Source of the DNA: an uncultured Oscillospiraceae bacterium
GTDB lineage: Bacteria; Bacillota; Clostridia; Peptostreptococcales; Anaerovoracaceae
Length of the DNA stretch: 61,911 nucleotides
Direction: 5' to 3'
NCBI GenBank assembly: GCA_964619875.1
Contig: CAZUFU010000001.1
Location: 1-61,911 of the forward strand
The position numbers were made by a program, and so were the translations under genes. The notes under the pieces are model-generated. The model was not told the DNA's origin, ran no database searches, and was given only the letters and a program-made list of their open reading frames with translations. Below are positions 1 through 61,911 of the stretch, one piece after another. Numbering within the stretch: the stretch's first letter is position 1; every line of letters begins with the position of its first letter.

Positions 1-1
1 T

Positions 2-54
2 CACCCACACGATAGTTTAGAGAGCACCCACACCCACACGATAATTTAGAGCGC
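2..54. repeat. Window-edge direct repeat: two copies of CACCCACACGATA(G/A)TTTAGAG(A/C)GC with a 29-nt period, followed by a T9 run
   Basis: Read directly. Copy 1 is at 2-25 and copy 2 at 31-54, with 2 mismatches. The T-run is at 56-64. The array may continue upstream of the window. Confidence 0.6.
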
Positions 55-89
55 CTTTTTTTTTGCAAAAATTGTGATGCGGGATTATG

Positions 90-118
90 TTGCTTTCCAG
101 CCTTCTATAAGCTATAAT
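90..118 (+). promoter_or_regulatory. Candidate sigma-A promoter for the IscU-like/GGGtGRT operon
   Basis: TTGCTT (90-95), a 17-nt spacer, then TATAAT (113-118), about 65 nt upstream of the ATG at 184. Confidence 0.4.
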
Positions 119-183
119 GATTTTGTCGAAAGAAAATGATTTAGCCGGGGCGCGGATCAAGCACCCCGTTTTAGGAGGAGAAA

Positions 184-876
184 ATGATATATACAAAAGA
201 AGTAGAAAATATGTGTCCTGTAAATAAGGGCGCATATCACGGTCCTGCTCCTATCCCTCAGGAGGGCAAATGGGTGCAGGTGAAGGAAGTGTCCGATATT
301 TCAGGACTGACCCACGGAGTGGGCTGGTGTGCACCTCAGCAGGGAGCCTGCAAGCTGACACTCAATATCAAGGACGGAATCATCGAGGAAGCACTTGTAG
401 AGACTCTGGGATGTTCAGGCATGACCCATTCTGCAGCCATGGCCGGGGAGATTCTTATCGGCAAGACGCTGCTGGAGGCACTTAACACAGACCTTGTCTG
501 CGATGCCATAAACACTGCAATGAGAGAACTTTTCCTGCAGATTGTATACGGCAGAAGCCAGTCAGCTTTCTCAGAAGGCGGACTTGCAATCGGTGCCGGA
601 CTTGAAGACCTCGGAAAGGGAACCAGAAGCCAGGTGGGAACAATTTATTCCACAAAGGCAAAGGGACCTAGATATCTGGAGCTTGCAGAGGGTTATATCA
701 CCGAAGTGGGTCTGGACGAGGAAGGCAATATCATCGGTTATAAATATGTAAATCTGGGCAGAATGATGGATAACATCAAGGCCGGAATAGAGCCTATGGA
801 GGCTATAGAAAAGGCCAGCGGCAAGTACGGCAGATTTGACGAAGCGGTTCGCACTATCGACCCGCGAAAGGAATAG
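184..876 (+). CDS. IscU/NifU-like Fe-S scaffold-related protein (atypical, 230 aa)
   Basis: RBS AGGAGG 8 nt upstream. The segment ETLGCSGMTHSAAMAGEILIGKTLLEA parallels the IscU motif FGCGSAIASSS..GKT..EA. Further Cys residues occur at MCPV and GWCAPQQGAC. Confidence 0.75.
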   Translation: MIYTKEVENMCPVNKGAYHGPAPIPQEGKWVQVKEVSDISGLTHGVGWCAPQQGACKLTLNIKDGIIEEALVETLGCSGMTHSAAMAGEILIGKTLLEALNTDLVCDAINTAMRELFLQIVYGRSQSAFSEGGLAIGAGLEDLGKGTRSQVGTIYSTKAKGPRYLELAEGYITEVGLDEEGNIIGYKYVNLGRMMDNIKAGIEPMEAIEKASGKYGRFDEAVRTIDPRKE

Positions 877-888
877 GAGGCAGCCCAA

Positions 889-1905
889 ATGAGCGAAAGA
901 ACCGAAAAGATAACTTTTGAAAATTACGACAGAAAAATAGAAAAAATTGAAAATGCCCTGTCAGCATACGGAATCGCAGGTCTTGAGGATGCGGAGAAAA
1001 TATGCAAAGAAAAAGGTATTGATCCTTATAGAATCGCTAAGGAAATCCAGCCTATCTGTTTTGAGGACGCATGCTGGGCTTATGTAACAGGTGCCGCCAT
1101 TGCAATAAAGAAGGGCTGCAAAAACGCTGCTGAAGCTGCCGAGGCTATCGGAGAGGGTCTGCAGGCATTCTGCCTTCCTGGTTCCGTGGCAGACGACAGA
1201 AAGGTAGGTCTGGGGCACGGCAATCTGGCGGCAATGCTTCTCCGCGATGAAACTGAATGCTTCGCTTTTCTGGCCGGACACGAATCTTTTGCGGCTGCTG
1301 AGGGGGCCATCGGAATCGCCAAGTCAGCCAACAAAAGCAGAAAGAAACCTCTGAGAGTAATCCTTAACGGTCTGGGCAAGGATGCGGCTCAGATTATTTC
1401 AAGAATTAACGGTTTCACTTATGTGCAGACTCAGTTTGATTACTATACAGGTGAACTTAAGGTTGTGAATGAAATCCCTTATTCCAAGGGTGAGCGTGCT
1501 ATGGTCCGCTGCTACGGCGCAGATGATGTAAGAGAAGGCGTCGCAATAATGCATAAGGAAGGTGTCGACGTTTCCATCACCGGTAACTCCACCAATCCAA
1601 CCAGATTCCAGCATCCTGTTGCCGGAACATATAAGAAGGAATGCATAGAACAGGGCAAGAAGTATTTCTCTGTAGCATCAGGCGGAGGTACAGGCAGAAC
1701 ACTTCATCCTGACAATATGGCTGCAGGACCTGCTTCATATGGTATGACGGATACAATGGGAAGAATGCACTCTGACGCTCAGTTTGCAGGTTCCTCATCG
1801 GTACCGGCTCATGTAGCTATGATGGGCTATATCGGAATGGGCAATAACCCGATGGTCGGCGCTACCGTAGCCGTGGCCGTGGCGGTGGAAGAAGCGATGA
1901 AATAA
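889..1905 (+). CDS. GGGtGRT family protein (function unknown)
   Basis: Contains the family-defining motif ASGGGTGRTLHPDN. Length is about 338 aa. RBS AGGAGG; starts 13 nt after the upstream stop. Confidence 0.9.
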   Translation: MSERTEKITFENYDRKIEKIENALSAYGIAGLEDAEKICKEKGIDPYRIAKEIQPICFEDACWAYVTGAAIAIKKGCKNAAEAAEAIGEGLQAFCLPGSVADDRKVGLGHGNLAAMLLRDETECFAFLAGHESFAAAEGAIGIAKSANKSRKKPLRVILNGLGKDAAQIISRINGFTYVQTQFDYYTGELKVVNEIPYSKGERAMVRCYGADDVREGVAIMHKEGVDVSITGNSTNPTRFQHPVAGTYKKECIEQGKKYFSVASGGGTGRTLHPDNMAAGPASYGMTDTMGRMHSDAQFAGSSSVPAHVAMMGYIGMGNNPMVGATVAVAVAVEEAMK

Positions 1906-1912
1906 AAAATAT

Positions 1913-1957
1913 GGCCTGCTCTCCCATTCGTTAAAAATGTGGGTGCAGGCCTGCTTT
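1913..1957. terminator. Bidirectional intrinsic terminator between convergent genes
   Basis: Stem GGCCTGC (1913-1919) / GCAGGCC (1945-1951) with T-rich tracts on both strands. Confidence 0.6.
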
Positions 1958-1961
1958 TAAT

Positions 1962-3113
1962 TTAAATATAATTTCTCAGGTATTTTCTGAGCAGCTTTTC
2001 GAACTCCTCGCCATCCGGTACCTGATCCGCCAGATCATGTATTTTCATCTTGTACTGGTCAGGCATCAAATCCATTTCAGTATAATCATGATTGGACCAC
2101 ATGCGGCGTGCAACCTGATATTCCTTCTGCATAAGGCGAGGCAGGGCGAGGAAGCCGTCTATATAATCAAGCATTTTTTCTTTATCCATATTGACATATC
2201 CCTCCAGCAGAGGAAGGAGGTTGACAATATGATCGCTTATTACATAAGTACTGAGGTTCGTGTCAAGGTGATATATCATATCCCGGATCTCTGCGAGCTT
2301 CTCGATGTCTGTGCACTCGTCGAAATCCGGACCTTGAGCAATCTCCCACATGGGCGCCCCTGATTTAACCACAAAGGTTCTGATCCGCAGAAAGTCAGGG
2401 TCTATTTCATTTACAACCTGAGCGGTTTCAATGGCATTTCTTTCACTGAGGAATCTGCCGCCACAGCCCGGCATGTAGAACATGTTAAATGTAATTCCGG
2501 CTTCTCTGATTCGCCTGCCGGCGTCAATCTGCTGCTGTCTGCTGGTTCCCTTGTTAAGCAGTTTAAGCACATCATCGCATCCGCTCTCGTAGCCGGAATG
2601 AATCATGGTGAGCCCGGCTTCTCTTAGTTCGACAAAATCTTCCGTACTGAGCCGGGAAAGAGTATCGGCTCTTCCGTAGCAGGCGACGATTTCGATTTCG
2701 GGAAAGGTACTGCGAAGATATCTTAGAATTTTGCATAAATCTTCTTTTTTCATTACGATTGTATTGGCATCCTGAAGGAACACGGTTTTCATTCCATCGG
2801 CTATAATCCAGTTCAGAACCATAGAATAGCAGTGTTTTTCTGCATAAGTGAGAGAAGATGACATTGAGCACATTTTTTTAACTGTATGAATGTCGTTGTG
2901 ACGGAGCCGTTCTATAATCAAATCCCGGTAATAGGCGATGTTGTCGATATCCTTGAGAATTTCATCCGTTTTTCTGATTTTGAAATGACCGCTGCGATAG
3001 AGAGTGCAGAAATTGCATCTGTTCCATGTACAGTTTTCAGTAAGCTGCAGAAGCAGGCTGGAAGCGTGAAAAGGGGGCCGGATATTGCCCGTTGCAAAAG
3101 TTCTGTTTTCCAA
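1962..3113 (-). CDS. Radical SAM protein (Elp3-like core, unusual CX4CX2C cluster motif)
   Basis: Motif LTENCTWNRCNFCTLY. Probable TTG start, with GGAGGT 7 nt upstream on the minus strand. 383 aa. Confidence 0.85.
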   Translation of the reverse strand: MENRTFATGNIRPPFHASSLLLQLTENCTWNRCNFCTLYRSGHFKIRKTDEILKDIDNIAYYRDLIIERLRHNDIHTVKKMCSMSSSLTYAEKHCYSMVLNWIIADGMKTVFLQDANTIVMKKEDLCKILRYLRSTFPEIEIVACYGRADTLSRLSTEDFVELREAGLTMIHSGYESGCDDVLKLLNKGTSRQQQIDAGRRIREAGITFNMFYMPGCGGRFLSERNAIETAQVVNEIDPDFLRIRTFVVKSGAPMWEIAQGPDFDECTDIEKLAEIRDMIYHLDTNLSTYVISDHIVNLLPLLEGYVNMDKEKMLDYIDGFLALPRLMQKEYQVARRMWSNHDYTEMDLMPDQYKMKIHDLADQVPDGEEFEKLLRKYLRNYI

Positions 3114-3197
3114 GAATTATACCTCCGTAAACGTGCAGATTTCAAGATTCATACATATTAAGATAACATAAGGGATGACCTAAATCAACTAAAAAAC

Positions 3198-3226
3198 TTG
3201 CAATGGAACTCTGAAAGTGGTATACT
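3198..3226 (+). promoter_or_regulatory. Candidate sigma-A promoter of the BMP/ABC operon
   Basis: TTGCAA (3198-3203), a 17-nt spacer, then TATACT (3221-3226) preceded by TGG (extended -10). Confidence 0.5.
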
Positions 3227-3271
3227 GATGAAGTATGAAATTATTCTTTACTTTAAGTACGGAGGAAAATC

Positions 3272-4294
3272 ATGAAAAAAAGTATTTCACTTTTGTTAGT
3301 GTTGACTCTCATCATTTCCATGTTTGCACTGGTTGGATGCGGAAGCGATGACAACACTGAAGGGGAAGGATTGAAGGTTTGCGTAGTTGTGCCTACCGGT
3401 TTTGGCGATAAGTCATTCAATGACTCAGCTAAGGAGGGCGCTGACAGACTTCAGGCAGACTTTGGGGTAACAGTAAAATATATCGAATGTAAAAACGAAA
3501 ATCACAAGCAGCAGATGATGAATGCTGCAGATGAAGCTGATATAGTAGTTCCTGTGGGCTGGGAGTTCTGGGAGATTACAGATGTAGCTGCCGAATATCC
3601 GGATACTAAGTTTATCTGGGTCGATAATGTAGCTGACGGACTTGAAAATCTTCCGAACGTACTGTGTATCACATATGCACAGAATGAAGGCTCCTTCCTG
3701 GCAGGATACATTGCAGCTAATATGTCAAATACGGGCGTTGTCGGTGCTGTAGGCGGACAGGACAATGCTACTATTAATGACTTCTTTGCAGGTTATGAAC
3801 AGGGTGCTAAGTATGCAAATCCTGACATCAAGTTTGTAAAGAACTATGTTCCGGGAGATAACGGATTTGAAGATCCGGCCGGCGGCAAGGAATGTGCACA
3901 GGCTCTTCACGATAAGGGCGCAGATGTTATATTCCAGGTTGCAGGAAACTCCGGAAACGGTGTGTTTGAAGCAGCAAAGGAAGGCGGCTTCTACGCATTT
4001 GGCGTTGATATGGACCAGAAGATTTCAGCTCCTGAGTTTGATGATGTAATCATCGGTTCAATGATTAAGGAAGTCGGAGACTCTATCTATGATGCTATTA
4101 AGAAATACATCGAGGAAGAGATCTTCGAAGGCGGCAGAAACTGGGTGGCTGACATGGCTACAGGTTACATCGGAATCGCATATGGTGATGAAAACTCAAC
4201 TCAGCAGGTTCCTGACGAGCTGAAGGCTGATGCTGAAGATCTCGCTCAGAAGATTGTTTCAGGAGAAATCGAGGTAGCGACTACAAGACAGTAG
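3272..4294 (+). CDS. BMP-family (PnrA/Med-like) ABC substrate-binding lipoprotein, probably for nucleosides
   Basis: Lipobox LVGCGS. BMP-family-like sequence (GFGDKSFND, VGAVGG, FGVD). Followed by a two-domain ATPase and two permeases. Confidence 0.9.
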   Translation: MKKSISLLLVLTLIISMFALVGCGSDDNTEGEGLKVCVVVPTGFGDKSFNDSAKEGADRLQADFGVTVKYIECKNENHKQQMMNAADEADIVVPVGWEFWEITDVAAEYPDTKFIWVDNVADGLENLPNVLCITYAQNEGSFLAGYIAANMSNTGVVGAVGGQDNATINDFFAGYEQGAKYANPDIKFVKNYVPGDNGFEDPAGGKECAQALHDKGADVIFQVAGNSGNGVFEAAKEGGFYAFGVDMDQKISAPEFDDVIIGSMIKEVGDSIYDAIKKYIEEEIFEGGRNWVADMATGYIGIAYGDENSTQQVPDELKADAEDLAQKIVSGEIEVATTRQ

Positions 4295-4325
4295 CCTTCA
4301 GAGAAAAATAATCTATTCGATTATG

Positions 4326-4357
4326 AGGCGTGGCGTTATATGCGCTGCGCCTTTTTT
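4326..4357 (+). terminator. Intercistronic intrinsic terminator/attenuator after the binding-protein gene
   Basis: 10-bp stem AGGCGTGGCG / CGCTGCGCCT (two G-U pairs), a 7-nt loop, then T6. Confidence 0.65.
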
Positions 4358-4379
4358 CAGTATAATGGGAGGTAGGAAT

Positions 4380-5924
4380 TTGCAGGAATCAGCAGTAAGA
4401 TTTGAAAATATTTCCATGCAGTTTCCGGGCGTGCTTGCCAACGATCAGGTTTCCTTCGATATCAGGAAAGGAGAAATCTTCGCTCTGGTAGGGGAAAACG
4501 GCGCAGGAAAAAGCACTCTCATGAACATTCTTTACGGAATACATGAGCCTACAGACGGAAACGTGTATATAAACGATAAAAAAGTTGAAAAATTCAGCCC
4601 CGCTGAGGCTATCGGCATGGGTGTAGGTATGGTTCACCAGCATTTTATGCTGGTACCTTCCTTTACGGTGGCACAAAATATAGTGATGAGTAAAGAACCT
4701 CGTAAGATGGGGATATTGTATGACCTTAAGGAAGCAAACCGTGAAACAGAGAGATTGGTAAGTGAATACGGTCTTGAGGTTGATCCTGAGGCGAAGGTCG
4801 GAGAGATAAGTGTAGGGCTTCAGCAGCGCGTGGAAATACTTAAAACCCTTTATCGCGGGGCAGATGTTCTCATTTTGGACGAGCCTACGGCAGTTTTGAC
4901 TCCGCAGGAAACCGAAGAACTGTTTGATGTTATCAGAAGGATAGTAAAAGAAAAGCAGATGACGGTTATCATCATCACCCACAAGCTCTATGAGGTAATG
5001 AGTATATCGGACAGAGTCGGAGTAATGAGGCGTGGAAAGCTGGTTGGCGTTGAGGAAACTAAGAATGTAAACGAGCGCATACTGGCTTCCATGATGGTGG
5101 GAAGAGAAGTGCTTTTTGATCATATAGAAAAAACCGGAGAGCCGGGAGAAGTTATGATAAAGGCAGAGGATATCTACGTTGCTGACAACAGAGGTCTCCT
5201 GGCAGTAAACGGTGTTTCTATTGAAGTGAGAGCAGGAGAGGTTCTGGGAATAGCGGCCATCGAAGGAAACGGACAGAGCGAGCTTGTGGAAGCTCTTACA
5301 GGCATGCGTCCGCTGCAGAAGGGAAGCTTTTATATATGCGGTACGAGAGCTGACGGCATGAATCCGGGACAGATAAGAGAACTGGGTTCAGCTCATATAC
5401 CCGAGGACAGGGTAACCACCGGAGTATCTCTTCAATCAACTATTACCGACAATCTGATTATCGGTAAAGAGAAGCTGCCGGCCTTTTCAAGGTATAAACT
5501 TCACCTGAAGCAATCTTCAATTGCCAGGTACGCTCGTGAGCTTGCAGAAAAGTTCGATTTAAGAGGCGGTGGTGTGGATACTAAAACCGGAGAACTTTCC
5601 GGTGGAAATATGCAGAAAGTGGTAGTGGCCAGAGAGTTCTCCTTCGATACACCGGTGCTGATTATTGCACAGCCTACCAGAGGTGTAGACATAGGTGCAA
5701 TAGAATTCATACATAAACAGATTATCGATAAGAGAAACCAGGGATGCGCTATTCTCCTTGTGAGTGCGGATCTCGACGAGGTTTTCAGACTCAGCGACCG
5801 GATAATAACGATGTTCGAGGGCGAGGTCACCGGAGAGTTCAAGTCCGGAGAAATCGACAAGATGGAAATAAGCTATTATATGACCGGTCATAGGGAGACA
5901 GAAGGAGGAGAGCATGATAACTAA
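4380..5924 (+). CDS. ABC transporter ATP-binding protein with duplicated ATPase domains (nucleoside/sugar type)
   Basis: Walker A GENGAGKST, and a second domain with LSGGNMQK. The start is set at the in-frame TTG 4380, 7 nt after GGGAGG. The track start 4323 lies inside the terminator hairpin. ATG 4365 is an alternative. Confidence 0.9.
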   Translation: MQESAVRFENISMQFPGVLANDQVSFDIRKGEIFALVGENGAGKSTLMNILYGIHEPTDGNVYINDKKVEKFSPAEAIGMGVGMVHQHFMLVPSFTVAQNIVMSKEPRKMGILYDLKEANRETERLVSEYGLEVDPEAKVGEISVGLQQRVEILKTLYRGADVLILDEPTAVLTPQETEELFDVIRRIVKEKQMTVIIITHKLYEVMSISDRVGVMRRGKLVGVEETKNVNERILASMMVGREVLFDHIEKTGEPGEVMIKAEDIYVADNRGLLAVNGVSIEVRAGEVLGIAAIEGNGQSELVEALTGMRPLQKGSFYICGTRADGMNPGQIRELGSAHIPEDRVTTGVSLQSTITDNLIIGKEKLPAFSRYKLHLKQSSIARYARELAEKFDLRGGGVDTKTGELSGGNMQKVVVAREFSFDTPVLIIAQPTRGVDIGAIEFIHKQIIDKRNQGCAILLVSADLDEVFRLSDRIITMFEGEVTGEFKSGEIDKMEISYYMTGHRETEGGEHDN

Positions 5925-7017
5925 AATTACAGAAACCCTCCAAAAGAAAAAGTCATATCTCATTTCTCTTTTTCTAAGTATATTTGCTGCTCTGATGATT
6001 GGTGCAGTACTTATGATAGTGACAGGATATAATCCTATAGAGGGATATGCTGCTATGCTTAAAGGAGCTTTTGGCTCTTCACGTGTATTCGGAAACACTA
6101 TGGCCAAAATGCTGACGTTGTGTCTTACAGGTCTTGCCATGGCCGTAGGCTCACAGGCAGGAATGTTTAATGTAGGAGGTGAAGGCCAGCTTTTCTTAGG
6201 TGGTCTTGCGGCCACAATGACGGCAGTGTACCTTCAGGGAGTTTCCCCTTTCATAGCGGTGCCGCTCGCTTTTCTTTCAGCAGCTCTGGCAGGAGGAATA
6301 TATGCCTGGATACCGGCAATGCTTAAGGTGAAACTCAATGTGAGCGAGGTAATAACTACAATCATGCTTAATTCTGTAGCCATTTACCTCTGTACATATC
6401 TGACAAACAGCAGCGGACCTCTCAGAACACATGACAGAGGTGTTATGGCAGGAACAGATGCGGTGCCGAAGGACTTTATGTTTGAGCAGGTAATTGCTCG
6501 CTCAAACTTAAGTACAGCGATAATATACAGTGCCGTGATTGCTTTTCTGTGTTGGTATGTTATGAAAAAGACCAGTATTGGACTTGAGATGAAGGTTACC
6601 GGCGAAAACCAGAGATTTGCCTTCTTCTCCGGGCTTGGCAAGGACAAAATAATGATCGGTGCAATGGTTGCTTCCGGAGCTATATGCGGACTTGTAGGTA
6701 TGTTCGAGGTTTTTGGATACCAGCAGAGATTTCTTCCGTCAATTTCAAACGAGTTTTATTTTGATGGAATGCTGGTAGCAATGATAATGAATTACAGCCC
6801 GTTGGGAATAATATTGATGAGTTTCTTCTTTGCGGTAATAGATATAGGTGCCAATGCCATGGAATTATCTATAGGCATTTCAGGTGAGCTTTCAGAAATA
6901 ATTTTCTCTATTATAATTTTCCTGATGGCTGCCGAAGGTGGTATTTCCAAGGCAATCAGGGAAAGACAGACACGCAGAAAAGCAAGAGCACGATTAAGAG
7001 AGGAGGGCAGGCAATGA
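5914..7017 (+). CDS. ABC transporter permease (BMP-system, first permease)
   Basis: Polytopic membrane protein. Overlaps the ATPase stop by 11 nt and overlaps the next gene by 4 nt. Confidence 0.9.
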   Translation: MITKITETLQKKKSYLISLFLSIFAALMIGAVLMIVTGYNPIEGYAAMLKGAFGSSRVFGNTMAKMLTLCLTGLAMAVGSQAGMFNVGGEGQLFLGGLAATMTAVYLQGVSPFIAVPLAFLSAALAGGIYAWIPAMLKVKLNVSEVITTIMLNSVAIYLCTYLTNSSGPLRTHDRGVMAGTDAVPKDFMFEQVIARSNLSTAIIYSAVIAFLCWYVMKKTSIGLEMKVTGENQRFAFFSGLGKDKIMIGAMVASGAICGLVGMFEVFGYQQRFLPSISNEFYFDGMLVAMIMNYSPLGIILMSFFFAVIDIGANAMELSIGISGELSEIIFSIIIFLMAAEGGISKAIRERQTRRKARARLREEGRQ

Positions 7018-7952
7018 GTCAGTTATCAGAGGTTTTTAACATAGGACTGTTGCAGAATACACTGAGAACAGCCACTCCTGTTATTCTCGCTGCCATGGGA
7101 GGACTTCTCACAGAACAGGCAGGCATAATGAATATAGGTATGGACGGAATGATTTTGGTAGGTGCTTTTGTGGCGGTAGCATTCAGCTTTGCCTGTGCAT
7201 CTGCGGCCATGGGTGTCCTTATGGCAGTGCTTTCGGGAATTCTTATAGGAATTTTCTTTGCAGTATTCGTTGTGAAGCTTAGGAGTGATGAGTTCATAAT
7301 AGGTATGGCTCTCAATACCTTTGCGGCCGGACTAACGGTTTACCTGCTCCGCTCTATTTTCGGAGTGAAGGGAACATTTTCCGATGCAGCTATTGTGTCA
7401 CTGCCTACGGTGCACATGAATTTCCTCGACGGAATACCGGTGCTGGGTCCGCTGCTTAATGACAACTCAATATTTGTATACATAACATGGATTTTGGTAT
7501 TTTTAACATGGCTGTTCCTTTACAGGACGCCTTACGGCTTTTGGCTCAGAGCTTCCGGTGAGCATCCTGAGTCTCTGGAAACAGCGGGAATCAGTGCCCA
7601 CAAGATGAAGTTCATCGCAAGCATTCTTTGCGGAGTGTTCTGCGGTTTTGCAGGCGCTCATCTCTCACTGGGATATCTGACTATGTTCTCTGAGGGAATG
7701 AGTAACAGCAGGGGATTCATAGCATTTGCCTGTGTAATCTTCGGAATGGCCAATCCACCTAAGGTTTTCCTGGCAGCTCTGCTTTTCGGTTTTCTGCAGG
7801 CTCTGGGACTGAGACTTCAGAGCGTAGGGGTTCCTGCAGATATTACGTCAACCATTCCATATCTGGCTACAGTGCTGATGCTGGTATATATCGTGGTAAG
7901 TACAGACCGGAAAAAGAAAAATAAAGCTAAAAAACAGCTTGAAAAAATATAA
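7014..7952 (+). CDS. ABC transporter permease (BMP-system, second permease)
   Basis: Polytopic membrane protein with an ATGA-type overlap with the upstream permease. Confidence 0.9.
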   Translation: MSQLSEVFNIGLLQNTLRTATPVILAAMGGLLTEQAGIMNIGMDGMILVGAFVAVAFSFACASAAMGVLMAVLSGILIGIFFAVFVVKLRSDEFIIGMALNTFAAGLTVYLLRSIFGVKGTFSDAAIVSLPTVHMNFLDGIPVLGPLLNDNSIFVYITWILVFLTWLFLYRTPYGFWLRASGEHPESLETAGISAHKMKFIASILCGVFCGFAGAHLSLGYLTMFSEGMSNSRGFIAFACVIFGMANPPKVFLAALLFGFLQALGLRLQSVGVPADITSTIPYLATVLMLVYIVVSTDRKKKNKAKKQLEKI

Positions 7953-7972
7953 AAAATAAAGGGGAAAAGAAA

Positions 7973-9073
7973 ATGAAAAAAGTATTAACCTTGGCACTGA
8001 CTGCAGTGCTTTGCCTTGGCCTTGTATTCATGACAGGCTGCGGAGGAGGCAACATCGAAATGCCATATTCCGGATATGATCTGACGGAATATGTAACGCT
8101 GCCTGATTATGACAGCTATACCACCCAGAAGCCTGATGTCACCATCACAGATGAGGATATAGACGCGGCAATCGACGAAGTTCTGGCCCAGTATCCTACA
8201 ACGGAAGAGGAAACTGAAGGTGTTGTAGAGAAAGGCGATAAAATCAGATATTCCTACAAAGGAACTCTGGCAGATGGTTCTACTACAGACGGTATGAATG
8301 CCGACAATCAGGAGATGATTCTGGGACAGGCAAGCATGATTGACGGTTTTCAGGAGGGAATGTACGGGGCAACCATAGGCGAGCCTGTGACTCTCAATCT
8401 GAAGTTCCCTGACCCTTATCCCAATAATGAGGACCTGTCAGGTAAAGACGTCACCTTTGTGGTTACTGTAAATGCCAAACTTGTGGACGTTCCTGCCGAG
8501 CTTACAGATGATTTTGTAAAAGAACACAGCGACGAAAAGAATGTGGCGGACTACAGAAAGAGCATGGCTAAGCAGCTTGAAGAAGAGGAGACCGAAGAAC
8601 AGCTTTACAACCTCAAAACCAAGATATGGAATCAGATTGTAGCTGAGACTGAAATCACCGAGGTAATTGCCCTAGAGGTGGACAGCAAAGTTGAGATGTT
8701 CAATACACGATATGAAAAGCTTGCAGAACAGCAGGGCATGGAGTGGGAAGAATTTCTCGATGAGTACTTCAAGTACGATACAGATGAATATAATGAGCAG
8801 ATCAGACTTTATGCGGAAAGCATGGTAAAGACGGAAATGATTGTCTATGCTGTCGCTCAGAAGGAAGGTATCGAAGTTTCCGAAAAGGAATATGAAGAGC
8901 AGCTTAGCAGCATTTTGACAGCTTATGGCTACTCTGACAAGGAAAGCTTTGAAGATGCGGCAGGAATGGCTCTGGATCAGTTTGCTGAAGAGCAATATTC
9001 ACTTAAACTGAACCTGTATCTGGAAAAAGTGCTGGATGTAATTTATGACAGAATAGCTAAAGACGCGGAATAG
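7973..9073 (+). CDS. Lipoprotein trigger-factor paralog (FKBP-type PPIase plus TF C-terminal arm domain, no ribosome-binding N-domain)
   Basis: Lipobox FMTGCGG. TF-like middle region VTITDEDIDAAIDEVL...EKGDKIRYSYKGTLADG...MIDGFQEGMYGATIGEPVTLNLKFPDPY...LSGKDVTFVVTVN..ELTDDFVKE. Confidence 0.75.
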   Translation: MKKVLTLALTAVLCLGLVFMTGCGGGNIEMPYSGYDLTEYVTLPDYDSYTTQKPDVTITDEDIDAAIDEVLAQYPTTEEETEGVVEKGDKIRYSYKGTLADGSTTDGMNADNQEMILGQASMIDGFQEGMYGATIGEPVTLNLKFPDPYPNNEDLSGKDVTFVVTVNAKLVDVPAELTDDFVKEHSDEKNVADYRKSMAKQLEEEETEEQLYNLKTKIWNQIVAETEITEVIALEVDSKVEMFNTRYEKLAEQQGMEWEEFLDEYFKYDTDEYNEQIRLYAESMVKTEMIVYAVAQKEGIEVSEKEYEEQLSSILTAYGYSDKESFEDAAGMALDQFAEEQYSLKLNLYLEKVLDVIYDRIAKDAE

Positions 9074-9085
9074 GCGTACGGAAAT

Positions 9086-9757
9086 ATGTATAACATTTTA
9101 ATTGTCGAGGATGACAGAACCATAGCAAGAGCTATGAAAAATCATATCGAGGCATGGGGCTTCAATGCCCGCTGTGCAGAGAATTTCAGAAACATTATGG
9201 AGGAGTTTGCGGATTATAATCCGCAGCTCGTCCTTCTGGACATTTCTCTGCCTTTTTTTAACGGCTATCACTGGTGCAGCGAGATACGGCGCGTGTCAAA
9301 GGTTCCTATAGTCTTCATTTCTTCTGCCTCGGACAATATGAACATAGTAATGGCCATGAATATGGGCGGGGACGATTTCATTGCAAAGCCCTTTGACCTT
9401 AACGTGCTGACGGCTAAGGTACAGGCTATACTGAGAAGAACCTACGATTTTGCCGGACAGACGGGAATTATCGAGCACAGGGGAGCCATGCTGAGTACTC
9501 AGGACACAAGCCTTACCTACAATGGACAGACTATAGAACTTTCCAAAAATGAGTATCGAATCCTGCTCACCCTTCTTGAAAACAAAGGCAAGGTTGTCAG
9601 CAGGGAGACACTCATGGAAAGACTCTGGGCTACTGACAGCTTCGTAGATGAGAATACTCTCACGGTGAATGTTACCAGGCTGAGAAAGAAGCTGGAAGCT
9701 GCCGGCCTTGAAGATTTCATAACAACCAGAAAGGGCATGGGCTACATATGCTTGTAA
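9086..9757 (+). CDS. OmpR-family response regulator (BceR-like)
   Basis: Receiver domain (LLDISLP) plus a winged-helix domain (LTVNVTRLRKKL...RKGMGY). Confidence 0.9.
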   Translation: MYNILIVEDDRTIARAMKNHIEAWGFNARCAENFRNIMEEFADYNPQLVLLDISLPFFNGYHWCSEIRRVSKVPIVFISSASDNMNIVMAMNMGGDDFIAKPFDLNVLTAKVQAILRRTYDFAGQTGIIEHRGAMLSTQDTSLTYNGQTIELSKNEYRILLTLLENKGKVVSRETLMERLWATDSFVDENTLTVNVTRLRKKLEAAGLEDFITTRKGMGYICL

Positions 9758-10722
9758 AATACATGAAAACCCATATCAAGAGTATGCTTCTGTTTGCAGT
9801 ATTCTCTGTATCCATGGTCACTGTAATGATAGTTTTTGACGCAGATATAAGACCGGTGCTCTACGGGCTGGTGATATGCGCTTTTCTTGGAGGTGTGCTG
9901 GCAGCATGGGATTTTTCGCGATATTGTGATAAACATGAGCTGCTGGCTTTTGTAGAAAAGGAAATAACGGAAACCATGGATCATCTGCCTGCTCCCAGAG
10001 ACCTGCTGGAGGAGGATTACACACGGATTATCAAATCGTCATTTGACGACAGAATGCGTATTTCTTTTGAAAACAGCCGGAACTACGAGGAAATGACCGA
10101 ATACTACACCATATGGGCTCACCAGATAAAGACCCCTATTGCGGCAATGCGGCTCATTCTGCAGACGGAACCGGACAGTACTGCTATGCGCGAGATTTCC
10201 GATGAGCTGTTTAAGATAGAGCAGTATGTGGAAATGGTACTATGCTACCTGCGTCTTGACGGCGGAAGCGACTATGTAATAAAGCCATGCAGTTTGGATG
10301 AGATTGTGAAACAATCAGTAAGAAAATATGCTTCTCAATTCATAAGAACCAGAAACAGGCTGATATATGAGGGAACTGATGCCGTTGCTGTCACAGACGA
10401 GAAATGGCTGGGGTTTATAGTGGAGCAGGTTCTTTCCAATGCGCTGAAGTACGCTGATGAGGGAGAAATAAGAATTACGGTGGAGAACAGTGAATTGGTA
10501 ATAAGTGATACAGGTATAGGAATTGCCCCTGAGGATCTCCCTCGCATCTTCGAAAAAGGTTACACCGGATATAACGGCAGAGCAGATAAAAAATCCACAG
10601 GTATCGGACTATATCTCTGCAGTCGTATCGCAGATAAAATCGGATGTTCCATAAGAGCTCAGTCAGAGTGCGGAAGTGGAACCACCATAAGGATTGAACT
10701 GGGGGACCTTACAAAAATGTAA
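9748..10722 (+). CDS. Intramembrane-sensing histidine kinase (BceS-like)
   Basis: Two N-terminal TM helices with almost no extracellular loop. H-box WAHQIKTPIAAM and an HATPase domain (SDTGIGI, STGIGL). Overlaps the response regulator by 10 nt. Confidence 0.9.
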   Translation: MLVKYMKTHIKSMLLFAVFSVSMVTVMIVFDADIRPVLYGLVICAFLGGVLAAWDFSRYCDKHELLAFVEKEITETMDHLPAPRDLLEEDYTRIIKSSFDDRMRISFENSRNYEEMTEYYTIWAHQIKTPIAAMRLILQTEPDSTAMREISDELFKIEQYVEMVLCYLRLDGGSDYVIKPCSLDEIVKQSVRKYASQFIRTRNRLIYEGTDAVAVTDEKWLGFIVEQVLSNALKYADEGEIRITVENSELVISDTGIGIAPEDLPRIFEKGYTGYNGRADKKSTGIGLYLCSRIADKIGCSIRAQSECGSGTTIRIELGDLTKM

Positions 10723-10733
10723 GATTACAAAGA

Positions 10734-10775
10734 GGAAATGTAAGCCAAAGCTATGGCAGAGCATTTCCTTTTTTT
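10734..10775 (+). terminator. Hairpin plus T7 between the kinase gene and the ABC genes (terminator and/or operator)
   Basis: GGAAATG (10734-10740) / CATTTCC (10762-10768), with an inner GCCA/TGGC stem, followed by TTTTTTT. Confidence 0.45.
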
Positions 10776-10824
10776 GTACAATGAGAGCATAAAACAGAAA
10801 GGGGACCCGGGAGGGGTAAAAAAG

Positions 10825-11607
10825 ATGACAATATTAGAAGTGAATAATGTAAAGAAGATATATACCACCAGATTCGGCGGTGCCAAGGTGCAGGCTCTTT
10901 CCAACGTATCCTTTACAGTGGAGGAAGGCGAGTTCGTGGCTATTATGGGAGAATCAGGCTCCGGCAAGACCACCTTGCTGAATATTCTGGCATCACTTGA
11001 CAAGCCGACCAGCGGTGAGGTGAAGCTGAAGGGCATGAACCTGTCAGCCATAAGAGAAAGAGATATAGCCTCCTTCAGAAGAGATCATCTGGGCTTCGTT
11101 TTTCAGGACTTTAACCTTATGGACAATTTTTCAGTGATGGATAATATTTTCCTGCCTCTGGTGCTTTCGGGGAAAAAGTATCCGGAGATGAAGGAACGCC
11201 TGAGACCCATTGCAGAGGGTCTTGGCATAAGTGAGATTCTGCAGAAATATCCTTACGAGGTTTCAGGTGGCCAGAAGCAGCGTACTGCAGTGGCAAGAGC
11301 TGTCATAACCAATCCGGAACTTATTCTGGCAGATGAGCCTACAGGAGCGCTGGACTCCAGATCGGCAGACGAGCTTCTTAATATTTTCAGGGAGATAAAT
11401 CAGTCGGGACAGACAATTCTCATGGTTACTCATTCAATCAAGGCTGCCAGCAAGGCGGGCAGGGTACTGTTCATAAAGGATGGAGAGGTTTTCCATCAGC
11501 TGTACAGAGGAGCCGGAGACGATGATGAAATGTTCCAGAGAATTTCTGATACTCTGACTATGCTTCAGTCAGGAAGCGATATGAGGGCAGGCGGTGAGAG
11601 ACAATGA
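10825..11607 (+). CDS. ABC transporter ATP-binding protein (BceA-like)
   Basis: Walker A GESGSGKTT and signature VSGGQKQR. The start is moved to ATG 10825, which follows GGGAGGGG. Confidence 0.9.
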   Translation: MTILEVNNVKKIYTTRFGGAKVQALSNVSFTVEEGEFVAIMGESGSGKTTLLNILASLDKPTSGEVKLKGMNLSAIRERDIASFRRDHLGFVFQDFNLMDNFSVMDNIFLPLVLSGKKYPEMKERLRPIAEGLGISEILQKYPYEVSGGQKQRTAVARAVITNPELILADEPTGALDSRSADELLNIFREINQSGQTILMVTHSIKAASKAGRVLFIKDGEVFHQLYRGAGDDDEMFQRISDTLTMLQSGSDMRAGGERQ

Positions 11608-13676
11608 CAGGGGGACTTTTTGCAAAACTTGCATTGACAAACATACGAAAGAACAGGAAGATATATGGACCTTACATTTTTGCATGCGTAGGCGTAGTGA
11701 TGATGTTCTATATAATCAGCAGTCTGGCTCATGACCCGGATGTACTCGATTTTTACTGCGGCAGGTCAGCGGCTATGATACTCAATCTGGGCAGTGTGGT
11801 TGTGAGTATTTTTGCCATAATCTTTCTTTTTTACACCAGCAGCTTTCTCATGAAAAGAAGGAAGACCGAGCTTGGACTCTATAATGTGCTTGGATTGGGG
11901 AAAGGGCATATTATAAAGATTCTGGCCTGGGAGACTTTGATCGTATGGGGGTCAAGCCTGGTGCTGGGTCTTGTTTCCGGCATGGTTTTCGGTAAGCTGG
12001 CTCAGGTGGGACTTCTGAGAATGATGGGCGGCGGTGTGAACTACAATTTTAATTTCAGTGTCGGAGCCATGATAGCGACAGCTGCTTTGTTCGCGGGGAT
12101 TTTTGTGATTATTTACATTAAGAACGTAATTGAGATTTATAGAATGAAGACTATAGATCTGCTGTACAGCGCTAAAGAGGGGGAAAAGAAGCCTCGTGCC
12201 AACTACGTGCTGGCAATTGCAGGCGTTGTAATGCTGGCGGCAGGCTACTATATTGCGCTTGCGGTGAAAAATCCGCTGGAGGCGATTACCTTCTTCTTCT
12301 TTGCGGTTATTCTGGTTATTGCGGGAACATACTCATGTATGATTTCCGGCAGTGTGGCGCTGCTTTCCGCAATGAAAAAGAATAAAAACTATTATTACAA
12401 AACCAGTCATTTCATATCCACATCATCCATGATGTTCAGAATGAAGAAACACGGTGCCGGTCTTGCCAGCATCTGCATTCTGGCTACAATGGTGCTGGTT
12501 ATGATTTCCTCGACGGCATGTCTGTACATCGGTGCTGACAAAGCCATGGGTACAACTTATCCAAGGGATATGGAAATAGAGTACACAATGCGCGGCAGCA
12601 ATGGGGAAACTCTTCATGCAGCATCATCAGACCTGAACCGGGTGGTTACAAGGGTGATAAATGACGAGGACATAAAGCTCGCCGGTGAGATTGAATACAG
12701 CCTGTGCAGCTTCTATGGGAAACCTGATGATACGGATGGTACATCTTTCAGATGCTCAGTCTTTAACGGAAACACAGATGTAATCAGCCTGTCCCTGGTA
12801 ACTCTGGAGGATTATAACAGAAGCTTCAGCAGGAATGAATCTCTGGCGGCTGATGAGGTGTTAGTATTCGGTAAGGGCATAAGCTATGACAAACCTGTTA
12901 TCAGCTTTGGAGGAGAAGAGCTTAAGGTGAAAGGAGAGGCCTCAGGGCTGGTAATGCGTGGTATTGATGCCGCAGACATGAGCGACTGCCTGTATCTGGT
13001 GGTTGCGGATGAAAGCGTGCTTATGAGGATATATGATATCGTTGAGAAAGAGGCTATGGAAGACAGCTGCCCGGGACCGCAGCTGGTGGCATACAGGGCA
13101 TTCGATATAATGGCAGATGACGGTTCGAGAGTTCAGGACAGTGAAAGGCTTAATCAGGTACAGGAGACCATATATAAGGTTCAGAACGAGGGATATGACG
13201 GAACATTCAGCGGTTCAGCCCAGTACAGCCGCATGGACCTCGGCATAAGAAACAGAGCAAATGCAGGAGAAATATACGGACTTTACGGCGGGCTGTTTTT
13301 CCTGGGGATTCTACTGAGCGTGCTCTTTATGGGGGCTACAGTAATAATCATGTATTACAAACAGGTCATAGAAGGATACGACGATAAGGAAAGATTCGAT
13401 GTCATGCAGAAGGTAGGCATGAGCCGCCATGAGGTCAAAAAGACCATAAACTCTCAGGTGCTGACCGTATTTTTCATTCCGCTTCTGGGGGCAGGGGTCC
13501 ATATGGCATTTGCTTTCCCGATAATAGCACTGATGCTTAGAGTCTTCATGATAAGCAATACGTCTTTGCTTGCGGGAATAACTCTGGGGGCATTCGCTGC
13601 ATTCGCCCTGTTCTACGTTGCATCCTATCTTATAACATCGAGGGCATACTATAGGGTAGTAGCTGCCGAGCAATAG
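11604..13676 (+). CDS. FtsX-domain ABC permease with a large extracellular domain (BceB-like)
   Basis: 690 aa. The N-terminus LALTNIRKNRKIYGPY is typical of the family. There is a large hydrophilic insert between TM clusters. Overlaps the ATPase gene by 4 nt. Confidence 0.85.
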   Translation: MTGGLFAKLALTNIRKNRKIYGPYIFACVGVVMMFYIISSLAHDPDVLDFYCGRSAAMILNLGSVVVSIFAIIFLFYTSSFLMKRRKTELGLYNVLGLGKGHIIKILAWETLIVWGSSLVLGLVSGMVFGKLAQVGLLRMMGGGVNYNFNFSVGAMIATAALFAGIFVIIYIKNVIEIYRMKTIDLLYSAKEGEKKPRANYVLAIAGVVMLAAGYYIALAVKNPLEAITFFFFAVILVIAGTYSCMISGSVALLSAMKKNKNYYYKTSHFISTSSMMFRMKKHGAGLASICILATMVLVMISSTACLYIGADKAMGTTYPRDMEIEYTMRGSNGETLHAASSDLNRVVTRVINDEDIKLAGEIEYSLCSFYGKPDDTDGTSFRCSVFNGNTDVISLSLVTLEDYNRSFSRNESLAADEVLVFGKGISYDKPVISFGGEELKVKGEASGLVMRGIDAADMSDCLYLVVADESVLMRIYDIVEKEAMEDSCPGPQLVAYRAFDIMADDGSRVQDSERLNQVQETIYKVQNEGYDGTFSGSAQYSRMDLGIRNRANAGEIYGLYGGLFFLGILLSVLFMGATVIIMYYKQVIEGYDDKERFDVMQKVGMSRHEVKKTINSQVLTVFFIPLLGAGVHMAFAFPIIALMLRVFMISNTSLLAGITLGAFAAFALFYVASYLITSRAYYRVVAAEQ

Positions 13677-13683
13677 ATTCTTA

Positions 13684-13712
13684 AACCCCGGACACAGGTC
13701 GTCCGGGGTTTT
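13684..13712 (+). terminator. Intrinsic terminator after the BceB-like gene
   Basis: AACCCCGGAC / GTCCGGGGTT stem followed by TTT. Confidence 0.8.
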
Positions 13713-13785
13713 GAGCATATTTTTGCCTGCGTTGAATATAATATATCATTACATTAAAACCCAAAGGACAGCGGGAGGACAAGGT

Positions 13786-14037
13786 ATGCTGAGCACAGAT
13801 AAACTTAAGAATAAAGAAGTCATAAATATTTATGACGGCAGGAGCGTAGGCTTCGTAAGCGATATAGAGGTGGATCTGGAAAAAGGGGTTATAGGAGGAA
13901 TAGTCATCCCGTCGGAGAGAGGCTTTCTGGGATTATTCGGACGAGGTGAAAACGACATACTTATCAAATGGGAAAAAGTAAAAACCGTAGGCGATGATGT
14001 GATTTTAGTGGACTTAGGACCACAAGATGTGGTATAG
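13786..14037 (+). CDS. YlmC/YmxH-family sporulation protein (PRC-barrel)
   Basis: Family-like sequence LKNKEVINIYDGRSVGFVSDIEVDLEKGVIGGIVIP. The start is set at the ATG after GGGAGGA. Confidence 0.8.
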   Translation: MLSTDKLKNKEVINIYDGRSVGFVSDIEVDLEKGVIGGIVIPSERGFLGLFGRGENDILIKWEKVKTVGDDVILVDLGPQDVV

Positions 14038-14074
14038 TATATGAAAAGAGTACCGAGAATGGAGGTATGAAAGC

Positions 14075-14536
14075 ATGAAATGCCCGTTTTGTGACAACCC
14101 TGATACTAAAGTTATAGATTCACGTCCTACAGAAGAAGGACATGCCATAAGAAGAAGACGCGGCTGCGATAAATGCAACAAACGCTTTACCACATATGAA
14201 AAGGTTGAGGAAACTATCCTTATGGTCGTAAAGAAGGATAATCGCCGTGAGGTATTCGACAGGCAGAAGGTGCTTAACGGTATAGTCAAAGCCTGTGAGA
14301 AGCGCCCTGTTTCCATGGCCAGAATGGAGCAGATGGTTGACGATATCGAACGGGAGCTGAACAACCGCATGGAAAGAGAAGTGGACAGCACCTATATCGG
14401 AGAGCTTATTATGGAGCAGCTCAAGAAGGTGGATGAGGTGGCCTACGTGCGTTTTGCTTCCGTATACCGCCAGTTCACGGACGTGAACACTTTCATCAAG
14501 GAGATAGAAAAACTCATAGGAAAGCAGGATAAGTAG
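14075..14536 (+). CDS. nrdR: Transcriptional repressor NrdR
   Basis: [18 protein letters not shown] zinc ribbon plus an ATP-cone domain. Confidence 0.95.
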
Positions 14537-15190
14537 ATGACGGAAAGAATTTTCAGAATTGCAATTGACGGACCCAGCGGTGCCGGAAAGTCAACCATTG
14601 CCAAGGCGGTGGCAAAACGTCTGGGTATAGACTATATAGATACCGGGGCTATGTACAGGGCCATCGGACTCAAGATGCTCTCTGAGGGCATTGCCATGGA
14701 GGAAAGTGATGCTCTGTCAGACATGCTGGCCCGCACGGAAATTGATTTTGACAAGGGAAACGTGTTCCTCGACGGCAGAATAGTAAACGATCTTATCAGG
14801 ACACCTGAGGTTTCAAAGGCAGCTTCCGACTGCTCGGCACTGGGCTCTGTGAGGAGCAAGCTGGTGGAGCTTCAGCGCAAGATGGGACAGTCAAAAAGCG
14901 TCATAATGGACGGCAGGGACATTGGAACAAACGTGCTGACTGATGCTGAGTACAAGTATTTCCTTACGGCAACTGCAGAGGAAAGGGCTTTGCGCAGACA
15001 CAAGGAGATGCTGGAAAAGGGACAGGAAAGTGATCTGGCCCAGGTGCTGGCCCAGATTGTGGAGCGTGACCATAATGATTCAACCCGTGCATTGAATCCT
15101 CTTAGGAAGGCGGAAGATGCTGAGGAAATAGACAGCACCCACATGACCATCGACCAGGTGGTAAACTATATCTGCGATAAGGTGGAATGA
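14537..15190 (+). CDS. cmk: Cytidylate kinase
   Basis: IAIDGPSGAGKST P-loop and DTGAMYR. Confidence 0.95.
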   Translation: MTERIFRIAIDGPSGAGKSTIAKAVAKRLGIDYIDTGAMYRAIGLKMLSEGIAMEESDALSDMLARTEIDFDKGNVFLDGRIVNDLIRTPEVSKAASDCSALGSVRSKLVELQRKMGQSKSVIMDGRDIGTNVLTDAEYKYFLTATAEERALRRHKEMLEKGQESDLAQVLAQIVERDHNDSTRALNPLRKAEDAEEIDSTHMTIDQVVNYICDKVE

Positions 15191-15198
15191 ATGAAAAA

Positions 15199-15234
15199 TA
15201 CCTCTGACGGCAAAACTACCTCTGACGGTAAAAC
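15199..15234. repeat. Tandem 18-bp direct repeat TACCTCTGACGG(C/T)AAAAC x2
   Basis: Read directly: 15199-15216 and 15217-15234, with 1 mismatch. It lies between the cmk stop and the PBP RBS. Confidence 0.85.
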
Positions 15235-15254
15235 GACCGTTGGAGGTTTTTATT

Positions 15255-17180
15255 ATGGAAAAAAGCAGGAAACGGGTGAAGACAGCTCTTATATTTTTTG
15301 TGGTGCCGATGGCAGCACTGGCAGGCCGCCTTTTTTTTATACAGGTGATGTGCCACGATGATTTCAGTGAGGCGGCCACAGCACAGTATGAAATGGTTGT
15401 TGAGGGCATTGATACACGTGGGCAGATTTTTGACAGAAACATGAACCCCGTTACCGGAGGCAGCTGCCAATATTATTACATTATAAAAAAAGAACGCATG
15501 ACTGATGAGGGTTCGGAACTTCTGGCAGCTACAGGCGCCAGTAAACTGACATCAGATGATTCCAGGTATCTGGTCTATAGGAGTGAGATGTACAGTGAAG
15601 GAATTAGTGAAAGGCTTAAATCTGACTTTAATGCGTATGTTTTCTGCAGCACCTCCAGATATTCTGATGTGCAGCCTGCTTGCCATCTGGTAGGTTATCT
15701 CAATCAGTCGGAAAAACGGGGTGTTTCCGGACTGGAATACATGTTTGAGGAAAGGCTGAAGGCAGGCAGGAACCGACTTGTGCTTACTGCAGATGCTGCC
15801 GGTAACATTCTGCCCGGTCGGGCACCATACATTCGAAGTGAGGAAAGCACAGCACCGGAGGATAATTCCGTTGTAACCTCCATTGAGCTTGGCCTGCAGA
15901 AAAGGTGTGAGGAACTTATGGCCGAAGCTTGCGGAAACTCATCAGTGAGTGACGGTTCACGGCATGGAATCCAGTCTGACTCTGACCTCGGCTCCGAAAA
16001 TGACCCCGGCTCCGGTGCCTGCATAGTGGCTGATGCAGCCAGCGGCGAAATACTTGCTATGGCATCTGTCCCGACTTTCAATCCCAACAGAATCGCAGAA
16101 TGCCTTCAAAGTGACGGGGATTGTCTTATCAATAAGGCACTTCAGGCTGCCTATCCTCCAGGTTCAGTATTCAAACTGGTTGTCGCCGCTGCTGCTCTCG
16201 AAAATGGACTCTGCACGGCAGACCGTCTGTATGAATGCAGCGGCGAGACGGAGGTGGAGGGAGTGACTGTTTCATGCTCTACCGCACCGGAGGGTGGCCA
16301 TGGCATGATAAATATGTACGATGCTATGGCACATTCATGCAACTGTTATTTTGCTCAGCTTGGGCGTGACATAGGACGGAATGCTATTCTGGATATGGCA
16401 TCACAGCTAGGTCTGGGAAGTGAGGTTCTGGATGACTATCCTGAGGAAAGCAGCGGCTTTGTCCCCGATGCGTCAGAAACTGACCGGCAGGAGATTTCCA
16501 ACATATCTATCGGTCAGGGCCGCCTGCTGACAACGCCCCTCCAGATATCCAGGCTTACGGCAATCATAGCAGGGGGCGGCGCCAGCAGGCCCATTCATGT
16601 GCTGGCGGGCCGGTCCGGGCTGTCATCCTCAGAGACAATTTCACCGGCCGCCAGCGCGACGATGTCCGCGGCGTCCTCAAATGAAGAACAGGCCGCCAGC
16701 GCGACGCCGTCCGCGGTGTCCATGCACGAAGAACCGGCCGCCAGCGTAGTGCCGGCACCCCCGGCATCCTCTCCGGCAGATCCGGGTGGTGCAAATGACA
16801 TTACCAATTCTGCCTTTACGGCCTTAACAGATGAAATCTCCCGCCAATATATATCGCGGCAGACGGCACAGACCCTTCAGACGATGATGCGCGGTGTAAT
16901 GACCGATGGCACCGCTTCATCAAAAGCCTGGGAACTGCCTGTGTGGGGGAAGTCAGGAACAGCGGAGGCATCGCGAGGCGGCAGGGCCGTGAAGGACTGC
17001 TGGTTTATCGGATTTTGTGATATTGCCATGCCTGAGACAGAGGCTTATGGTGCGGACCGAACTAGGAGATTCGTCATTACTGTATTCGTGGAAGACGGTG
17101 TATCCGGTTCGGCCACGGCATTGCCTGTATTCAGGAAGATAACAGAGTATTTAAGCGCACATGTTGAGGATTATATCTGA
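15255..17180 (+). CDS. Class B penicillin-binding protein (PBP2/SpoVD-like transpeptidase) with low-complexity insertions
   Basis: Motifs SVFK (SxxK), SCN (SxN) and KSGT (KTG). N-terminal TM anchor. ATG 15255 follows GGAGG. Confidence 0.85.
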   Translation: MEKSRKRVKTALIFFVVPMAALAGRLFFIQVMCHDDFSEAATAQYEMVVEGIDTRGQIFDRNMNPVTGGSCQYYYIIKKERMTDEGSELLAATGASKLTSDDSRYLVYRSEMYSEGISERLKSDFNAYVFCSTSRYSDVQPACHLVGYLNQSEKRGVSGLEYMFEERLKAGRNRLVLTADAAGNILPGRAPYIRSEESTAPEDNSVVTSIELGLQKRCEELMAEACGNSSVSDGSRHGIQSDSDLGSENDPGSGACIVADAASGEILAMASVPTFNPNRIAECLQSDGDCLINKALQAAYPPGSVFKLVVAAAALENGLCTADRLYECSGETEVEGVTVSCSTAPEGGHGMINMYDAMAHSCNCYFAQLGRDIGRNAILDMASQLGLGSEVLDDYPEESSGFVPDASETDRQEISNISIGQGRLLTTPLQISRLTAIIAGGGASRPIHVLAGRSGLSSSETISPAASATMSAASSNEEQAASATPSAVSMHEEPAASVVPAPPASSPADPGGANDITNSAFTALTDEISRQYISRQTAQTLQTMMRGVMTDGTASSKAWELPVWGKSGTAEASRGGRAVKDCWFIGFCDIAMPETEAYGADRTRRFVITVFVEDGVSGSATALPVFRKITEYLSAHVEDYI

Positions 17181-17219
17181 GAAAAAAGGTCTGTTACAGT
17201 CAGAATAATTAAAAATGCC

Positions 17220-17612
17220 GAATTGTCACCCCTGCCCATCGAGTTTTCAACGGTTTGCGGCGTCGCAGGGTTTACCTTTTCGGCTAATAGCGCCCAGAGC
17301 AGGACTGTCAAAATCCGAATTATAAACCCTGACCTTCGAGTTTTCAACGGTTTGAGGCATCGGAGGGTTAACTTTTTAGAAGTTTTTCAACTGAAGAAGT
17401 CCTATAATCTGTGAATTGTCACCCCTGCCCATCGAGTTTTCAACGGTTTGCGGGCTCGAAGGGTTGACTTTTTCAGCTATTTTCACCAGAAGAAGTCCTA
17501 AAAACTGTGAATTGTCACCCCTGCCCATCGAGTTTTCAACGGTTTGCGGCTTCGAAGGGTTGACTTTTGCCCAAAACAGCCCTGAGCCAACGGAAAACAG
17601 CCCTGAGCCGAC
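17220..17612 (+). repeat. Four-copy tandem array (96-97 bp period) of a hairpin plus T-run element, with a trailing 21-bp duplication
   Basis: Unit starts are at 17220, 17317, 17413 and 17509. The conserved core is GAATTGTCACCCCTGCCCATCGAGTTTTCAACGGTTTGCGG..TCGAAGGGTTGAC(T)n. AAAACAGCCCTGAGCC occurs at 17573 and 17594. Confidence 0.9.
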
Positions 17613-17692
17613 AAAAGCCAACCGCCTACTGTCATAAGTCAACCATGGTTCTCATGCATTGAATCAGCAATGTTAAAAATCACACTATCCCC

Positions 17693-17721
17693 TTGAAAAA
17701 CACACACTTTTCAAGTAAAAT
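17693..17721 (+). promoter_or_regulatory. Candidate sigma-A promoter of the cdaA operon
   Basis: TTGAAA (17693-17698), a 17-nt spacer, then TAAAAT (17716-17721). Confidence 0.5.
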
Positions 17722-17752
17722 AGAATTGATTAAGTATGGGAGAATGAGATTT

Positions 17753-18598
17753 ATGGAACAATTTGTTGAAAAAATAGTTTCAGGCATCGGATTTACAGAT
17801 ATTCTGGACATCCTGATCGTGACATTTATCATCTACAAACTCATCGGATTTATAAAGGAGACCAGAGCCGAGCAGCTTGCCAAGGGGTTGCTGCTGCTTG
17901 TAATTGCGACGCTGCTTTCCAAGGAACTGCAGCTTTACACACTGCACTGGATTCTTTCAGGACTGATGACAGTAGGACTGATAGCAGTTGTGGTAATTTT
18001 CCAGCCTGAACTGAGAAGGGGTCTTGAATACCTTGGCAGAAGCAAGTTCAGCAATGTGCTCAGCGAGGTGGACAAGGAAGAAGCAAAATACATGGTAGGC
18101 CAGCTTGTAGAGGCAATCGATGACATGTCAGCCTCTAAGACCGGAGCACTAATTGTAATCGAGAGAGAGACATCTCTTAGCGACATAGTTGAGACAGGGA
18201 CCGTCATAGACGCAGCTGTATCAGCACAAATGATAGGAAATATCTTTTATGAGGGCGCACCTTTGCATGACGGAGCACTCATAATCAGAGGCGACAGGCT
18301 TTATGCAGCAGGCTGCGTTCTGCCGCTTACACAGAATAAAAATCTGAACAAGGAACTTGGAACAAGGCACAGGGCCGGCATAGGTATATCTGAAAACTCA
18401 GATGCCCTGGTGATAATCGTTTCAGAGGAAACAGGCATAATTTCCATAGCACAGAACGGTAAGCTGACCAGATTCCTTGACGTTAAGAAAATTGAAAAAA
18501 CCCTGTATAATATATACCTGGAGGAATCCAACAGGACGCTGAGCGAGAAGCTGTCGTCAATCCTCAAGGGTGTGAAGCAAGGGGGTAAAAAATGCTGA
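17753..18598 (+). CDS. cdaA: Diadenylate cyclase CdaA (c-di-AMP synthase)
   Basis: Three N-terminal TM helices. DAC domain motifs PLHDGALII and TRHRAGIGISE. The start is placed at ATG 17753, downstream of the predicted promoter. ATG 17744 is an alternative. Confidence 0.9.
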   Translation: MEQFVEKIVSGIGFTDILDILIVTFIIYKLIGFIKETRAEQLAKGLLLLVIATLLSKELQLYTLHWILSGLMTVGLIAVVVIFQPELRRGLEYLGRSKFSNVLSEVDKEEAKYMVGQLVEAIDDMSASKTGALIVIERETSLSDIVETGTVIDAAVSAQMIGNIFYEGAPLHDGALIIRGDRLYAAGCVLPLTQNKNLNKELGTRHRAGIGISENSDALVIIVSEETGIISIAQNGKLTRFLDVKKIEKTLYNIYLEESNRTLSEKLSSILKGVKQGGKKC

Positions 18599-19782
18599 AG
18601 AATAACAAGATAAATCTGGTTCTTGCATTGCTTGCAGCCATCTGTCTGTGGGCATATGTGCTGGGGGATGACAGCTCATCTTACGGCGGAACCATGAGAA
18701 ATGTACCCATAAACTATATCAACGCAGAAGCACTGGAGAGAGCCGGCCTTGTAGTCCTTGACACACCTACGGAAACAGTGAATATTTCCTACACAGGACA
18801 GAGAAGCCTCAAGAATAAGGTAAAGGCCAAGGATTTCAAGGTCACAGTTGACCTGGAAGGCCTTAAGGAAGGCGAAAACACCGTGAAGCTAATGGTGGAA
18901 AAACCGGAGAATGTTGATATAAAAAGTGTCAGCCTGCAGAAGGTGACGGTGGTTGTAGACAAACTGGCCGAAGAGTATAAGGCTGTAAATGTAGTGATAA
19001 CCAACCAGACCAGCGACGACAGCGAGCCTTACATAGTGCAGGTAAGCAGAGAAAAGGTAAAGGTAATAGGAGCAGAAACTCTGGTAAACAGCGTGGCATC
19101 ACTTAACGCGTCTGTGGATGCAGGCAAGGTTGGAAATACCATGAAATCTCTGAACATTGAACTGGTGCCTGTAAACCGCAAGGGAGAGATTGTGGATAAC
19201 GTGAAGCTTGAATTCGAGAATGTGTCTGTTACCACTATAATGCATAATAAGAAGACTGTAAGTCTCAATGTTCCGATTACGGGCAATCAGAGCACCTTTG
19301 TCACAAGGGAGATTTCCGTGCCGAAGACCATTACAATCAAGGGCACGGACGAACTGCTTTCGCAGATAAGTTCAATCACATGTAAGCCTGTGGATATTTC
19401 AGATATCTTTGAGGATACGGTAATCAACATAGAGCCTCTGCTGCCGGAAGGAATAGAAGTGGCTATGGATTCCCAGCATCTGCAGATTACGGTTGCAGTT
19501 GCGGGAGCTGCCACAAGGGATTTCACATTTACGGAAAACGATATTGTCCTTGAAGGTGTTGACGAAGATACAATTCCTACGGTGGATGATATTACAGTGA
19601 AAGTATCTGTTTCCGGCAACGCCGAAGTTATAGAACAGATTACGGAAGATGATTTCAGACTCTATGCGGATGTCAGCGGGCTTGAACCGGGCACACATAC
19701 AGTTGAACTGAAGTGCGTTTGTGAGAATAAAGGGCTGGAATTGGAATACAATCCTAGTGTAATAAAAGTTATCATCGAATAA
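18592..19782 (+). CDS. cdaR: CdaA regulator CdaR (YbbR-domain protein)
   Basis: N-terminal TM helix plus repeated YbbR-like beta domains. Overlaps cdaA by 7 nt and is followed by glmM. Confidence 0.85.
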   Translation: MLKNNKINLVLALLAAICLWAYVLGDDSSSYGGTMRNVPINYINAEALERAGLVVLDTPTETVNISYTGQRSLKNKVKAKDFKVTVDLEGLKEGENTVKLMVEKPENVDIKSVSLQKVTVVVDKLAEEYKAVNVVITNQTSDDSEPYIVQVSREKVKVIGAETLVNSVASLNASVDAGKVGNTMKSLNIELVPVNRKGEIVDNVKLEFENVSVTTIMHNKKTVSLNVPITGNQSTFVTREISVPKTITIKGTDELLSQISSITCKPVDISDIFEDTVINIEPLLPEGIEVAMDSQHLQITVAVAGAATRDFTFTENDIVLEGVDEDTIPTVDDITVKVSVSGNAEVIEQITEDDFRLYADVSGLEPGTHTVELKCVCENKGLELEYNPSVIKVIIE

Positions 19783-19814
19783 TCAAAAATTGACTGAAGA
19801 ATCGAGGTAAAACC

Positions 19815-21164
19815 ATGGGAAGACTTTTCGGAACCGATGGAGTAAGAGGAATTGCCAATAAGGAACTTACTCCGGAGCTGGCATTCAATCTGGGGAAGGC
19901 AGGAACTTTCGTGCTCAGTAGGGAAAGCAAAAGACCTACCATAATCATAGGCAGGGATACGAGAGTATCCGGTGATATGCTGGAAAACGCTTTAACGGCA
20001 GGTATTCTGGCCGTTGGCGGCAATGTTATCAAGGCAGGCATTATACCCACACCGGCGGTAGCTTATCTGACCAGATACTATAAAGCCGATGCAGGCATCG
20101 TTATAAGCGCCTCCCATAACACATTTGAATACAACGGAATAAAGTTTTTTAACTCAGAGGGTTTCAAACTTGATGATCTCATAGAGGAAAAAATAGAGGA
20201 CATAATTATAAGCAGCATAGATGTGAACAGCCATATTACCGGAGACCTTATAGGCAAATGCCTGGAGGCAGAGGAAAGTGCGGCTGAACTTTATGCAGAG
20301 CATCTGATACAGACCGCCGACTTCCGCCTGGACGGCAGGAAGGTGGTTCTGGACTGCGCCAACGGAGCATCATATCAGGTGGCCCGCCGTGTGTATGAAA
20401 GTCTGGGGGCCGAAGTGGTCACTATAGGAGACAGCCCTGATGGTATAAACATCAATGACGGGTGCGGCTCCACTCATCCTGAAAAGCTCCAGGAAAGGGT
20501 GGTTAAAGAAGGTGCTTTCATAGGCCTGGCATTTGACGGAGACGCAGACAGACTTATAGTTTCCGATGAAAAGGGCCGGGTCCTGGATGGAGACAAGACG
20601 ATTGCCATCTGTGCCAAGATGCTTAAGGCGGAAGGGCGCCTTAAGGATGATAAGGTAACTGCTACAGTTATGAGCAACATAGGTTTTCACAAGGCTATGG
20701 AAGCGGAAAATATTGCAGTGGACGTTACCGGGGTGGGTGACAGGTATGTACTTGAGAAAATGCTGGAAACGGGCTGTGTAATCGGAGGCGAGCAGTCAGG
20801 ACATATAATTTTCTTGGAGCACACCACTACAGGCGATGGCATTTTATCTTCACTTCAGTTTGTGAAGGCAGTCCTTGCAAGCGGCAGACCTGCTTCTGAG
20901 CTTGCGGATGAAATCGCAATCTATCCTCAGGTGCTTGTAAACGCAAAAATCAACAACGACTACAAAAAGACCTATGCAAAAGACCCGGAAGTTGCTGATG
21001 CAATCAAAACTGCTGAGGAAAAGCTGGCAGGGTCGGGACGTGTTCTCATAAGACCTTCCGGCACTGAGCCACTTGTTAGGGTAATGCTTGAGGGCAGCGA
21101 TACAGAACAGATAAATGAACTGGCGGAAGAACTTGCTGCTCTGATAGAAAGAAAATTCAAATAG
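19815..21164 (+). CDS. glmM: Phosphoglucosamine mutase
   Basis: FGTDGVRG and SASHNTFEYNGIKFF, the latter containing the catalytic Ser. Confidence 0.95.
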   Translation: MGRLFGTDGVRGIANKELTPELAFNLGKAGTFVLSRESKRPTIIIGRDTRVSGDMLENALTAGILAVGGNVIKAGIIPTPAVAYLTRYYKADAGIVISASHNTFEYNGIKFFNSEGFKLDDLIEEKIEDIIISSIDVNSHITGDLIGKCLEAEESAAELYAEHLIQTADFRLDGRKVVLDCANGASYQVARRVYESLGAEVVTIGDSPDGININDGCGSTHPEKLQERVVKEGAFIGLAFDGDADRLIVSDEKGRVLDGDKTIAICAKMLKAEGRLKDDKVTATVMSNIGFHKAMEAENIAVDVTGVGDRYVLEKMLETGCVIGGEQSGHIIFLEHTTTGDGILSSLQFVKAVLASGRPASELADEIAIYPQVLVNAKINNDYKKTYAKDPEVADAIKTAEEKLAGSGRVLIRPSGTEPLVRVMLEGSDTEQINELAEELAALIERKFK

Positions 21165-21173
21165 GAGTATAAA

Positions 21174-23009
21174 ATGTGTGGTATTGTAGGATATACTGGC
21201 AGAGATAATGCCAGAGACATTATCATTGACGGTCTTAAAAAACTGGAGTATCGCGGCTATGACTCGGCGGGAATTGCCTTGCTCATAGACGGAGAGATAA
21301 ACATAAAGAAACATGTAGGCGGCATTGAGAACCTGGAAAATCTCATTGCCGGTGAAAACCTTTACAGCCATACGGGCATAGGACATACCAGATGGGCAAC
21401 CCACGGCGCACCATCTGATATAAATGCTCATCCTCACGCCAGCGAGGACGGCAGGGTTGCCATAGTGCACAACGGAATCATAGAAAACTACGTGGAGCTT
21501 AAACAGGAACTCATAGAAAAGCACCATGTTCACTTTAAATCGGAGACCGATACGGAAGTAGTAGCGCATCTGATAGGAATTTACATGAAGGAAAGCGACT
21601 GCCTGGAGGATGCTGTATTTAAGGCTATGGGGCGCATGAGAGGTGCGTATGCCATTGTGGCCATTTCTGCAGATGACCCGGATAAGCTGGTTGCTGTAAG
21701 AAAGGATGCACCACTTATTGCGGGACTGGGCAAAGGCAGCAATTTCATTGCTTCCGACATTCCGGCACTGCTTAAGTACGTAAAGGAAATCTATCTCATA
21801 GAAAACGGTGAGATGGTTGTGGTTACACCTGACAGTGTGAAGATTTTCGATGAGAACAGAAATCCTGTGAAGCGCGATGTTTTCCATGTGACATGGGATG
21901 TGGATGCAGCCGAAAAAGAGGGATACGAGCACTTCATGCTCAAGGAGATTTTTGAGCAGCCTAAGGGCATAAGTGAGACTATAAACAGACGTCTTGATGA
22001 AAACAGAAAGATAAAGCTGGACGGTATTTCCCTTACGAAGGAGGAACTGGACCGGTTTTCTAAAATATATATTGTAGCCTGCGGCACGGCTTACCATGCC
22101 GGCCTGGTGGGCAAGACCATAATCGAGAAATTTGCAAAAATTCCTGTGGAGGTTGATGTTGCCTCTGAGTTCAGGTATAGGGATCCTCTGGTTGACCAGA
22201 ACACTCTGTTTATTGCAATCAGCCAGTCAGGAGAGACTCTTGACACTCTGGCAGCCTTGAGAGAGGCCAAGAGGAAGGGCGCGAGAATTCTCAGCGTTGT
22301 CAATGTGGTGGGAAGCTCTGTGGCCAGAGAATCTGACGATGTGTTTTACACATGGGCAGGTCCGGAAATTGCAGTAGCTTCAACCAAGGCATATACTACA
22401 CAGCTGACCTGCATGTATCTTCTGGGACTGTACATGGGGCTTCAGAGAGGGACCATCTCGGAGGACTTCTATAAGGAATTTATCGAAGACCTTTCGGCAA
22501 TACCTCAGAAGCTGGGAGACTACCTGAAAAGGAAGGGTGAAATCGAAGCTCTGGCGAAGCTCCTTTATAACCGCGATCAGGTATTCTTTATAGGTAGGGG
22601 ACTGGATTCGGCAATTGCCTATGAAGGATCTCTGAAGCTTAAGGAAATTTCATATATCAATTCCTTTGCCATTGCGGCAGGAGAGCTGAAGCACGGAACC
22701 ATAGCACTTATGGAGCCGGGAACCCTGGTGCTGGCTCTGGCCACACAGGATTTTCTGTACGAGAAAATGATTTCAAATATTCAGGAAATCAAGGCGAGAG
22801 GCGCCCATGTGCTTTCCATAGCAAAAGAAGGCAATCGTGCAATAGAGTCTCAGAGCAACGAGGTTATATATATACCGCCTTGCCGTGACGAGCTCAGCCC
22901 TCTGCTTTCCGTAGTACCGCTGCAGCTTTTCTCATATTATGTTGCAAAGGAACGAGGATGTAATATTGACAAACCGAAGAATTTAGCTAAATCAGTAACT
23001 GTAGAATAG
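21174..23009 (+). CDS. glmS: Glutamine--fructose-6-phosphate aminotransferase
   Basis: MCGIVGY N-terminus, two SIS domains, C-terminal KSVTVE. Confidence 0.95.
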   Translation: MCGIVGYTGRDNARDIIIDGLKKLEYRGYDSAGIALLIDGEINIKKHVGGIENLENLIAGENLYSHTGIGHTRWATHGAPSDINAHPHASEDGRVAIVHNGIIENYVELKQELIEKHHVHFKSETDTEVVAHLIGIYMKESDCLEDAVFKAMGRMRGAYAIVAISADDPDKLVAVRKDAPLIAGLGKGSNFIASDIPALLKYVKEIYLIENGEMVVVTPDSVKIFDENRNPVKRDVFHVTWDVDAAEKEGYEHFMLKEIFEQPKGISETINRRLDENRKIKLDGISLTKEELDRFSKIYIVACGTAYHAGLVGKTIIEKFAKIPVEVDVASEFRYRDPLVDQNTLFIAISQSGETLDTLAALREAKRKGARILSVVNVVGSSVARESDDVFYTWAGPEIAVASTKAYTTQLTCMYLLGLYMGLQRGTISEDFYKEFIEDLSAIPQKLGDYLKRKGEIEALAKLLYNRDQVFFIGRGLDSAIAYEGSLKLKEISYINSFAIAAGELKHGTIALMEPGTLVLALATQDFLYEKMISNIQEIKARGAHVLSIAKEGNRAIESQSNEVIYIPPCRDELSPLLSVVPLQLFSYYVAKERGCNIDKPKNLAKSVTVE

Positions 23010-23022
23010 AGGAGAAGATAAA

Positions 23023-24273
23023 ATGGAAAAATACGATGTAAGGGACATAGGTCTGGCACCGTCCGGCCATCAGAAGATTGAATGGGTAAGAAAAAATATG
23101 CCTTTGCTGAGAGGCCTTGAGGAAGAATTCAGACAGACCAGACCCTTTGAGGGAGTAAAAATTTCACTTTCCGTTCATCTGGAGGCAAAGACAGCATACC
23201 TTTGTCTGGTTCTCGCAGCAGGCGGAGCAGAGATGTCAGTGACGGGAAGCAATATACTGAGCACACAGGATGATGTGGCTGCGGCACTTGCAGACAGCGG
23301 ACTGAGGGTATACGCTTATCACGGTGCAACACAGGAGGAATATGACAGACATATAGAGATGTGTCTTGAGCAGAAGCCGAATATCATCGTAGACGACGGT
23401 GCTGATCTCGTTTCTCTTATTCATGAAAAGAGACCTGACCTGGCTGAAGAGGTATGGGGCGGCTGTGAGGAAACCACAACCGGAATTATAAGATTAAAGG
23501 CCCTCGACAGAGAAGGACTGCTCAAATTCCCCATGATGGCAGTAAACGATGCCAAGTGCAAGCATCTTTTTGACAACAGATACGGCACAGGCCAGTCCAC
23601 ATGGGACAGCATAATGAGAAATACAAACCTTATTATCGCCGCCAAGACTGTAGTTGTGGTTGGATACGGCTGGTGCTCCAGAGGTATCGCCATGAGAGCG
23701 GCAGCACTGGGCGCAAAAGTTATCGTAACTGAAATTGATCCGGTTAAGGCTATTGAAGCAAAGATGGATGGGTTCGATGTAATGAAGATGGAGCAGGCGG
23801 CACCTCTGGGAGATATTTTTGTATCGGCTACAGGATGCGCATGGACCATTACAGTGGAACACATGCTCACTATGAAGGACGGGGCTATCCTGACCAATGC
23901 AGGTCATTTCAACTGCGAAGTTGACATGGAGGGACTGGAAAAAGCTGCTGTTGAGAAGAAAGAGGCAAGAAAGAACATCATGGGCTATAAGCTGCCTAAC
24001 GGCAAATGGGTCAATGTAATTGCAGAGGGCAGACTGGTAAACATTGCTGCTGCAGACGGACATCCTGCTGAAATTATGGACCTGAGCTTTGCGGTTCAGG
24101 CGCTGGGGGCTCTTTACATAAAAGAAAACCACGACAAACTTGGCAATCATCTTATCAACATTCCTGAGGAAATGGATGATATTATTGCAAGACGCAAGCT
24201 TGCCGCATGGGGCATCGAAATCGATACACTGACACCTGAACAGGAAAAATATCTGAATTCGTGGCAGATTTAG
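23023..24273 (+). CDS. ahcY: Adenosylhomocysteinase
   Basis: Typical about 415-aa SAH hydrolase with the NAD site VVVGYGWCSRGIA. Confidence 0.95.
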   Translation: MEKYDVRDIGLAPSGHQKIEWVRKNMPLLRGLEEEFRQTRPFEGVKISLSVHLEAKTAYLCLVLAAGGAEMSVTGSNILSTQDDVAAALADSGLRVYAYHGATQEEYDRHIEMCLEQKPNIIVDDGADLVSLIHEKRPDLAEEVWGGCEETTTGIIRLKALDREGLLKFPMMAVNDAKCKHLFDNRYGTGQSTWDSIMRNTNLIIAAKTVVVVGYGWCSRGIAMRAAALGAKVIVTEIDPVKAIEAKMDGFDVMKMEQAAPLGDIFVSATGCAWTITVEHMLTMKDGAILTNAGHFNCEVDMEGLEKAAVEKKEARKNIMGYKLPNGKWVNVIAEGRLVNIAAADGHPAEIMDLSFAVQALGALYIKENHDKLGNHLINIPEEMDDIIARRKLAAWGIEIDTLTPEQEKYLNSWQI

Positions 24274-24299
24274 TTATAGCAAGAAAGAAGGCGAAGTAA

Positions 24300-24875
24300 A
24301 TGAATTTTACTTATGAAGACATCAAAGAACAGGCAAGGACAGCTGCTGCAGAGCTGGTTGAAACTGCGAAGCTTAAGAAAGGCGATATTTTCGTTATCGG
24401 CTGCAGTTCCAGTGAGGTGGTAGGGCTGAGAATCGGCAAGGGCTCTGATATAAACGCTGCAGAGGCGGTTTATGAGGGCGTGATGAGTGTCCTTGAGCCA
24501 AAGGGAATTTTTCTGGCGGCTCAGTGCTGTGAGCATCTGAATCGTGCCGTAATCGTTGAAAAGGATGCACTTCTGCCGGGGACGGAGATTGTAAACGTGG
24601 TTCCGCAGCCTCACGCAGGAGGTTCATTTGCCGTAACTGTTTATAAGAATGCGAAATGCCCTGTGGCAGTTGAGGAAATTAAAGCAGATGCAGGTATGGA
24701 TATCGGCGGAACTCTCATCGGTATGCAGCTCAAAAAAGTTGCTGTGCCTGTAAGGCTTTCCATAAAGCAGATAGGGGAGGCACCTCTTATCTGCGCAAGA
24801 ACCAGACCGAAGTTTATCGGCGGAAGCCGTGCCGTTTACGATGAGGCGTTAAGCGGCGGAGATATTCCGAGATAG
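24300..24875 (+). CDS. UPF0340/TIGR01440-type protein (YwlG-like)
   Basis: Family-like sequence GDIFVIGCSSSEV...AAQCCEHLNRA. Confidence 0.75.
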   Translation: MNFTYEDIKEQARTAAAELVETAKLKKGDIFVIGCSSSEVVGLRIGKGSDINAAEAVYEGVMSVLEPKGIFLAAQCCEHLNRAVIVEKDALLPGTEIVNVVPQPHAGGSFAVTVYKNAKCPVAVEEIKADAGMDIGGTLIGMQLKKVAVPVRLSIKQIGEAPLICARTRPKFIGGSRAVYDEALSGGDIPR

Positions 24876-24913
24876 CTGATTAATAGCAGAGCAATAAAAA
24901 TCGAAAAGCCGTA

Positions 24914-24941
24914 ACACAATTGTGTTTTTCATCATATTCTA
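24914..24941 (+). promoter_or_regulatory. Candidate mother-cell (sigma-K-like) promoter
   Basis: AC (24914-24915), 17 nt, then CATATTCTA (24933-24941). This matches AC-N16-17-CATAnnnTA. Confidence 0.3.
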
Positions 24942-24997
24942 TACTACAACTGAATACATCTTAGCTTTAAAAAAATGAAAGAAGTAGGTGAATTAAT

Positions 24998-25099
24998 ATG
25001 TCAAACACTTGTGGCTTTTTAGGTGAAGGTGGAGGAATTGACACCAGCTTGTTATTTTTCTTCCTGTTACTGGTAATTATTTTCTGTAATTGCTGCTAA
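24998..25099 (+). CDS. Tiny Gly/Cys-rich transmembrane peptide (33 aa, YjcZ/tiny-TM-like); not in the ORF track
   Basis: Sequence MSNTCGFLGEGGGIDTSLLFFFLLLVIIFCNCC. AGGTG RBS 8 nt upstream. It has its own intrinsic terminator immediately downstream. Confidence 0.5.
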   Translation: MSNTCGFLGEGGGIDTSLLFFFLLLVIIFCNCC

Positions 25100-25125
25100 C
25101 AACCAAAACGCATAAAAACTGAAAA

Positions 25126-25168
25126 AATCCGGTTCCCAGGCTGAATATGGGAGCCGGATTTCTTTTTA
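25126..25168 (+). terminator. Intrinsic terminator after the tiny ORF
   Basis: AATCCGGTTCCC / GGGAGCCGGATT stem followed by TCTTTTT. Confidence 0.8.
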
Positions 25169-25301
25169 TTACCCAAAAGTTTAGGTAAGAATACCTGTCC
25201 GGGTAATTGTGACAGTCCCGTGAAGAATGTAGTATATACCTGTGCTCGAAAGGGCACAGCAAAAAACCATTCTTTATTATTCTTATTTAGGAGGACTTAT
25301 T

Positions 25302-26780
25302 ATGGGTAGAAAGATTCCTATGTGGCAATGCCTCTTGGTAATGGTAGTGCTGGTTGCACTTATCTTCTGGGGCGTTATGGTCGACACAGATGCAGGGGAA
25401 GCTCACGTTTCCCTTATCTTCGCCGGAGCATTCGCAGCTGTGATTGCAATGCTCAACGGATGGAAATGGTCCTACATGGAACAGGGTATCCTGGCTGCTA
25501 TCAACAGGACCATGCAGGCTATACTCATCCTGGCAGTTGTAGGTCTGATGCTTGGTTCCTGGATGGCAGGCGGCGTTGTACCTTCAATGATGTACTATGG
25601 TATCAAGGTTATCGCTCCAAGCGTATTCCTGTTTACCGCTTGTCTGCTTTGCTCCATCGTATCATTAGCTACAGGTTCATCATGGTCAACAGCAGGTTCC
25701 ATGGGTGTTGCACTTATCGGTGTAGGTACAGCTCTCGGCTTCCCTACATATATGACTGCCGGTGCTGTAGTATCCGGTGCATATTTCGGAGATAAGATGT
25801 CACCGCTTTCCGATACTACCAACCTGGCTCCTGCAGTAGCAGGTTCAACTCTGTTTGACCACATCAAGCACATGATATGGACAACAGGTCCGTCACTGGT
25901 TATCGCATTGATTGCCTATCTGGTTATAGGTTTTACCAACCACAGCAACGGCGCAGCAGACTTATCAACAATCGATGAAATCCTGGGATTCATCACAGTC
26001 AATTATCAGGTAAGTATTCTCTGCCTGATTGCACCTGTATTCGTAATTGTGGCAGTAGCTCTCAAGCTGCCTGCACTTCCTGCACTGATCGGCGGCGTTG
26101 TTCTCGGACTTCCGTTCTTCCCTATGCAGGGCAATAGTCTGAAATCCGTACCATCCATTTTAAACTACGGCGTTGGCGTAGATATCCCTGAAGATGCAAG
26201 CGATGTTATAGCTGAGCTTGGCTCACTGCTTACATCAGACGGTATGCAGGGTATGATGTGGACAATTTCACTTATCCTCTGCGCAATGGTATTCGGCGGT
26301 ATCGTAGACTGCACAGGAATCATGGGTTCCATCGCAGGTGCGCTCCTCAAGCTTGCAAGAGGCACAAGAGGCGGTCTGGTACTGGTAACAATCCTTTCCT
26401 GCATCATCGTAAATGCACTCTGCTCTGACCAGTACCTTGCAATCATCCTTCCGGGAAGAATGTACAAGGAAGCCTTCGAGGACCTCAGGCTGGCTCCGAA
26501 GAACCTGTCAAGATGTCTGGAAGACTCCGGCACAATCACTTCAAACTTTATCCCTTGGAACACCTGCGGTGCTACTATGAGCAAGTTCCTGCAGTGCCCT
26601 CAGTGGGGTAAGGGAGGATATGCTCCGTATGCAATCCTTAACTGGCTGAATCCGTTAGTATCAATTTTCTACGGCTTCACCGGAATCTCAATGGTTAAGA
26701 TGACTGACGAAGAATATGAAAGAATCTTAGAAGAGAGAGAAGCTGAAAAAGAGGCTGCTTTAAAAGCTATGGAGGCTTAA
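25302..26780 (+). CDS. nhaC: Na+/H+ antiporter, NhaC family
   Basis: Polytopic protein of about 490 aa. The start is set at the ATG after AGGAGG. C-terminal cytoplasmic tail. Confidence 0.85.
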   Translation: MGRKIPMWQCLLVMVVLVALIFWGVMVDTDAGEAHVSLIFAGAFAAVIAMLNGWKWSYMEQGILAAINRTMQAILILAVVGLMLGSWMAGGVVPSMMYYGIKVIAPSVFLFTACLLCSIVSLATGSSWSTAGSMGVALIGVGTALGFPTYMTAGAVVSGAYFGDKMSPLSDTTNLAPAVAGSTLFDHIKHMIWTTGPSLVIALIAYLVIGFTNHSNGAADLSTIDEILGFITVNYQVSILCLIAPVFVIVAVALKLPALPALIGGVVLGLPFFPMQGNSLKSVPSILNYGVGVDIPEDASDVIAELGSLLTSDGMQGMMWTISLILCAMVFGGIVDCTGIMGSIAGALLKLARGTRGGLVLVTILSCIIVNALCSDQYLAIILPGRMYKEAFEDLRLAPKNLSRCLEDSGTITSNFIPWNTCGATMSKFLQCPQWGKGGYAPYAILNWLNPLVSIFYGFTGISMVKMTDEEYERILEEREAEKEAALKAMEA

Positions 26781-26821
26781 TCAGAAGTTCTCCTTAATAT
26801 ATTATAGCTTAAATAAATAAA

Positions 26822-26865
26822 GACCGGAAAGGCCGGACGTGATGTCCGGCTTTTTCCGGTTTTTG
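26822..26865 (+). terminator. Intrinsic terminator after nhaC
   Basis: Nested stem ACCGGAAAGGCCGGAC...GTCCGGCTTTTTCCGGT followed by TTTT. Confidence 0.85.
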
Positions 26866-27022
26866 GGGTATGACGGTTGTGCCTTTCCTGACTCCGGAGC
26901 ATTTGCTAAGAGAACGCCAAAAATGCATTCTTCTGAATGAAAAATATGGAAAAATTACCGGAATGAAAATATAATATACGTGTAGAAATCCGAAACCTCA
27001 CCGTAAGAGAAGGGAGGTAACA

Positions 27023-28003
27023 ATGGACAAGATAATAGAACTGGGATATATTGTGACCCTTCTGATAAGTGCGGCATCCTTTACGCTGCATGCAGTTATC
27101 AGAGCCAAGAATCTCACTTCCACCAGCAGGGTGCTCAAGTGGAGAAGTACCACAGCATTTCTGCTGCTTGTTCTGATTTACAATGTGTGTGACTTTCTGA
27201 TCATTTATCTGAATGGATATTTGACAGGCGAGGGTATTGCATGGATATACGTAACGGAAAATATGCTGGAGATATGCATCGCCTACGCCATGATATGTAT
27301 GGAAAGGGATTATGCCTGCGCTAAGAATCCCCACTGGCTTGATATCATTTTTGTCGTAGTGGCCATGATAATTATGTATGCTGACAGTATATATACTCTG
27401 GGTCCTCTGTTCAAAAGTGAAAATGTATATGCGTTAACTATGATAACTCTCAATCTGATACCGGTTATTCTTCTTGCAGTATTCGGTCTGAGATTCTGGA
27501 GGCTGGGCAGAGAAGGCAGGAAAGAAGCTGAGCCCCACATAACGGACATCTGTATGATGGTATACAGCCTGGTTTGTGTGGGTCTGTGCGTAGTTTCCAC
27601 GGCAAATATAGTGGATTCACGTACAAGTCATGATTTCATCGGTTATGATAAGGAGATATATGTAGCTTTCTGGCTTGTATTTAACATAGTAAACCTTATT
27701 TTCGTGTGGAATTCCTGTGCTGTAGACAAAAGAAACGATGCCCAGCGTCTTCAGAGCCCTGAGGAAAAGCTGGCTGCCGTCATGGACAGTTACAGCCTCT
27801 CACAGCGTGAAAGGGAAATTGCCGGACTGCTTTATCAGGGAAAAAACAACAAGGAAATCGCTGCGATTCTGTATCTGTCGCCAAACACTATAAAGGTGCA
27901 TGCTTCAAATCTTTACAGAAAGCTGGGAGCTGTAAACAGAGTTCAGGCTGTACAGGTGCTGAGAGGTGAGGCGATATTAAATGACAGAGAATCAGGAGAG
28001 TGA
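27023..28003 (+). CDS. Membrane-embedded (about 7 TM) LuxR-family one-component regulator
   Basis: C-terminal LuxR HTH: LSQREREIAGLLYQGKNNKEIAAILYLSPNTIKVHASNLYRKLG. The first roughly 230 aa are hydrophobic helices. Confidence 0.8.
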   Translation: MDKIIELGYIVTLLISAASFTLHAVIRAKNLTSTSRVLKWRSTTAFLLLVLIYNVCDFLIIYLNGYLTGEGIAWIYVTENMLEICIAYAMICMERDYACAKNPHWLDIIFVVVAMIIMYADSIYTLGPLFKSENVYALTMITLNLIPVILLAVFGLRFWRLGREGRKEAEPHITDICMMVYSLVCVGLCVVSTANIVDSRTSHDFIGYDKEIYVAFWLVFNIVNLIFVWNSCAVDKRNDAQRLQSPEEKLAAVMDSYSLSQREREIAGLLYQGKNNKEIAAILYLSPNTIKVHASNLYRKLGAVNRVQAVQVLRGEAILNDRESGE

Positions 28004-28033
28004 CCTTTTTGGAAACTGATGATATGTATGGTT

Positions 28034-29329
28034 TTACTCTTTTTTCGGGTTTTCATCGTTATCAGCTTCCTCTTCGGCATAGCCTCTTACATAGGCCCCT
28101 ATATCGTTGTCAAGGACGGCCGCAAATCCTATGGAGCTGCTGCCGTATTTTTTTCGCACTTCGTCCATAGTCCGTTCTATCTGCTCGCTTTTCTGTCTGT
28201 CGTCGCTGCTGACACCGAAAAGGCTCAGCTGTTCATCGAAAATTTCATCAGTAAGATTGATACCTGTAATGGTCAGCATTCTGATGGGACTTCCGTTTTT
28301 CCATGATGAATGAATTATGTCCAGGGCGTTCTTTGCAAGCTCTCCGGCCAGATTGGTGGGGCTGAAGAGTTGCTTCTGCCTGGAAATCACCTTAAAATAA
28401 GGGTCTTTAATATCTACTTTTACGCCGCAGGCTTTCATGCCGTATCTTCGCAGTCTGCCGGCTACGGTGTCAGAAAGAGATGTCACCGCTGTGATTATAT
28501 CGTCTTCAGTTATCAGGTCGCGGGTAAAGGTGACTCCGTTTCCCACGGATTTTATTTTTTCAGATTCATCAGCGCGGGCTACAGGACTGCTGTCCAGACC
28601 GTTGGTATATTCCCACAGCTGCCTGCCCTGTTTGCCCAGCATGCTTTCCAGGATATCAGGATTCGTAAGGGCAATATCACCTATAGTCCTGATTCCTGCT
28701 GCTGTCAGCTTCTGTGCGGTAGCCTTGCCCACAAAAAACATATCCTTTGCGGGGAGAGGCCAGAGTATTTCTTTATAGTTTTCACGGGTAATGAGAGTAG
28801 TGGCATCGGGTTTCTTATATTCCGAACCCATCTTTGCAAAAATCTTGTTGAATGAGACCCCTGCCGAAAGGGTAAGTCCGAGTTCTTTTTTAACAGTTTC
28901 TCTTATTGTATCCGCGATTTCCCTGCCGCTGCCGAAAAGACTCCGGCTGGACGTAACATCCAGCCATGATTCATCTATGCTGAAAGGTTCCACCATATCG
29001 GTAAAGCGCTGGTATATTTCGTTTATAAGTCTTGAGTAATGCTTGTACTTACTCATGTGAGGAGGCACGAACTGCAGATCAGGACATTTTTTCAATGCCT
29101 GCCAGACTGTTTCTGCCGTAACTACACCAGCTTTTTTTGCCAGTTCGTTTTTGGCCAGTATAATGCCGTGACGTTTGTCGGGACTGCCGCAGACTGCCAT
29201 TGGCCTGTCTCTGAGCTCAGGATGGGAAAGAAGTTCCACAGATGCGAAGAAACCGTTCATGTCACAGTGCAGTATTACTCTGTCTTTCTGCTGGTTCGGC
29301 TGTGCCTGAACCCGTTTATTCTCATTCAT
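28034..29329 (-). CDS. dinB: DNA polymerase IV (Y-family)
   Basis: ILHCDMNGFFASVE and SIDESWLD motifs. 431 aa. Confidence 0.95.
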   Translation of the reverse strand: MNENKRVQAQPNQQKDRVILHCDMNGFFASVELLSHPELRDRPMAVCGSPDKRHGIILAKNELAKKAGVVTAETVWQALKKCPDLQFVPPHMSKYKHYSRLINEIYQRFTDMVEPFSIDESWLDVTSSRSLFGSGREIADTIRETVKKELGLTLSAGVSFNKIFAKMGSEYKKPDATTLITRENYKEILWPLPAKDMFFVGKATAQKLTAAGIRTIGDIALTNPDILESMLGKQGRQLWEYTNGLDSSPVARADESEKIKSVGNGVTFTRDLITEDDIITAVTSLSDTVAGRLRRYGMKACGVKVDIKDPYFKVISRQKQLFSPTNLAGELAKNALDIIHSSWKNGSPIRMLTITGINLTDEIFDEQLSLFGVSSDDRQKSEQIERTMDEVRKKYGSSSIGFAAVLDNDIGAYVRGYAEEEADNDENPKKE

Positions 29330-29388
29330 GGCCTACTTAATCCTCCTTTGCTGTCTGCACTACAATTCTTTAGTACTAGTATACCAGA

Positions 29389-29402
29389 AGAACTGATGTT
29401 TG
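29389..29402. promoter_or_regulatory. Candidate LexA (Cheo) box upstream of dinB
   Basis: AGAACTGATGTTTG compared with the Firmicute consensus CGAACNNNNGTTCG. It lies 60-73 nt upstream of the dinB start. Confidence 0.35.
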
Positions 29403-29527
29403 TCCATATAACATGAACGGCCAGTGATGAAATCGCAGTATGTTCTGATGCATCATTGTTCTTTTAATGTTTACTAAAGGCGGATATATTGAAAAAAAAA
29501 TTAGAATCTGATAATATAAAAACCGGT

Positions 29528-31033
29528 ATGAAGTGTAGTGAATACCACAAAATTGAACATCAGGATATATCAAAAGGAGAATTGGAATTGGAATTAAAGC
29601 TTTTTGACAACAAAGTTCAGGAAACCAAATACAAGGTGCTGAGAGAGGTGGCCTATCAGACATGGAAGGGAAACGATGCATTTGCGGAATTTAACGAAAT
29701 CGCCAGCGAGGTTATTCCCAAAGATGAGCCGCCGCAGACCTGCTGCATATATAAAGACAGGGCTGTAGTAGCCGAGAGAATCAGACTGGCCCTGGGAGGA
29801 AGCCGCAATAACAAAAACATAGTTCAGGTGATCAAGATTGCCTGCGACGAATGCCCGGAGGCGGGGTACGTGGTGACGGACCTTTGCAGAGGCTGCCTGG
29901 CCCACAGCTGCAAACAGGCATGCAAGCGCGGCGCCATAACCACAGACGAGCACCAGCATGCAACCATAGACAAGAGCAAATGCGTGGAATGCGGCAAATG
30001 TGCCAAGGAATGCCCTTACGGTGCCATACATAATTTCCAGAGACCCTGTGAGAGATCCTGCAAGGTGGGAGCTATTTCCATGGGGCCGGGAGGAGAGGCA
30101 ACTATCGACGAGGAAAAGTGCATTTCCTGCGGAGCCTGTGTATATCAGTGCCCATTCGGAGCGACAGTAGATGTGTCCAGCATCGTAAGCATAATCAAAG
30201 AAATCAAGAAAGCAGAGGACAACTGTGAAAAGGGCAAGATGATAGCCATCGTGGCACCGTCCATCGCCAGCCAGTTCCTTTACGCATCCCTGGGCCAGGT
30301 GATAACAGGCATTAAAAAGCTGGGTTTTGACGAGGTTCTGGAGGTTGCAGTAGGCGCGGAAATGGTAGCATACAAAGAAGGCCTGGAGCTGAAGGAAAAA
30401 GGTTTTCTCACATCATCATGCTGCCCGGCTTTCGTAAAATACATCGAAACCAGGCACCCTAAAATGGCGGAACATATTTCCCACAACCTTTCCCCTATGG
30501 CGGAACTGGCAAAGCACGTCAAGCAGAAGAAACCGGACTCCGTAATCGTTTTTATCGGTCCGTGCATAGCTAAAAAGGCAGAAGTAAGAAAAGAAACAGT
30601 AAGCCCATATGTGGACTACGTCATGACCTTCGAGGAACTGCAGGCCCTTTTTGACAGCCGGGATATTCTGCTGAAAGAGCAGGAACTGACCGAGTGGAAC
30701 CAGGCATCGTATTACGGCAGAATGTTTGCACGTACAGGAGGACTGGCGGCGGCAGTTGAGCAGACTCTCAAGGAACTTGAAATTGAAGATTTTGAGTATA
30801 AACCGGTGGTATGCCAGGGAATCGACCAGTGCAAGACGGCACTGCTTAAAGCCACGAAAGGCGTGCTGGACGGCAACTTTATAGAGGGTATGGCCTGCAT
30901 AGGCGGCTGCGTAGGGGGCAGTGGCAATCCGGCAAGACATGAGGAAGCTCCGAGAGAGATGAGGGAGCACATAGAGGATGCTGAAAACACATCTATTATG
31001 GAAAACGTAAGGAAAGCTATCAACATTTACTAA
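29528..31033 (+). CDS. [FeFe] hydrogenase, group B-like (ferredoxin-type clusters plus H-cluster domain)
   Basis: H-cluster motifs TSSCCPAFV, GPCIAKKAE and EGMACIGGCVGG. Two CxxCxxCxxxCP motifs. The start is uncertain: ATG 29528, or TTG 29588 after AAAGGAG. Confidence 0.8.
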   Translation: MKCSEYHKIEHQDISKGELELELKLFDNKVQETKYKVLREVAYQTWKGNDAFAEFNEIASEVIPKDEPPQTCCIYKDRAVVAERIRLALGGSRNNKNIVQVIKIACDECPEAGYVVTDLCRGCLAHSCKQACKRGAITTDEHQHATIDKSKCVECGKCAKECPYGAIHNFQRPCERSCKVGAISMGPGGEATIDEEKCISCGACVYQCPFGATVDVSSIVSIIKEIKKAEDNCEKGKMIAIVAPSIASQFLYASLGQVITGIKKLGFDEVLEVAVGAEMVAYKEGLELKEKGFLTSSCCPAFVKYIETRHPKMAEHISHNLSPMAELAKHVKQKKPDSVIVFIGPCIAKKAEVRKETVSPYVDYVMTFEELQALFDSRDILLKEQELTEWNQASYYGRMFARTGGLAAAVEQTLKELEIEDFEYKPVVCQGIDQCKTALLKATKGVLDGNFIEGMACIGGCVGGSGNPARHEEAPREMREHIEDAENTSIMENVRKAINIY

Positions 31034-31059
31034 CTTTACCAATAATCGAGAGGGGGCGC

Positions 31060-32047
31060 ATGAGCGTGCGCAATATTGTTTTTCTCGGGCTCATAAGTTT
31101 TTTTATGGATGTAAGCTCCGAGATGGTGTATCCTATAATTCCTTTATATCTGACGGCGGCTTTTGGGGCCACTCCTGCCCTGGTGGGAGTAATTGAGGGC
31201 ATCGCAGAAAGCACAGCCAGCCTGTTGAAAGTTTTCAGCGGATATATAACGGATAAATACAAAAAGAAAAAGCCTATAGCTTTCGCCGGCTATGCTACAG
31301 GATTTCTTTACAAGCTGGCACTGCTGTTTGCAGGAAGCTGGGCGGGCATACTGACGGCCCGTGTCATAGACCGCCTCGGAAAAGGCATACGTACAGCTCC
31401 ACGTGACGTCATGGTCAGCGAAAGTGCTGAGGGCGACACCATGGGCAAAGCCTTCGGTGTACATAAGGCTCTGGACAGGCTTCTCGTCACTGGACGGCAG
31501 GCTTAAGCTGTACCTGCTGATCGTTTTCCTGTTTACACTGGGAAATTCATCGAATACATTCCTGCTGCTCCGTGCCAAAAGCGCCGGATTCGACGACACC
31601 AACGTTATACTGCTTTACTTTCTGTACAATCTTACAGCGTCAGTGCTGGCGGTGCCTTTTGGAAAACTGTCGGACAAAGTTGGCAGAAAGAGTGTGCTGA
31701 CCTGCGGATATCTGCTTTTCAGTGCAGTTTATACAGGTTTTGCTTTTGCATCGTCTGCACCGGCATTCATAGTGATATTTGCTGTTTACGGCGTATTTAC
31801 CGCCATGACTGCAGGGGTTGAACGTGCTCTGATTGCGGAAATCGCTCCTGCCCGGCTTAAAGGAACTATGCTGGGACTTCACTCTACGGTTTCCGGAATA
31901 GCACTGCTTCCGGCCAGCGTCATTTGTGGATTCCTGTGGGATCAATTCGGGACTGCTGTGCCTTTCCTCTTTGGTGCTGCTATGTCCATGTTGGCCGCAT
32001 TGCTGCTGATGGTATTTTTCAGGCAGAATGGGGAAGGGGAGAGTTAG
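31060..32047 (+). pseudogene. MFS transporter disrupted by an internal deletion and frameshift
   Basis: Two overlapping ORFs in different frames (31060-31506 and 31403-32047). Conserved MFS sequence stops at GVHKALD in frame 1 and resumes at GFSSLDGRLKLYLLIVFLFTLGNSS in the +1 frame. About two TM helices appear to be missing. Confidence 0.6.
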
Positions 32048-32106
32048 CCAAATGTTAGCCGAACTAATCTGACTGGCAATAAAAGAACAATTTACACACA
32101 AAACAA

Positions 32107-32148
32107 AAAACCGCTGAAGCCTTGTAAATACAAGATTACAGCGGTTTT
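32107..32148. terminator. Bidirectional intrinsic terminator (MFS on + / tRNA-Pro on -)
   Basis: AAAACCGCTG / CAGCGGTTTT outer stem and CTTGTA/TACAAG inner stem, with T-runs on both strands. Confidence 0.7.
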
Positions 32149-32152
32149 TATC

Positions 32153-32229
32153 TGGTCGGGATGACAGGATTCGAACCTGCGGCCTTTGCGTCCCGAACGC
32201 AACGCTCTACCAAACTGAGCCACATCCCG
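32153..32229 (-). tRNA. tRNA-Pro (anticodon CGG), CCA encoded
   Basis: 77-nt cloverleaf folded by hand. Acceptor stem CGGGATG/CATCCCG, anticodon loop TTCGGGA, T-loop TTCGAAT. Confidence 0.95.
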
Positions 32230-32241
32230 GCGGCATGGAAT

Positions 32242-32270
32242 ATAATAGCACAACCCGGCGGCTTTTTCAA
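32242..32270 (-). promoter_or_regulatory. Candidate promoter of tRNA-Pro
   Basis: On the minus strand: TTGAAA, a 17-nt spacer, then TATTAT, ending about 12 nt before the mature 5' end. Confidence 0.5.
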
Positions 32271-32293
32271 GAGTTAAATTGAAGATTTATCTG

Positions 32294-32511
32294 CCGGTTT
32301 TCCAAAATGGCCAAAATGTTTTCCGAGGGAAAACAATACGACGGTTTTGGAAAACAAAATGGTATGCAGCGACTTTTATAGAAGAAAAAACCATGAATTT
32401 CGGCAGAATCCCTTACCACAATATAGAATACATGTAACAATATGAAAGAAGGTTTTCCAAAAGGCCTGTTTTGTTTCCAAAAAGAAAACAATTAAGCGGT
32501 TTAGGAAAACC
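32294..32511. repeat. Cluster of GGTTTTCC / GGAAAACC motifs, including an 11-bp perfect inverted repeat
   Basis: Motif copies lie near 32296, 32318/32328 (GTTTTCCgagGGAAAAC), 32343, 32451, 32471 and 32501. GAAGGTTTTCC (32449-32459) pairs with GGAAAACCTTC (32501-32511). Confidence 0.6.
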
Positions 32512-32554
32512 TTCATACACCATAATATGGAAAAAGCTATCACAACAGAAAAGT

Positions 32555-33178
32555 CTATCCGAAGTACGGAATCACCATCTGAATAAAGCTCCACAGAAGT
32601 TTAAGTCCGTAGAATATAATTACTATACCGCATACGATATTGATTACACGGAGGGTCTTATCGGTGATTTTAGCGCTGAAAAGAGATATTATTGTTGAAA
32701 TCCCAAGGAACCACAGCACTGAAGCGCTTGCGAAACCGCCAACGAAGAAAAAGTCTGTGCCTTCCGGCAGTGTTGCTTTAAACGCACCAAGCATCATTGA
32801 ACCGTCAATCAGGGCCTGTGGATTAAACCATGTTACTACGCATGCGGTGGTGATTACTTTGGCAATAGGTATATTAACATCTGTACTCGTATCAAGAGTA
32901 TCTTTTGAACGCACCAATCCCTGACCAATCCATATTACTATAACGCTGCCTACCAGCAGAATGGCCATCTCAAGCCATGGCGAAGCGCTCATGACAGCTC
33001 CGATTCCAAAGAAACAGGCCAATCCCAGCGTAACGTCAAAAAAGATAACGATTAAGGCTGTTGCATAGACCCTTTTTCGTGGCTGAGTAAGAGCCGTGTT
33101 TATAACAAAAAGATTCTGAAGCCCGATGGGAGCTACATAAGCCAGACCCATAGTCAGTCCTTGAAGATAAATGTCCAT
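32555..33178 (-). CDS. LysE/ArgO-family basic amino-acid exporter
   Basis: GLAYVAPIGLQNLFVIN N-terminal motif and 6 TM helices. Confidence 0.9.
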   Translation of the reverse strand: MDIYLQGLTMGLAYVAPIGLQNLFVINTALTQPRKRVYATALIVIFFDVTLGLACFFGIGAVMSASPWLEMAILLVGSVIVIWIGQGLVRSKDTLDTSTDVNIPIAKVITTACVVTWFNPQALIDGSMMLGAFKATLPEGTDFFFVGGFASASVLWFLGISTIISLFSAKITDKTLRVINIVCGIVIIFYGLKLLWSFIQMVIPYFG

Positions 33179-33392
33179 AAAATTTTCCCTCCTAAATTAC
33201 GCCTCAATGCGAAAGTTATATGCAAAACAAACTTGCTCTTTTTTTCTTACCTGCTATAATTATAGTATCACTGACAGCAAAGTCAATAACGCAAATTTTT
33301 ATTATCAAGTAATAAAAAACTTACTGCCGGCAAAAATCTTACGGCAAAAAATACTAACCGCTGCCCGGAGCGAAGGGCAGAAAGGAGGCAAC

Positions 33393-33785
33393 ATGATAGA
33401 AACACATTACGACTGTCCATGTCTTGAAAAATGCCCGCTGAATTACACCATGTCAATAATCGGAGGCAAGTGGAAGATGCAGATAATCTGCTCTCTTAAC
33501 AATAAAGGAACCATGAGGTACAATGAGCTGCGGCGAAAACTTGACGGCATCTCAAACACCGTTCTGGCAAACTCGCTTAAAGAACTGGAGGAGGAGGGTC
33601 TGGTGGAACGCAGAGAATATCTGGAAGTCCCTATCAGGGTAGAGTACTCTTCCACGGAAATGTGCGACCGCCTCATGCCCATTCTGGAGCAGCTCAGCGA
33701 TTGGGGCGAAGAGATGATGCAGCGAGAAATGACAAGAGAAACAAGGCAAGGCAAAGAGCAGAAGGAGGAAAGAATATGCGACTGA
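33393..33785 (+). CDS. HxlR-family transcriptional regulator with an N-terminal Cys cluster
   Basis: CPCLEKCPLNYTMSIIGGKWKMQII...RYNELRRKLDGISNTVLANSLKELEEEGLVERREY..PIRVEY. ATG follows AAAGGAGG. Confidence 0.85.
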   Translation: MIETHYDCPCLEKCPLNYTMSIIGGKWKMQIICSLNNKGTMRYNELRRKLDGISNTVLANSLKELEEEGLVERREYLEVPIRVEYSSTEMCDRLMPILEQLSDWGEEMMQREMTRETRQGKEQKEERICD

Positions 33786-34528
33786 TTTCATGGAACGTCA
33801 ACGGTCTCAGAGCCGTTATGGGAAAGAATTTTATGGAATTTTTTAACGATATAGATGCGGATATTTTCTGCCTGCAGGAGACCAAGCTGCAGGAGGGACA
33901 GATAGAAATGGAGCTGCCGGGATATCACCAGTACTGGAACTACGCCGACAAGAAAGGCTACTCCGGCACAGCGATTTTTACTAAAAAGGAACCCATCAGC
34001 GTGGCATATGGCATAGATATAGACGAGCACGACCACGAAGGCAGAGTGATAACGCTGGAATTTGACGATTTTTATATGGTCACCGTCTATACACCAAACT
34101 CTCAGGATGAGCTTAAACGACTGGACTACCGGATGAAGTGGGAAGACGATTTCAGAGCATTTCTGCTCCAGCTCAACACTAAAAAGCCGGTAATCGTAAC
34201 AGGCGACATGAATGTGGCACATAAGGAAATCGACCTTAAGAACCCTAAGACAAACCGCCGCAACGCGGGCTTTACCGACGAGGAAAGAAGCAAGATGACC
34301 CAGCTGCTGGAAAGCGGCTTCATCGACACCTTCAGATATTTTTATCCGGATGCGGAGGGCATATATTCATGGTGGTCATACCGTTTCAAAGCCAGAGAGA
34401 AGAATGCAGGATGGAGAATCGACTATTTCCTGGCAACGTCTGATATGGAAAGCCGCCTCAAGAGTGCAAAAATTCATACTGAGGTTTTTGGCTCTGACCA
34501 TTGCCCGGTAGAACTTGAGATTGAATAA
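33776..34528 (+). CDS. xth: Exodeoxyribonuclease III
   Basis: MRLISWNVNGLRA...LQETK...SDHCPV. RBS GAAGGAGG. Overlaps the end of hxlR by 10 nt. Confidence 0.95.
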   Translation: MRLISWNVNGLRAVMGKNFMEFFNDIDADIFCLQETKLQEGQIEMELPGYHQYWNYADKKGYSGTAIFTKKEPISVAYGIDIDEHDHEGRVITLEFDDFYMVTVYTPNSQDELKRLDYRMKWEDDFRAFLLQLNTKKPVIVTGDMNVAHKEIDLKNPKTNRRNAGFTDEERSKMTQLLESGFIDTFRYFYPDAEGIYSWWSYRFKAREKNAGWRIDYFLATSDMESRLKSAKIHTEVFGSDHCPVELEIE

Positions 34529-34564
34529 TCCGGTAAGTGACGTGAAAAATAAGGAGAAAACAAG

Positions 34565-35350
34565 ATGAAGAAATTCGGATTTATAGGAATGGGAAATATG
34601 GCTCAGGCGATGGCTGAGGGATTTATCACATCAGGAAAGGTGTGCGCTGGCAGCATTTTCGCCTATGCGCCGAATCAGGAAAAACTGAAGAACAATGCAG
34701 AGCGCCTGGGATTTACACCGTGTGCTTCACTTAAAGAGCTGTCAGAAATCTGCGATACACTTATAATGGCCTGTAAGCCTTATCAGATAGAAGATGTCCT
34801 TAAAGAACTGGGCGAAGGCGGACTCAAGGGCAAGAATCTGATTTCTGTAGCTGCAGGATGGGATTTTGAAAAATACGCTGCTCACATAGACTGCAGGGAA
34901 ACGGCAGTGCAGTACGTTATGCCCAACACTCCTGTCGCTGTAGGAAAGGGCACTTTCCTGATGGAAGAAACAAGCAGTATGAAGGATGAGGACAGATTTG
35001 CGATAACAGATATTCTGTCAGCGCTTGGAACGGTTATAACCATGTCGAGCAGACTTATGGATGCGGCAACGACTGTGTCAGGCTGCGGACCTGCGTTTTT
35101 TGATATGGTCATAGAAGCAATAGCAGATGGCGCCGTAAAAAACGGAGTTGCCCGTAAGACGGCATACGAACTGGCGTGTACCACCATGGCAGGAACAGCG
35201 GAGCTCATGCTGAAGACCGGGCTTCACCCGGGAGAGCTTAAGGACAGGGTATGCTCACCGGGAGGTACAACTATAAAAGGGGTGGCAGTGCTGGAAGAAT
35301 GCGGCATCAGAAGTGCTTTTATCAAGGCGGTGGATGCGGTAATGAAATAA
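34565..35350 (+). CDS. proC: Pyrroline-5-carboxylate reductase
   Basis: FIGMGNMAQAM Rossmann motif and CSPGGTTI near the C-terminus. Confidence 0.95.
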   Translation: MKKFGFIGMGNMAQAMAEGFITSGKVCAGSIFAYAPNQEKLKNNAERLGFTPCASLKELSEICDTLIMACKPYQIEDVLKELGEGGLKGKNLISVAAGWDFEKYAAHIDCRETAVQYVMPNTPVAVGKGTFLMEETSSMKDEDRFAITDILSALGTVITMSSRLMDAATTVSGCGPAFFDMVIEAIADGAVKNGVARKTAYELACTTMAGTAELMLKTGLHPGELKDRVCSPGGTTIKGVAVLEECGIRSAFIKAVDAVMK

Positions 35351-35391
35351 CTGACAAAAGACAAAACAATAAGAAAAGAGATGAGGTTAAA

Positions 35392-36153
35392 ATGAGAGAA
35401 GACGTTTACGGATATAAAAGCAGCATTAACGTATACAATGTTGATATGAACAGGAAAGCCCGTCCTGCAGGGCTGCTGAGAAAAATGCAGGAATGCGGCT
35501 CCCGGCAGATGGCGGACCAGAAGCCTTCCTACGACGAACTGCTGGATAAAGGGCAGGCCCTCATGCTGAGCCGCCTGGATATGGTAATCCCGCAGGAGGT
35601 TGCTCTGGACGAGGAAATAGAGGTTTTCACATGGCCATGCCCAAGTGTGAGAGCCACTTTCCTGAGAAATTATCTGGTGCGTAAGAACGGTGAAACGGCG
35701 GCTATGATTTCCAGTCAGTGGACACTTGTAAACTCGGAAACACGCAAGATAATGAAAGTCGATGAGGTGGATTTTTCCAACTACACCATGGACGAATATG
35801 TGGACGTAATGCCAGGTAGCAAGTTCAAGATAAGCCGTGAGGACGTAGAGAATATGGCAGCATCTGAGCCTGTAGGAGTCAAGACTGTAAGACTCAGTGA
35901 TGTGGATTACAACGGCCACATGAACAACACCAACTATGTGGATATGCTTTGCGACTATATACCTGAACTGGCGGCAGGCACTCACCGGGTAACTGTAATG
36001 AGAATTCATTTCAGCAAGGAGGCACCTCTCGGAGAGACCATAGAGATTAAAAGGCTCAGAACGGCTGACGATAAATATCTTTTCAGGACCTTCCGCAGCG
36101 ACGGAGATCTGAATGTGGAGGCGGAGTTTACTTTAGAGAAACTGAACAGATAA
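35392..36153 (+). CDS. Acyl-ACP thioesterase
   Basis: Double hot-dog architecture and the DYNGHMNNTNY motif. The start is set at the ATG after GAGGT. Confidence 0.8.
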   Translation: MREDVYGYKSSINVYNVDMNRKARPAGLLRKMQECGSRQMADQKPSYDELLDKGQALMLSRLDMVIPQEVALDEEIEVFTWPCPSVRATFLRNYLVRKNGETAAMISSQWTLVNSETRKIMKVDEVDFSNYTMDEYVDVMPGSKFKISREDVENMAASEPVGVKTVRLSDVDYNGHMNNTNYVDMLCDYIPELAAGTHRVTVMRIHFSKEAPLGETIEIKRLRTADDKYLFRTFRSDGDLNVEAEFTLEKLNR

Positions 36154-36157
36154 AAAC

Positions 36158-36198
36158 AGTCCCCGGACTTCAAAGTAAAATGAACCCGGGGACTTTTG
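36158..36198. terminator. Bidirectional intrinsic terminator between convergent genes
   Basis: AGTCCCCGG / CCGGGGACT stem with T-tracts on both strands. Confidence 0.7.
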
Positions 36199-36215
36199 CT
36201 GTGCAAAAGCAATGA

Positions 36216-39200
36216 TTATTCAATCGACTTCAGCGATTCAGTCATACTGATCTTTTCCAGCCTGAAGTACATTACGAAGTTTACTATGCCTGCAAAAACA
36301 AAGGTCATGACAACGGCCAGCACATAGCTTAAAGGCTGTATATGCATATTGAAGCTCATCAGGTCAATCTGTATCTGATTGATGATAAAGGCATGGAGAA
36401 CCTTTCCTATAGGAAGACCCACCAGGGCCGCAATAGCCGTGAGCATTATGTTTTCACGGAATACATAGGACGATGTTTCGTTAGGGTAGAAGCCAAGAAC
36501 CTTGATGGTGGCTATTTCCCTTATACGCTCAGTAATGTTGATGTTGGTCAGGTTATAGAGGACTATGAAGGCCAGAGCGCCGGCACAGCCGACCACCAGC
36601 ATGATTATGTAGTTCATGCTCTTCATCATATTGGAAATACGGTCGCGGAAATCCTTAGTGATTGAAACAGAAGCCACATTGTCTGCATTCATCAGATATG
36701 CGCCGTCTGCGCTCGTATCTGCAATTTCACCGTCTTCTCCGATGACTCCGAGGACGAAAGCCGTGTTGGTTTCCATGTGTCCCCACTGCTCTTCGTAAGA
36801 AGTACGATTAAGGTATACGTAGTGATATACGTAGTTTTCACAAAGTGCTGTAATTTTGAGATTCATCTCCCGCATGTCACTGTCGAATACGGTGAGAGTA
36901 TCTCCGGCCTCTAGTCCGAGTTTCTGGGCCAGGTTTTCGTTTATGACGCATTCGCCGTCACCCGGGAAGGTGATAGGGCCGTCTTCATTGTGAAGGTCGA
37001 TAAACTTTTCTATAGGAGCATCCTTCTCTGCCACTACCATGTTTACTGATTTAACGGCATTGCCTGCATGGGCATCCACCGAAAGGGCATTAAGGAAAAG
37101 ACAGTCGGAAATTACACTGCTGTTCTCATCCATGAATTCCTGCTGTTCATCTGCGGTGAGGTCTTTGTCGAAGGTAACTGTATAGTCCACATGGAATATA
37201 TTATCGTACTGGTCGGAAACCACATTTTTAACAGAATCATTTATTCCGAAGGCGGCCACCAGGAGAGCTGTACAGCCGCATACACCGATAATCATCATGA
37301 AGAAACGTTTTTTGTAGCGGAAGATATTTCTCATTGAAACCTTACGAAGGAAGGAAAGCCTCTTCCAGATGAAGCCGATACGCTCCAGCAGGATGCGCTT
37401 TCCCATGGCAGGTGTCTTAGGTCTGATAAGCTGAGAAGGTACTTCCTTAAGTTCTCTGTAGCAGGAGAAAATAGTGCTTCCCACAGCGCATACCAGTGCT
37501 GCCAGAATGGACAATCCACCCAGTTTCCAGTCTATTACGAAAATTATATCGGAGAAGTTGTACATCATTCCGTAGGCGGCCCATATTACCCAAGGGAAAG
37601 CATAGGAGCCCGAAATGAAGCCTGTCAGTCCTCCGATGAGAGTGGCGCTTGCCGAGTATATCACATATTTTTTCAGAATGGTGTTTCTGCTGTAACCCAG
37701 CGCTTTAAGTACGCCTATCTGGGTGCGCTGCTCATCAACCATTCTTGTCATGGTGGTCATAACAACCAGTGCAGCCACGATAAAGAAGAAGATAGGGAAC
37801 AGCTTGGCGATTCCGTCCACTATGCTTGAATCGTTTTCAAAGCAGACATAGCCGATATTGGTATCTCTGCCGAGAACGTAGGTGTCAGGATGTTCTATAT
37901 CATCGATTTCATCTCTGGCGTCGTCCAGTTCTTCTTCGGCGTCGGCAATTTTTTTCTTGCCGTCAGCGATTTCCTGCTTGCCGTCGGCAATTTTCTTTCT
38001 GCCATCGGCCAGGTCAGCTCTGGCTTCCTTAAGCTCCTGTCTGCCGTCTGATATTTTCTTTTCGCCTTTTTCTATTTCGATACGTCCTTTTTCCAGTTCT
38101 GCCCATGCGGCTTCAAACTGGCTGTCTGCCTGGGTCTTAGCCTGGGTGTACTGAGCCAGATACTGGTCATAGTACGGTGTACCTGCTGCCATGTCAACTT
38201 GAGACTTGAGCTGGTCAAGCTGCCCATAGGCATCGGCTTTTTCGCTGTTATATTTTTCGACGCCGTCCTCGTACTCGGTTCTGGCTTTTTTCAGGTCTTT
38301 TTCGGAATCGTCAAGTTTCTTTTCGTTGTCTTTTATTTCTTTTTCGGCATCTGCCAGTTTCTTTTCGTTATCCTTGAGCTTCTTTTCGCCATCGGCCAGG
38401 TCGGCTTTGGCATCGGCCAGTTTTTCTTCAGCATCAGCCAGCTTTTCGTTGGCCTCATCCATTATTTCATCGTATCTGGCGCTGCCGCAGCTTTCCAGCG
38501 CATCGGTGAGAGGGTTCTCCATGCTATCTGCGATTTCCTTGTATTCATCGGTGAAAATAGGGGCGGTCTTTTCCAGATCGACATAGATTTCTGTGAAGTA
38601 ATCGCAGTCCCATGCCTCTGGAGTTATGTATATAAATGCTGCCACCTTGCCGTCGCCCAGAGATGTGGATCCTCGTTCAAAGTTAAGGTAGAGAGGAGAA
38701 GTCGCCAGGCCGGTTATGGTATATTCACGGCCTGCCAGCATATCAAGAGTGTCCTCCTCGTTTCCGGCGGTTAGATATATGGTTTTGCCTATGTCTTCGG
38801 AACTGAAATGCAGTGAATCAACGACGCATTCGTCAGCGCTTTCAGGCATACGTCCTTCTACAAGGGAAAGTGTGCTTATTTTTTGACTGACGGTGTGGAG
38901 TTTTGCCACATTTTCACCGTTTTCCGTTTCTTCTTCTTCGAAGAGTATGTCTGCAGACCATGAGCCTTCCGCATATCTGACACCATCCACAGCATTGATT
39001 GTATCCACGCTTTCATCATCCAGACCCAGTGTGGAAATCAGCTCGTAGTCGAAAAGGTTGTGTTCGTCCAGAAAGGTGTCTCCGGTAAGGGTGAAGGCAT
39101 CCTTGCAGACCTTAAGACCGCAGAAAAATCCAACTCCCAGCATGACGATGGCAAGTATGGCCAGCCATCTGGTTAAGCTGCCTCTGATTTCCCGCAGTGT

Positions 39201-39224
39201 AGATTTAGTCATCATGTTTTTCAT
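36216..39224 (-). CDS. Large FtsX/MacB-type ABC permease (two FtsX domains, extracellular domain with a long coiled-coil repeat)
   Basis: 1002 aa. N-terminus LREIRGSLTRWLAILAIV. Coiled coil KLADAEEKLADAKADLADGEKKLKDNEKKLADAEKEI... and ...ADGRKKIADGKQEIADGKKKIADAEEEL. TM clusters occur mid-protein and at the C-terminus. Confidence 0.85.
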   Translation of the reverse strand: MKNMMTKSTLREIRGSLTRWLAILAIVMLGVGFFCGLKVCKDAFTLTGDTFLDEHNLFDYELISTLGLDDESVDTINAVDGVRYAEGSWSADILFEEEETENGENVAKLHTVSQKISTLSLVEGRMPESADECVVDSLHFSSEDIGKTIYLTAGNEEDTLDMLAGREYTITGLATSPLYLNFERGSTSLGDGKVAAFIYITPEAWDCDYFTEIYVDLEKTAPIFTDEYKEIADSMENPLTDALESCGSARYDEIMDEANEKLADAEEKLADAKADLADGEKKLKDNEKKLADAEKEIKDNEKKLDDSEKDLKKARTEYEDGVEKYNSEKADAYGQLDQLKSQVDMAAGTPYYDQYLAQYTQAKTQADSQFEAAWAELEKGRIEIEKGEKKISDGRQELKEARADLADGRKKIADGKQEIADGKKKIADAEEELDDARDEIDDIEHPDTYVLGRDTNIGYVCFENDSSIVDGIAKLFPIFFFIVAALVVMTTMTRMVDEQRTQIGVLKALGYSRNTILKKYVIYSASATLIGGLTGFISGSYAFPWVIWAAYGMMYNFSDIIFVIDWKLGGLSILAALVCAVGSTIFSCYRELKEVPSQLIRPKTPAMGKRILLERIGFIWKRLSFLRKVSMRNIFRYKKRFFMMIIGVCGCTALLVAAFGINDSVKNVVSDQYDNIFHVDYTVTFDKDLTADEQQEFMDENSSVISDCLFLNALSVDAHAGNAVKSVNMVVAEKDAPIEKFIDLHNEDGPITFPGDGECVINENLAQKLGLEAGDTLTVFDSDMREMNLKITALCENYVYHYVYLNRTSYEEQWGHMETNTAFVLGVIGEDGEIADTSADGAYLMNADNVASVSITKDFRDRISNMMKSMNYIIMLVVGCAGALAFIVLYNLTNINITERIREIATIKVLGFYPNETSSYVFRENIMLTAIAALVGLPIGKVLHAFIINQIQIDLMSFNMHIQPLSYVLAVVMTFVFAGIVNFVMYFRLEKISMTESLKSIE

Positions 39225-39241
39225 AATTCAGGCCAGCCTTT

Positions 39242-39946
39242 CTACCACTCGATATTTTCTACCGGCGTCTTGTTCTGATTGATTTCAACAGAAGAAACGG
39301 TGCCGTTTTTTACGTGAATAATCCTGTCTGCCATAGGAGTTATGGCCTGATTATGGGTGATTATGATTACTGTCATGCCTGTGTCATGAGCTGTATCCTG
39401 AAGGAGTTTGAGAATCGCTTTGCCTGTGTTATAGTCCAGCGCGCCGGTAGGCTCATCGCAGAGAAGGAGCTTAGGGTTTTTGGCCAGGGCTCTGGCGATA
39501 GCCACACGCTGCTGTTCGCCTCCGGAAAGCTGAGCGGGGAAGTTGTCAAGTCTGTCGGCAAGACCTACCTTGGTGAGTGCTTCTGCTGAGTCCATAGGAT
39601 TCTTGCATATCTGTGTGGCCAGAGAAACGTTTTCCAGAGCTGTAAGGTTCTGCACCAGATTATAGAACTGGAATACGAAGCCTATTTCGTGGCGTCTGTA
39701 TGTAGTAAGCTGCCTGGAGGAATACCCTGAAATATCACTTCCGTCCAGATAGACATGACCTTCCGTCAGTGCATCCATGCCGCCCAGAATATTGAGAAGA
39801 GTGGTTTTACCTGCGCCGGACGGTCCGACAATAACGCAGATTTCTCCTTTTTCTATCTCGAAGGAGGCATCCCGCAAAGCTTCTATAGAAACTTCCCCCA
39901 TCTGATACACCTTTTTTACATGGTCGAATTTAACAAAAGCGTTCAT
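39242..39946 (-). CDS. ABC transporter ATP-binding protein (MacB/LolD-type)
   Basis: [24 protein letters not shown] and [11 protein letters not shown]. Confidence 0.9.
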
Positions 39947-40023
39947 TTTTTCCTCCGTAAATATATATTTAAAAACCCGTTTGTTACATGATTTTGTAAA
40001 TATATATTATATCATCTGCAGCA

Positions 40024-41133
40024 CTATTTTAAAAGAATGAATCTGTGTTTCCATGCTGAAAAAATTGTGAAGAAACAGGCAACAAGCATGGCCATAAGGC
40101 AGACTGAAGCGGTCTGTTGAGAAATGATTGCTGAGGATGTGTCTGTCACGCAGTTTGAGTAAAAACTGCGAACTGCGCATGCTGTTGCCAGACCTGACGG
40201 AAGTGCTGCCCAGACTTTTGGCAGGCAGCTGTTATATCCTTGAGGGCCGTAGATATAGTATACAGCAATGGGAATAATAACCGTAATGGCAGAAAGGCAC
40301 ATGCCACAGGCAAGGCTGCTTATATATATTGCAGGTGTAGAGTGTATGCCGCCAAAGTTAAATACAGAAAGTTCTGCCAGAAAGATTACTAAAATGCAGC
40401 CTCCGTAAGCACTTTTGTATTCGGACAGAAGTCCGGTAAGAAAGGAGCCTGAGGCCAGTCCCAGAGTCAGGATTACGTCTCCTGAAATGTTAAGGCTCCC
40501 AATGGAATCACTTTCCGGCCTGAATAATGTCAGCCCCGCAGCGAAGCTGGCTGCCAGCACGAAAAAAAAGAGCTTGATGGTCACCGCTCTTTTTCCGCAG
40601 ACAAAGCGCCTGTCTTCACATGGAACCGGTGAAGTGAGAAAGAGGGGAGGCTTCTGCAAAAAAATAAGTGTTCCTGTCAGCATCATAATCAGGCTGAAAA
40701 TGACAGAAGAATAAGTATACCTTTCCATGAAGTAACCTATGAACGCTCCCGCAATAACTGAGATGCCGTAAACTGCACCTGCAAGAAGAGTTTTGCTTGC
40801 CCTGAACCAGCCGGTGAGAAGATTTGCCGGAACTATGGCGGCAAGTCCTCCTGCGTATAGACCTATGAAACATATTCCTGCTGCTTGTGAAGTGATGGAA
40901 TCAGTGTGAAGAAGCAATGCACCCATACATGAGGCTATAGATGCAAGACTTGTCCATAGCCTGAAATTGAGCAGCTCATAACACGAGGAACCGAGAAAAA
41001 CACCTGTCGCCAGAGCACACATAAATACCATGGAAAGGGTAAAGTTATAATCTATATATAAAAATCCGACAAGCGGACTGATTACCAGAATGAGACCTGT
41101 TATGTTTCTGGTGCAGTAAAAAAATCTTATCAC
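40024..41133 (-). CDS. Polytopic membrane protein, possibly a degenerate MFS-like protein (function unknown)
   Basis: About 10-12 hydrophobic helices and no motif I recognise. The start is placed at the GTG 8 nt after GGAGG. The track start at 41148 is itself the GTG inside that RBS. Confidence 0.55.
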   Translation of the reverse strand: MIRFFYCTRNITGLILVISPLVGFLYIDYNFTLSMVFMCALATGVFLGSSCYELLNFRLWTSLASIASCMGALLLHTDSITSQAAGICFIGLYAGGLAAIVPANLLTGWFRASKTLLAGAVYGISVIAGAFIGYFMERYTYSSVIFSLIMMLTGTLIFLQKPPLFLTSPVPCEDRRFVCGKRAVTIKLFFFVLAASFAAGLTLFRPESDSIGSLNISGDVILTLGLASGSFLTGLLSEYKSAYGGCILVIFLAELSVFNFGGIHSTPAIYISSLACGMCLSAITVIIPIAVYYIYGPQGYNSCLPKVWAALPSGLATACAVRSFYSNCVTDTSSAIISQQTASVCLMAMLVACFFTIFSAWKHRFILLK

Positions 41134-41263
41134 TTTTGCTTCCTCCACTGTTTAGCTTCTTACTGAGTTTATGCTCTAAAAATATTATTTTTTAGGGGTG
41201 AAAATAATATACTGTGCATTTATTGCTAATTCAGATTTTAAATATGAAGCTTTAACATGATGT

Positions 41264-41293
41264 TTGACATGACGTAAAACTTTGTTGTATAAT
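41264..41293 (+). promoter_or_regulatory. Near-consensus sigma-A promoter for the 75-aa membrane protein gene
   Basis: TTGACA (41264-41269), an 18-nt spacer, then TATAAT (41288-41293). Confidence 0.6.
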
Positions 41294-41340
41294 GAAACAA
41301 ATAGGGAACGGGCTTATTACATGGGGAAAAGGTAAGAAAG

Positions 41341-41568
41341 ATGAAAGATTTTTTGAAGGACAGGCTTCTGATTGATTTTGACGGGAGCTGGAATTTGAAT
41401 GAAATCATTGCGGCTGCTGTTTGTGTGATTCTGGCAGTACTGATAGTGCTGGTTTTGATTAAGCTTGTAAGGAAAATTATAAAAACTGCTAACCCTAGAA
41501 AGGACACTATTTTCAGCCATCGCAAGAATAAATATAAGAATAGCATAGGAAAAAAGAACAAGTATTAG
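41341..41568 (+). CDS. Small single-pass membrane protein with a Lys-rich tail (75 aa, unknown function)
   Basis: Strong promoter, RBS AAAGGTAAG, one TM helix (IIAAAVCVILAVLIVLVLI), basic C-terminus, strong terminator. Confidence 0.6.
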   Translation: MKDFLKDRLLIDFDGSWNLNEIIAAAVCVILAVLIVLVLIKLVRKIIKTANPRKDTIFSHRKNKYKNSIGKKNKY

Positions 41569-41586
41569 AAAAACCGATTATGTAGG

Positions 41587-41609
41587 CCCCGCTTGAAAGC
41601 GGGGTTTTT
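41587..41609 (+). terminator. Intrinsic terminator
   Basis: CCCCGC / GCGGGG stem, 6-nt loop, TTTTT. Confidence 0.85.
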
Positions 41610-41624
41610 ATTTGAGGTTAAGAC

Positions 41625-42785
41625 TTAAAATCTGAACCCGTTTGTTTCGCAGCACTGGCATGCTGGAATCTGGCTTATCGTCTGACGTCTGCGTCTGTCG
41701 CCATCATCATCCTCATCAAAGCAGCGTTCCGAATGAGGTGCACAAGGGTCACACTGCCCCAGATTATCGCAGCATACATCTACTTCCTCGGCATTAAGAG
41801 CAAATAATGAAGGCCTTACGACCTGAAGATTGATCTTAGGAGTGAACACAAGACTTCCGGTTACCCTTACATCTCTTGACGGACAGTCTTCTTCAGATGC
41901 TTCGGATACGGTTATTACAGGATTGAGAAGAACTGCACAGCCTTCGAAATTGAAGCGGAGAGCAGGAGCTATACCCTGACTCTGGCAAGGTATTCTTACA
42001 CACTGCAGACCGAAATTGCTGGAAGCTCTTACCGTTACAGGGCATCTGCCTGTGGAGTCATTTCTGGTTTTGATACAGAGTTTAAACTCTCTGGTACATG
42101 TGCCGTTGGAAACAAAACCTTCCAGAACTATGGTGAAAAGCAGTTCCCAAGGCCCAGGGACCTCTGCCAGGAAGAAGTGTTCATCTCTGTCGCAGTCCAT
42201 GTCGCAGTCATTATCGCAGCGGCGGTGTGAGCAGCTGTCGTCGCAGATGTGTGTACATCTAGGTGTGCAAGGGCATCTTGTTATATCGGCCATAATTCCT
42301 GAAAGGTCTGCGAAGTATCTGCCGTTTTGAAGATCCAGATCTGTAACAGGGAATCCGTCAATAGTCACATCATCAGCATCGAAGGAGGAGTTTCTCGCCT
42401 GAACAGCCGAAGTGATGGTTACACAGGAGTTGGTTACTGTAAATTTTGCATTGCACAGATTGAAGTCGCTGCATCGTGTCATATTGCGGTTCCAGTCGCG
42501 ATCCCAGTCGCGTTCTCTGCACCTTCTGCAGTCACAATCTCTATCTCTATCTCTATCTCTATCTCTATCTCTATCTCTATCTCTATCTCTATCTCTATAT
42601 CTATATCTGTCTCTGTCTCTGTCCCTATCCCTGTCTCCGATGATGAGCTGCTGAGTAAAGCCTGAAGCGGTAGTGGACAGCGGCACGATCAGAGGACATG
42701 AAGATCCGGTATCATCGAAAAAAACCTTGTTAAGAAACACAAGATTTTCCGTAGTACAATTAGAATCGTTTTCTAAAAAACCCAT
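41625..42785 (-). CDS. Cys-rich protein with a (Asp-Arg)n tract, no signal peptide (unknown function; possibly a spore-surface protein)
   Basis: 386-aa ORF with GAGGT RBS. I count 31 Cys. The tract is DR x5, YR x2, DR x10, then DCDCRRCRERDWDRDWNRN. A second acidic Cys cluster is CDDSCSHRRCDNDCDMDCDRDE. Confidence 0.75.
   Translation of the reverse strand: MGFLENDSNCTTENLVFLNKVFFDDTGSSCPLIVPLSTTASGFTQQLIIGDRDRDRDRDRYRYRDRDRDRDRDRDRDRDRDRDCDCRRCRERDWDRDWNRNMTRCSDFNLCNAKFTVTNSCVTITSAVQARNSSFDADDVTIDGFPVTDLDLQNGRYFADLSGIMADITRCPCTPRCTHICDDSCSHRRCDNDCDMDCDRDEHFFLAEVPGPWELLFTIVLEGFVSNGTCTREFKLCIKTRNDSTGRCPVTVRASSNFGLQCVRIPCQSQGIAPALRFNFEGCAVLLNPVITVSEASEEDCPSRDVRVTGSLVFTPKINLQVVRPSLFALNAEEVDVCCDNLGQCDPCAPHSERCFDEDDDGDRRRRQTISQIPACQCCETNGFRF
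42537..42638. repeat. Hexanucleotide microsatellite: (ATCTCT)10 perfect plus 7 degenerate units
   Basis: Read directly. The perfect tract is 42537-42596, and degenerate units (ATATCT, GTCTCT, GTCCCT...) run to 42638. It encodes the DR/YR tract on the minus strand. Confidence 0.95.
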
Positions 42786-42919
42786 TTTTTAATTACCTCA
42801 TTTCATAAATATAGGTATTGTCATTATATGCTGTGACACTGCAGCTGGTGCGGAAGGCGGGCAAGGGAGAATTACCACATTTTAGTGGGGATATTTTTTA
42901 AATAAACCCAATTTTTATA

Positions 42920-42950
42920 TTGAAAAGTGTTTAAAAGTGGTGTATAGTGG
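42920..42950 (+). promoter_or_regulatory. P(mraZ) with three phased MraZ boxes
   Basis: TTGAAA (42920-42925), a 17-nt spacer, then TATAGT (42943-42948). AAAGTGT (42924), AAAGTGG (42934) and ATAGTGG (42944) occur at an exact 10-bp period. Confidence 0.55.
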
Positions 42951-43003
42951 TAGTATAGAAACTTACATTGGATTATTGTCATTTTATACAGGAGGCTGCA
43001 GCC

Positions 43004-43435
43004 ATGTTCATGGGCACATCTTACAACTCAATAGATGAGAAGAACAGAATGATTGTGCCTTCTAAACTGCGTGCGGGACTGGGAGCAAGGTGTATTCTAA
43101 CGAAGGGACTGGATAGATGTCTTTACATTTACACCTCTGAAGACTGGGACAAGCAGATGGAGAAAATCGCTCAGCTGCCGGAATCAGATCCCAAGGTCAG
43201 AGCTTTTATCAGACACTTCTGCGCCAATGCAGCAGAATGTGAATTTGACAAACAGGGAAGAATAATAATACCGCAGGAGCTTAAGGCGTATGCCGGCATT
43301 GAAAAAGAACTGGTTACCATGGGAGCCATGTCCAAGATAGAGGTATGGAGCCGTGAGGTATGGGATTCACCGGATAACGAGAGCAAGATGGAAAACGAGG
43401 ATTTTGCCAGAGCTCTGGCGGAATATAATTTCTAA
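43004..43435 (+). CDS. mraZ: Transcriptional regulator MraZ
   Basis: [23 protein letters not shown] and a second SpoVT/AbrB-like repeat, [12 protein letters not shown]. Confidence 0.95.
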
Positions 43436-43449
43436 GGCAGGTGGGATGT

Positions 43450-44385
43450 ATGGAATTCAGACACACATCTGTGCTTTTCGACGAATGTATGGAAGGGCTT
43501 AATATAAGACCTGATGGAATATATGTAGACGGAACTCTGGGCGGCGGGGGACACTCCGAGGGCATATGCAGCAGACTGGGAAATGAAGGTCTGCTCATAG
43601 GCATAGACCGGGACAGAGATGCGCTTAAAGCGGCCGAAGCCAGACTTAAGGAGTACACCTGCAGGAAGATTTTTGTTCAGAGTAATTATTCAGATATTAA
43701 AGATGTGCTGGCAGAGCTTGAAATCGACAGCATAGACGGTGCCTTGCTGGATCTGGGTGTTTCATCCTTTCAGCTGGACAACCCTGAGAGGGGCTTTTCA
43801 TACATGCAGGAAGCTCCGCTGGATATGAGGATGAGTCAGGATGACGATTTTACGGCTTACGACGTGATTAACAGCTACAGCGCAGAAGAGCTTAAGAATA
43901 TAATCTTTAAATACGGTGAGGAAAGATGGGCATCCAGAATAGCCGACTTCATAGTCAGAGCCAGGAAGGACAAGCCTGTTGAAACCACAGGGCAGCTGGT
44001 GGATATCATAAAAGCCGCCATACCCGCTTCCGCAAGAAGAGACGGACCTCATCCGGCCAAGAGAACATTTCAGGCTATAAGGATAGAAGTCAACGATGAA
44101 CTGGGACAGCTTGAAAGAGCTGTAGACGAATTCTGCGATGTGCTTGCACCGGGAGGAAGGCTCTGCATAATAACCTTCCACTCCCTGGAAGACCGTATAG
44201 TAAAGGATATTATCAACAAGAGAATCAACCCGTGCACATGCCCCAAGGAATTTCCGGTGTGCGTGTGCGGCAAGGTAGGAGACATAAAGAAAAAATCAAA
44301 CAAGCCTATAGCGCCGACAGCGGAGGAAATCGAAAGAAATCCTCGCTCCAGAAGCGCCAAGCTGCGGGTGGCTGAAAAAATATAG
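43450..44385 (+). CDS. rsmH: 16S rRNA (cytosine1402-N4)-methyltransferase
   Basis: HTSVLFDE...[11 protein letters not shown]...[10 protein letters not shown]. Confidence 0.95.
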
Positions 44386-44429
44386 CCGCAGCACAGACCG
44401 TTAATGCCAGGTGATAATGAGGGAAAAAC

Positions 44430-44942
44430 ATGACAGCAGCAGAAAGAGCATACACTTCTGACTATTCGTACATTCCGCCAAGTACTTATGCAAGAGATTT
44501 TGCACAGCAGCTCCCGGACAGAAATACGTACCCCGGAGAGGGAAGAGGCAGAGCGTCAAGACCTGACAGAAAAATCCAGGAGGTTCCCAGGACACAGCCT
44601 AAGAGCCCTGTTTCCCGTGCCGTTTTAGTGCGTTCTGTTATTTTGCTTGTTATTGCAGGTATTTTGCTGGTAGGAACGGTATGGATGAGTGCCAAGGCTA
44701 CAGAAATAAAATATTCAATTAATAAAACAAACAAGGAAATCCGCACCATCGAAAACGAAATTACCTCTCTGAGGGTTAAGATAGAAGGTGCCAACGGCAT
44801 TGAGTCGGTTGAGGAATATGCGATAAATGAGCTTAAAATGAAATACCCGACCGCAAATCAATGCATTTACATAGAAGAAGACGCGGTGGTCAGAGACACT
44901 CTCAGTGCAGAAATAAGGGAGAAGGCTTACAGCAAGTCATAG
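44430..44942 (+). CDS. ftsL: Cell division protein FtsL-like (extended N-terminal tail)
   Basis: Position between rsmH and the PBP gene. Single TM helix followed by a coiled coil (KEIRTIENEITSLRVKIE). Confidence 0.7.
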   Translation: MTAAERAYTSDYSYIPPSTYARDFAQQLPDRNTYPGEGRGRASRPDRKIQEVPRTQPKSPVSRAVLVRSVILLVIAGILLVGTVWMSAKATEIKYSINKTNKEIRTIENEITSLRVKIEGANGIESVEEYAINELKMKYPTANQCIYIEEDAVVRDTLSAEIREKAYSKS

Positions 44943-44993
44943 AATCGATACTGCGTTAATATAAATAGTCTTAGAATAATTTCATATACAGGC

Positions 44994-45040
44994 GAGCCAG
45001 ACAACTTAATACAGCCATTGGTGGTCTGGCTTTCTGTTTG
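44994..45040 (+). terminator. Terminator-like hairpin inside the dcw cluster (possible attenuator)
   Basis: GAGCCAGAC / GTCTGGCTT stem followed by TCTGTTT. Confidence 0.4.
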
Positions 45041-45071
45041 ATAAGAGAAAATAACAGGAGTCAAAAGCTGT

Positions 45072-47051
45072 ATGAAAGCACCGGTAAATTTAGTACATAA
45101 GAGAAGAGTAGCGATAGGGTTCTTTATTGTTGCCCTGCTTATGGTCGCCCTTACGTTCAGAGTTGCGTGGATTCAGATTGTAGATGCCGAAGAGTACACC
45201 GAAAAGGCCATACTTCAGCAGACGAACGATACGGCTATTCAGGCCAAGAGAGGTATCATATATGACAGAAACGGCAAGGAACTGGCTACCAGTACCACAT
45301 GCTATACTCTCTGGGTATGGCCGTCCCAGTTTACATATGAAAAGACCGATGCCGAAATAAAGGAGATGTGCGGCAAAATAGCCGAAATCATAGATAAAGA
45401 CGAGGAAAAGGTTCTTCAGAGCGCTACGAAGGATACTCTTATGGTTTCTCTGACAAAATACCTCGACAAGGAAACTGCAGATAAAATCAGGGCATTGAAA
45501 TACAGCGGTCTTGAGCTGGCAGAGGGCACCAAGAGAAACTATCCTCTCGGGAATTTTGCATCTCAGGTTCTGGGAAGTGTAAATGACGATAATCAGGGCA
45601 GAACAGGCCTTGAGCTTCAGTATGATGAATTTCTCAGCGGAGTGCCGGGAAGATGGGTTAAAAACACCGATATTTCCGGAAACGAGCTTGTAGAAGGCCG
45701 GGAAGAATATCACGAGGCACAGGATGGACTCAATGTGGTTACCACTCTCGACGAAGCAATCCAGTACTATGTGGAGAAGGCTATAGATGAGGGTATGGAA
45801 AAGACCGGGGCCAAACGCATAATGTGTCTTGTTATGGATCCTAAGACGGGGGACATTCTGGCCAGTGCCGTTACACCGGGGTTCGATCCTAACAACGCCA
45901 CTGTGCCTACAGATGAAACATACGCTGAGGAATACGAAAAAGCAAAGAATAAATCTGAAGTTTTATCAAAGATGTGGAGAAACCCCATAGTCAGTGATAC
46001 CTATGAGCCGGGGTCAACTTTCAAACTAATTACCGCATCCTCAGCAATTGAGGAAAAGGCTATCACCACTACGGAAACCTTCAGCTGTAATTCACGTATT
46101 ACCGTGGCAGGTGTTACTCTCCACTGCTGGAGCAATACAAACCACGGTACGCAGACAATCAAACAGGCTGTAGGAAACTCCTGCAACCCTGTAATGGCCA
46201 AGGTTGCTACCAAAATGGGAAAAAAGACGTTCTATAAATACCTGGATCTGTTCGGCATAACGGAGAAGACCGGTGTGGATTATCCGGGAGAAGCAGGTGC
46301 AATCGTACAGAGCCTTGAAAACGTAGGTCCTGTAGAGTTAGCTACTATAGGATACGGCCATGGTATTTCTGTAACTCCTATACAGCTGCTGACTGCAATC
46401 AGCTCCATCGGAAACGACGGTGTACTGATGCAGCCGCGTTATGTAAAGGCTTTGACCGACAGCGAAGGCAAGATTGTAGAGGAATATGAACCTAAAGTAG
46501 TGAGAAAGGTGCTTTCCACCAAGACTGCCAATGAAATGAAGGAAATCATGGAGTACGTGGTTGCCGAAGCAGGCGGTGGAAATGCCAAGATTACAGGCTA
46601 CAGAATCGGAGGCAAGACGGGTACAGCCAACAAGGTTGAAAACGGAAGCTACGGTAAGAATTACTACAGTTCATTTGTCGGAATGGCACCTATGGACGAC
46701 CCTAAGGTTTCCATTCTCGTAGTAGTTGACAGCCCGAAGGGCTCATACTACGGCTCCATCGTAGCTGCACCTATTGCCAAGTCCATACTTTCAGACGTGC
46801 TGCGCTATATGAACATTACGCCTGAATATACCGACGCGGAAAAAGCGGCTATAGAAGGCAACTACACTGTAGTGCCTGATGTTGTCGGCAAGGAGTTCAG
46901 CGAGGCGGCAGGCATTCTGGGAGGCAAAGATCTTAAGTACAGCCGTCCTAAGTCGGCCAGAGACGATGACAACTTTACCGTTGTGGATCAGTATCCTAAG
47001 GCGGGAACCAAGGTTAAAAAGAATTCAGTGGTCTATGTCTACAAGGAATAG
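45072..47051 (+). CDS. Class B PBP of the divisome (FtsI/PBP2B/SpoVD-like) with a C-terminal PASTA domain
   Basis: Motifs STFK, SCN and KTGTA. The PASTA-like tail is VPDVVGKEFSEAAGIL...VVDQYPKAGTKVKKNSVVYVY. Confidence 0.9.
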   Translation: MKAPVNLVHKRRVAIGFFIVALLMVALTFRVAWIQIVDAEEYTEKAILQQTNDTAIQAKRGIIYDRNGKELATSTTCYTLWVWPSQFTYEKTDAEIKEMCGKIAEIIDKDEEKVLQSATKDTLMVSLTKYLDKETADKIRALKYSGLELAEGTKRNYPLGNFASQVLGSVNDDNQGRTGLELQYDEFLSGVPGRWVKNTDISGNELVEGREEYHEAQDGLNVVTTLDEAIQYYVEKAIDEGMEKTGAKRIMCLVMDPKTGDILASAVTPGFDPNNATVPTDETYAEEYEKAKNKSEVLSKMWRNPIVSDTYEPGSTFKLITASSAIEEKAITTTETFSCNSRITVAGVTLHCWSNTNHGTQTIKQAVGNSCNPVMAKVATKMGKKTFYKYLDLFGITEKTGVDYPGEAGAIVQSLENVGPVELATIGYGHGISVTPIQLLTAISSIGNDGVLMQPRYVKALTDSEGKIVEEYEPKVVRKVLSTKTANEMKEIMEYVVAEAGGGNAKITGYRIGGKTGTANKVENGSYGKNYYSSFVGMAPMDDPKVSILVVVDSPKGSYYGSIVAAPIAKSILSDVLRYMNITPEYTDAEKAAIEGNYTVVPDVVGKEFSEAAGILGGKDLKYSRPKSARDDDNFTVVDQYPKAGTKVKKNSVVYVYKE

Positions 47052-47089
47052 GACCTGAGCATAAAATATATCTCGGAGGTAAATTGAAA

Positions 47090-48577
47090 ATGATGCTGGA
47101 AGCTTTGCTGGGAGGTTTCGGTTTCGAAATCGCAGCAGGTACTCCGGATAAGGACGCATGCGCGTTGATTTACCATTCAGATAACACCGTGCCCGGAAGT
47201 GCTTTTTTCGCCATAAACGGGACGGAGAGGGACGGCAGAAGCTATATGGAAAGCGCAGCACAAAAAGGAGCCTGCCTTATTGTTACCGAAAGAGGCGGCC
47301 CTGAGACTGACGGCTTACTTAAAAGATTGTCTGCACAATATGGACTTACAGCCGTTTACACTGAGAATACCAGAAAGGCTCTGGCAGCAGCTTCAGCCGA
47401 GTTTTACGGAAGACCTGCAGACAAACTGATGCTTATAGGCGTTACCGGCACCAAGGGAAAGACCACCACCACTTTCATGGTCAAGGAAATCCTTGAAGGG
47501 GCAGGTATCAAAACGGGGATAATAGGAACGGTGGTATCAGGGTACGATGGCAGCTATGAGGAGGCATCAAACACAACACCTCAGTCCACAGACATTCACA
47601 GAGCTCTCAGAAAAATGGCTGATGCAGGCTGCAACGCTGCCGTAATCGAGGTTTCATCACAGGGACTGATGCAGGAAAGAACCTTCGGCCTGAACTTCAA
47701 TTCGGTAATCTTTACCAATATTTATCCCGACCATATAGGCGGAAGAGAACATGAAAGTTTTGAAGATTATATTTACTGGAAAAGCAGGTTGTTTAAACAG
47801 ACAAAAACAGCTATAATCAATAGAGATGATCCCCATTGGGAGTATATTGCCGGGGAAAGCGAGGCTGCAAGGCTTGTAACTTTTTCGGCAGCAGGCAATT
47901 CGCTGGCAGACTATGTCGCTTCGGACATAAAACTCATGTGGCAGAGAGACATTCTGGGAGTCAGCTTCAATTCAGGCGGACGTGAATTTGTCCTGGGTAT
48001 GCCGGGAAAATTCAACGCGGCCAATGCCCTAGGGGCGGCCGCATGCGGAGAAACGCTGGGAATCAGCATGAACATTGCGGCGGAGGCCCTTGCCAATGTG
48101 CGTGTAAGAGGAAGAACCGAACAGGTTGAACTTAATGAGGACTTTACCGTTCTGGTAGATTATGCTCATAACGGACCGGCACTTGAGAGTCTGCTGACAA
48201 CCCTTCGTGAGTACGAGCCGGCCAGGCTGATTCCTGTATTCGGCTGCGGTGGAGAAAGGGACAGGAACAGGCGCTTTGAGATGGGAAGGTGTGCAGCGGA
48301 GCTGGCGGATTTTACGGTGGTAACTTCAGACAATCCGAGGCGTGAAAAGCCCATGGATATAATAAAGGACATAATCTCGGCCATGGCGGAGGAGGAAGGC
48401 AGCTATACTGTTATTCCCGACAGAAGGGAAGCAATACGCTGGACTGTTTCTCAGGCGCAGACCGGGGATATAATAATAATTGCAGGGAAGGGTCACGAAA
48501 CTTATCAGATAACTGGTGAGGAAAAACGACATTTTGATGACCGTGAGGAGGTCCTTTCTGCAATGGGAAAAATTTGA
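47090..48577 (+). CDS. murE: UDP-MurNAc-L-Ala-D-Glu--2,6-diaminopimelate ligase
   Basis: GVTGTKGKTTT. The DNPR motif (SDNPRRE) suggests meso-DAP specificity. ATG lies 10 nt after GGAGG. Confidence 0.95.
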   Translation: MMLEALLGGFGFEIAAGTPDKDACALIYHSDNTVPGSAFFAINGTERDGRSYMESAAQKGACLIVTERGGPETDGLLKRLSAQYGLTAVYTENTRKALAAASAEFYGRPADKLMLIGVTGTKGKTTTTFMVKEILEGAGIKTGIIGTVVSGYDGSYEEASNTTPQSTDIHRALRKMADAGCNAAVIEVSSQGLMQERTFGLNFNSVIFTNIYPDHIGGREHESFEDYIYWKSRLFKQTKTAIINRDDPHWEYIAGESEAARLVTFSAAGNSLADYVASDIKLMWQRDILGVSFNSGGREFVLGMPGKFNAANALGAAACGETLGISMNIAAEALANVRVRGRTEQVELNEDFTVLVDYAHNGPALESLLTTLREYEPARLIPVFGCGGERDRNRRFEMGRCAAELADFTVVTSDNPRREKPMDIIKDIISAMAEEEGSYTVIPDRREAIRWTVSQAQTGDIIIIAGKGHETYQITGEEKRHFDDREEVLSAMGKI

Positions 48578-48587
48578 GGAAAAAACT

Positions 48588-50003
48588 ATGAGAACATTTA
48601 CTGTAAAGGAAATAATAGAGGCTACAGGAGGTATCCTGCTTTCGGGCGACGAAAGCAATGAGGTTTACAGGGTCTGCACTGATTCCAGAAAAGCAGGGCC
48701 GGGAGATCTGTTTTTTGCACTTAAAGGGGAAAACAACGACGGCCATGACTATCTGGCTCAGGTGCTGGAATCCGGCTGCCGGACAATAGTCGTATCTGAC
48801 GAAAGTAAGGTGCCCAAGCAGACTTTTCAGGCTCAGCCGGGAGATGCGGACATAATCTCCACAGAGGACACTACAGCTGCGCTTCAGAGGCTTTCCGCAT
48901 ACTATCTGGACAGTCTGCCTCTCAGAACCAAGATAGCGGTTACGGGCAGCGTGGGTAAGACCAGCACCAGAGATATGCTTTATTATGCACTTTCAACCAC
49001 CTTCAGAACAGGCAGGAATCCGAAGAACTTCAACAACGGCTTCGGCCTTCCTCTCAGTATCATGGATTTTGCTCCCGATACGGAGGCGGCAGTGCTTGAG
49101 ATGGGTATGAGCGCAGCCGGCGAAATAGAGAAGCTTGCAAGGCTGGCCAGGCCGGACATGGCCATTATTACCAACATAGGTATTTCCCACATAGAGAATC
49201 TGGGAAGCAGAGAAGGCATACTTAAAGCCAAGCTGGAGGTTGCATCATGTTTTGATGAGAACTCTGTGCTGATAATAAATGCTGATAACGATATGCTTAC
49301 ACCTGAAAATGTAAAGGGCCCATACAGGGTCATAACCGTAGGCAGCGGTTCTGACTGCGATTACAGAATATCCGATGTTTGCGATTCCGGTGACAAGGGT
49401 GTAAAATATACTCTGCATTGCGGAGGCAGTGAATACGCTGTTAAGCTTCCGGTGCCGGGAGCACATAATGCTGTAAATTCGGCACTTGCAGTAGCTGCAG
49501 CTGAACTTGCAGGTATTTCGCCTGACAAGGCCATCAGAGGACTGGAACAGGCAGAGCTTACTGAAAAGAGATTAAATATAAAGAATAAGGGCAGAATTAA
49601 GGTTATAGATGACACTTATAATGCATGTCCGGATTCTATGAAATCAGCAATCAATACCCTTATGGCCACCGAAAAGGATGCAGACGGCAGAAGAATTGCC
49701 ATTCTGGGTGACATGTTTGAACTGGGAGGAGAGAGCGAAAGAGCACATCTGGAAATCGGCCGTTATGCCGGTGAAAAGGGAACCGACCTTCTGATTGCAG
49801 TAGGAGAGGCTGCGGAAGGTTACGCACGCGGTGCAGAAACCATGTCATGTATGGGAGCAGATAAGGTGCGTTATTACGCTGATAAGGAAACATTGCTTCA
49901 GGATATTTCCCAACTGATAGATCAGGGGGATGTGGTGCTGGTCAAGGCTTCAAGAAGCATGTTTCTTGAAGAGGTTGTAAAGGAAATACTGAAGGATAAA
50001 TAA
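48588..50003 (+). CDS. murF: UDP-MurNAc-tripeptide--D-Ala-D-Ala ligase
   Basis: VTGSVGKTSTR. The start is set at the ATG after GAGGAAAA. Confidence 0.95.
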   Translation: MRTFTVKEIIEATGGILLSGDESNEVYRVCTDSRKAGPGDLFFALKGENNDGHDYLAQVLESGCRTIVVSDESKVPKQTFQAQPGDADIISTEDTTAALQRLSAYYLDSLPLRTKIAVTGSVGKTSTRDMLYYALSTTFRTGRNPKNFNNGFGLPLSIMDFAPDTEAAVLEMGMSAAGEIEKLARLARPDMAIITNIGISHIENLGSREGILKAKLEVASCFDENSVLIINADNDMLTPENVKGPYRVITVGSGSDCDYRISDVCDSGDKGVKYTLHCGGSEYAVKLPVPGAHNAVNSALAVAAAELAGISPDKAIRGLEQAELTEKRLNIKNKGRIKVIDDTYNACPDSMKSAINTLMATEKDADGRRIAILGDMFELGGESERAHLEIGRYAGEKGTDLLIAVGEAAEGYARGAETMSCMGADKVRYYADKETLLQDISQLIDQGDVVLVKASRSMFLEEVVKEILKDK

Positions 50004-50027
50004 TTAAGACAAGATAGGAGTAAGAAA

Positions 50028-51023
50028 ATGCAGAATTTGATATACCCTGTAATTGCAACGATTATAGCATGGGTTCTGGGCGCTTTGTTTACCAAGATGC
50101 TCATTCCGTTTTTAGAAAAGAAACAGTTCAGACAGTTTGTAAGAGAAGTAGGACCTCAGTCTCATCTTTCCAAGACAGGAACGCCGAGTATGGGGGGACT
50201 GGCAATCATCAACTCCGCAGCAATAGCTGCCCTTGTTGTTACCGCCATAGAAGGAAGTCTGGATATAAGGGTTGCAGGCGTTATCGTGCTCATGTACCTG
50301 TTTGCTCTTATCGGCTTTATAGATGATTACGAAAAAGCCATAAAAAAGAATAACGCAGGTATCAGCCCTAAGCAGAAGATAGTCATGCAGTTCGGATTTT
50401 CTCTTGCCTTTGCTGTGTTTGCGGCATATTTTTCTACAGCCACTTTTGGTATGGTCGGAGGTACAGAAGTATGGATACCTTTTATAGACAGATACGTGGA
50501 TTTCGGCATTCTGTATATACCTTTTGAAATATTTGTACTGGTTGCTTTCAGCAATTCCGTAAATCTGACAGACGGTCTTGACGGGCTTGCTTCCGGCGTG
50601 ACTGCACTGGTAAGCATATTCATGGTTGTTGCAGGTGCCGCCTTCTGCTTTACAGGTGAGCCGGTCATATTCGGAGCTGTGGCGGGAGGTTGTCTCGGAT
50701 TCCTGATTTTCAACAAGAATCCTGCGAAGATTTTTATGGGTGACACGGGTTCCATGGCGCTGGGCGGCGTGCTGGCTGCAGGAGCAATCATGATGAAGCT
50801 GGAATTCCTTATTGCAATCGCCGGACTGGTTTACGTGATTGAAGCTCTGTCAGTAATCATTCAGGTGACATATTACAAAAAGACGAAGAAAAGAATATTT
50901 AAAATGGCACCGATTCACCACCATTTCGAGCTTTGCGGAATGAGTGAACGCAAGGTAGTTGCCATGTTCTGGGCAGCTACTCTGGTTTTCTGCCTGCTTG
51001 CCATTTTAGTAATGAACATATAG
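50028..51023 (+). CDS. mraY: Phospho-N-acetylmuramoyl-pentapeptide transferase
   Basis: NSVNLTDGLDGLA, GDTGSMALGG and PIHHHFE. Confidence 0.95.
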   Translation: MQNLIYPVIATIIAWVLGALFTKMLIPFLEKKQFRQFVREVGPQSHLSKTGTPSMGGLAIINSAAIAALVVTAIEGSLDIRVAGVIVLMYLFALIGFIDDYEKAIKKNNAGISPKQKIVMQFGFSLAFAVFAAYFSTATFGMVGGTEVWIPFIDRYVDFGILYIPFEIFVLVAFSNSVNLTDGLDGLASGVTALVSIFMVVAGAAFCFTGEPVIFGAVAGGCLGFLIFNKNPAKIFMGDTGSMALGGVLAAGAIMMKLEFLIAIAGLVYVIEALSVIIQVTYYKKTKKRIFKMAPIHHHFELCGMSERKVVAMFWAATLVFCLLAILVMNI

Positions 51024-51035
51024 AGGTGATTATCG

Positions 51036-52409
51036 ATGTATAACATGAATCTTGAAAACATAAAAGACAAAAGAGTGCTGATAGTAGGTATGGGAAAGTC
51101 AGGCATAGCAGCAACTCAGGCTATGCTCAAACTGGGAGCCAATGTAACCATTCAGGACTCAAGAGAAAGAGAAAAAACTGATGCCCAGCTTCTTACCTTC
51201 CTGGAAGGAAAGAATGTGAATTGCTATTTCCATGAGATTCCGGAGCATGTGGCAGATTTTGATATGATAATTCTGAGCCCGGGAGTTGACCCGGAGCTGG
51301 ATTTTATAAAGGATGCAGAGGCCGATGGTGCAGAAATAGTAGGGGAACTGGAAATTGCCTACAGAATTGCCAGGGGAAACTTTGTGGCAATAACAGGAAC
51401 CAACGGCAAAACTACGACTACCACTCTGGTAGGAGAGATTTTCAGAAACTCCAGGAGAAAAACCCACGTTGTGGGCAATATCGGTGTTGCAGTTATCTCA
51501 AAGGCTCTGGAGGCGGACGAGGACGACTGGCTCATAACAGAGACCAGCAGCTTCCAGCTTCAAACCATAAAATACTTCAAGCCGGAGATTTCCGCTATTC
51601 TGAACCTTACTCCGGACCACCTGAACAGACATCACACCATGGAAGCCTACGGTGAAGCCAAGGCAAGGATTTTCGAAAACCAGGATGCGGCAGGATACTG
51701 TGTTGTAAACTACGACGATAAGCTGTGTTATGGTCTTACTGAGAACTGCAAAGCCAAGGTTGTTCCTTTCTCAAGGAAAGAGGAACTTGAATTCGGAGCT
51801 TTCCTGAAAGGCGATATGCTGGTGATAAAGAACGAGGCCGGCGAGCTGGTGGAGTTATGCAGCAGAAATGACCTGAGAATTATCGGTGACCACAACGTGG
51901 AAAACGCCCTGGCGGCGGCTGCAATATGCTATTTTGCAGGCATAGACAGGGAGACAATCGCAAAAACTCTGACAGAATTCGGCGGAGTAGAGCATAGAAT
52001 AGAGTATTCGGGAGAGATTAACGGCGTTAAATTCTACAACGATTCCAAAGGAACCAATGTGGATGCAACTGTTATAGCTCTTAAAGCGATAAAACAGAAC
52101 ATCATCCTCATAGCAGGAGGTGACGGAAAAGGTCAGAGCTTCGACGAGCTCATAAAGAACTTCGAAGGAAGGGTTAAACATATGATTCTGCTGGGACGTG
52201 ACGGCAGGCTTATTGCAGATGCTGCTGACAGACAGGGCTTTAAGGATTACACCTTTGCCAAGGATATGCCTGAATGTGTAAAGAAGGCTTTTGAAATGGC
52301 GGAGCCGGGAGATACTGTGCTTCTTTCACCGGCCTGTGCAAGCTGGGATATGTACGACAATTTCGAGCAGAGAGGCGACCATTTCAAGGAATGCGTCAGC
52401 AGGCTGTAA
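51036..52409 (+). CDS. murD: UDP-MurNAc-L-Ala--D-Glu ligase
   Basis: ITGTNGKTTTT, in dcw context. Confidence 0.95.
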   Translation: MYNMNLENIKDKRVLIVGMGKSGIAATQAMLKLGANVTIQDSREREKTDAQLLTFLEGKNVNCYFHEIPEHVADFDMIILSPGVDPELDFIKDAEADGAEIVGELEIAYRIARGNFVAITGTNGKTTTTTLVGEIFRNSRRKTHVVGNIGVAVISKALEADEDDWLITETSSFQLQTIKYFKPEISAILNLTPDHLNRHHTMEAYGEAKARIFENQDAAGYCVVNYDDKLCYGLTENCKAKVVPFSRKEELEFGAFLKGDMLVIKNEAGELVELCSRNDLRIIGDHNVENALAAAAICYFAGIDRETIAKTLTEFGGVEHRIEYSGEINGVKFYNDSKGTNVDATVIALKAIKQNIILIAGGDGKGQSFDELIKNFEGRVKHMILLGRDGRLIADAADRQGFKDYTFAKDMPECVKKAFEMAEPGDTVLLSPACASWDMYDNFEQRGDHFKECVSRL

Positions 52410-52448
52410 TTAAAGATTTTTGATAGATTAAAAGGCATTAAAGGGTTT

Positions 52449-53567
52449 ATGGAAAAAAAGACAGGTAAAAAACAACATACAGGTGATCTGTCCGTGGTGC
52501 TGCTTGTGACGATTCTGACCATCTTCGGAACCATCATGATTTTCAGCGCCAGCTATTACTATGCCATCAGCAACTTCGGTGATCCGTACCATTACCTGAT
52601 AAGGCAGCTCATCTGGCTGGCGGCAGGCTTTGTGGCCATGTGGATATGCTCTAAAATAGATTATCACTTCTGGGTGCGCTTCTGGCTCATAGCATATGTG
52701 GCAGGTATGGCGCTGCTGGTGCTGGTTCTTATTCCCGGCATCGGTTCGTCTGCCTACGGTGCGACCAGATGGATACAGCTTGGGCCTATAACCATAATGC
52801 CTGGAGAAATAGCCAAGGTAGGAATAATTCTGTTTATAACCGGATATTTTTCACGCCACCCGAAATGGGCCTCAGATATTAAAAAGGGCATAATACCTAT
52901 ATTGTTTGTCACAGTGATTTATGCAGGGCTCATCATGCTTCAGCCTAACATGTCTACGGCCTTTACCATATGCTTTATTGTAGGCGGCATGCTGCTGGTG
53001 GCAGGTGCTAAATGGATTCATCTGGGTACCCTGGCAGGAGGAGCAGTTGCCGCAGGCGTGCTGCTTATTCTGGTTGACACATCCGGTTACAGATATCAGC
53101 GATTTTTAAGCTTTCTTGACCCTTTTGAGGATCCGCTTGGATCAGGATGGAACGTTGTCCAGTCCCTTCTGGCCCTTGGAACCGGCGGACTGACAGGTCT
53201 TGGGCTGGGAAACAGTGTACAGAAGAATCTTTATCTGCCAATGCCGCAGAACGACTTTATTCTGGCTATAATAGGCGAGGAACTGGGATTTATCGGAATT
53301 CTGGGCCTTGTTATATTGTACCTGCTTCTGGTGTGGAGAGGGTGTCATATCGCTATTAATGCAAAGGACCTGACGGGTCTTCTTCTTGCTGCAGGCATTA
53401 CCATCATGGTAGGAGTGCAGGTAGTCATCAACATGGCGGTTGTGACCTCATCAATGCCGCCGACAGGTATTATTCTGCCTTTCGTAAGCTACGGAGGCAA
53501 TGCGCTGCTGATTTTTATGGCAGCAATGGGAATTCTGGTTAACATATCCAGATCTGCGGATATCTGA
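52449..53567 (+). CDS. ftsW: SEDS peptidoglycan polymerase FtsW/SpoVE
   Basis: 10-TM SEDS protein with the motifs QPNMSTA and PFVSYGG. Confidence 0.9.
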   Translation: MEKKTGKKQHTGDLSVVLLVTILTIFGTIMIFSASYYYAISNFGDPYHYLIRQLIWLAAGFVAMWICSKIDYHFWVRFWLIAYVAGMALLVLVLIPGIGSSAYGATRWIQLGPITIMPGEIAKVGIILFITGYFSRHPKWASDIKKGIIPILFVTVIYAGLIMLQPNMSTAFTICFIVGGMLLVAGAKWIHLGTLAGGAVAAGVLLILVDTSGYRYQRFLSFLDPFEDPLGSGWNVVQSLLALGTGGLTGLGLGNSVQKNLYLPMPQNDFILAIIGEELGFIGILGLVILYLLLVWRGCHIAINAKDLTGLLLAAGITIMVGVQVVINMAVVTSSMPPTGIILPFVSYGGNALLIFMAAMGILVNISRSADI

Positions 53568-53615
53568 TATAACGGCGCAGTGCCGGAGCTTTACAGGAAG
53601 GAATGCAGCTGACTT

Positions 53616-54731
53616 ATGAGAGTAATTGTAACCGGCGGAGGTACAGGCGGTCATATTTATCCCGCCATTGCCATCGCTGACAAATTTAAGGAAATGGATC
53701 CCGAAACGGCTATTCTCTATGTGGGAAACGATGAGGGAATAGAAAAGGACATTGTGCCGAAATCCGGCTATGAACTGGCACTTGTAGACGCAAGATGGCT
53801 TAACAAGTCAAATCTGTGGCAGCTGGTAAAGACGGGAGCCAGAGTGACTAAAGGGATACTGGAGGCCAATCATGTAATAAGAAAATTCAAGCCTGACGTG
53901 GTTATAGGCACGGGAGGCTATGTTTGCTTTCCTGTAATTGTGGCAGCCAGGATGTACGGAGCCAGGACATTTCTTCATGAACAGAACGCATATCCGGGTC
54001 TTGCCAACAGGACGCTGGAGAAACACGTGGACAGAGTTTTCCTCGGCTTTAAGGATGCGCAGAAATACTTTAAGGAACCGGGAAAATGCATAGAGGCTGG
54101 CAATCCCGTGAGAAAGAGTTTCTTTACTCTGGACCGTAGTGAGGCCAGAAAAAAACTGGGCTTTAAAGAGGATGACTTTATAGTATTTTCCTTTGGGGGA
54201 AGCCTGGGAGCAGAGAAGATAAACGAGGTGGCTTTCGAACTGATGCAGGTGTTAAACGGCCACGAAGGCGCGGCAATGGTCTTCGGCACAGGCAAGTGGT
54301 ACTATGATAAAATTATAGAGCAGGCCGCAGAACGAGGTATAGAAATAAAGGAGAATATCCGCATAAAGGATTACATAGAAGATATGGAAAACTACCTGGC
54401 AGCTTGTGACCTTGTCATCAGCCGGGCAGGTGCACTTTCCGTGGCGGAAACCACTGTATGCGGCAAGGCGTCGGTGCTTATTCCGTCCCCTAATGTAACG
54501 GGAAATCACCAGTACTATAATGCCAAGGCTGTGGCTGACAGGGGAGGCGCAGTTCTTATCGAGGAAAAGGATCTTACGGCGGAGGCACTCATAAGTCAGG
54601 TAATGAGACTTAAAAATAATCCTGAACAGCTAACGGAAATGGGAAGGGCAAGCAGAAGCTGTGCACCCGATAGAGCCCTTGACATCATATACAGTACGAT
54701 TATAGAAATAATGGAAAAAAAGGCAAAGTAA
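53616..54731 (+). CDS. murG: UDP-GlcNAc--undecaprenyl-PP-MurNAc-pentapeptide GlcNAc transferase
   Basis: GGGTGGHIYPA; GT28 fold. Confidence 0.95.
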   Translation: MRVIVTGGGTGGHIYPAIAIADKFKEMDPETAILYVGNDEGIEKDIVPKSGYELALVDARWLNKSNLWQLVKTGARVTKGILEANHVIRKFKPDVVIGTGGYVCFPVIVAARMYGARTFLHEQNAYPGLANRTLEKHVDRVFLGFKDAQKYFKEPGKCIEAGNPVRKSFFTLDRSEARKKLGFKEDDFIVFSFGGSLGAEKINEVAFELMQVLNGHEGAAMVFGTGKWYYDKIIEQAAERGIEIKENIRIKDYIEDMENYLAACDLVISRAGALSVAETTVCGKASVLIPSPNVTGNHQYYNAKAVADRGGAVLIEEKDLTAEALISQVMRLKNNPEQLTEMGRASRSCAPDRALDIIYSTIIEIMEKKAK

Positions 54732-54782
54732 CCTTAGACACGCCTCTCACATACTATGATGGTATAGTTGGGAGGTGTTTTT

Positions 54783-56066
54783 TTGGATTGCTACCATATA
54801 GAGGGAGGAGTTCCCTTGCGAGGAGAATATCGAGTAAAGGGGGCTAAAAATTCTGCACTGCCCATTCTTGCTGCAGCGGTGGCAAGACCGGGTATTCACG
54901 AGATACATGACTGCCCTCACATAGATGATGTTTTTGTCATGGAGGAGATTCTCAGGTCACTTGGGGCAGACACCTGCTTTGAAGGAAACTGTCTCAGGGC
55001 AGATACGCGGAATATGGACGGAACCGCGGTATCACGGGAAATCATGAGCAGAATGCGTTCTTCCGTATTTCTTATGGGAAGCCTTCTGGCAAGACAGGGC
55101 GAGGCTACTGTGCACAAGCCCGGAGGATGCCGCATAGGCAGGCGTCCCATCGACATACATATAGAAGGGCTCAGTCAGATGGGTTTCTGTGTTGAAAGCC
55201 GCGGTGAGGAAATAAGGTGCAGTGGAAGGTGCAGAGGCGGCAGGGTAAGGCTGACCTACCCAAGTGTGGGAGCTACGGAAAACCTTATGATGGCGGCTCT
55301 TTCAGGTGAGGATGAGACCGTTATAGAAAACTGCGCCTGTGAGCCGGAGATTGCAGATCTGCAGGGTTTTCTGCGAACTTGCGGTTTTGATGTGACGGGA
55401 GGCGGAACGAGCAGAATCGTCGTAAGAGGTTCCTGGCGGAGCATGCACAGACCGGGGAGAGCAGAACAGAGAGATACCATGTATTTTATTGTGGAGGACA
55501 GAATAGAAGCAGCCACTTATATGATGGCCGTACTGGCTTCAGGGGGAAGAGCAGTGCTTAGAAACATCAGAGCGGAGCTGCTTGAGGAGGTGCTGAGGGT
55601 ATTCCGGCGTATGGGGGTAATTATAAGAAGCTTCGACGATGTCATAGAAATAATTGCTCCTGAGAGGCTGAAAAGCCCGGGAATAGTGGTAACATCGCCT
55701 TTTCCGGGATTCCCCACAGACTGCCAGCCTCAGCTGATGACACTGTGCACCGCAGCAGGAGGACTCACCACCATACGGGAGGAAATTTTTGAAAGCCGTT
55801 TTACTCATAAAAAAGAACTGGCTAAAATGGGCGCAAATATTGATATCTGTGGAAAAAATGCTATAATTAAAGGGGGCATACCGCTCAAGGGTGCAGAAGT
55901 TACGGCTGCTGACCTGAGAGGAGGAGCTGCCTTGGTTATTGCCGGCCTTTCTGCGGGGGGCGAAACTACCGTCAAAGACATATATCACATAGACCGGGGT
56001 TATGAAAATTTAGATGAAGGACTGAGACAGCTGGGTGGATTAATTGAAAGAAGAACGTGCGATTAA
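54783..56066 (+). CDS. murA: UDP-N-acetylglucosamine 1-carboxyvinyltransferase
   Basis: VKGAKNSALP. The active-site Cys is in KPGGCRIGRRPID. The probable start is TTG 54783, 5 nt after GGGAGGTG. Confidence 0.9.
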   Translation: MDCYHIEGGVPLRGEYRVKGAKNSALPILAAAVARPGIHEIHDCPHIDDVFVMEEILRSLGADTCFEGNCLRADTRNMDGTAVSREIMSRMRSSVFLMGSLLARQGEATVHKPGGCRIGRRPIDIHIEGLSQMGFCVESRGEEIRCSGRCRGGRVRLTYPSVGATENLMMAALSGEDETVIENCACEPEIADLQGFLRTCGFDVTGGGTSRIVVRGSWRSMHRPGRAEQRDTMYFIVEDRIEAATYMMAVLASGGRAVLRNIRAELLEEVLRVFRRMGVIIRSFDDVIEIIAPERLKSPGIVVTSPFPGFPTDCQPQLMTLCTAAGGLTTIREEIFESRFTHKKELAKMGANIDICGKNAIIKGGIPLKGAEVTAADLRGGAALVIAGLSAGGETTVKDIYHIDRGYENLDEGLRQLGGLIERRTCD

Positions 56067-56793
56067 AAGAAAAAAGAGAAGAATAAAATTCGTTGTGAAG
56101 CTGGGGGTTTTTCTGCTCATCGCGGGAGCGGTGGTTTTCCTGCTCAAAGCCCCTTTCTTCAATGTGAAGAACTTCCGGGTGGAAGGGAACAGTTACTATA
56201 CCGATGAGGAAATTCTGGTCATGGGAAACTGCAAGACCGGAGGAAACATTTTTATCGGTATTGATACAGGAGATATCAGATCAAGGCTTGAGAAGGATGC
56301 ATATATGGCATCCGTTAAGGTGAAACGTATTCTGCCTGATACGATTAAAATCCAGCTTGACGAAAGAAAACAGACGGCGGCCATAGTCTACGGTGAGAAA
56401 TACGTGGTGGTTGACGGCGAAGGAGTTGTACTTCGTAAAACAGGTGTAATGCCTGAAATTACAGTACTCAAGGGTCTGACCATAAGCAAGCTTTCAGTAG
56501 GAGAGAAGGTGGAGACCGAAGAAAAGGTTCTACTGAGACAGACTCTTCAGATGCTCAGCGTCATGGAAAAGAGCAATATGTACTTCAAGACCATAGAACT
56601 TTCGGAGGGAGAAATAAAGGCCCATATCCTGGACAACCTTATCTGCCAGGGTACACCGGAGAACATTATGAAAGCCATGGAGAAGGACAGCCTTCAGCTG
56701 GTGGTACAGGAGCTTTTTGACAGAAAAATTGAGCGCGGAACCATTAAAATAAGCGGAGACAGGACGGTATCCTTTACTCCGAAAATTGATTAG
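56044..56793 (+). CDS. ftsQ: Cell division protein FtsQ/DivIB
   Basis: N-terminal TM helix, POTRA (FNVKNFRVEGNSYYTDEEI) and a beta domain. Overlaps murA by 23 nt. Confidence 0.85.
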   Translation: MKEERAIKRKKRRIKFVVKLGVFLLIAGAVVFLLKAPFFNVKNFRVEGNSYYTDEEILVMGNCKTGGNIFIGIDTGDIRSRLEKDAYMASVKVKRILPDTIKIQLDERKQTAAIVYGEKYVVVDGEGVVLRKTGVMPEITVLKGLTISKLSVGEKVETEEKVLLRQTLQMLSVMEKSNMYFKTIELSEGEIKAHILDNLICQGTPENIMKAMEKDSLQLVVQELFDRKIERGTIKISGDRTVSFTPKID

Positions 56794-56812
56794 GTTTTTA
56801 CTAAAAAAATGA

Positions 56813-56840
56813 TGCATTTAAATGCAATGTATGGTACAAT
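56813..56840 (+). promoter_or_regulatory. Candidate ftsZ promoter with a perfect 14-bp palindrome over the -35 region
   Basis: TGCATTTAAATGCA (56813-56826) and an extended -10 TGGTACAAT (56832-56840). Confidence 0.4.
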
Positions 56841-56879
56841 TAAGGATAATTGGGAACAATCGAGGAGGTAAGATTGAAA

Positions 56880-58037
56880 ATGCTGCAATTTGATACGAAT
56901 TTAGAGAAATCAGCAGTCATTAAAGTCGTAGGCGTAGGCGGCGGCGGATGCAATGCGGTAAACCGCATGGTGGAGGCCGAGCTTAAGGGCGTTGACTTTA
57001 TTGCTGTTAATACAGATAGACAGGCCCTCAACAGATGTGTGGCCGAAACCAAGGTTCAGATAGGAGAAAAGCTCACCAGAGGACTGGGAGCAGGTGCCAA
57101 TCCTGAAATAGGCCAGAAGGCTGCTGAGGAAACTTTGGACGAGATTACATCTCTTCTTGACGGAACCGATATGGTATTTATCACCGCCGGAATGGGCGGC
57201 GGCACCGGTACAGGAGCTGCTCCTATTATAGCTAAGGCGGCCAAGGATATGGGTATACTTACAGTGGGCGTTGTCACAAGACCGTTCTCATTTGAAGGAG
57301 CCAAGAGAAAGAAACAGGCAGACCTGGGAATCAACTTCCTGAAGAAATACGTTGACTCTCTGGTAATCGTTCCGAATGACAAGCTCCTTCAGAACTGCGA
57401 AAAAAACACTTCGATGATTCAGGCTTTCCAGATGGCTGACGATGTGCTCAGACAGGGCGTGCAGGGTATTTCAGACCTTATTTCGGACTTTGCTCTCATC
57501 AATGTGGACTTTGCCGATGTTAAGTCAGTTATGACAGACAGAGGAGTTGCTCATATGGGCGTAGGCAGAGGAACCGGCGAAAACAGAGCTAAGGATGCAG
57601 TAAAGAGTGCCATCGAGAGTCCGCTGCTTGAGACTACCATTGAAGGCGCCAAGGCTATTCTCCTTTATGTGGCAGGCGGATACGATCTGGGAATGCTGGA
57701 GGTAAGCGAAATCGCAAGTCTTGTTGAGGAACAGGCCGACAGAGACTGCATACTCATCTTCGGTGCGGCAGTAAACGAAGAAATGCAGGATGAGATAACA
57801 ATTACCGTTATTGCCACCGGCTTCGATGAAGGCCTTGAGGGTGCTGCAGGAGGCGGCAAGGCAGCCGCAGAAAAGCCTGCAGAAGAGAACCAGCAGAAGC
57901 AGGGACTGGGCGGATATGATGATGTTTTCGGCAGAGTTGAAGGCCTTGAAGGCAAGGAGGTTACACTTCAGGACATCCTTCAGAAGGAAGAAGAGGAAAA
58001 AGGAACTTCACGGTTTGAAATTCCGAGTTTTCTGTAG
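56880..58037 (+). CDS. ftsZ: Cell division GTPase FtsZ
   Basis: [13 protein letters not shown] and [13 protein letters not shown] follows GAGGAGG. Confidence 0.97.
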
Positions 58038-58047
58038 ATAATAAACC

Positions 58048-58072
58048 AAGCCGGCTTATTCGCCGGCTTTTG
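58048..58072 (+). terminator. Intrinsic terminator after ftsZ
   Basis: AAGCCGGC / GCCGGCTT stem followed by TTTG. Confidence 0.85.
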
Positions 58073-58114
58073 TGGTAATAGTGAAGCGAAAAAAACGAAA
58101 GGAGAAAGAGCCCT

Positions 58115-58885
58115 GTGAGGACCATAAGCTCTAAGGACAATAAAATATTCAGGCTTTGTCAGCAGCTTTCCCAAAAGAAATACAGGGATAAACTGGGGCT
58201 CTATCTCATTGAAGGTGAGAATCTTCTGGAGGAGGCCGTCAAGAACGGAGCAGAAATAAAGACCGTTCTGGCAAGACCTGATTACGGAGGCAGTTTCTTC
58301 GGCACAGAGGATAAAGCCTTTTTCCTTGACGATAATCTGTTCAGGCAGCTTGCTCAGACGGAGACAAGTCAGGGAATAATAGCAATAGTTGCAAAACCCG
58401 AAATTTCCCCGGCCCGATTTTTGGATGAAGGAGGCGGCGGGAATTTTGTCGTTTTAGACAGGCTGCAGGACCCGGGCAATATCGGCACGATTTTAAGGAC
58501 TGCCGACGCTGCGGGCTACAGGCTTGCAATAATTTTAAAGGGCACGGCTGACGTGTTCTCATCTAAGGTAGTAAGGGCGGCGACCGGTTCACTCTTTAGA
58601 ATGCCGGTTGTTTTCATGGACTCCGTAGATGAGCTGATGGAATTTACCAGGGCAGCCGGCAAAAAACTCGTAGCGACCTGTTTCGACACAGACCGTTACT
58701 ACTACGATGAGAACCTTAAGGAGAACATCGCTCTCATAATCGGAAATGAGGGGAACGGTATCTCCCGGGAACTTATCGAAGGCTCAGATGTGAAAATAAA
58801 GATTCCTATGCACGGAAATATCGAATCGCTTAACGCTTCCGTGGCAGCAGGGATTTTAATGTATGAGGCTGTAAGGCCCCAATAA
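58115..58885 (+). CDS. TrmH/SpoU-family RNA 2'-O-methyltransferase (YsgA/RlmB-like)
   Basis: LQDPGNIGTILRTADAAG, IIGNEGNGIS and ESLNASVAAGILMYE. GTG start. Confidence 0.85.
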   Translation: MRTISSKDNKIFRLCQQLSQKKYRDKLGLYLIEGENLLEEAVKNGAEIKTVLARPDYGGSFFGTEDKAFFLDDNLFRQLAQTETSQGIIAIVAKPEISPARFLDEGGGGNFVVLDRLQDPGNIGTILRTADAAGYRLAIILKGTADVFSSKVVRAATGSLFRMPVVFMDSVDELMEFTRAAGKKLVATCFDTDRYYYDENLKENIALIIGNEGNGISRELIEGSDVKIKIPMHGNIESLNASVAAGILMYEAVRPQ

Positions 58886-58910
58886 AATTCGGTAGAAAGG
58901 TTTAACGAAA

Positions 58911-59933
58911 ATGCAGGAAAGATTAAAGCAGATTTTAGAAGAATCAAAGAGACAGTTACAGGAAGCAGCCTCTGTTCAGGATGCCGAGGATGTCAGAGTA
59001 AAGGTTCTGGGCAAGAAGGGACAGCTGACAGAAATCCTTCGTTCCATGGGACAGCTTGCTCCTGAGGAAAGAAAGGAGCTTGGCCAGGCGGCAAACCAGG
59101 TTCGCTCCGAGGTGGAAAAGATGCTGGAGGAAACTTTTGAGAATCTTAAGAGTAAGGCAAGAGAGGCCAAGTTCAAGGCCGAAAAGATAGATGTTACAGA
59201 ACCGGGCAGATTGTACAAGCTGGGAACCAAGCATCCTGTAACCATTACCATTGAAGAAATTTCAAGAGTGTTCAAGTCCATGGGCTTTACCCTGACAGAG
59301 GGACCTGAGGTTGAAACCGTTTTTAACAACTTCGATGCTCTTAACGCAGGCCCTAATCATCCGGCCAGAGACTGGACAGACACTTTCTACGTAAATGATG
59401 ATGTGCTTCTGAGAACTCAGACTTCACCTGTACAGGTAAGGACTCTGATGAACCAGAAGCCTCCTATCAGGGTTTTTGCTCCGGGAAGATGCTTCCGCTG
59501 CGATACTCCTGATGCTACTCACTCACCTATGTTCCACCAGGTTGAAGGTCTCGTTGTAGATGAGGGAATCACTATGGCGGATCTTAAGGGAGTACTGGAC
59601 AGCTTCGCTAAGCAGATGTTCGGTCCTGAGGCGAGGACCAAGTTCAGACCGCATCACTTCCCGTTCACAGAACCGTCGGCAGAAATGGACGTTTCATGCT
59701 TCAAGTGCGGCGGAAAGGGCTGCAAAGTGTGCAAGGGCAGCGGCTGGATAGAAATTCTGGGCTGCGGAATGGTACATCCTAACGTACTTAAAGTGGGCGG
59801 AATCGACACAGAAAAGTACACAGGTTTCGCTTTCGGTATGGGCGTTGAAAGAATTGCAATGCTCAAGTACGGAATCGATGACATCAGACTGCTGTACGAA
59901 AATGATATGAGATTCATCGAGCAGTTCAAGTAG
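58911..59933 (+). CDS. pheS: Phenylalanine--tRNA ligase alpha subunit
   Basis: Class II motifs FRCDTPDATHSPMFHQVEG and GFAFGMGVERIAM. Confidence 0.97.
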   Translation: MQERLKQILEESKRQLQEAASVQDAEDVRVKVLGKKGQLTEILRSMGQLAPEERKELGQAANQVRSEVEKMLEETFENLKSKAREAKFKAEKIDVTEPGRLYKLGTKHPVTITIEEISRVFKSMGFTLTEGPEVETVFNNFDALNAGPNHPARDWTDTFYVNDDVLLRTQTSPVQVRTLMNQKPPIRVFAPGRCFRCDTPDATHSPMFHQVEGLVVDEGITMADLKGVLDSFAKQMFGPEARTKFRPHHFPFTEPSAEMDVSCFKCGGKGCKVCKGSGWIEILGCGMVHPNVLKVGGIDTEKYTGFAFGMGVERIAMLKYGIDDIRLLYENDMRFIEQFK

Positions 59934-59975
59934 CGAAATTGCCAATTATAGCAGGAAAAAGGAGACAAAACTGAA

Positions 59976-61911
59976 ATGATAGTATCACTGGAATGGTTAA
60001 AAGATTATACAGAAGTTAATGTAAGCCCTGAAGAATTCTGCGATCGTATGATAATGTCAGGCTCCAATCTTGAAACTATGGAAAAAGTCGGAGAAGACAT
60101 GGTCAAGGTCGTAGTGGGCAGAATAGTTAAGATAGACAAACATCCTGATGCTGACAAACTGGTGGTTTGCCAGCTGGATATAGGCGAAGAAGAGCCCGTT
60201 CAGATTGTAACAGGTGCTCCTAACGTGTTTGAAGGTGCTTATGTTCCTGTTGCTCTTCATGGCAGCAGAATACCGGGACCTCTCCACGGACAGCCAAAGC
60301 AGGAAGGCGGCACCAAGATTACCAAGGGCAAGCTTCGTGGAGTGGTATCCAACGGAATGCTCTGCTCCTTCGGCGAGCTGGGTTTTGAGGACAAGGTTGT
60401 GCCTGTAAATCAGAGGGACGGAATCTGGATTCTGGGCGGTGAATACCCTGTGGGAACAGATTTTGCCGAAACCATGGAACTTAAAGATGCCATTATCGAC
60501 TTCGAAATCACACCTAACAGACCGGACTGCCTTTCCATGATCGGTATGGCCAGAGAAGCTGCAGCGACCTTCGGCACTCAGCTCAAGTACCCGGACACAA
60601 AGTGCGAAAATGAAGAAGGAAACGCAGCCGATTATGTAAACGTAGAAGTGAAGTCACCGCTCTGCAAGAGATACGTTGCCAGAGTGGTTAAGGATGTAAA
60701 GGTTGAAGATTCACCGTGGTGGCTCCAGAGAAGACTGATCCATGCAGGTATGAGACCTATCAACAATATCGTTGACATCACCAACTTCGTAATGCTGGAA
60801 TACGGTCAGCCGATTCACGCTTTTGACATTGAAAGCCTGGCCGGTCATAAGATTATCGTTGACACAGCTAAAGAAGGTGAAAAGTTCGTTACTCTTGACG
60901 GCACAGAGAGAACTCTGGACGATAAGATGCTCATGATTAACGACGCTGAAAAACCGGTTGCAGTGGCTGGTGTTATGGGCGGTCTCAACTCCGAAATCGA
61001 AGACACCACCCAGACAATCGTTATAGAATGTGCAAACTTCGAGGCCAACAGCGTAAGAACCACATCCAAGAGACTGGTTCTGAGAACTGAGGCATCCGGA
61101 AGATACGAGAAGGGCATCGATCCTAACCTTTGCGAAGCTGCTGCAGACAGAGTCTGCAGACTTATCGAGCTTATCGGCGCAGGTAAGGTTGTGGGCGGAA
61201 AGGTTGACATTTATCCGCAACCGGAAGCAGCAAAGACTGTTCATGCAAGAGTAAGCAGAATCAACCACGTGCTTGGCATCGAGCTGCCTAGAGAGCAGAT
61301 GGTTAAATACCTGGAAAGCCTTGAAATGAAGGTTGAAGGCTCTGGAGATGACATGTATGTAACAGCTCCGACCGTAAGACAGGATATCGAAATTGAGGAG
61401 GATATCGTAGAAGAAGTTGCCAGACTGTACGGATATGACAATCTGCCGGTTACCATTCCTAAGGGAAATAACGAAGCAAGCCAGTCATACGAAAGAGATA
61501 TCAAGGATCTTGCCCGCGACACAATGTGCGCAATGGGTGCAAACGAAATTCAGACTTATTCCTTCGTAAGCCCTAAGGGAGTAGACAATGTGAGAATTGA
61601 CGAAGACTCATGGGAAAGAGCTTTCGTTCAGATATTAAATCCTTTGGGAGAGGACACATCAGTTATGAGAACAATCCTCACCCCTCAGATGCTGGAGGTA
61701 ATGGGCAGAAACTACTCCAGAAACCTTGACGCTATGAAAGCCTTCGAGATCGGCAACACCTTCATGGCAAACATGATTGATCCTAAGGGACTGCCTTACG
61801 AAAGCGACAATATGTCAGTAGGCGTATACGGCAAGGATGAAGACTTCTTCACTCTCAAGGGAATGCTGGAAGAACTCTTCGACAAGCTGGGAATCAAGAA
61901 AGTAAAATACA
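59976..61911 (+). CDS. pheT: Phenylalanine--tRNA ligase beta subunit (3'-truncated by the window end)
   Basis: MIVSLEWLKDYTEVNVSPEEFCDRMIMSGSNLE... translated by hand, plus the tRNA-binding domain KHPDADKLVVCQLDIG. The frame is open to the window end and was not listed in the track. Confidence 0.95.
   Translation, partial: MIVSLEWLKDYTEVNVSPEEFCDRMIMSGSNLETMEKVGEDMVKVVVGRIVKIDKHPDADKLVVCQLDIGEEEPVQIVTGAPNVFEGAYVPVALHGSRIPGPLHGQPKQEGGTKITKGKLRGVVSNGMLCSFGELGFEDKVVPVNQRDGIWILGGEYPVGTDFAETMELKDAIIDFEITPNRPDCLSMIGMAREAAATFGTQLKYPDTKCENEEGNAADYVNVEVKSPLCKRYVARVVKDVKVEDSPWWLQRRLIHAGMRPINNIVDITNFVMLEYGQPIHAFDIESLAGHKIIVDTAKEGEKFVTLDGTERTLDDKMLMINDAEKPVAVAGVMGGLNSEIEDTTQTIVIECANFEANSVRTTSKRLVLRTEASGRYEKGIDPNLCEAAADRVCRLIELIGAGKVVGGKVDIYPQPEAAKTVHARVSRINHVLGIELPREQMVKYLESLEMKVEGSGDDMYVTAPTVRQDIEIEEDIVEEVARLYGYDNLPVTIPKGNNEASQSYERDIKDLARDTMCAMGANEIQTYSFVSPKGVDNVRIDEDSWERAFVQILNPLGEDTSVMRTILTPQMLEVMGRNYSRNLDAMKAFEIGNTFMANMIDPKGLPYESDNMSVGVYGKDEDFFTLKGMLEELFDKLGIKKVKY

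Follow-up and report, generated by a model that had tools for sequence, protein, structure and literature searches.

Several classes of repeated element are known from bacterial intergenic regions. Mycobacterial interspersed repetitive units (MIRUs) are tandem intergenic units of 40–100 nt that lie between co-oriented genes, vary in copy number between strains and occur at tens of loci per genome, often with short ORFs overlapping the flanking genes. REP and BIME elements are conserved imperfect palindromes at gene 3′ ends, sometimes in tandem, which can stabilise or terminate transcripts; REPs number from tens to hundreds in a genome, their orientation often alternates, and RAYT transposases are associated with them. 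Transposons can be excised precisely when short direct repeats on either side of a palindrome mispair by slippage, which removes sequence in a comparable setting. In the LhrC1-4 family of Listeria monocytogenes, each lhrC copy has an experimentally verified LisR-dependent promoter together with UCCC loop seeds, and conserved terminator loops can act as seed regions (PMC4132741).

Here we analyse a tandem array found in a 61,911-nt stretch of DNA (the window), a MAG contig of an uncultured gut bacterium placed in the Anaerovoracaceae by the names given to its CdaA relatives, between the gene for a penicillin-binding protein (PBP) and cdaA. We find it to be a variable-number tandem repeat confined to one lineage, its unit a hairpin-plus-T-tract element under constraint, and we class it as a lineage-specific hairpin minisatellite or terminator repeat.

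Organisation of the array and its flanks

An earlier note on this DNA had described a four-copy array with a period of 96–97 nt, and two repeat searches recovered it. Tandem Repeats Finder called 17220–17568 with a period of 96, 3.6 copies, 78% matches and a score of 408, and a repeat search placed four head-to-tail units at the starts listed in Table 1, with spacings of 97, 96 and 96 nt. The 17-mer GAGTTTTCAACGGTTTG is invariant, with exactly four occurrences in the window against 0.16 expected, a count reached in 0 of 100 shuffles; given this excess and the repeat-finder calls, the array is not due to chance. Alignment of the units bore out the proposed plan of a conserved core of ~62 nt, a T-run and a diverged arm of ~35 nt. 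The array has the same orientation as the PBP gene and cdaA, and both flanking gene sets (the PBP gene and the c-di-AMP synthase operon) lie where they had been reported. The gap of 570 bp that the note gave for the distance to the cdaA promoter extends instead to the cdaA ATG; the promoter is ~512 nt away.

Table 1. Features of the array and of the genes on either side of it, in window coordinates
Feature	Position	Strand	Remarks
PBP gene (FtsI/PBP2-type transpeptidase)	15255-17180	+	PF00905, E = 2.8e-47; array follows its 3′ end
Non-coding flank, PBP stop to unit 1	17181-17219	+	39 nt; used as local neutral control
Unit 1	17220-17316	+	Core 17220-17281, spacer 17282-17316; 97 nt
Unit 2	17317-17412	+	Most diverged copy, 11/62 core differences vs other units
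Unit 3	17413-17508	+	Outer stem 17418-17428 with 17458-17468; T-run 17469-17473
Unit 4, core and T-run	17509-17572	+	Duplicated tail in place of spacer
21-nt tandem pair	17573-17614	+	AAAACAGCCCTGAGCC plus 5 nt, twice, at array end
Diverged terminal partial unit CATAAGTCAACC	17633-17644	+	From the window-L122 alignment and the L118/L122 sequences
cdaA promoter and leader	17674-17752	+	Outside the repeat; autonomous
cdaA	17753-18598	+	Followed by cdaR/YbbR, glmM, glmS

The four units are not equally related. The cores of units 3 and 4 differ at 3 of 62 positions, and identical 41-nt stretches are common to units 1, 3 and 4. The 21-bp duplication noted previously at the array end was found as two exact matches of AAAACAGCCCTGAGCC, at 17573 and 17594, against 0.06 expected. 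Besides this pair (17573–17614), the window contains further slippage-type duplications at 15194–15238 and 16646–16746. Short collinear matches were also seen between the units and the 5′ region of cdaA (TTTTCAA, GAATTG and GTTTxAGGCATCGGA), and the stretch GTTTGAGGCATCGGA of unit 2 (17350–17364) agrees with cdaA codons 9–13 at 14 of 15 positions.

A promoter scan identified a cdaA promoter-like site, TTGAAA-17-TAAAAT, at 17693–17721, its -35 hexamer beginning at 17693 and its -10 hexamer ending at 17721. The leader contains an inverted repeat, CTTGAAAA (17692–17699) with TTTTCAAG (17708–17715), and a Shine-Dalgarno sequence GGGAG. This promoter and leader block is nearly invariant across seven lineages, some with a PBP gene upstream and others with a histidine kinase gene. 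Since the conserved, autonomous promoter lies downstream of the array, the array is no part of the cdaA transcription unit and does not serve as its leader; a role as a cdaA leader or riboswitch is thereby ruled out. We also rejected the possibility that the units derive by duplication and decay from the promoter and 5′ coding region of cdaA, as local alignments gave z = +0.4 to -1.3, at or below the shuffle means. No glmS ribozyme was found in the cdaA-cdaR-glmM-glmS operon of this organism.

Copy number and conservation in related species

Relatives were traced through homologues of the PBP and CdaA and the contigs that carry them. The element was found in three sister species, whose DNA is ~85–88% identical and which are ~30% apart at four-fold sites, and always at the junction between the PBP gene and cdaA. 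At this site the window has four copies, contig L118 has one, contig L119 has at least one (a lower bound, its contig ending inside a unit of the unit 1 type) and contig L122 has none. Unit number between strains, a comparison proposed in the earlier note, is therefore variable, from 0 to 4 at one site; built of head-to-tail units that related strains carry in different numbers at a single locus, the array qualifies as a variable-number tandem repeat.

The difference between L118 and L122 was the most informative of these. L118 carries exactly one unit, bounded by 12-nt direct repeats GAATTGTCAACC, the second of which is a restart after the unit, and L122 (a contig at only 2.5x coverage) is an empty site with a lone GAATTGTCAACC and no unit. 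The two sequences are 99.8% identical over 3267 nt, with 0/451 four-fold-site differences, and the indel between them is exactly one 97-nt unit flanked by the perfect 12-nt direct repeat; this difference of one copy against none is a very recent, precise indel. Rather than a target-site duplication, the 12-nt repeat may represent the beginning of a following unit that has been truncated. Its ortholog in the window is the diverged CATAAGTCAACC, which forms inverted repeat I2 with the 3′ arm of unit 4.

Unit 1 of the window is the ortholog of the single units in L118 and L119. The L118 unit combines a core of the unit 1 type with a spacer of the unit 2/3 type, and this mixture suggests that the ancestral array had at least two units and that L118 probably contracted later from a larger array. 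In relatives with 86% CdaA identity the element is absent and the PBP gene is separated from cdaA by just 90 nt; in CdaA clusters at 88–93% identity a histidine kinase gene lies upstream of cdaA, with no unit. In the sequence searched, the element is restricted to one clade and one site. Within the window species, three independent Logan contigs end exactly where units share 31-mers, and the presence of a multi-unit array in the samples of these contigs is confirmed; Logan contig L001 begins within the core of unit 4 and supports the sequence downstream.

Comparison of the orthologous units showed the 62-nt cores to differ at only 5–6 positions (8–10%; unit 1 has 5/62 differences from L118 and 6/62 from L119), with 8 variable columns of 62 across the three species, by comparison with differences at 30–34% of four-fold sites. 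This is a substitution deficit with a binomial P of about 1e-5 (from 3e-6 to 2e-4). The adjacent non-coding DNA gave the same contrast: in the 39-nt flank, L118 shares 74% identity with the window and 69% with L119, where the core has 90–92%, and spacers are ~71% identical in comparisons involving L118. The flank of the window and L119 is 95% identical, and this pair may reflect local exchange; the comparisons with L118 are free of this problem. With 8–10% divergence in the core against ~30% at four-fold sites and in adjacent non-coding DNA, these alignments show purifying selection acting on the core. The constraint spans the hairpin interior as well as the stem, the interior being as conserved as the stem, which suggests an additional sequence-specific role, since a plain terminator does not need a conserved interior.

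The earlier note had not recognised the core as any named RNA family, and database scans agreed. With Rfam 15 at gathering thresholds the whole window gave only a tRNA, and at E <= 10 the region 17100–17800 gave two meaningless eukaryotic matches, both outside the array; a known RNA family is therefore ruled out by these scans. A BLAST of the core for other copies, as the note had advised, together with an nhmmer core profile, found none beyond the PBP–cdaA site in the 62-kb window or in ~1 Mb of loci, which include ~200 kb from relatives. Exact 19-mer and 17-mer scans returned 2, 1 and 111 single matches in 185,579 species genomes, viral contigs and 241 million metagenome records, respectively; the flanks of these matches fit the core at a random level (10.7/45 on average), which makes them chance matches. 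These scans, in which exact words pass over the variants of the sister species (C>T in L118, G>A in L119), gave no support to a widespread or dispersed element. An origin from a plasmid or phage was rejected, the plasmid and phage collections giving no match.

Other repeat classes were set aside on the structure of the array. A CRISPR array is excluded by a repeat that is ~62 nt long and diverged, by homologous spacers (those of units 2, 3 and L118 are mutually homologous, at ~71–80% identity) and by neighbouring genes that include no cas genes; a TIGR or type III antitoxin array is ruled out by the size of the units, by spacers that are homologous and by a setting among housekeeping genes. 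A protein-coding repeat was considered, given that 96 nt equals 32 codons and that the + strand has ORFs of 63 and 73 aa, and was rejected as there is no frame conservation and L119 has an in-frame stop. These ORFs of the array have TTG starts with no ribosome-binding site and no Pfam match, and the 97-nt unit 1 shifts the frame.

The hairpin and its candidate functions

Structure was examined in six related units (units 1–4 of the window, L118 and L119). The helix common to all of them is an outer stem, GT(C/A)A(A/C)CCCTGC / GCAGGGTT(G/T)AC, of 11 bp (columns 21–31 with 61–71 of alignment A2), directly 5′ of the T-run and with invariant CCCT/AGGG pairs inside it. Across the six units, 83% of its cells are paired, compared with 32–46% when the 3′ partner is slid by 1–3 columns, and the T-run stands at a fixed + strand position in 6/6 units from three species. 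The hairpin proposed in the earlier note accordingly stands as an inverted repeat followed by a T-run, whereas its register CCCATCGAG/CTCGAAGGG is not general and applies to units 3 and 4 only; the alternative register CCCTGC/GCAGGG that it gave for copy 1 is indeed the stem of unit 1. The compensatory pairing described for copy 2 proved to be a change from mismatch to pair, not two-sided covariation, and the alignment-based check for covariation gave no signal in the outer stem: column shuffles paired 82.3% of cells against 83.3% for the real alignment, with 198/500 reaching the observed value, in a set of six related sequences that has low power.

Thermodynamic folding gave similarly restrained results. 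The RNAalifold consensus is weak on both strands (-6.8 kcal/mol on the + strand and -10.1 kcal/mol on the minus strand), with positive, that is unfavourable, covariation terms. Folding z-scores are modest, with only unit 3 (-2.1) and L119 (-2.3) standing out; unit 3 is the best-folding unit of the window, at -21.1 kcal/mol. Taken up to the T-run, the hairpins have energies between -10.8 and -18.8 kcal/mol. In units 3 and 4, L118 and L119 no gap separates the stem from the T-run; the minimum free energy stem of units 1 and 2 stops 6 nt short of it, a poor geometry for a terminator. The hairpin is imperfect, ~50 nt long with an interior of ~29 nt, by comparison with loops of 3–8 nt in good terminators of the same genome (e.g. 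26826–26856), and a terminator consensus scan for 3–8 nt loops called no unit hairpin except a small alternative hairpin in unit 1. As regards the features of intrinsic terminators, therefore, the units have a G+C-rich stem before a U-tract and lack a compact hairpin with a short loop.

Our preferred reading, held tentatively and at slightly less than an even chance, is that the array is a copy-number-variable iterated intrinsic terminator or 3′-UTR element of the PBP gene. Of the explanations offered in the earlier note, an iterated terminator or insulator fits best, with an inverted repeat and a T-run in every unit and in three species and an array that lies upstream of an autonomous cdaA promoter. 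Transcription leaving the PBP gene on the + strand would meet, in each unit, an imperfect hairpin of ~50 nt and then a T-run; each unit could act as a leaky intrinsic terminator or a 3′-end stabiliser, and units in series would sum to tighter termination, insulating the independent promoter of cdaA-cdaR-glmM-glmS from PBP read-through. Copy number would change by unequal recombination between the 41-nt identical stretches of units 1, 3 and 4, or by slipped-strand deletion across the palindrome between the 12-nt repeats GAATTGTCAACC, which include the 5′ arm of the hairpin. Termination by the units, and a tuning of read-through by their number, are inferred. Against a terminator stand the large, non-canonical loop, the absence of covariation, the modest folding z-scores and the gap before the T-run in units 1 and 2, and also the relatives with no unit (L122, and L133–137 with the 90-nt gap), which have no terminator of any kind between the PBP gene and cdaA, so that termination at this junction must be dispensable.

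Conservation of the hairpin interior far beyond neutral expectation, which a bare terminator does not require, is a reason to consider a regulatory RNA. One form of this idea is that each unit, or a terminated 3′ fragment of the PBP mRNA, gives an RNA of 60–90 nt, as one of a multicopy sRNA family, whose conserved interior GAGUUUUCAACGGUUUGCGG or C-rich 5′ part pairs with target mRNAs or binds a protein. We regard this as possible but unlikely. An A/T-rich -10-like box lies 4–8 nt upstream of every core, the location between cell-wall genes is suggestive, and LhrC sets a precedent for conserved terminator loops as seed regions (PMC4132741). However, a consensus scan for sigma-70 hexamers found no sigma-70-like promoter on the + strand in 17181–17692; the -10-like box, which the earlier note had read as part of a promoter, lacks a partner at -35 and does not recur in the L118 spacer CCCAACAACCCGT. 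Further, the first unit follows directly after the PBP stop codon, UCCC motifs are absent from the predicted loops, there is no Rfam match, and the unit is missing from the near-identical strain L122 and hence dispensable. No translation-initiation region among 49 local genes stood out as an sRNA target above shuffles, 30–79% of which do as well. A battery of sRNAs with their own promoters, as the note had envisaged, thus finds no support here. A related proposal, which we consider unlikely, is that the core is an undescribed structured RNA of a gut Anaerovoracaceae genus, either a 3′-UTR-derived regulatory RNA or a ligand- or protein-responsive terminator, with 0–4 copies tuning the coupling of the PBP gene to the cdaA operon. 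On the opposite strand, each core reads TTGAAA-17-(G/T)A(C/T)AAT and could be imagined to start antisense RNAs that run into the PBP gene from its 3′ end, an array of minus-strand promoters that we think highly improbable. All 6/6 units preserve the -35 hexamer with its 17-nt spacing, and the variable positions of the -10 hexamer shift towards consensus in L119 (TACAAT) and in unit 2, whose minus strand is the best promoter-like match of the region (TTGAAA-17-TATAAT, 11/12). Nevertheless, 4/6 units score only 9/12, which is background (shuffled sequence has ~30 sites of this quality in 20 kb), the copies, being products of duplication, do not count as independent, and on that strand the conserved T-run would have no role and neither a terminator nor an ORF follows.

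A functionless minisatellite, the product of neutral slippage and possibly exaggerated by assembly, would account for a copy number that varies and is zero in one strain and for the weak folding and covariation evidence, and the several other tandem duplications in the window, which mark a lineage prone to such events, count in its favour. It is decidedly unlikely all the same, as the core is 3–4 times less diverged than four-fold sites, flank and spacers (P about 1e-5), where neutrality predicts otherwise, and the array was recovered in independent samples and assemblies. Low divergence of the cores between species, far below that of neutral sites, could alternatively reflect recent spread and not selection, if the unit were a small non-autonomous mobile or REP-like element that inserted site-specifically at GAATTGTCAACC with a 12-nt duplication and was then amplified locally. 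The unit has a hairpin core, as REPs do, and the exact one-unit indel with its perfect 12-nt repeat between L118 and L122 also speaks for such an element. Yet BLAST and nhmmer searches of the 62-kb window, of ~11 kb from the sister species and of ~190 kb of related contigs turned up no further copy, the plasmid and phage collections and the 17-mer and 19-mer scans gave nothing beyond chance, the 85-nt insert of L118 has no terminal inverted repeats by inspection, and there is no transposase or RAYT gene nearby, the neighbours being housekeeping genes. The element also occupies one site in all three species, which is more simply accounted for if the unit was ancestral and was later deleted by strand slippage across the palindrome; we therefore judge a mobile origin improbable, and the genome-wide REP element suggested in the earlier note is unsupported in the sequence searched (the window, ~1 Mb of loci and the public exact-word scans).

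Significance and comparison with described systems

If the units are terminators, as we tentatively prefer, the array would be a natural case of terminator strength set by copy number, at a boundary between a peptidoglycan synthase gene and an essential c-di-AMP/GlcN-6-P operon, where strains with 0–4 units would amount to an experiment already in place. The conserved interior points beyond termination and makes the element a reasonable, low-priority candidate for a lineage-specific RNA motif. The array also has a practical consequence, in that it breaks short-read assemblies at this locus in several datasets and can split MAGs and hide the linkage of the PBP gene to cdaA. Its general importance is limited, with one clade, one locus and dispensability in one strain.

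Compared with MIRUs, the array shares tandem intergenic units whose number varies between strains, but it is non-coding and was seen at one locus only. With REP and BIME elements it has in common a conserved imperfect palindrome at a gene 3′ end and a local tandem cluster; unlike them, its units all point the same way, and neither a further copy nor a RAYT gene was found. The LhrC1-4 family resembles it in having tandem, near-identical Firmicute units of ~100 nt, a terminator hairpin with a conserved loop and an envelope theme, whereas the array has no detectable promoter, loop UCCC, target, sequence similarity or Rfam match. The L118/L122 indel removes an exact segment between 12-nt direct repeats that enclose an inverted repeat, much as in precise excision, although there is no transposon at the array. 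The closest parallel is with tandem intrinsic terminators, which likewise present a + strand hairpin followed by a T-run at a gene 3′ end, iterated ahead of an independent promoter. The array departs from these in its 11-bp stem around a constrained interior of ~29 nt in place of a 3–8 nt loop, and in units that are homologous duplicates at a 96-nt period. By this comparison, the array would work most like a set of tandem intrinsic terminators and would evolve like an intergenic variable-number tandem repeat.

The cdaA promoter and its upstream neighbourhood

Synteny between window positions 7973-17752 and two sets of contigs from its relatives (L123-L132 and L138-L149, traced via PBP and CdaA homologues) is broken at the promoter of the c-di-AMP synthase gene, cdaA. 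In relatives with 88-93% CdaA identity a response-regulator/histidine-kinase pair directly adjoins cdaA. Approximately 7 kb separates that pair (9086-10722) from cdaA in the window, and the intervening region contains a 284-aa ORF (10753-11607), an FtsX-type permease gene, a PRC-barrel gene, nrdR, cmk and the PBP gene. The promoter itself carries an inverted repeat that overlaps the -35 hexamer and spacer, and this element is almost invariant in seven lineages (the window, L122, L133, L123, L138, L139 and L140) whichever gene lies upstream. The inverted repeat is a candidate operator for a regulator of the c-di-AMP synthase operon.

Repeat features and their positions in the window
Feature	Position	Copies or form	Location
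Inverted repeat CTTGAAAA-N8-TTTTCAAG	17692-17715	perfect, 8-nt arms	cdaA promoter
18-nt tandem repeat AAAACTACCTCTGACGGC	within 15194-15247	2.5	between cmk and PBP gene
45-nt (15-codon) tandem duplication	16646-16746	2.2	Ala/Ser/Pro-rich linker of PBP gene
21- and 42-nt tandem repeats	37932-38441	overlapping	1002-aa minus-strand ORF 36216-39224
Hexanucleotide microsatellite ATCTCT	42537-42637	16.8, 92% matches	minus-strand ORF 41625-42785

Repeats in and around the PBP gene and elsewhere

Upstream of the PBP gene, the last copy of the 18-nt repeat forms a 12-bp hairpin (15218-15247) that takes in GGAGG, the Shine-Dalgarno sequence of the PBP gene. After the hairpin comes TTTTATTATG, with the start codon. 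The structure might serve either to terminate cmk transcription or to control translation of the PBP gene. Within the gene, the linker duplication is further evidence of slippage duplications accumulating in this lineage; the encoded protein is 641 aa long, compared with 588-611 aa in the sister species. Two further repeat tracts lie inside minus-strand ORFs. The 1002-aa ORF probably encodes a repeat-containing surface or coiled-coil protein; the microsatellite, read on the minus strand, would be translated as repeated Arg-Asp (AGA GAT).

A short match between the array and cdaA

In unit 2 of the four-copy hairpin array, the stretch GTTTGAGGCATCGGA (17350-17364) agrees with codons 9-13 of cdaA (GTTTCAGGCATCGGA, 17777-17791) in 14 of 15 positions. 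This level of identity was confined to unit 2, the remaining units matching at 11-12 of the 15 positions. Compared as whole units, the repeats showed no significant similarity to the 5' region of cdaA. The match may be due to chance or to a short conversion tract.

glmS and its operon

The glmM stop codon is separated from the glmS start by 10 nt (21164-21174), and cdaA, cdaR, glmM and glmS form one operon. An Rfam scan of the whole window at the gathering threshold returned a tRNA as its sole match and no glmS ribozyme, so that feedback by GlcN6P must take another form here.

Follow-up and report, generated by a model that had tools for sequence, protein, structure and literature searches.

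Organization of the Locus and Its Gene Product

The window analyzed here, meaning the whole stretch of DNA under study, comprises 61,911 nt from an uncultured Oscillospiraceae bacterium (assembly GCA_964619875.1, contig CAZUFU010000001.1). On its minus strand, an open reading frame with an ATG start codon occupies positions 41625–42785 and was assigned, from the reading frame itself, its homologues and its dN/dS values, as a monocistronic coding sequence for a Cys-rich protein of 386 aa. The ribosome binding site GAGGT, already pointed out in the initial annotation of this DNA, is located at 42795–42799 (minus strand), and GAGGT or GAGGA was found in most orthologous loci. A GC-rich hairpin terminator (41584–41607, not assigned to a strand) lies directly 3′ of the stop codon and is common to a convergent small ORF.

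The protein contains 31 cysteines (8.0%), which reproduces the count originally reported (about 8%), together with 13% Asp and 11.7% Arg. Since the highest Kyte–Doolittle mean over 19 residues was only 1.2, the protein is predicted to carry neither a transmembrane helix nor a signal peptide, in agreement with the initial description of a signal-less protein. When compared with its relatives, dN/dS values of 0.02–0.11 were obtained for the folded core and 0.06–0.33 for the linkers; these values indicate that the ORF is a real gene under strong purifying selection. A spurious ORF was rejected on the basis of dN/dS, and a mobile or phage origin was rejected because synteny is conserved within the core chromosomal region.

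The AF2 model of the protein (mean pLDDT 70.5, pTM 0.61, 139 residues at pLDDT ≥90, core above 90) and the alignments gave the same domain layout, described here from the N-terminus, with all coordinates on the minus strand. A conserved N-terminal segment (residues 12–50, positions 42636–42752, ENLVFLNKVF..SCP..FTQQL) was recognized in the alignments and is predicted to place three strands on the core, with pLDDT of about 90. It is followed by the hypervariable linker 1 (residues 51–110, positions 42456–42635), for which disorder is predicted (pLDDT <55) and which contains the Asp-Arg tract together with CxC/CGC motifs.

The beta core is divided into two parts. Part 1 (residues 111–170, positions 42276–42455, pLDDT 83–95) bears the conserved motifs FTVTNS and DG.PV, while part 2 (residues 201–335, positions 41781–42185, pLDDT mostly 85–96) has predicted strands of up to 27 residues and the invariant motifs IPC, P274, NP, TP and RP. 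Between them lies a Cys/Asp-rich loop of variable length (residues 171–200, positions 42186–42275), delimited by the alignments and by pLDDT <50, in which C171, C194 and C198 are invariant among orthologues. The core and this loop match the beta-rich region broken by an acidic Cys cluster that had been recognized in the initial annotation.

After the conserved CCD.LGQCD motif, the alignments show a hypervariable C-terminal linker rich in Cys and charged residues (residues 336–375, positions 41661–41780), and the protein ends in the tail CQCCETNGFRF (positions 41628–41660). The alignments of orthologues established this tail as well: T381 and N382 are the same throughout, G383 and F386 almost throughout, and the form ACQCC[DE]TNG[FY]RF is kept in nearly all complete orthologues. 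The CQCC-x-TNGFRF tail is a candidate docking or cross-linking peptide.

Cysteine content among orthologues ranges from 8 to 16.7%, and the number of cysteines in complete orthologues from 27 to 81 (the latter in L036). Both the number and the spacing of cysteines in the linkers vary freely; conservation is seen for approximately ten cysteines of the core, where metal binding is still conceivable.

The Asp-Arg Tract

The most conspicuous feature at first sight is the Asp-Arg tract at residues 51–82, which reads five DR, two YR and nine DR units followed by DCDC. The first two runs agree with the initial annotation, and the last one is shorter by one DR than the ten units given there. The tract is encoded by a tandem repeat of 6 nt, (GATAGA)n, with 16.8 copies at positions 42537–42637.

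Alignment gaps over the tract exceed 90%. Asp/Glu-Arg repeats were observed only in the closest relatives and are absent from most orthologues, and in P0001, P0002, P0003, P0005 and P0010 they are located in the C-terminal linker instead. As judged from these alignments, the tract is a lineage-specific microsatellite expansion in a permissive linker, incidental rather than a trait of the family, and the prominence originally given to it is not supported.

Distribution and Database Searches

Homologues of residues 102–386 were found in 37 clusters with 38–86% identity. Only three of these clusters carry a name, in each case "hypothetical protein" from Firmicutes/Bacillota MAGs, and a Pfam domain is recorded in none. 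An exhaustive HMM search of 1.8 billion representative proteins yielded 91 matches at E ≤1e-3, including 41 at E ≤1e-30. As to the taxonomic range, which the initial annotation had marked for examination, the family comprises approximately 90 clusters (50% identity). Each of these either lacks a name or is called "hypothetical", no cultured strain is represented, and the genome records that have a name belong mostly to MAGs of uncultured Clostridia, Bacillota or Anaerovoracaceae. When each GTDB species was represented by a single genome, the gene was detected in 38 species, all of them uncultured and labeled mostly as Clostridia, Bacillota, Anaerovoracaceae or Candidatus Fimisoma. Carriers among the MAGs include JBJETB01, FR882035 ("CAG:238"), CAJUQR01 and GCA_003343965.1. 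A second homologue search with a broad alignment was swamped by low-complexity words and added little on the distant members.

Scans of the 386-aa protein against Pfam (to E ≤10), NCBIfam and PHROGs returned no family match; all that the libraries gave were low-complexity hits on the Asp-Arg tract, from RS-domain splicing factors and the like. An exact-sequence look-up showed that the 386-aa protein itself has no entry on record. Likewise, none of 49 diverse family members had a Pfam hit at E ≤1, and searches of PDB sequences, including those with the family profile, gave low-complexity matches only. The CotY/CotZ/ExsY family profile was not matched by the 386-aa protein in the Pfam/NCBIfam scans, nor was any metal-binding or redox family, the Pfam scans of the 49 members included. 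With the AF2 model as the query, Foldseek returned no match at E ≤1e-3 from PDB and BFVD; a confident structural match to a characterized family, which the initial annotation had named as an argument against its own reading, was thus not found in these two collections.

By these searches, the protein is the founding member of a new, unannotated Cys-rich family. Its fold is possibly new too, although functionally the family would belong to a kind already known.

Genomic Context

In each of the 36 species loci with sufficient upstream sequence, the gene is divergent from mraZ-rsmH-ftsL-PBP, so that the divergence from mraZ described initially for the window alone is a general arrangement. Distant homologues P0047, P0060 and P0065 are also divergent from mraZ, and P0058 is co-directional and directly upstream of it. 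Adjacency to mraZ is kept down to approximately 28% identity, while the gene on the other flank differs each time. This linkage to mraZ is unusually stable. The Cys-rich protein evolves far faster than its neighbors: in L027 it is 36% identical, compared to 81% for MraZ.

The neighbors of the gene in the window are division and ABC-transporter genes, with no coat genes among them, and neither appendage (DUF4183) nor collagen-like genes were found nearby. A different context was observed for the most distant homologues, which match the orthologue profile with E of approximately 1e-7 to 1e-5 over part of the core and are located away from mraZ. P0116 directly follows two PF12673 SipL/SPOCS genes. 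The cluster of P0120 encodes a glycosyltransferase, a number of small proteins that are SPOCS-like and a protein with two CLIPPER domains plus SipL. The latter architecture is that of F-Anchor-3, for which a role in fastening spore appendages to the CsxA lattice has been proposed (PMC12357932).

Conserved Upstream Motif

For the window and all 38 loci, the sequence preceding the gene was aligned on the start codon. A shared motif, tttTCACC-N15/16-G-CATAtAaT, was observed approximately 35–48 nt before the ATG in most loci. In the window, the motif AC-N17-CATATAAT sits exactly at 42823–42849 (minus strand), where the initial annotation had placed it. Its −10 element, G-CATATAAT (42823–42831, minus strand), is located approximately 45 nt before the ATG, and among the 38 full-length rows of the alignment CATA occurs without exception, while 34 rows have the G before it. 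The −35 element AC (42848–42849, minus strand), 17 nt before CATA, has its A in 35 and its C in 36 of the 38 full-length rows. The 17 spacer positions between AC and CATA are close to random.

[quoted passage not shown] The window promoter corresponds to the C. difficile sigma-K consensus, with AC at −35, a spacer of 16–17 nt and CATA---T(A) at −10. The consensus form AC-N17-GCATATAAT stands before the gene in almost every one of the 38 orthologous loci, and four loci of distant homologues have it as well. Among the distant homologues (approximately 28–34% identity), L045/L047, L048 and L052 have the same motif upstream and L049 has the variant CATACATT. When 623 kb, drawn from the window and from flanks of up to 8 kb per side around homologues, were scanned on both strands with the strict motif, 37 matches were obtained, and 33 of these lie before genes of the Cys-rich family.

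A sigma-K-like motif was also noted upstream of murE (47041–47067) and considered as a further promoter of this type; since orthologues do not preserve it, it was rejected as a chance occurrence. The murE look-alike serves as a negative control for promoter conservation.

The same region can be read in another way, namely that the gene encodes a vegetative cytoplasmic Cys-rich protein, for example a metal/redox buffer or a division-linked scaffold. Its transcription would depend on sigma-A, with TTCACC-N18-TATAAT as the promoter, and MraZ might regulate it together with the dcw operon. The −10 element indeed contains a perfect TATAAT, and TTCACC, which matches four of the six positions of the −35 hexamer, lies 18 nt upstream. 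A MraZ-box-like element, CCCCAC-TAAAAT-GTGG (42875–42890, minus strand), is located between the divergent promoters and is conserved in the upstream alignment; in one subclade it overlaps the −35 element. A MraZ-box-like CACCAC element stands beside the −35 element or over it. MraZ may bind the CCCCAC-TAAAAT-GTGG element. The persistence of mraZ as a neighbor while the other flank changes, as well as the lack of a sigE/sigG operon after ftsZ, also speaks for a vegetative function.

However, the invariant bases, G-CATA and AC, are the sigma-K determinants, while the TTG of a sigma-A −35 element is not conserved, and a sigma-A promoter would leave the invariant G-CA before TATAAT unexplained. 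The free variation in number and spacing of the linker cysteines is unlike a defined metal site, and no metal-binding or redox family was matched. The redox or metal function offered as an alternative in the initial annotation has no specific support. Overall, a vegetative role appears unlikely, and the conserved sigma-K-type promoter, as read from the upstream alignments, is the strongest evidence for a role of the protein at the spore surface.

Sporulation Markers and the Host

The sporulation markers listed in the initial annotation fared unevenly. The YlmC/YmxH protein passes its model cut-off with 75 bits compared to the required 44. The gene called SpoVE passes the FtsW cut-off only, and the one called SpoVD remains below its own cut-off; by these cut-offs, both are ordinary division proteins of the FtsW and FtsI type and are not sporulation-specific. 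A YjcZ-like ORF could not be recovered by a crude regular-expression scan. Instead of spoIIGA-sigE-sigG, an rlmB-like gene and pheS come after ftsZ in the window.

Conservation of a sigma-K-type promoter implies that the cognate sigma factor should be present in the hosts. Spores of an uncultivated member of the Anaerovoracaceae have been imaged (PMC12357932), and a MAG of this family has a recorded CsxA homologue (P0201); together with YlmC/YmxH, these observations favor sporulation of the host. Against it stand the gene order after ftsZ and a published predictor by which the majority of Peptostreptococcales MAGs from the gut are non-sporulating (PMC12536801).

Proposed Function

Taken together, the assignment to the spore surface made in the initial annotation gains from the conserved promoter and from the distant homologues found next to SipL/SPOCS and F-Anchor-3-like genes, and it loses the Asp-Arg tract and the SpoVD/SpoVE genes as arguments, with the missing spoIIGA-sigE-sigG genes after ftsZ also counting against it. 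With moderate confidence, the Cys-rich protein is proposed to be a structural protein of the coat or exosporium, made in the mother cell and capable of being cross-linked by disulfides.

Late in sporulation, sigma-K RNA polymerase would transcribe the monocistronic gene in the mother cell; the observed part of this step is the conservation of the promoter. As the protein has no export signal, it would be deposited on the forespore straight from the mother-cell cytoplasm. The beta-rich core, with its very long predicted strands, could then oligomerize into an ordered layer, while the three disordered Cys-rich linkers and the CQCC-x-TNGFRF tail would supply thiols for intermolecular disulfides. 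On lysis of the reducing mother cell, these disulfides would form and the layer would harden, a mechanism proposed for CsxA, CdeC and ExsY/CotY. The fast evolution of the linkers would be expected of a surface-exposed part, and the Asp-Arg tract would represent one local linker expansion through slippage of the hexanucleotide repeat.

The same sigma-K-type promoter would be used if the protein belonged to another sporulation assembly, such as a parasporal body (crystal or inclusion) or a structure that anchors spore appendages. One precedent is CsxC with its parasporal 3D crystals (bioRxiv 10.64898/2026.09.03.749163); the conserved aromatic C-terminal tail could be a docking peptide, and the distant member P0120 lies near the F-Anchor-3-like gene. 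The present data do not separate such an assembly from the coat or exosporium, and no appendage (DUF4183) or collagen-like genes lie near the window gene. Such an assembly is considered highly improbable.

A bolder version of the coat or exosporium proposal is that Anaerovoracaceae-like gut Clostridia possess an independent, disulfide-hardened spore lattice of a new fold, whose late promoter is physically tied to the mraZ control region and may be linked to it in function as well. This version is rather improbable. If it were true, MraZ, the regulator of the division operon, would be connected with the synthesis of the spore envelope.

The outer layers of the spore govern the oxygen survival, transmission and adherence of gut anaerobes. 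Few cultured species have had their outer-layer proteins identified, and these proteins are not related to each other across lineages. A spore-surface role for the Cys-rich family would provide a new building block for uncultured Clostridia of the human and animal gut. With its very clean sigma-K-type promoter, the gene would be a marker for MAG lineages that still sporulate. A beta core of long strands without a detectable relative, combined with hypervariable Cys linkers, also makes the protein a candidate self-assembling material.

Cys-Rich Spore Proteins Described Previously

The signal-less, Cys-rich proteins CsxA and CsxC (C. sporogenes) and CdeC (C. difficile) self-assemble into exosporium or parasporal lattices or lamellae (PMC7333573, PMC7677010, bioRxiv 10.64898/2026.09.03.749163). 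A 2026 preprint placed all three in the SPOCS/DUF3794 fold by structure, CsxA by structure only (bioRxiv 10.64898/2026.09.03.749163). The sequences of CsxA and CsxC were taken from the supplement of PMC4942563, and the CsxA alignment comprised 38 sequences.

Sequence tests did not connect the window protein with these families. When family profiles were compared by hhalign with the 38-sequence CsxA profile, the probability was below 1%, and the comparison of single sequences with CsxA gave E 0.48. In precomputed Pfam data, PF27077 is recorded on every listed CsxA relative and the entries of the Cys-rich family are empty. A colinear resemblance to CsxA seen by eye (KVFDQC vs. KVFYDN; CKNLKVIVNSV vs. 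CNAKFTVTNSCV) was rejected, as it is unsupported by the profile–profile comparison. For SPOCS, hhalign against a profile of seven sequences, all neighbors of distant family members, gave 0.1%; PF12673 was unmatched both in the 386-aa protein (E ≤10) and in the 49 members (E ≤1), and SPOCS homology was rejected on these sequence tests. The negative Foldseek search of the PDB is uninformative on the SPOCS fold, because no sequence in the PDB copy searched matches CotE.

A remote membership in a SPOCS/DUF3794-CsxA-CdeC superfamily, undetectable by sequence, would imply the same origin and trimeric "tripod" assemblies. The AF2 models of CsxA and of the window protein are similar in style: both consist of strands of 16–27 residues (17–26 in CsxA) interrupted by a disordered Cys-rich loop. 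The non-significant Foldseek PDB lists of the two models are both rich in long hairpins of the secretin type and share three chains (9u5s_A, 5wq8_A and 6i1y_A); these common secretin-type matches, which come from predicted models, are to be regarded as a lead and not as a test. The assignment of CsxA itself to SPOCS by structure only, as well as the position of distant family members next to SPOCS genes, also favors a common superfamily, while the hhalign values for the CsxA and the small SPOCS profile, zero Pfam hits in 49 members and the restriction of PF27077 to CsxA relatives speak against it. On balance, such a membership is unlikely. By analogy of architecture, the Cys-rich protein, as a coat or exosporium component, would instead be a functional analogue of CsxA and CdeC, not a demonstrable homologue, CdeC being compared by its published description.

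CsxA, a protein of the exosporium basal layer of C. sporogenes/botulinum (PF27077), shares with the window protein the lack of a signal peptide and a Cys content of approximately 8%; its predicted build of long strands with a disordered Cys loop is similar in style in the AF2 models. It is thought to self-assemble and to be cross-linked via disulfides (PMC7333573). In contrast to the window protein, it is only about 250–300 aa long and possesses neither the ENLVFLNKVF segment nor the TNGFRF tail. The csxA genes are found with collagen-like and glycosyltransferase genes, whereas the window gene adjoins mraZ.

CdeC, an exosporium morphogenetic protein of C. difficile and other Peptostreptococcaceae, is comparable in length (405 compared to 386 aa) and is Cys-rich as described in the corresponding paper. 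It contains the short repeats NPC (six copies) and CCRQGKGK (two copies) and redox-sensitive disordered Cys regions, and forms lamellae by self-assembly (PMC7677010). Its host belongs to the same order as the Cys-rich family, according to the Anaerovoracaceae labels of several loci. The motifs of CdeC differ from those of the window protein, and the two were compared by architecture as described in PMC7677010; a SPOCS-like fold has been reported for CdeC (bioRxiv 10.64898/2026.09.03.749163).

The SPOCS/DUF3794 proteins SipL, SpoVID, CotE and CsxC (PF12673) are beta-rich components of the spore envelope, made in the mother cell, and their genes adjoin those of distant family members. The SPOCS consensus IP..KPDI...EGQ.LSGKKL...IPF is present in these SPOCS neighbors and absent from the Cys-rich family. 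Finally, ExsY/CotY/CotZ of the Bacillus exosporium and crust have an unrelated, smaller alpha/beta fold (bioRxiv 10.64898/2026.09.03.749163). These Cys-rich proteins form self-assembling lattices at the spore surface that are stabilized by disulfides, and the same principle is proposed for the window protein.

Regulatory Elements and Genes in the Window

Three direct AAAGTG[TG]/ATAGTGG boxes with a period of 10 nt were located at window positions 42923–42950 (+), where they overlap the mraZ promoter (TTGAAA-17-TATAGT, 42920–42948) and presumably serve as MraZ operators. A CCCCAC-TAAAAT-GTGG element (42875–42890) lies on the side of the boxes facing the Cys-rich gene. In one subclade of loci carrying homologues of this gene (L015–19, L025, L027–36), the -35 of its sigma-K-like promoter was overlapped by a CACCAC element. 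The mraZ ORF was called mechanically at 42968–43435 (+) from a TTG at 42968, and its true start is likely the ATG at 43004, with GGAGG ahead of it at 42991–42995.

Convergent with the Cys-rich gene, a small ORF (41341–41568, +) encodes 75 aa with a single TM helix and a basic tail. It has a promoter-like site with a perfect TTGACA-18-TATAAT (41264–41293) and was kept in about 27 of the 38 loci; no family match was obtained for it.

A sigma-K/E-like motif, AC-N17-CATAAAAT, was also observed 21 nt ahead of murE (47041–47067, +). As its conservation stopped at the closest relatives, with none further out, it is probably a chance occurrence.

The sporulation markers proposed in the initial annotation fared unevenly. 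The YlmC/YmxH assignment was borne out by a family protein at 13711–14037 (+), scoring 75 bits vs a model cut-off of 44; its true start is likely the ATG at 13786, and inspection of the upstream region revealed no clearly assignable sporulation-type promoter. For the supposed SpoVE (52449–53567), the FtsW cut-off was the only one reached; the PBP taken for SpoVD (45072–47051) scored under the SpoVD cut-off. Within 56850–59933, the place after ftsZ was taken by an rlmB-like methyltransferase gene and pheS rather than by spoIIGA-sigE-sigG.

Orthologous and Distant Loci

Extreme cysteine contents were recorded for the orthologues of L032, L034 and L036 (59, 71 and 81 Cys, respectively, or 13–17% of residues; genes from 8001 onwards), with the cysteines mainly in enlarged linkers.

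The contigs of L011, L021 and L022, labelled Bacteroides stercoris, Bacteroidaceae and Absicoccus, are probably mis-binned, since they display Firmicutes-type mraZ/Cys-rich gene synteny and MraZ/RsmH identities of 81–86%.

Among the loci of the most distant homologues, L043 (whole locus) and L041 (52–1758) were AT-rich and clostridial. They contained several small paralogous SPOCS-like proteins, a glycosyltransferase and a CLIPPER x2 + SipL protein, an F-Anchor-3-like architecture, and look like uncharacterised exosporium or appendage gene clusters.
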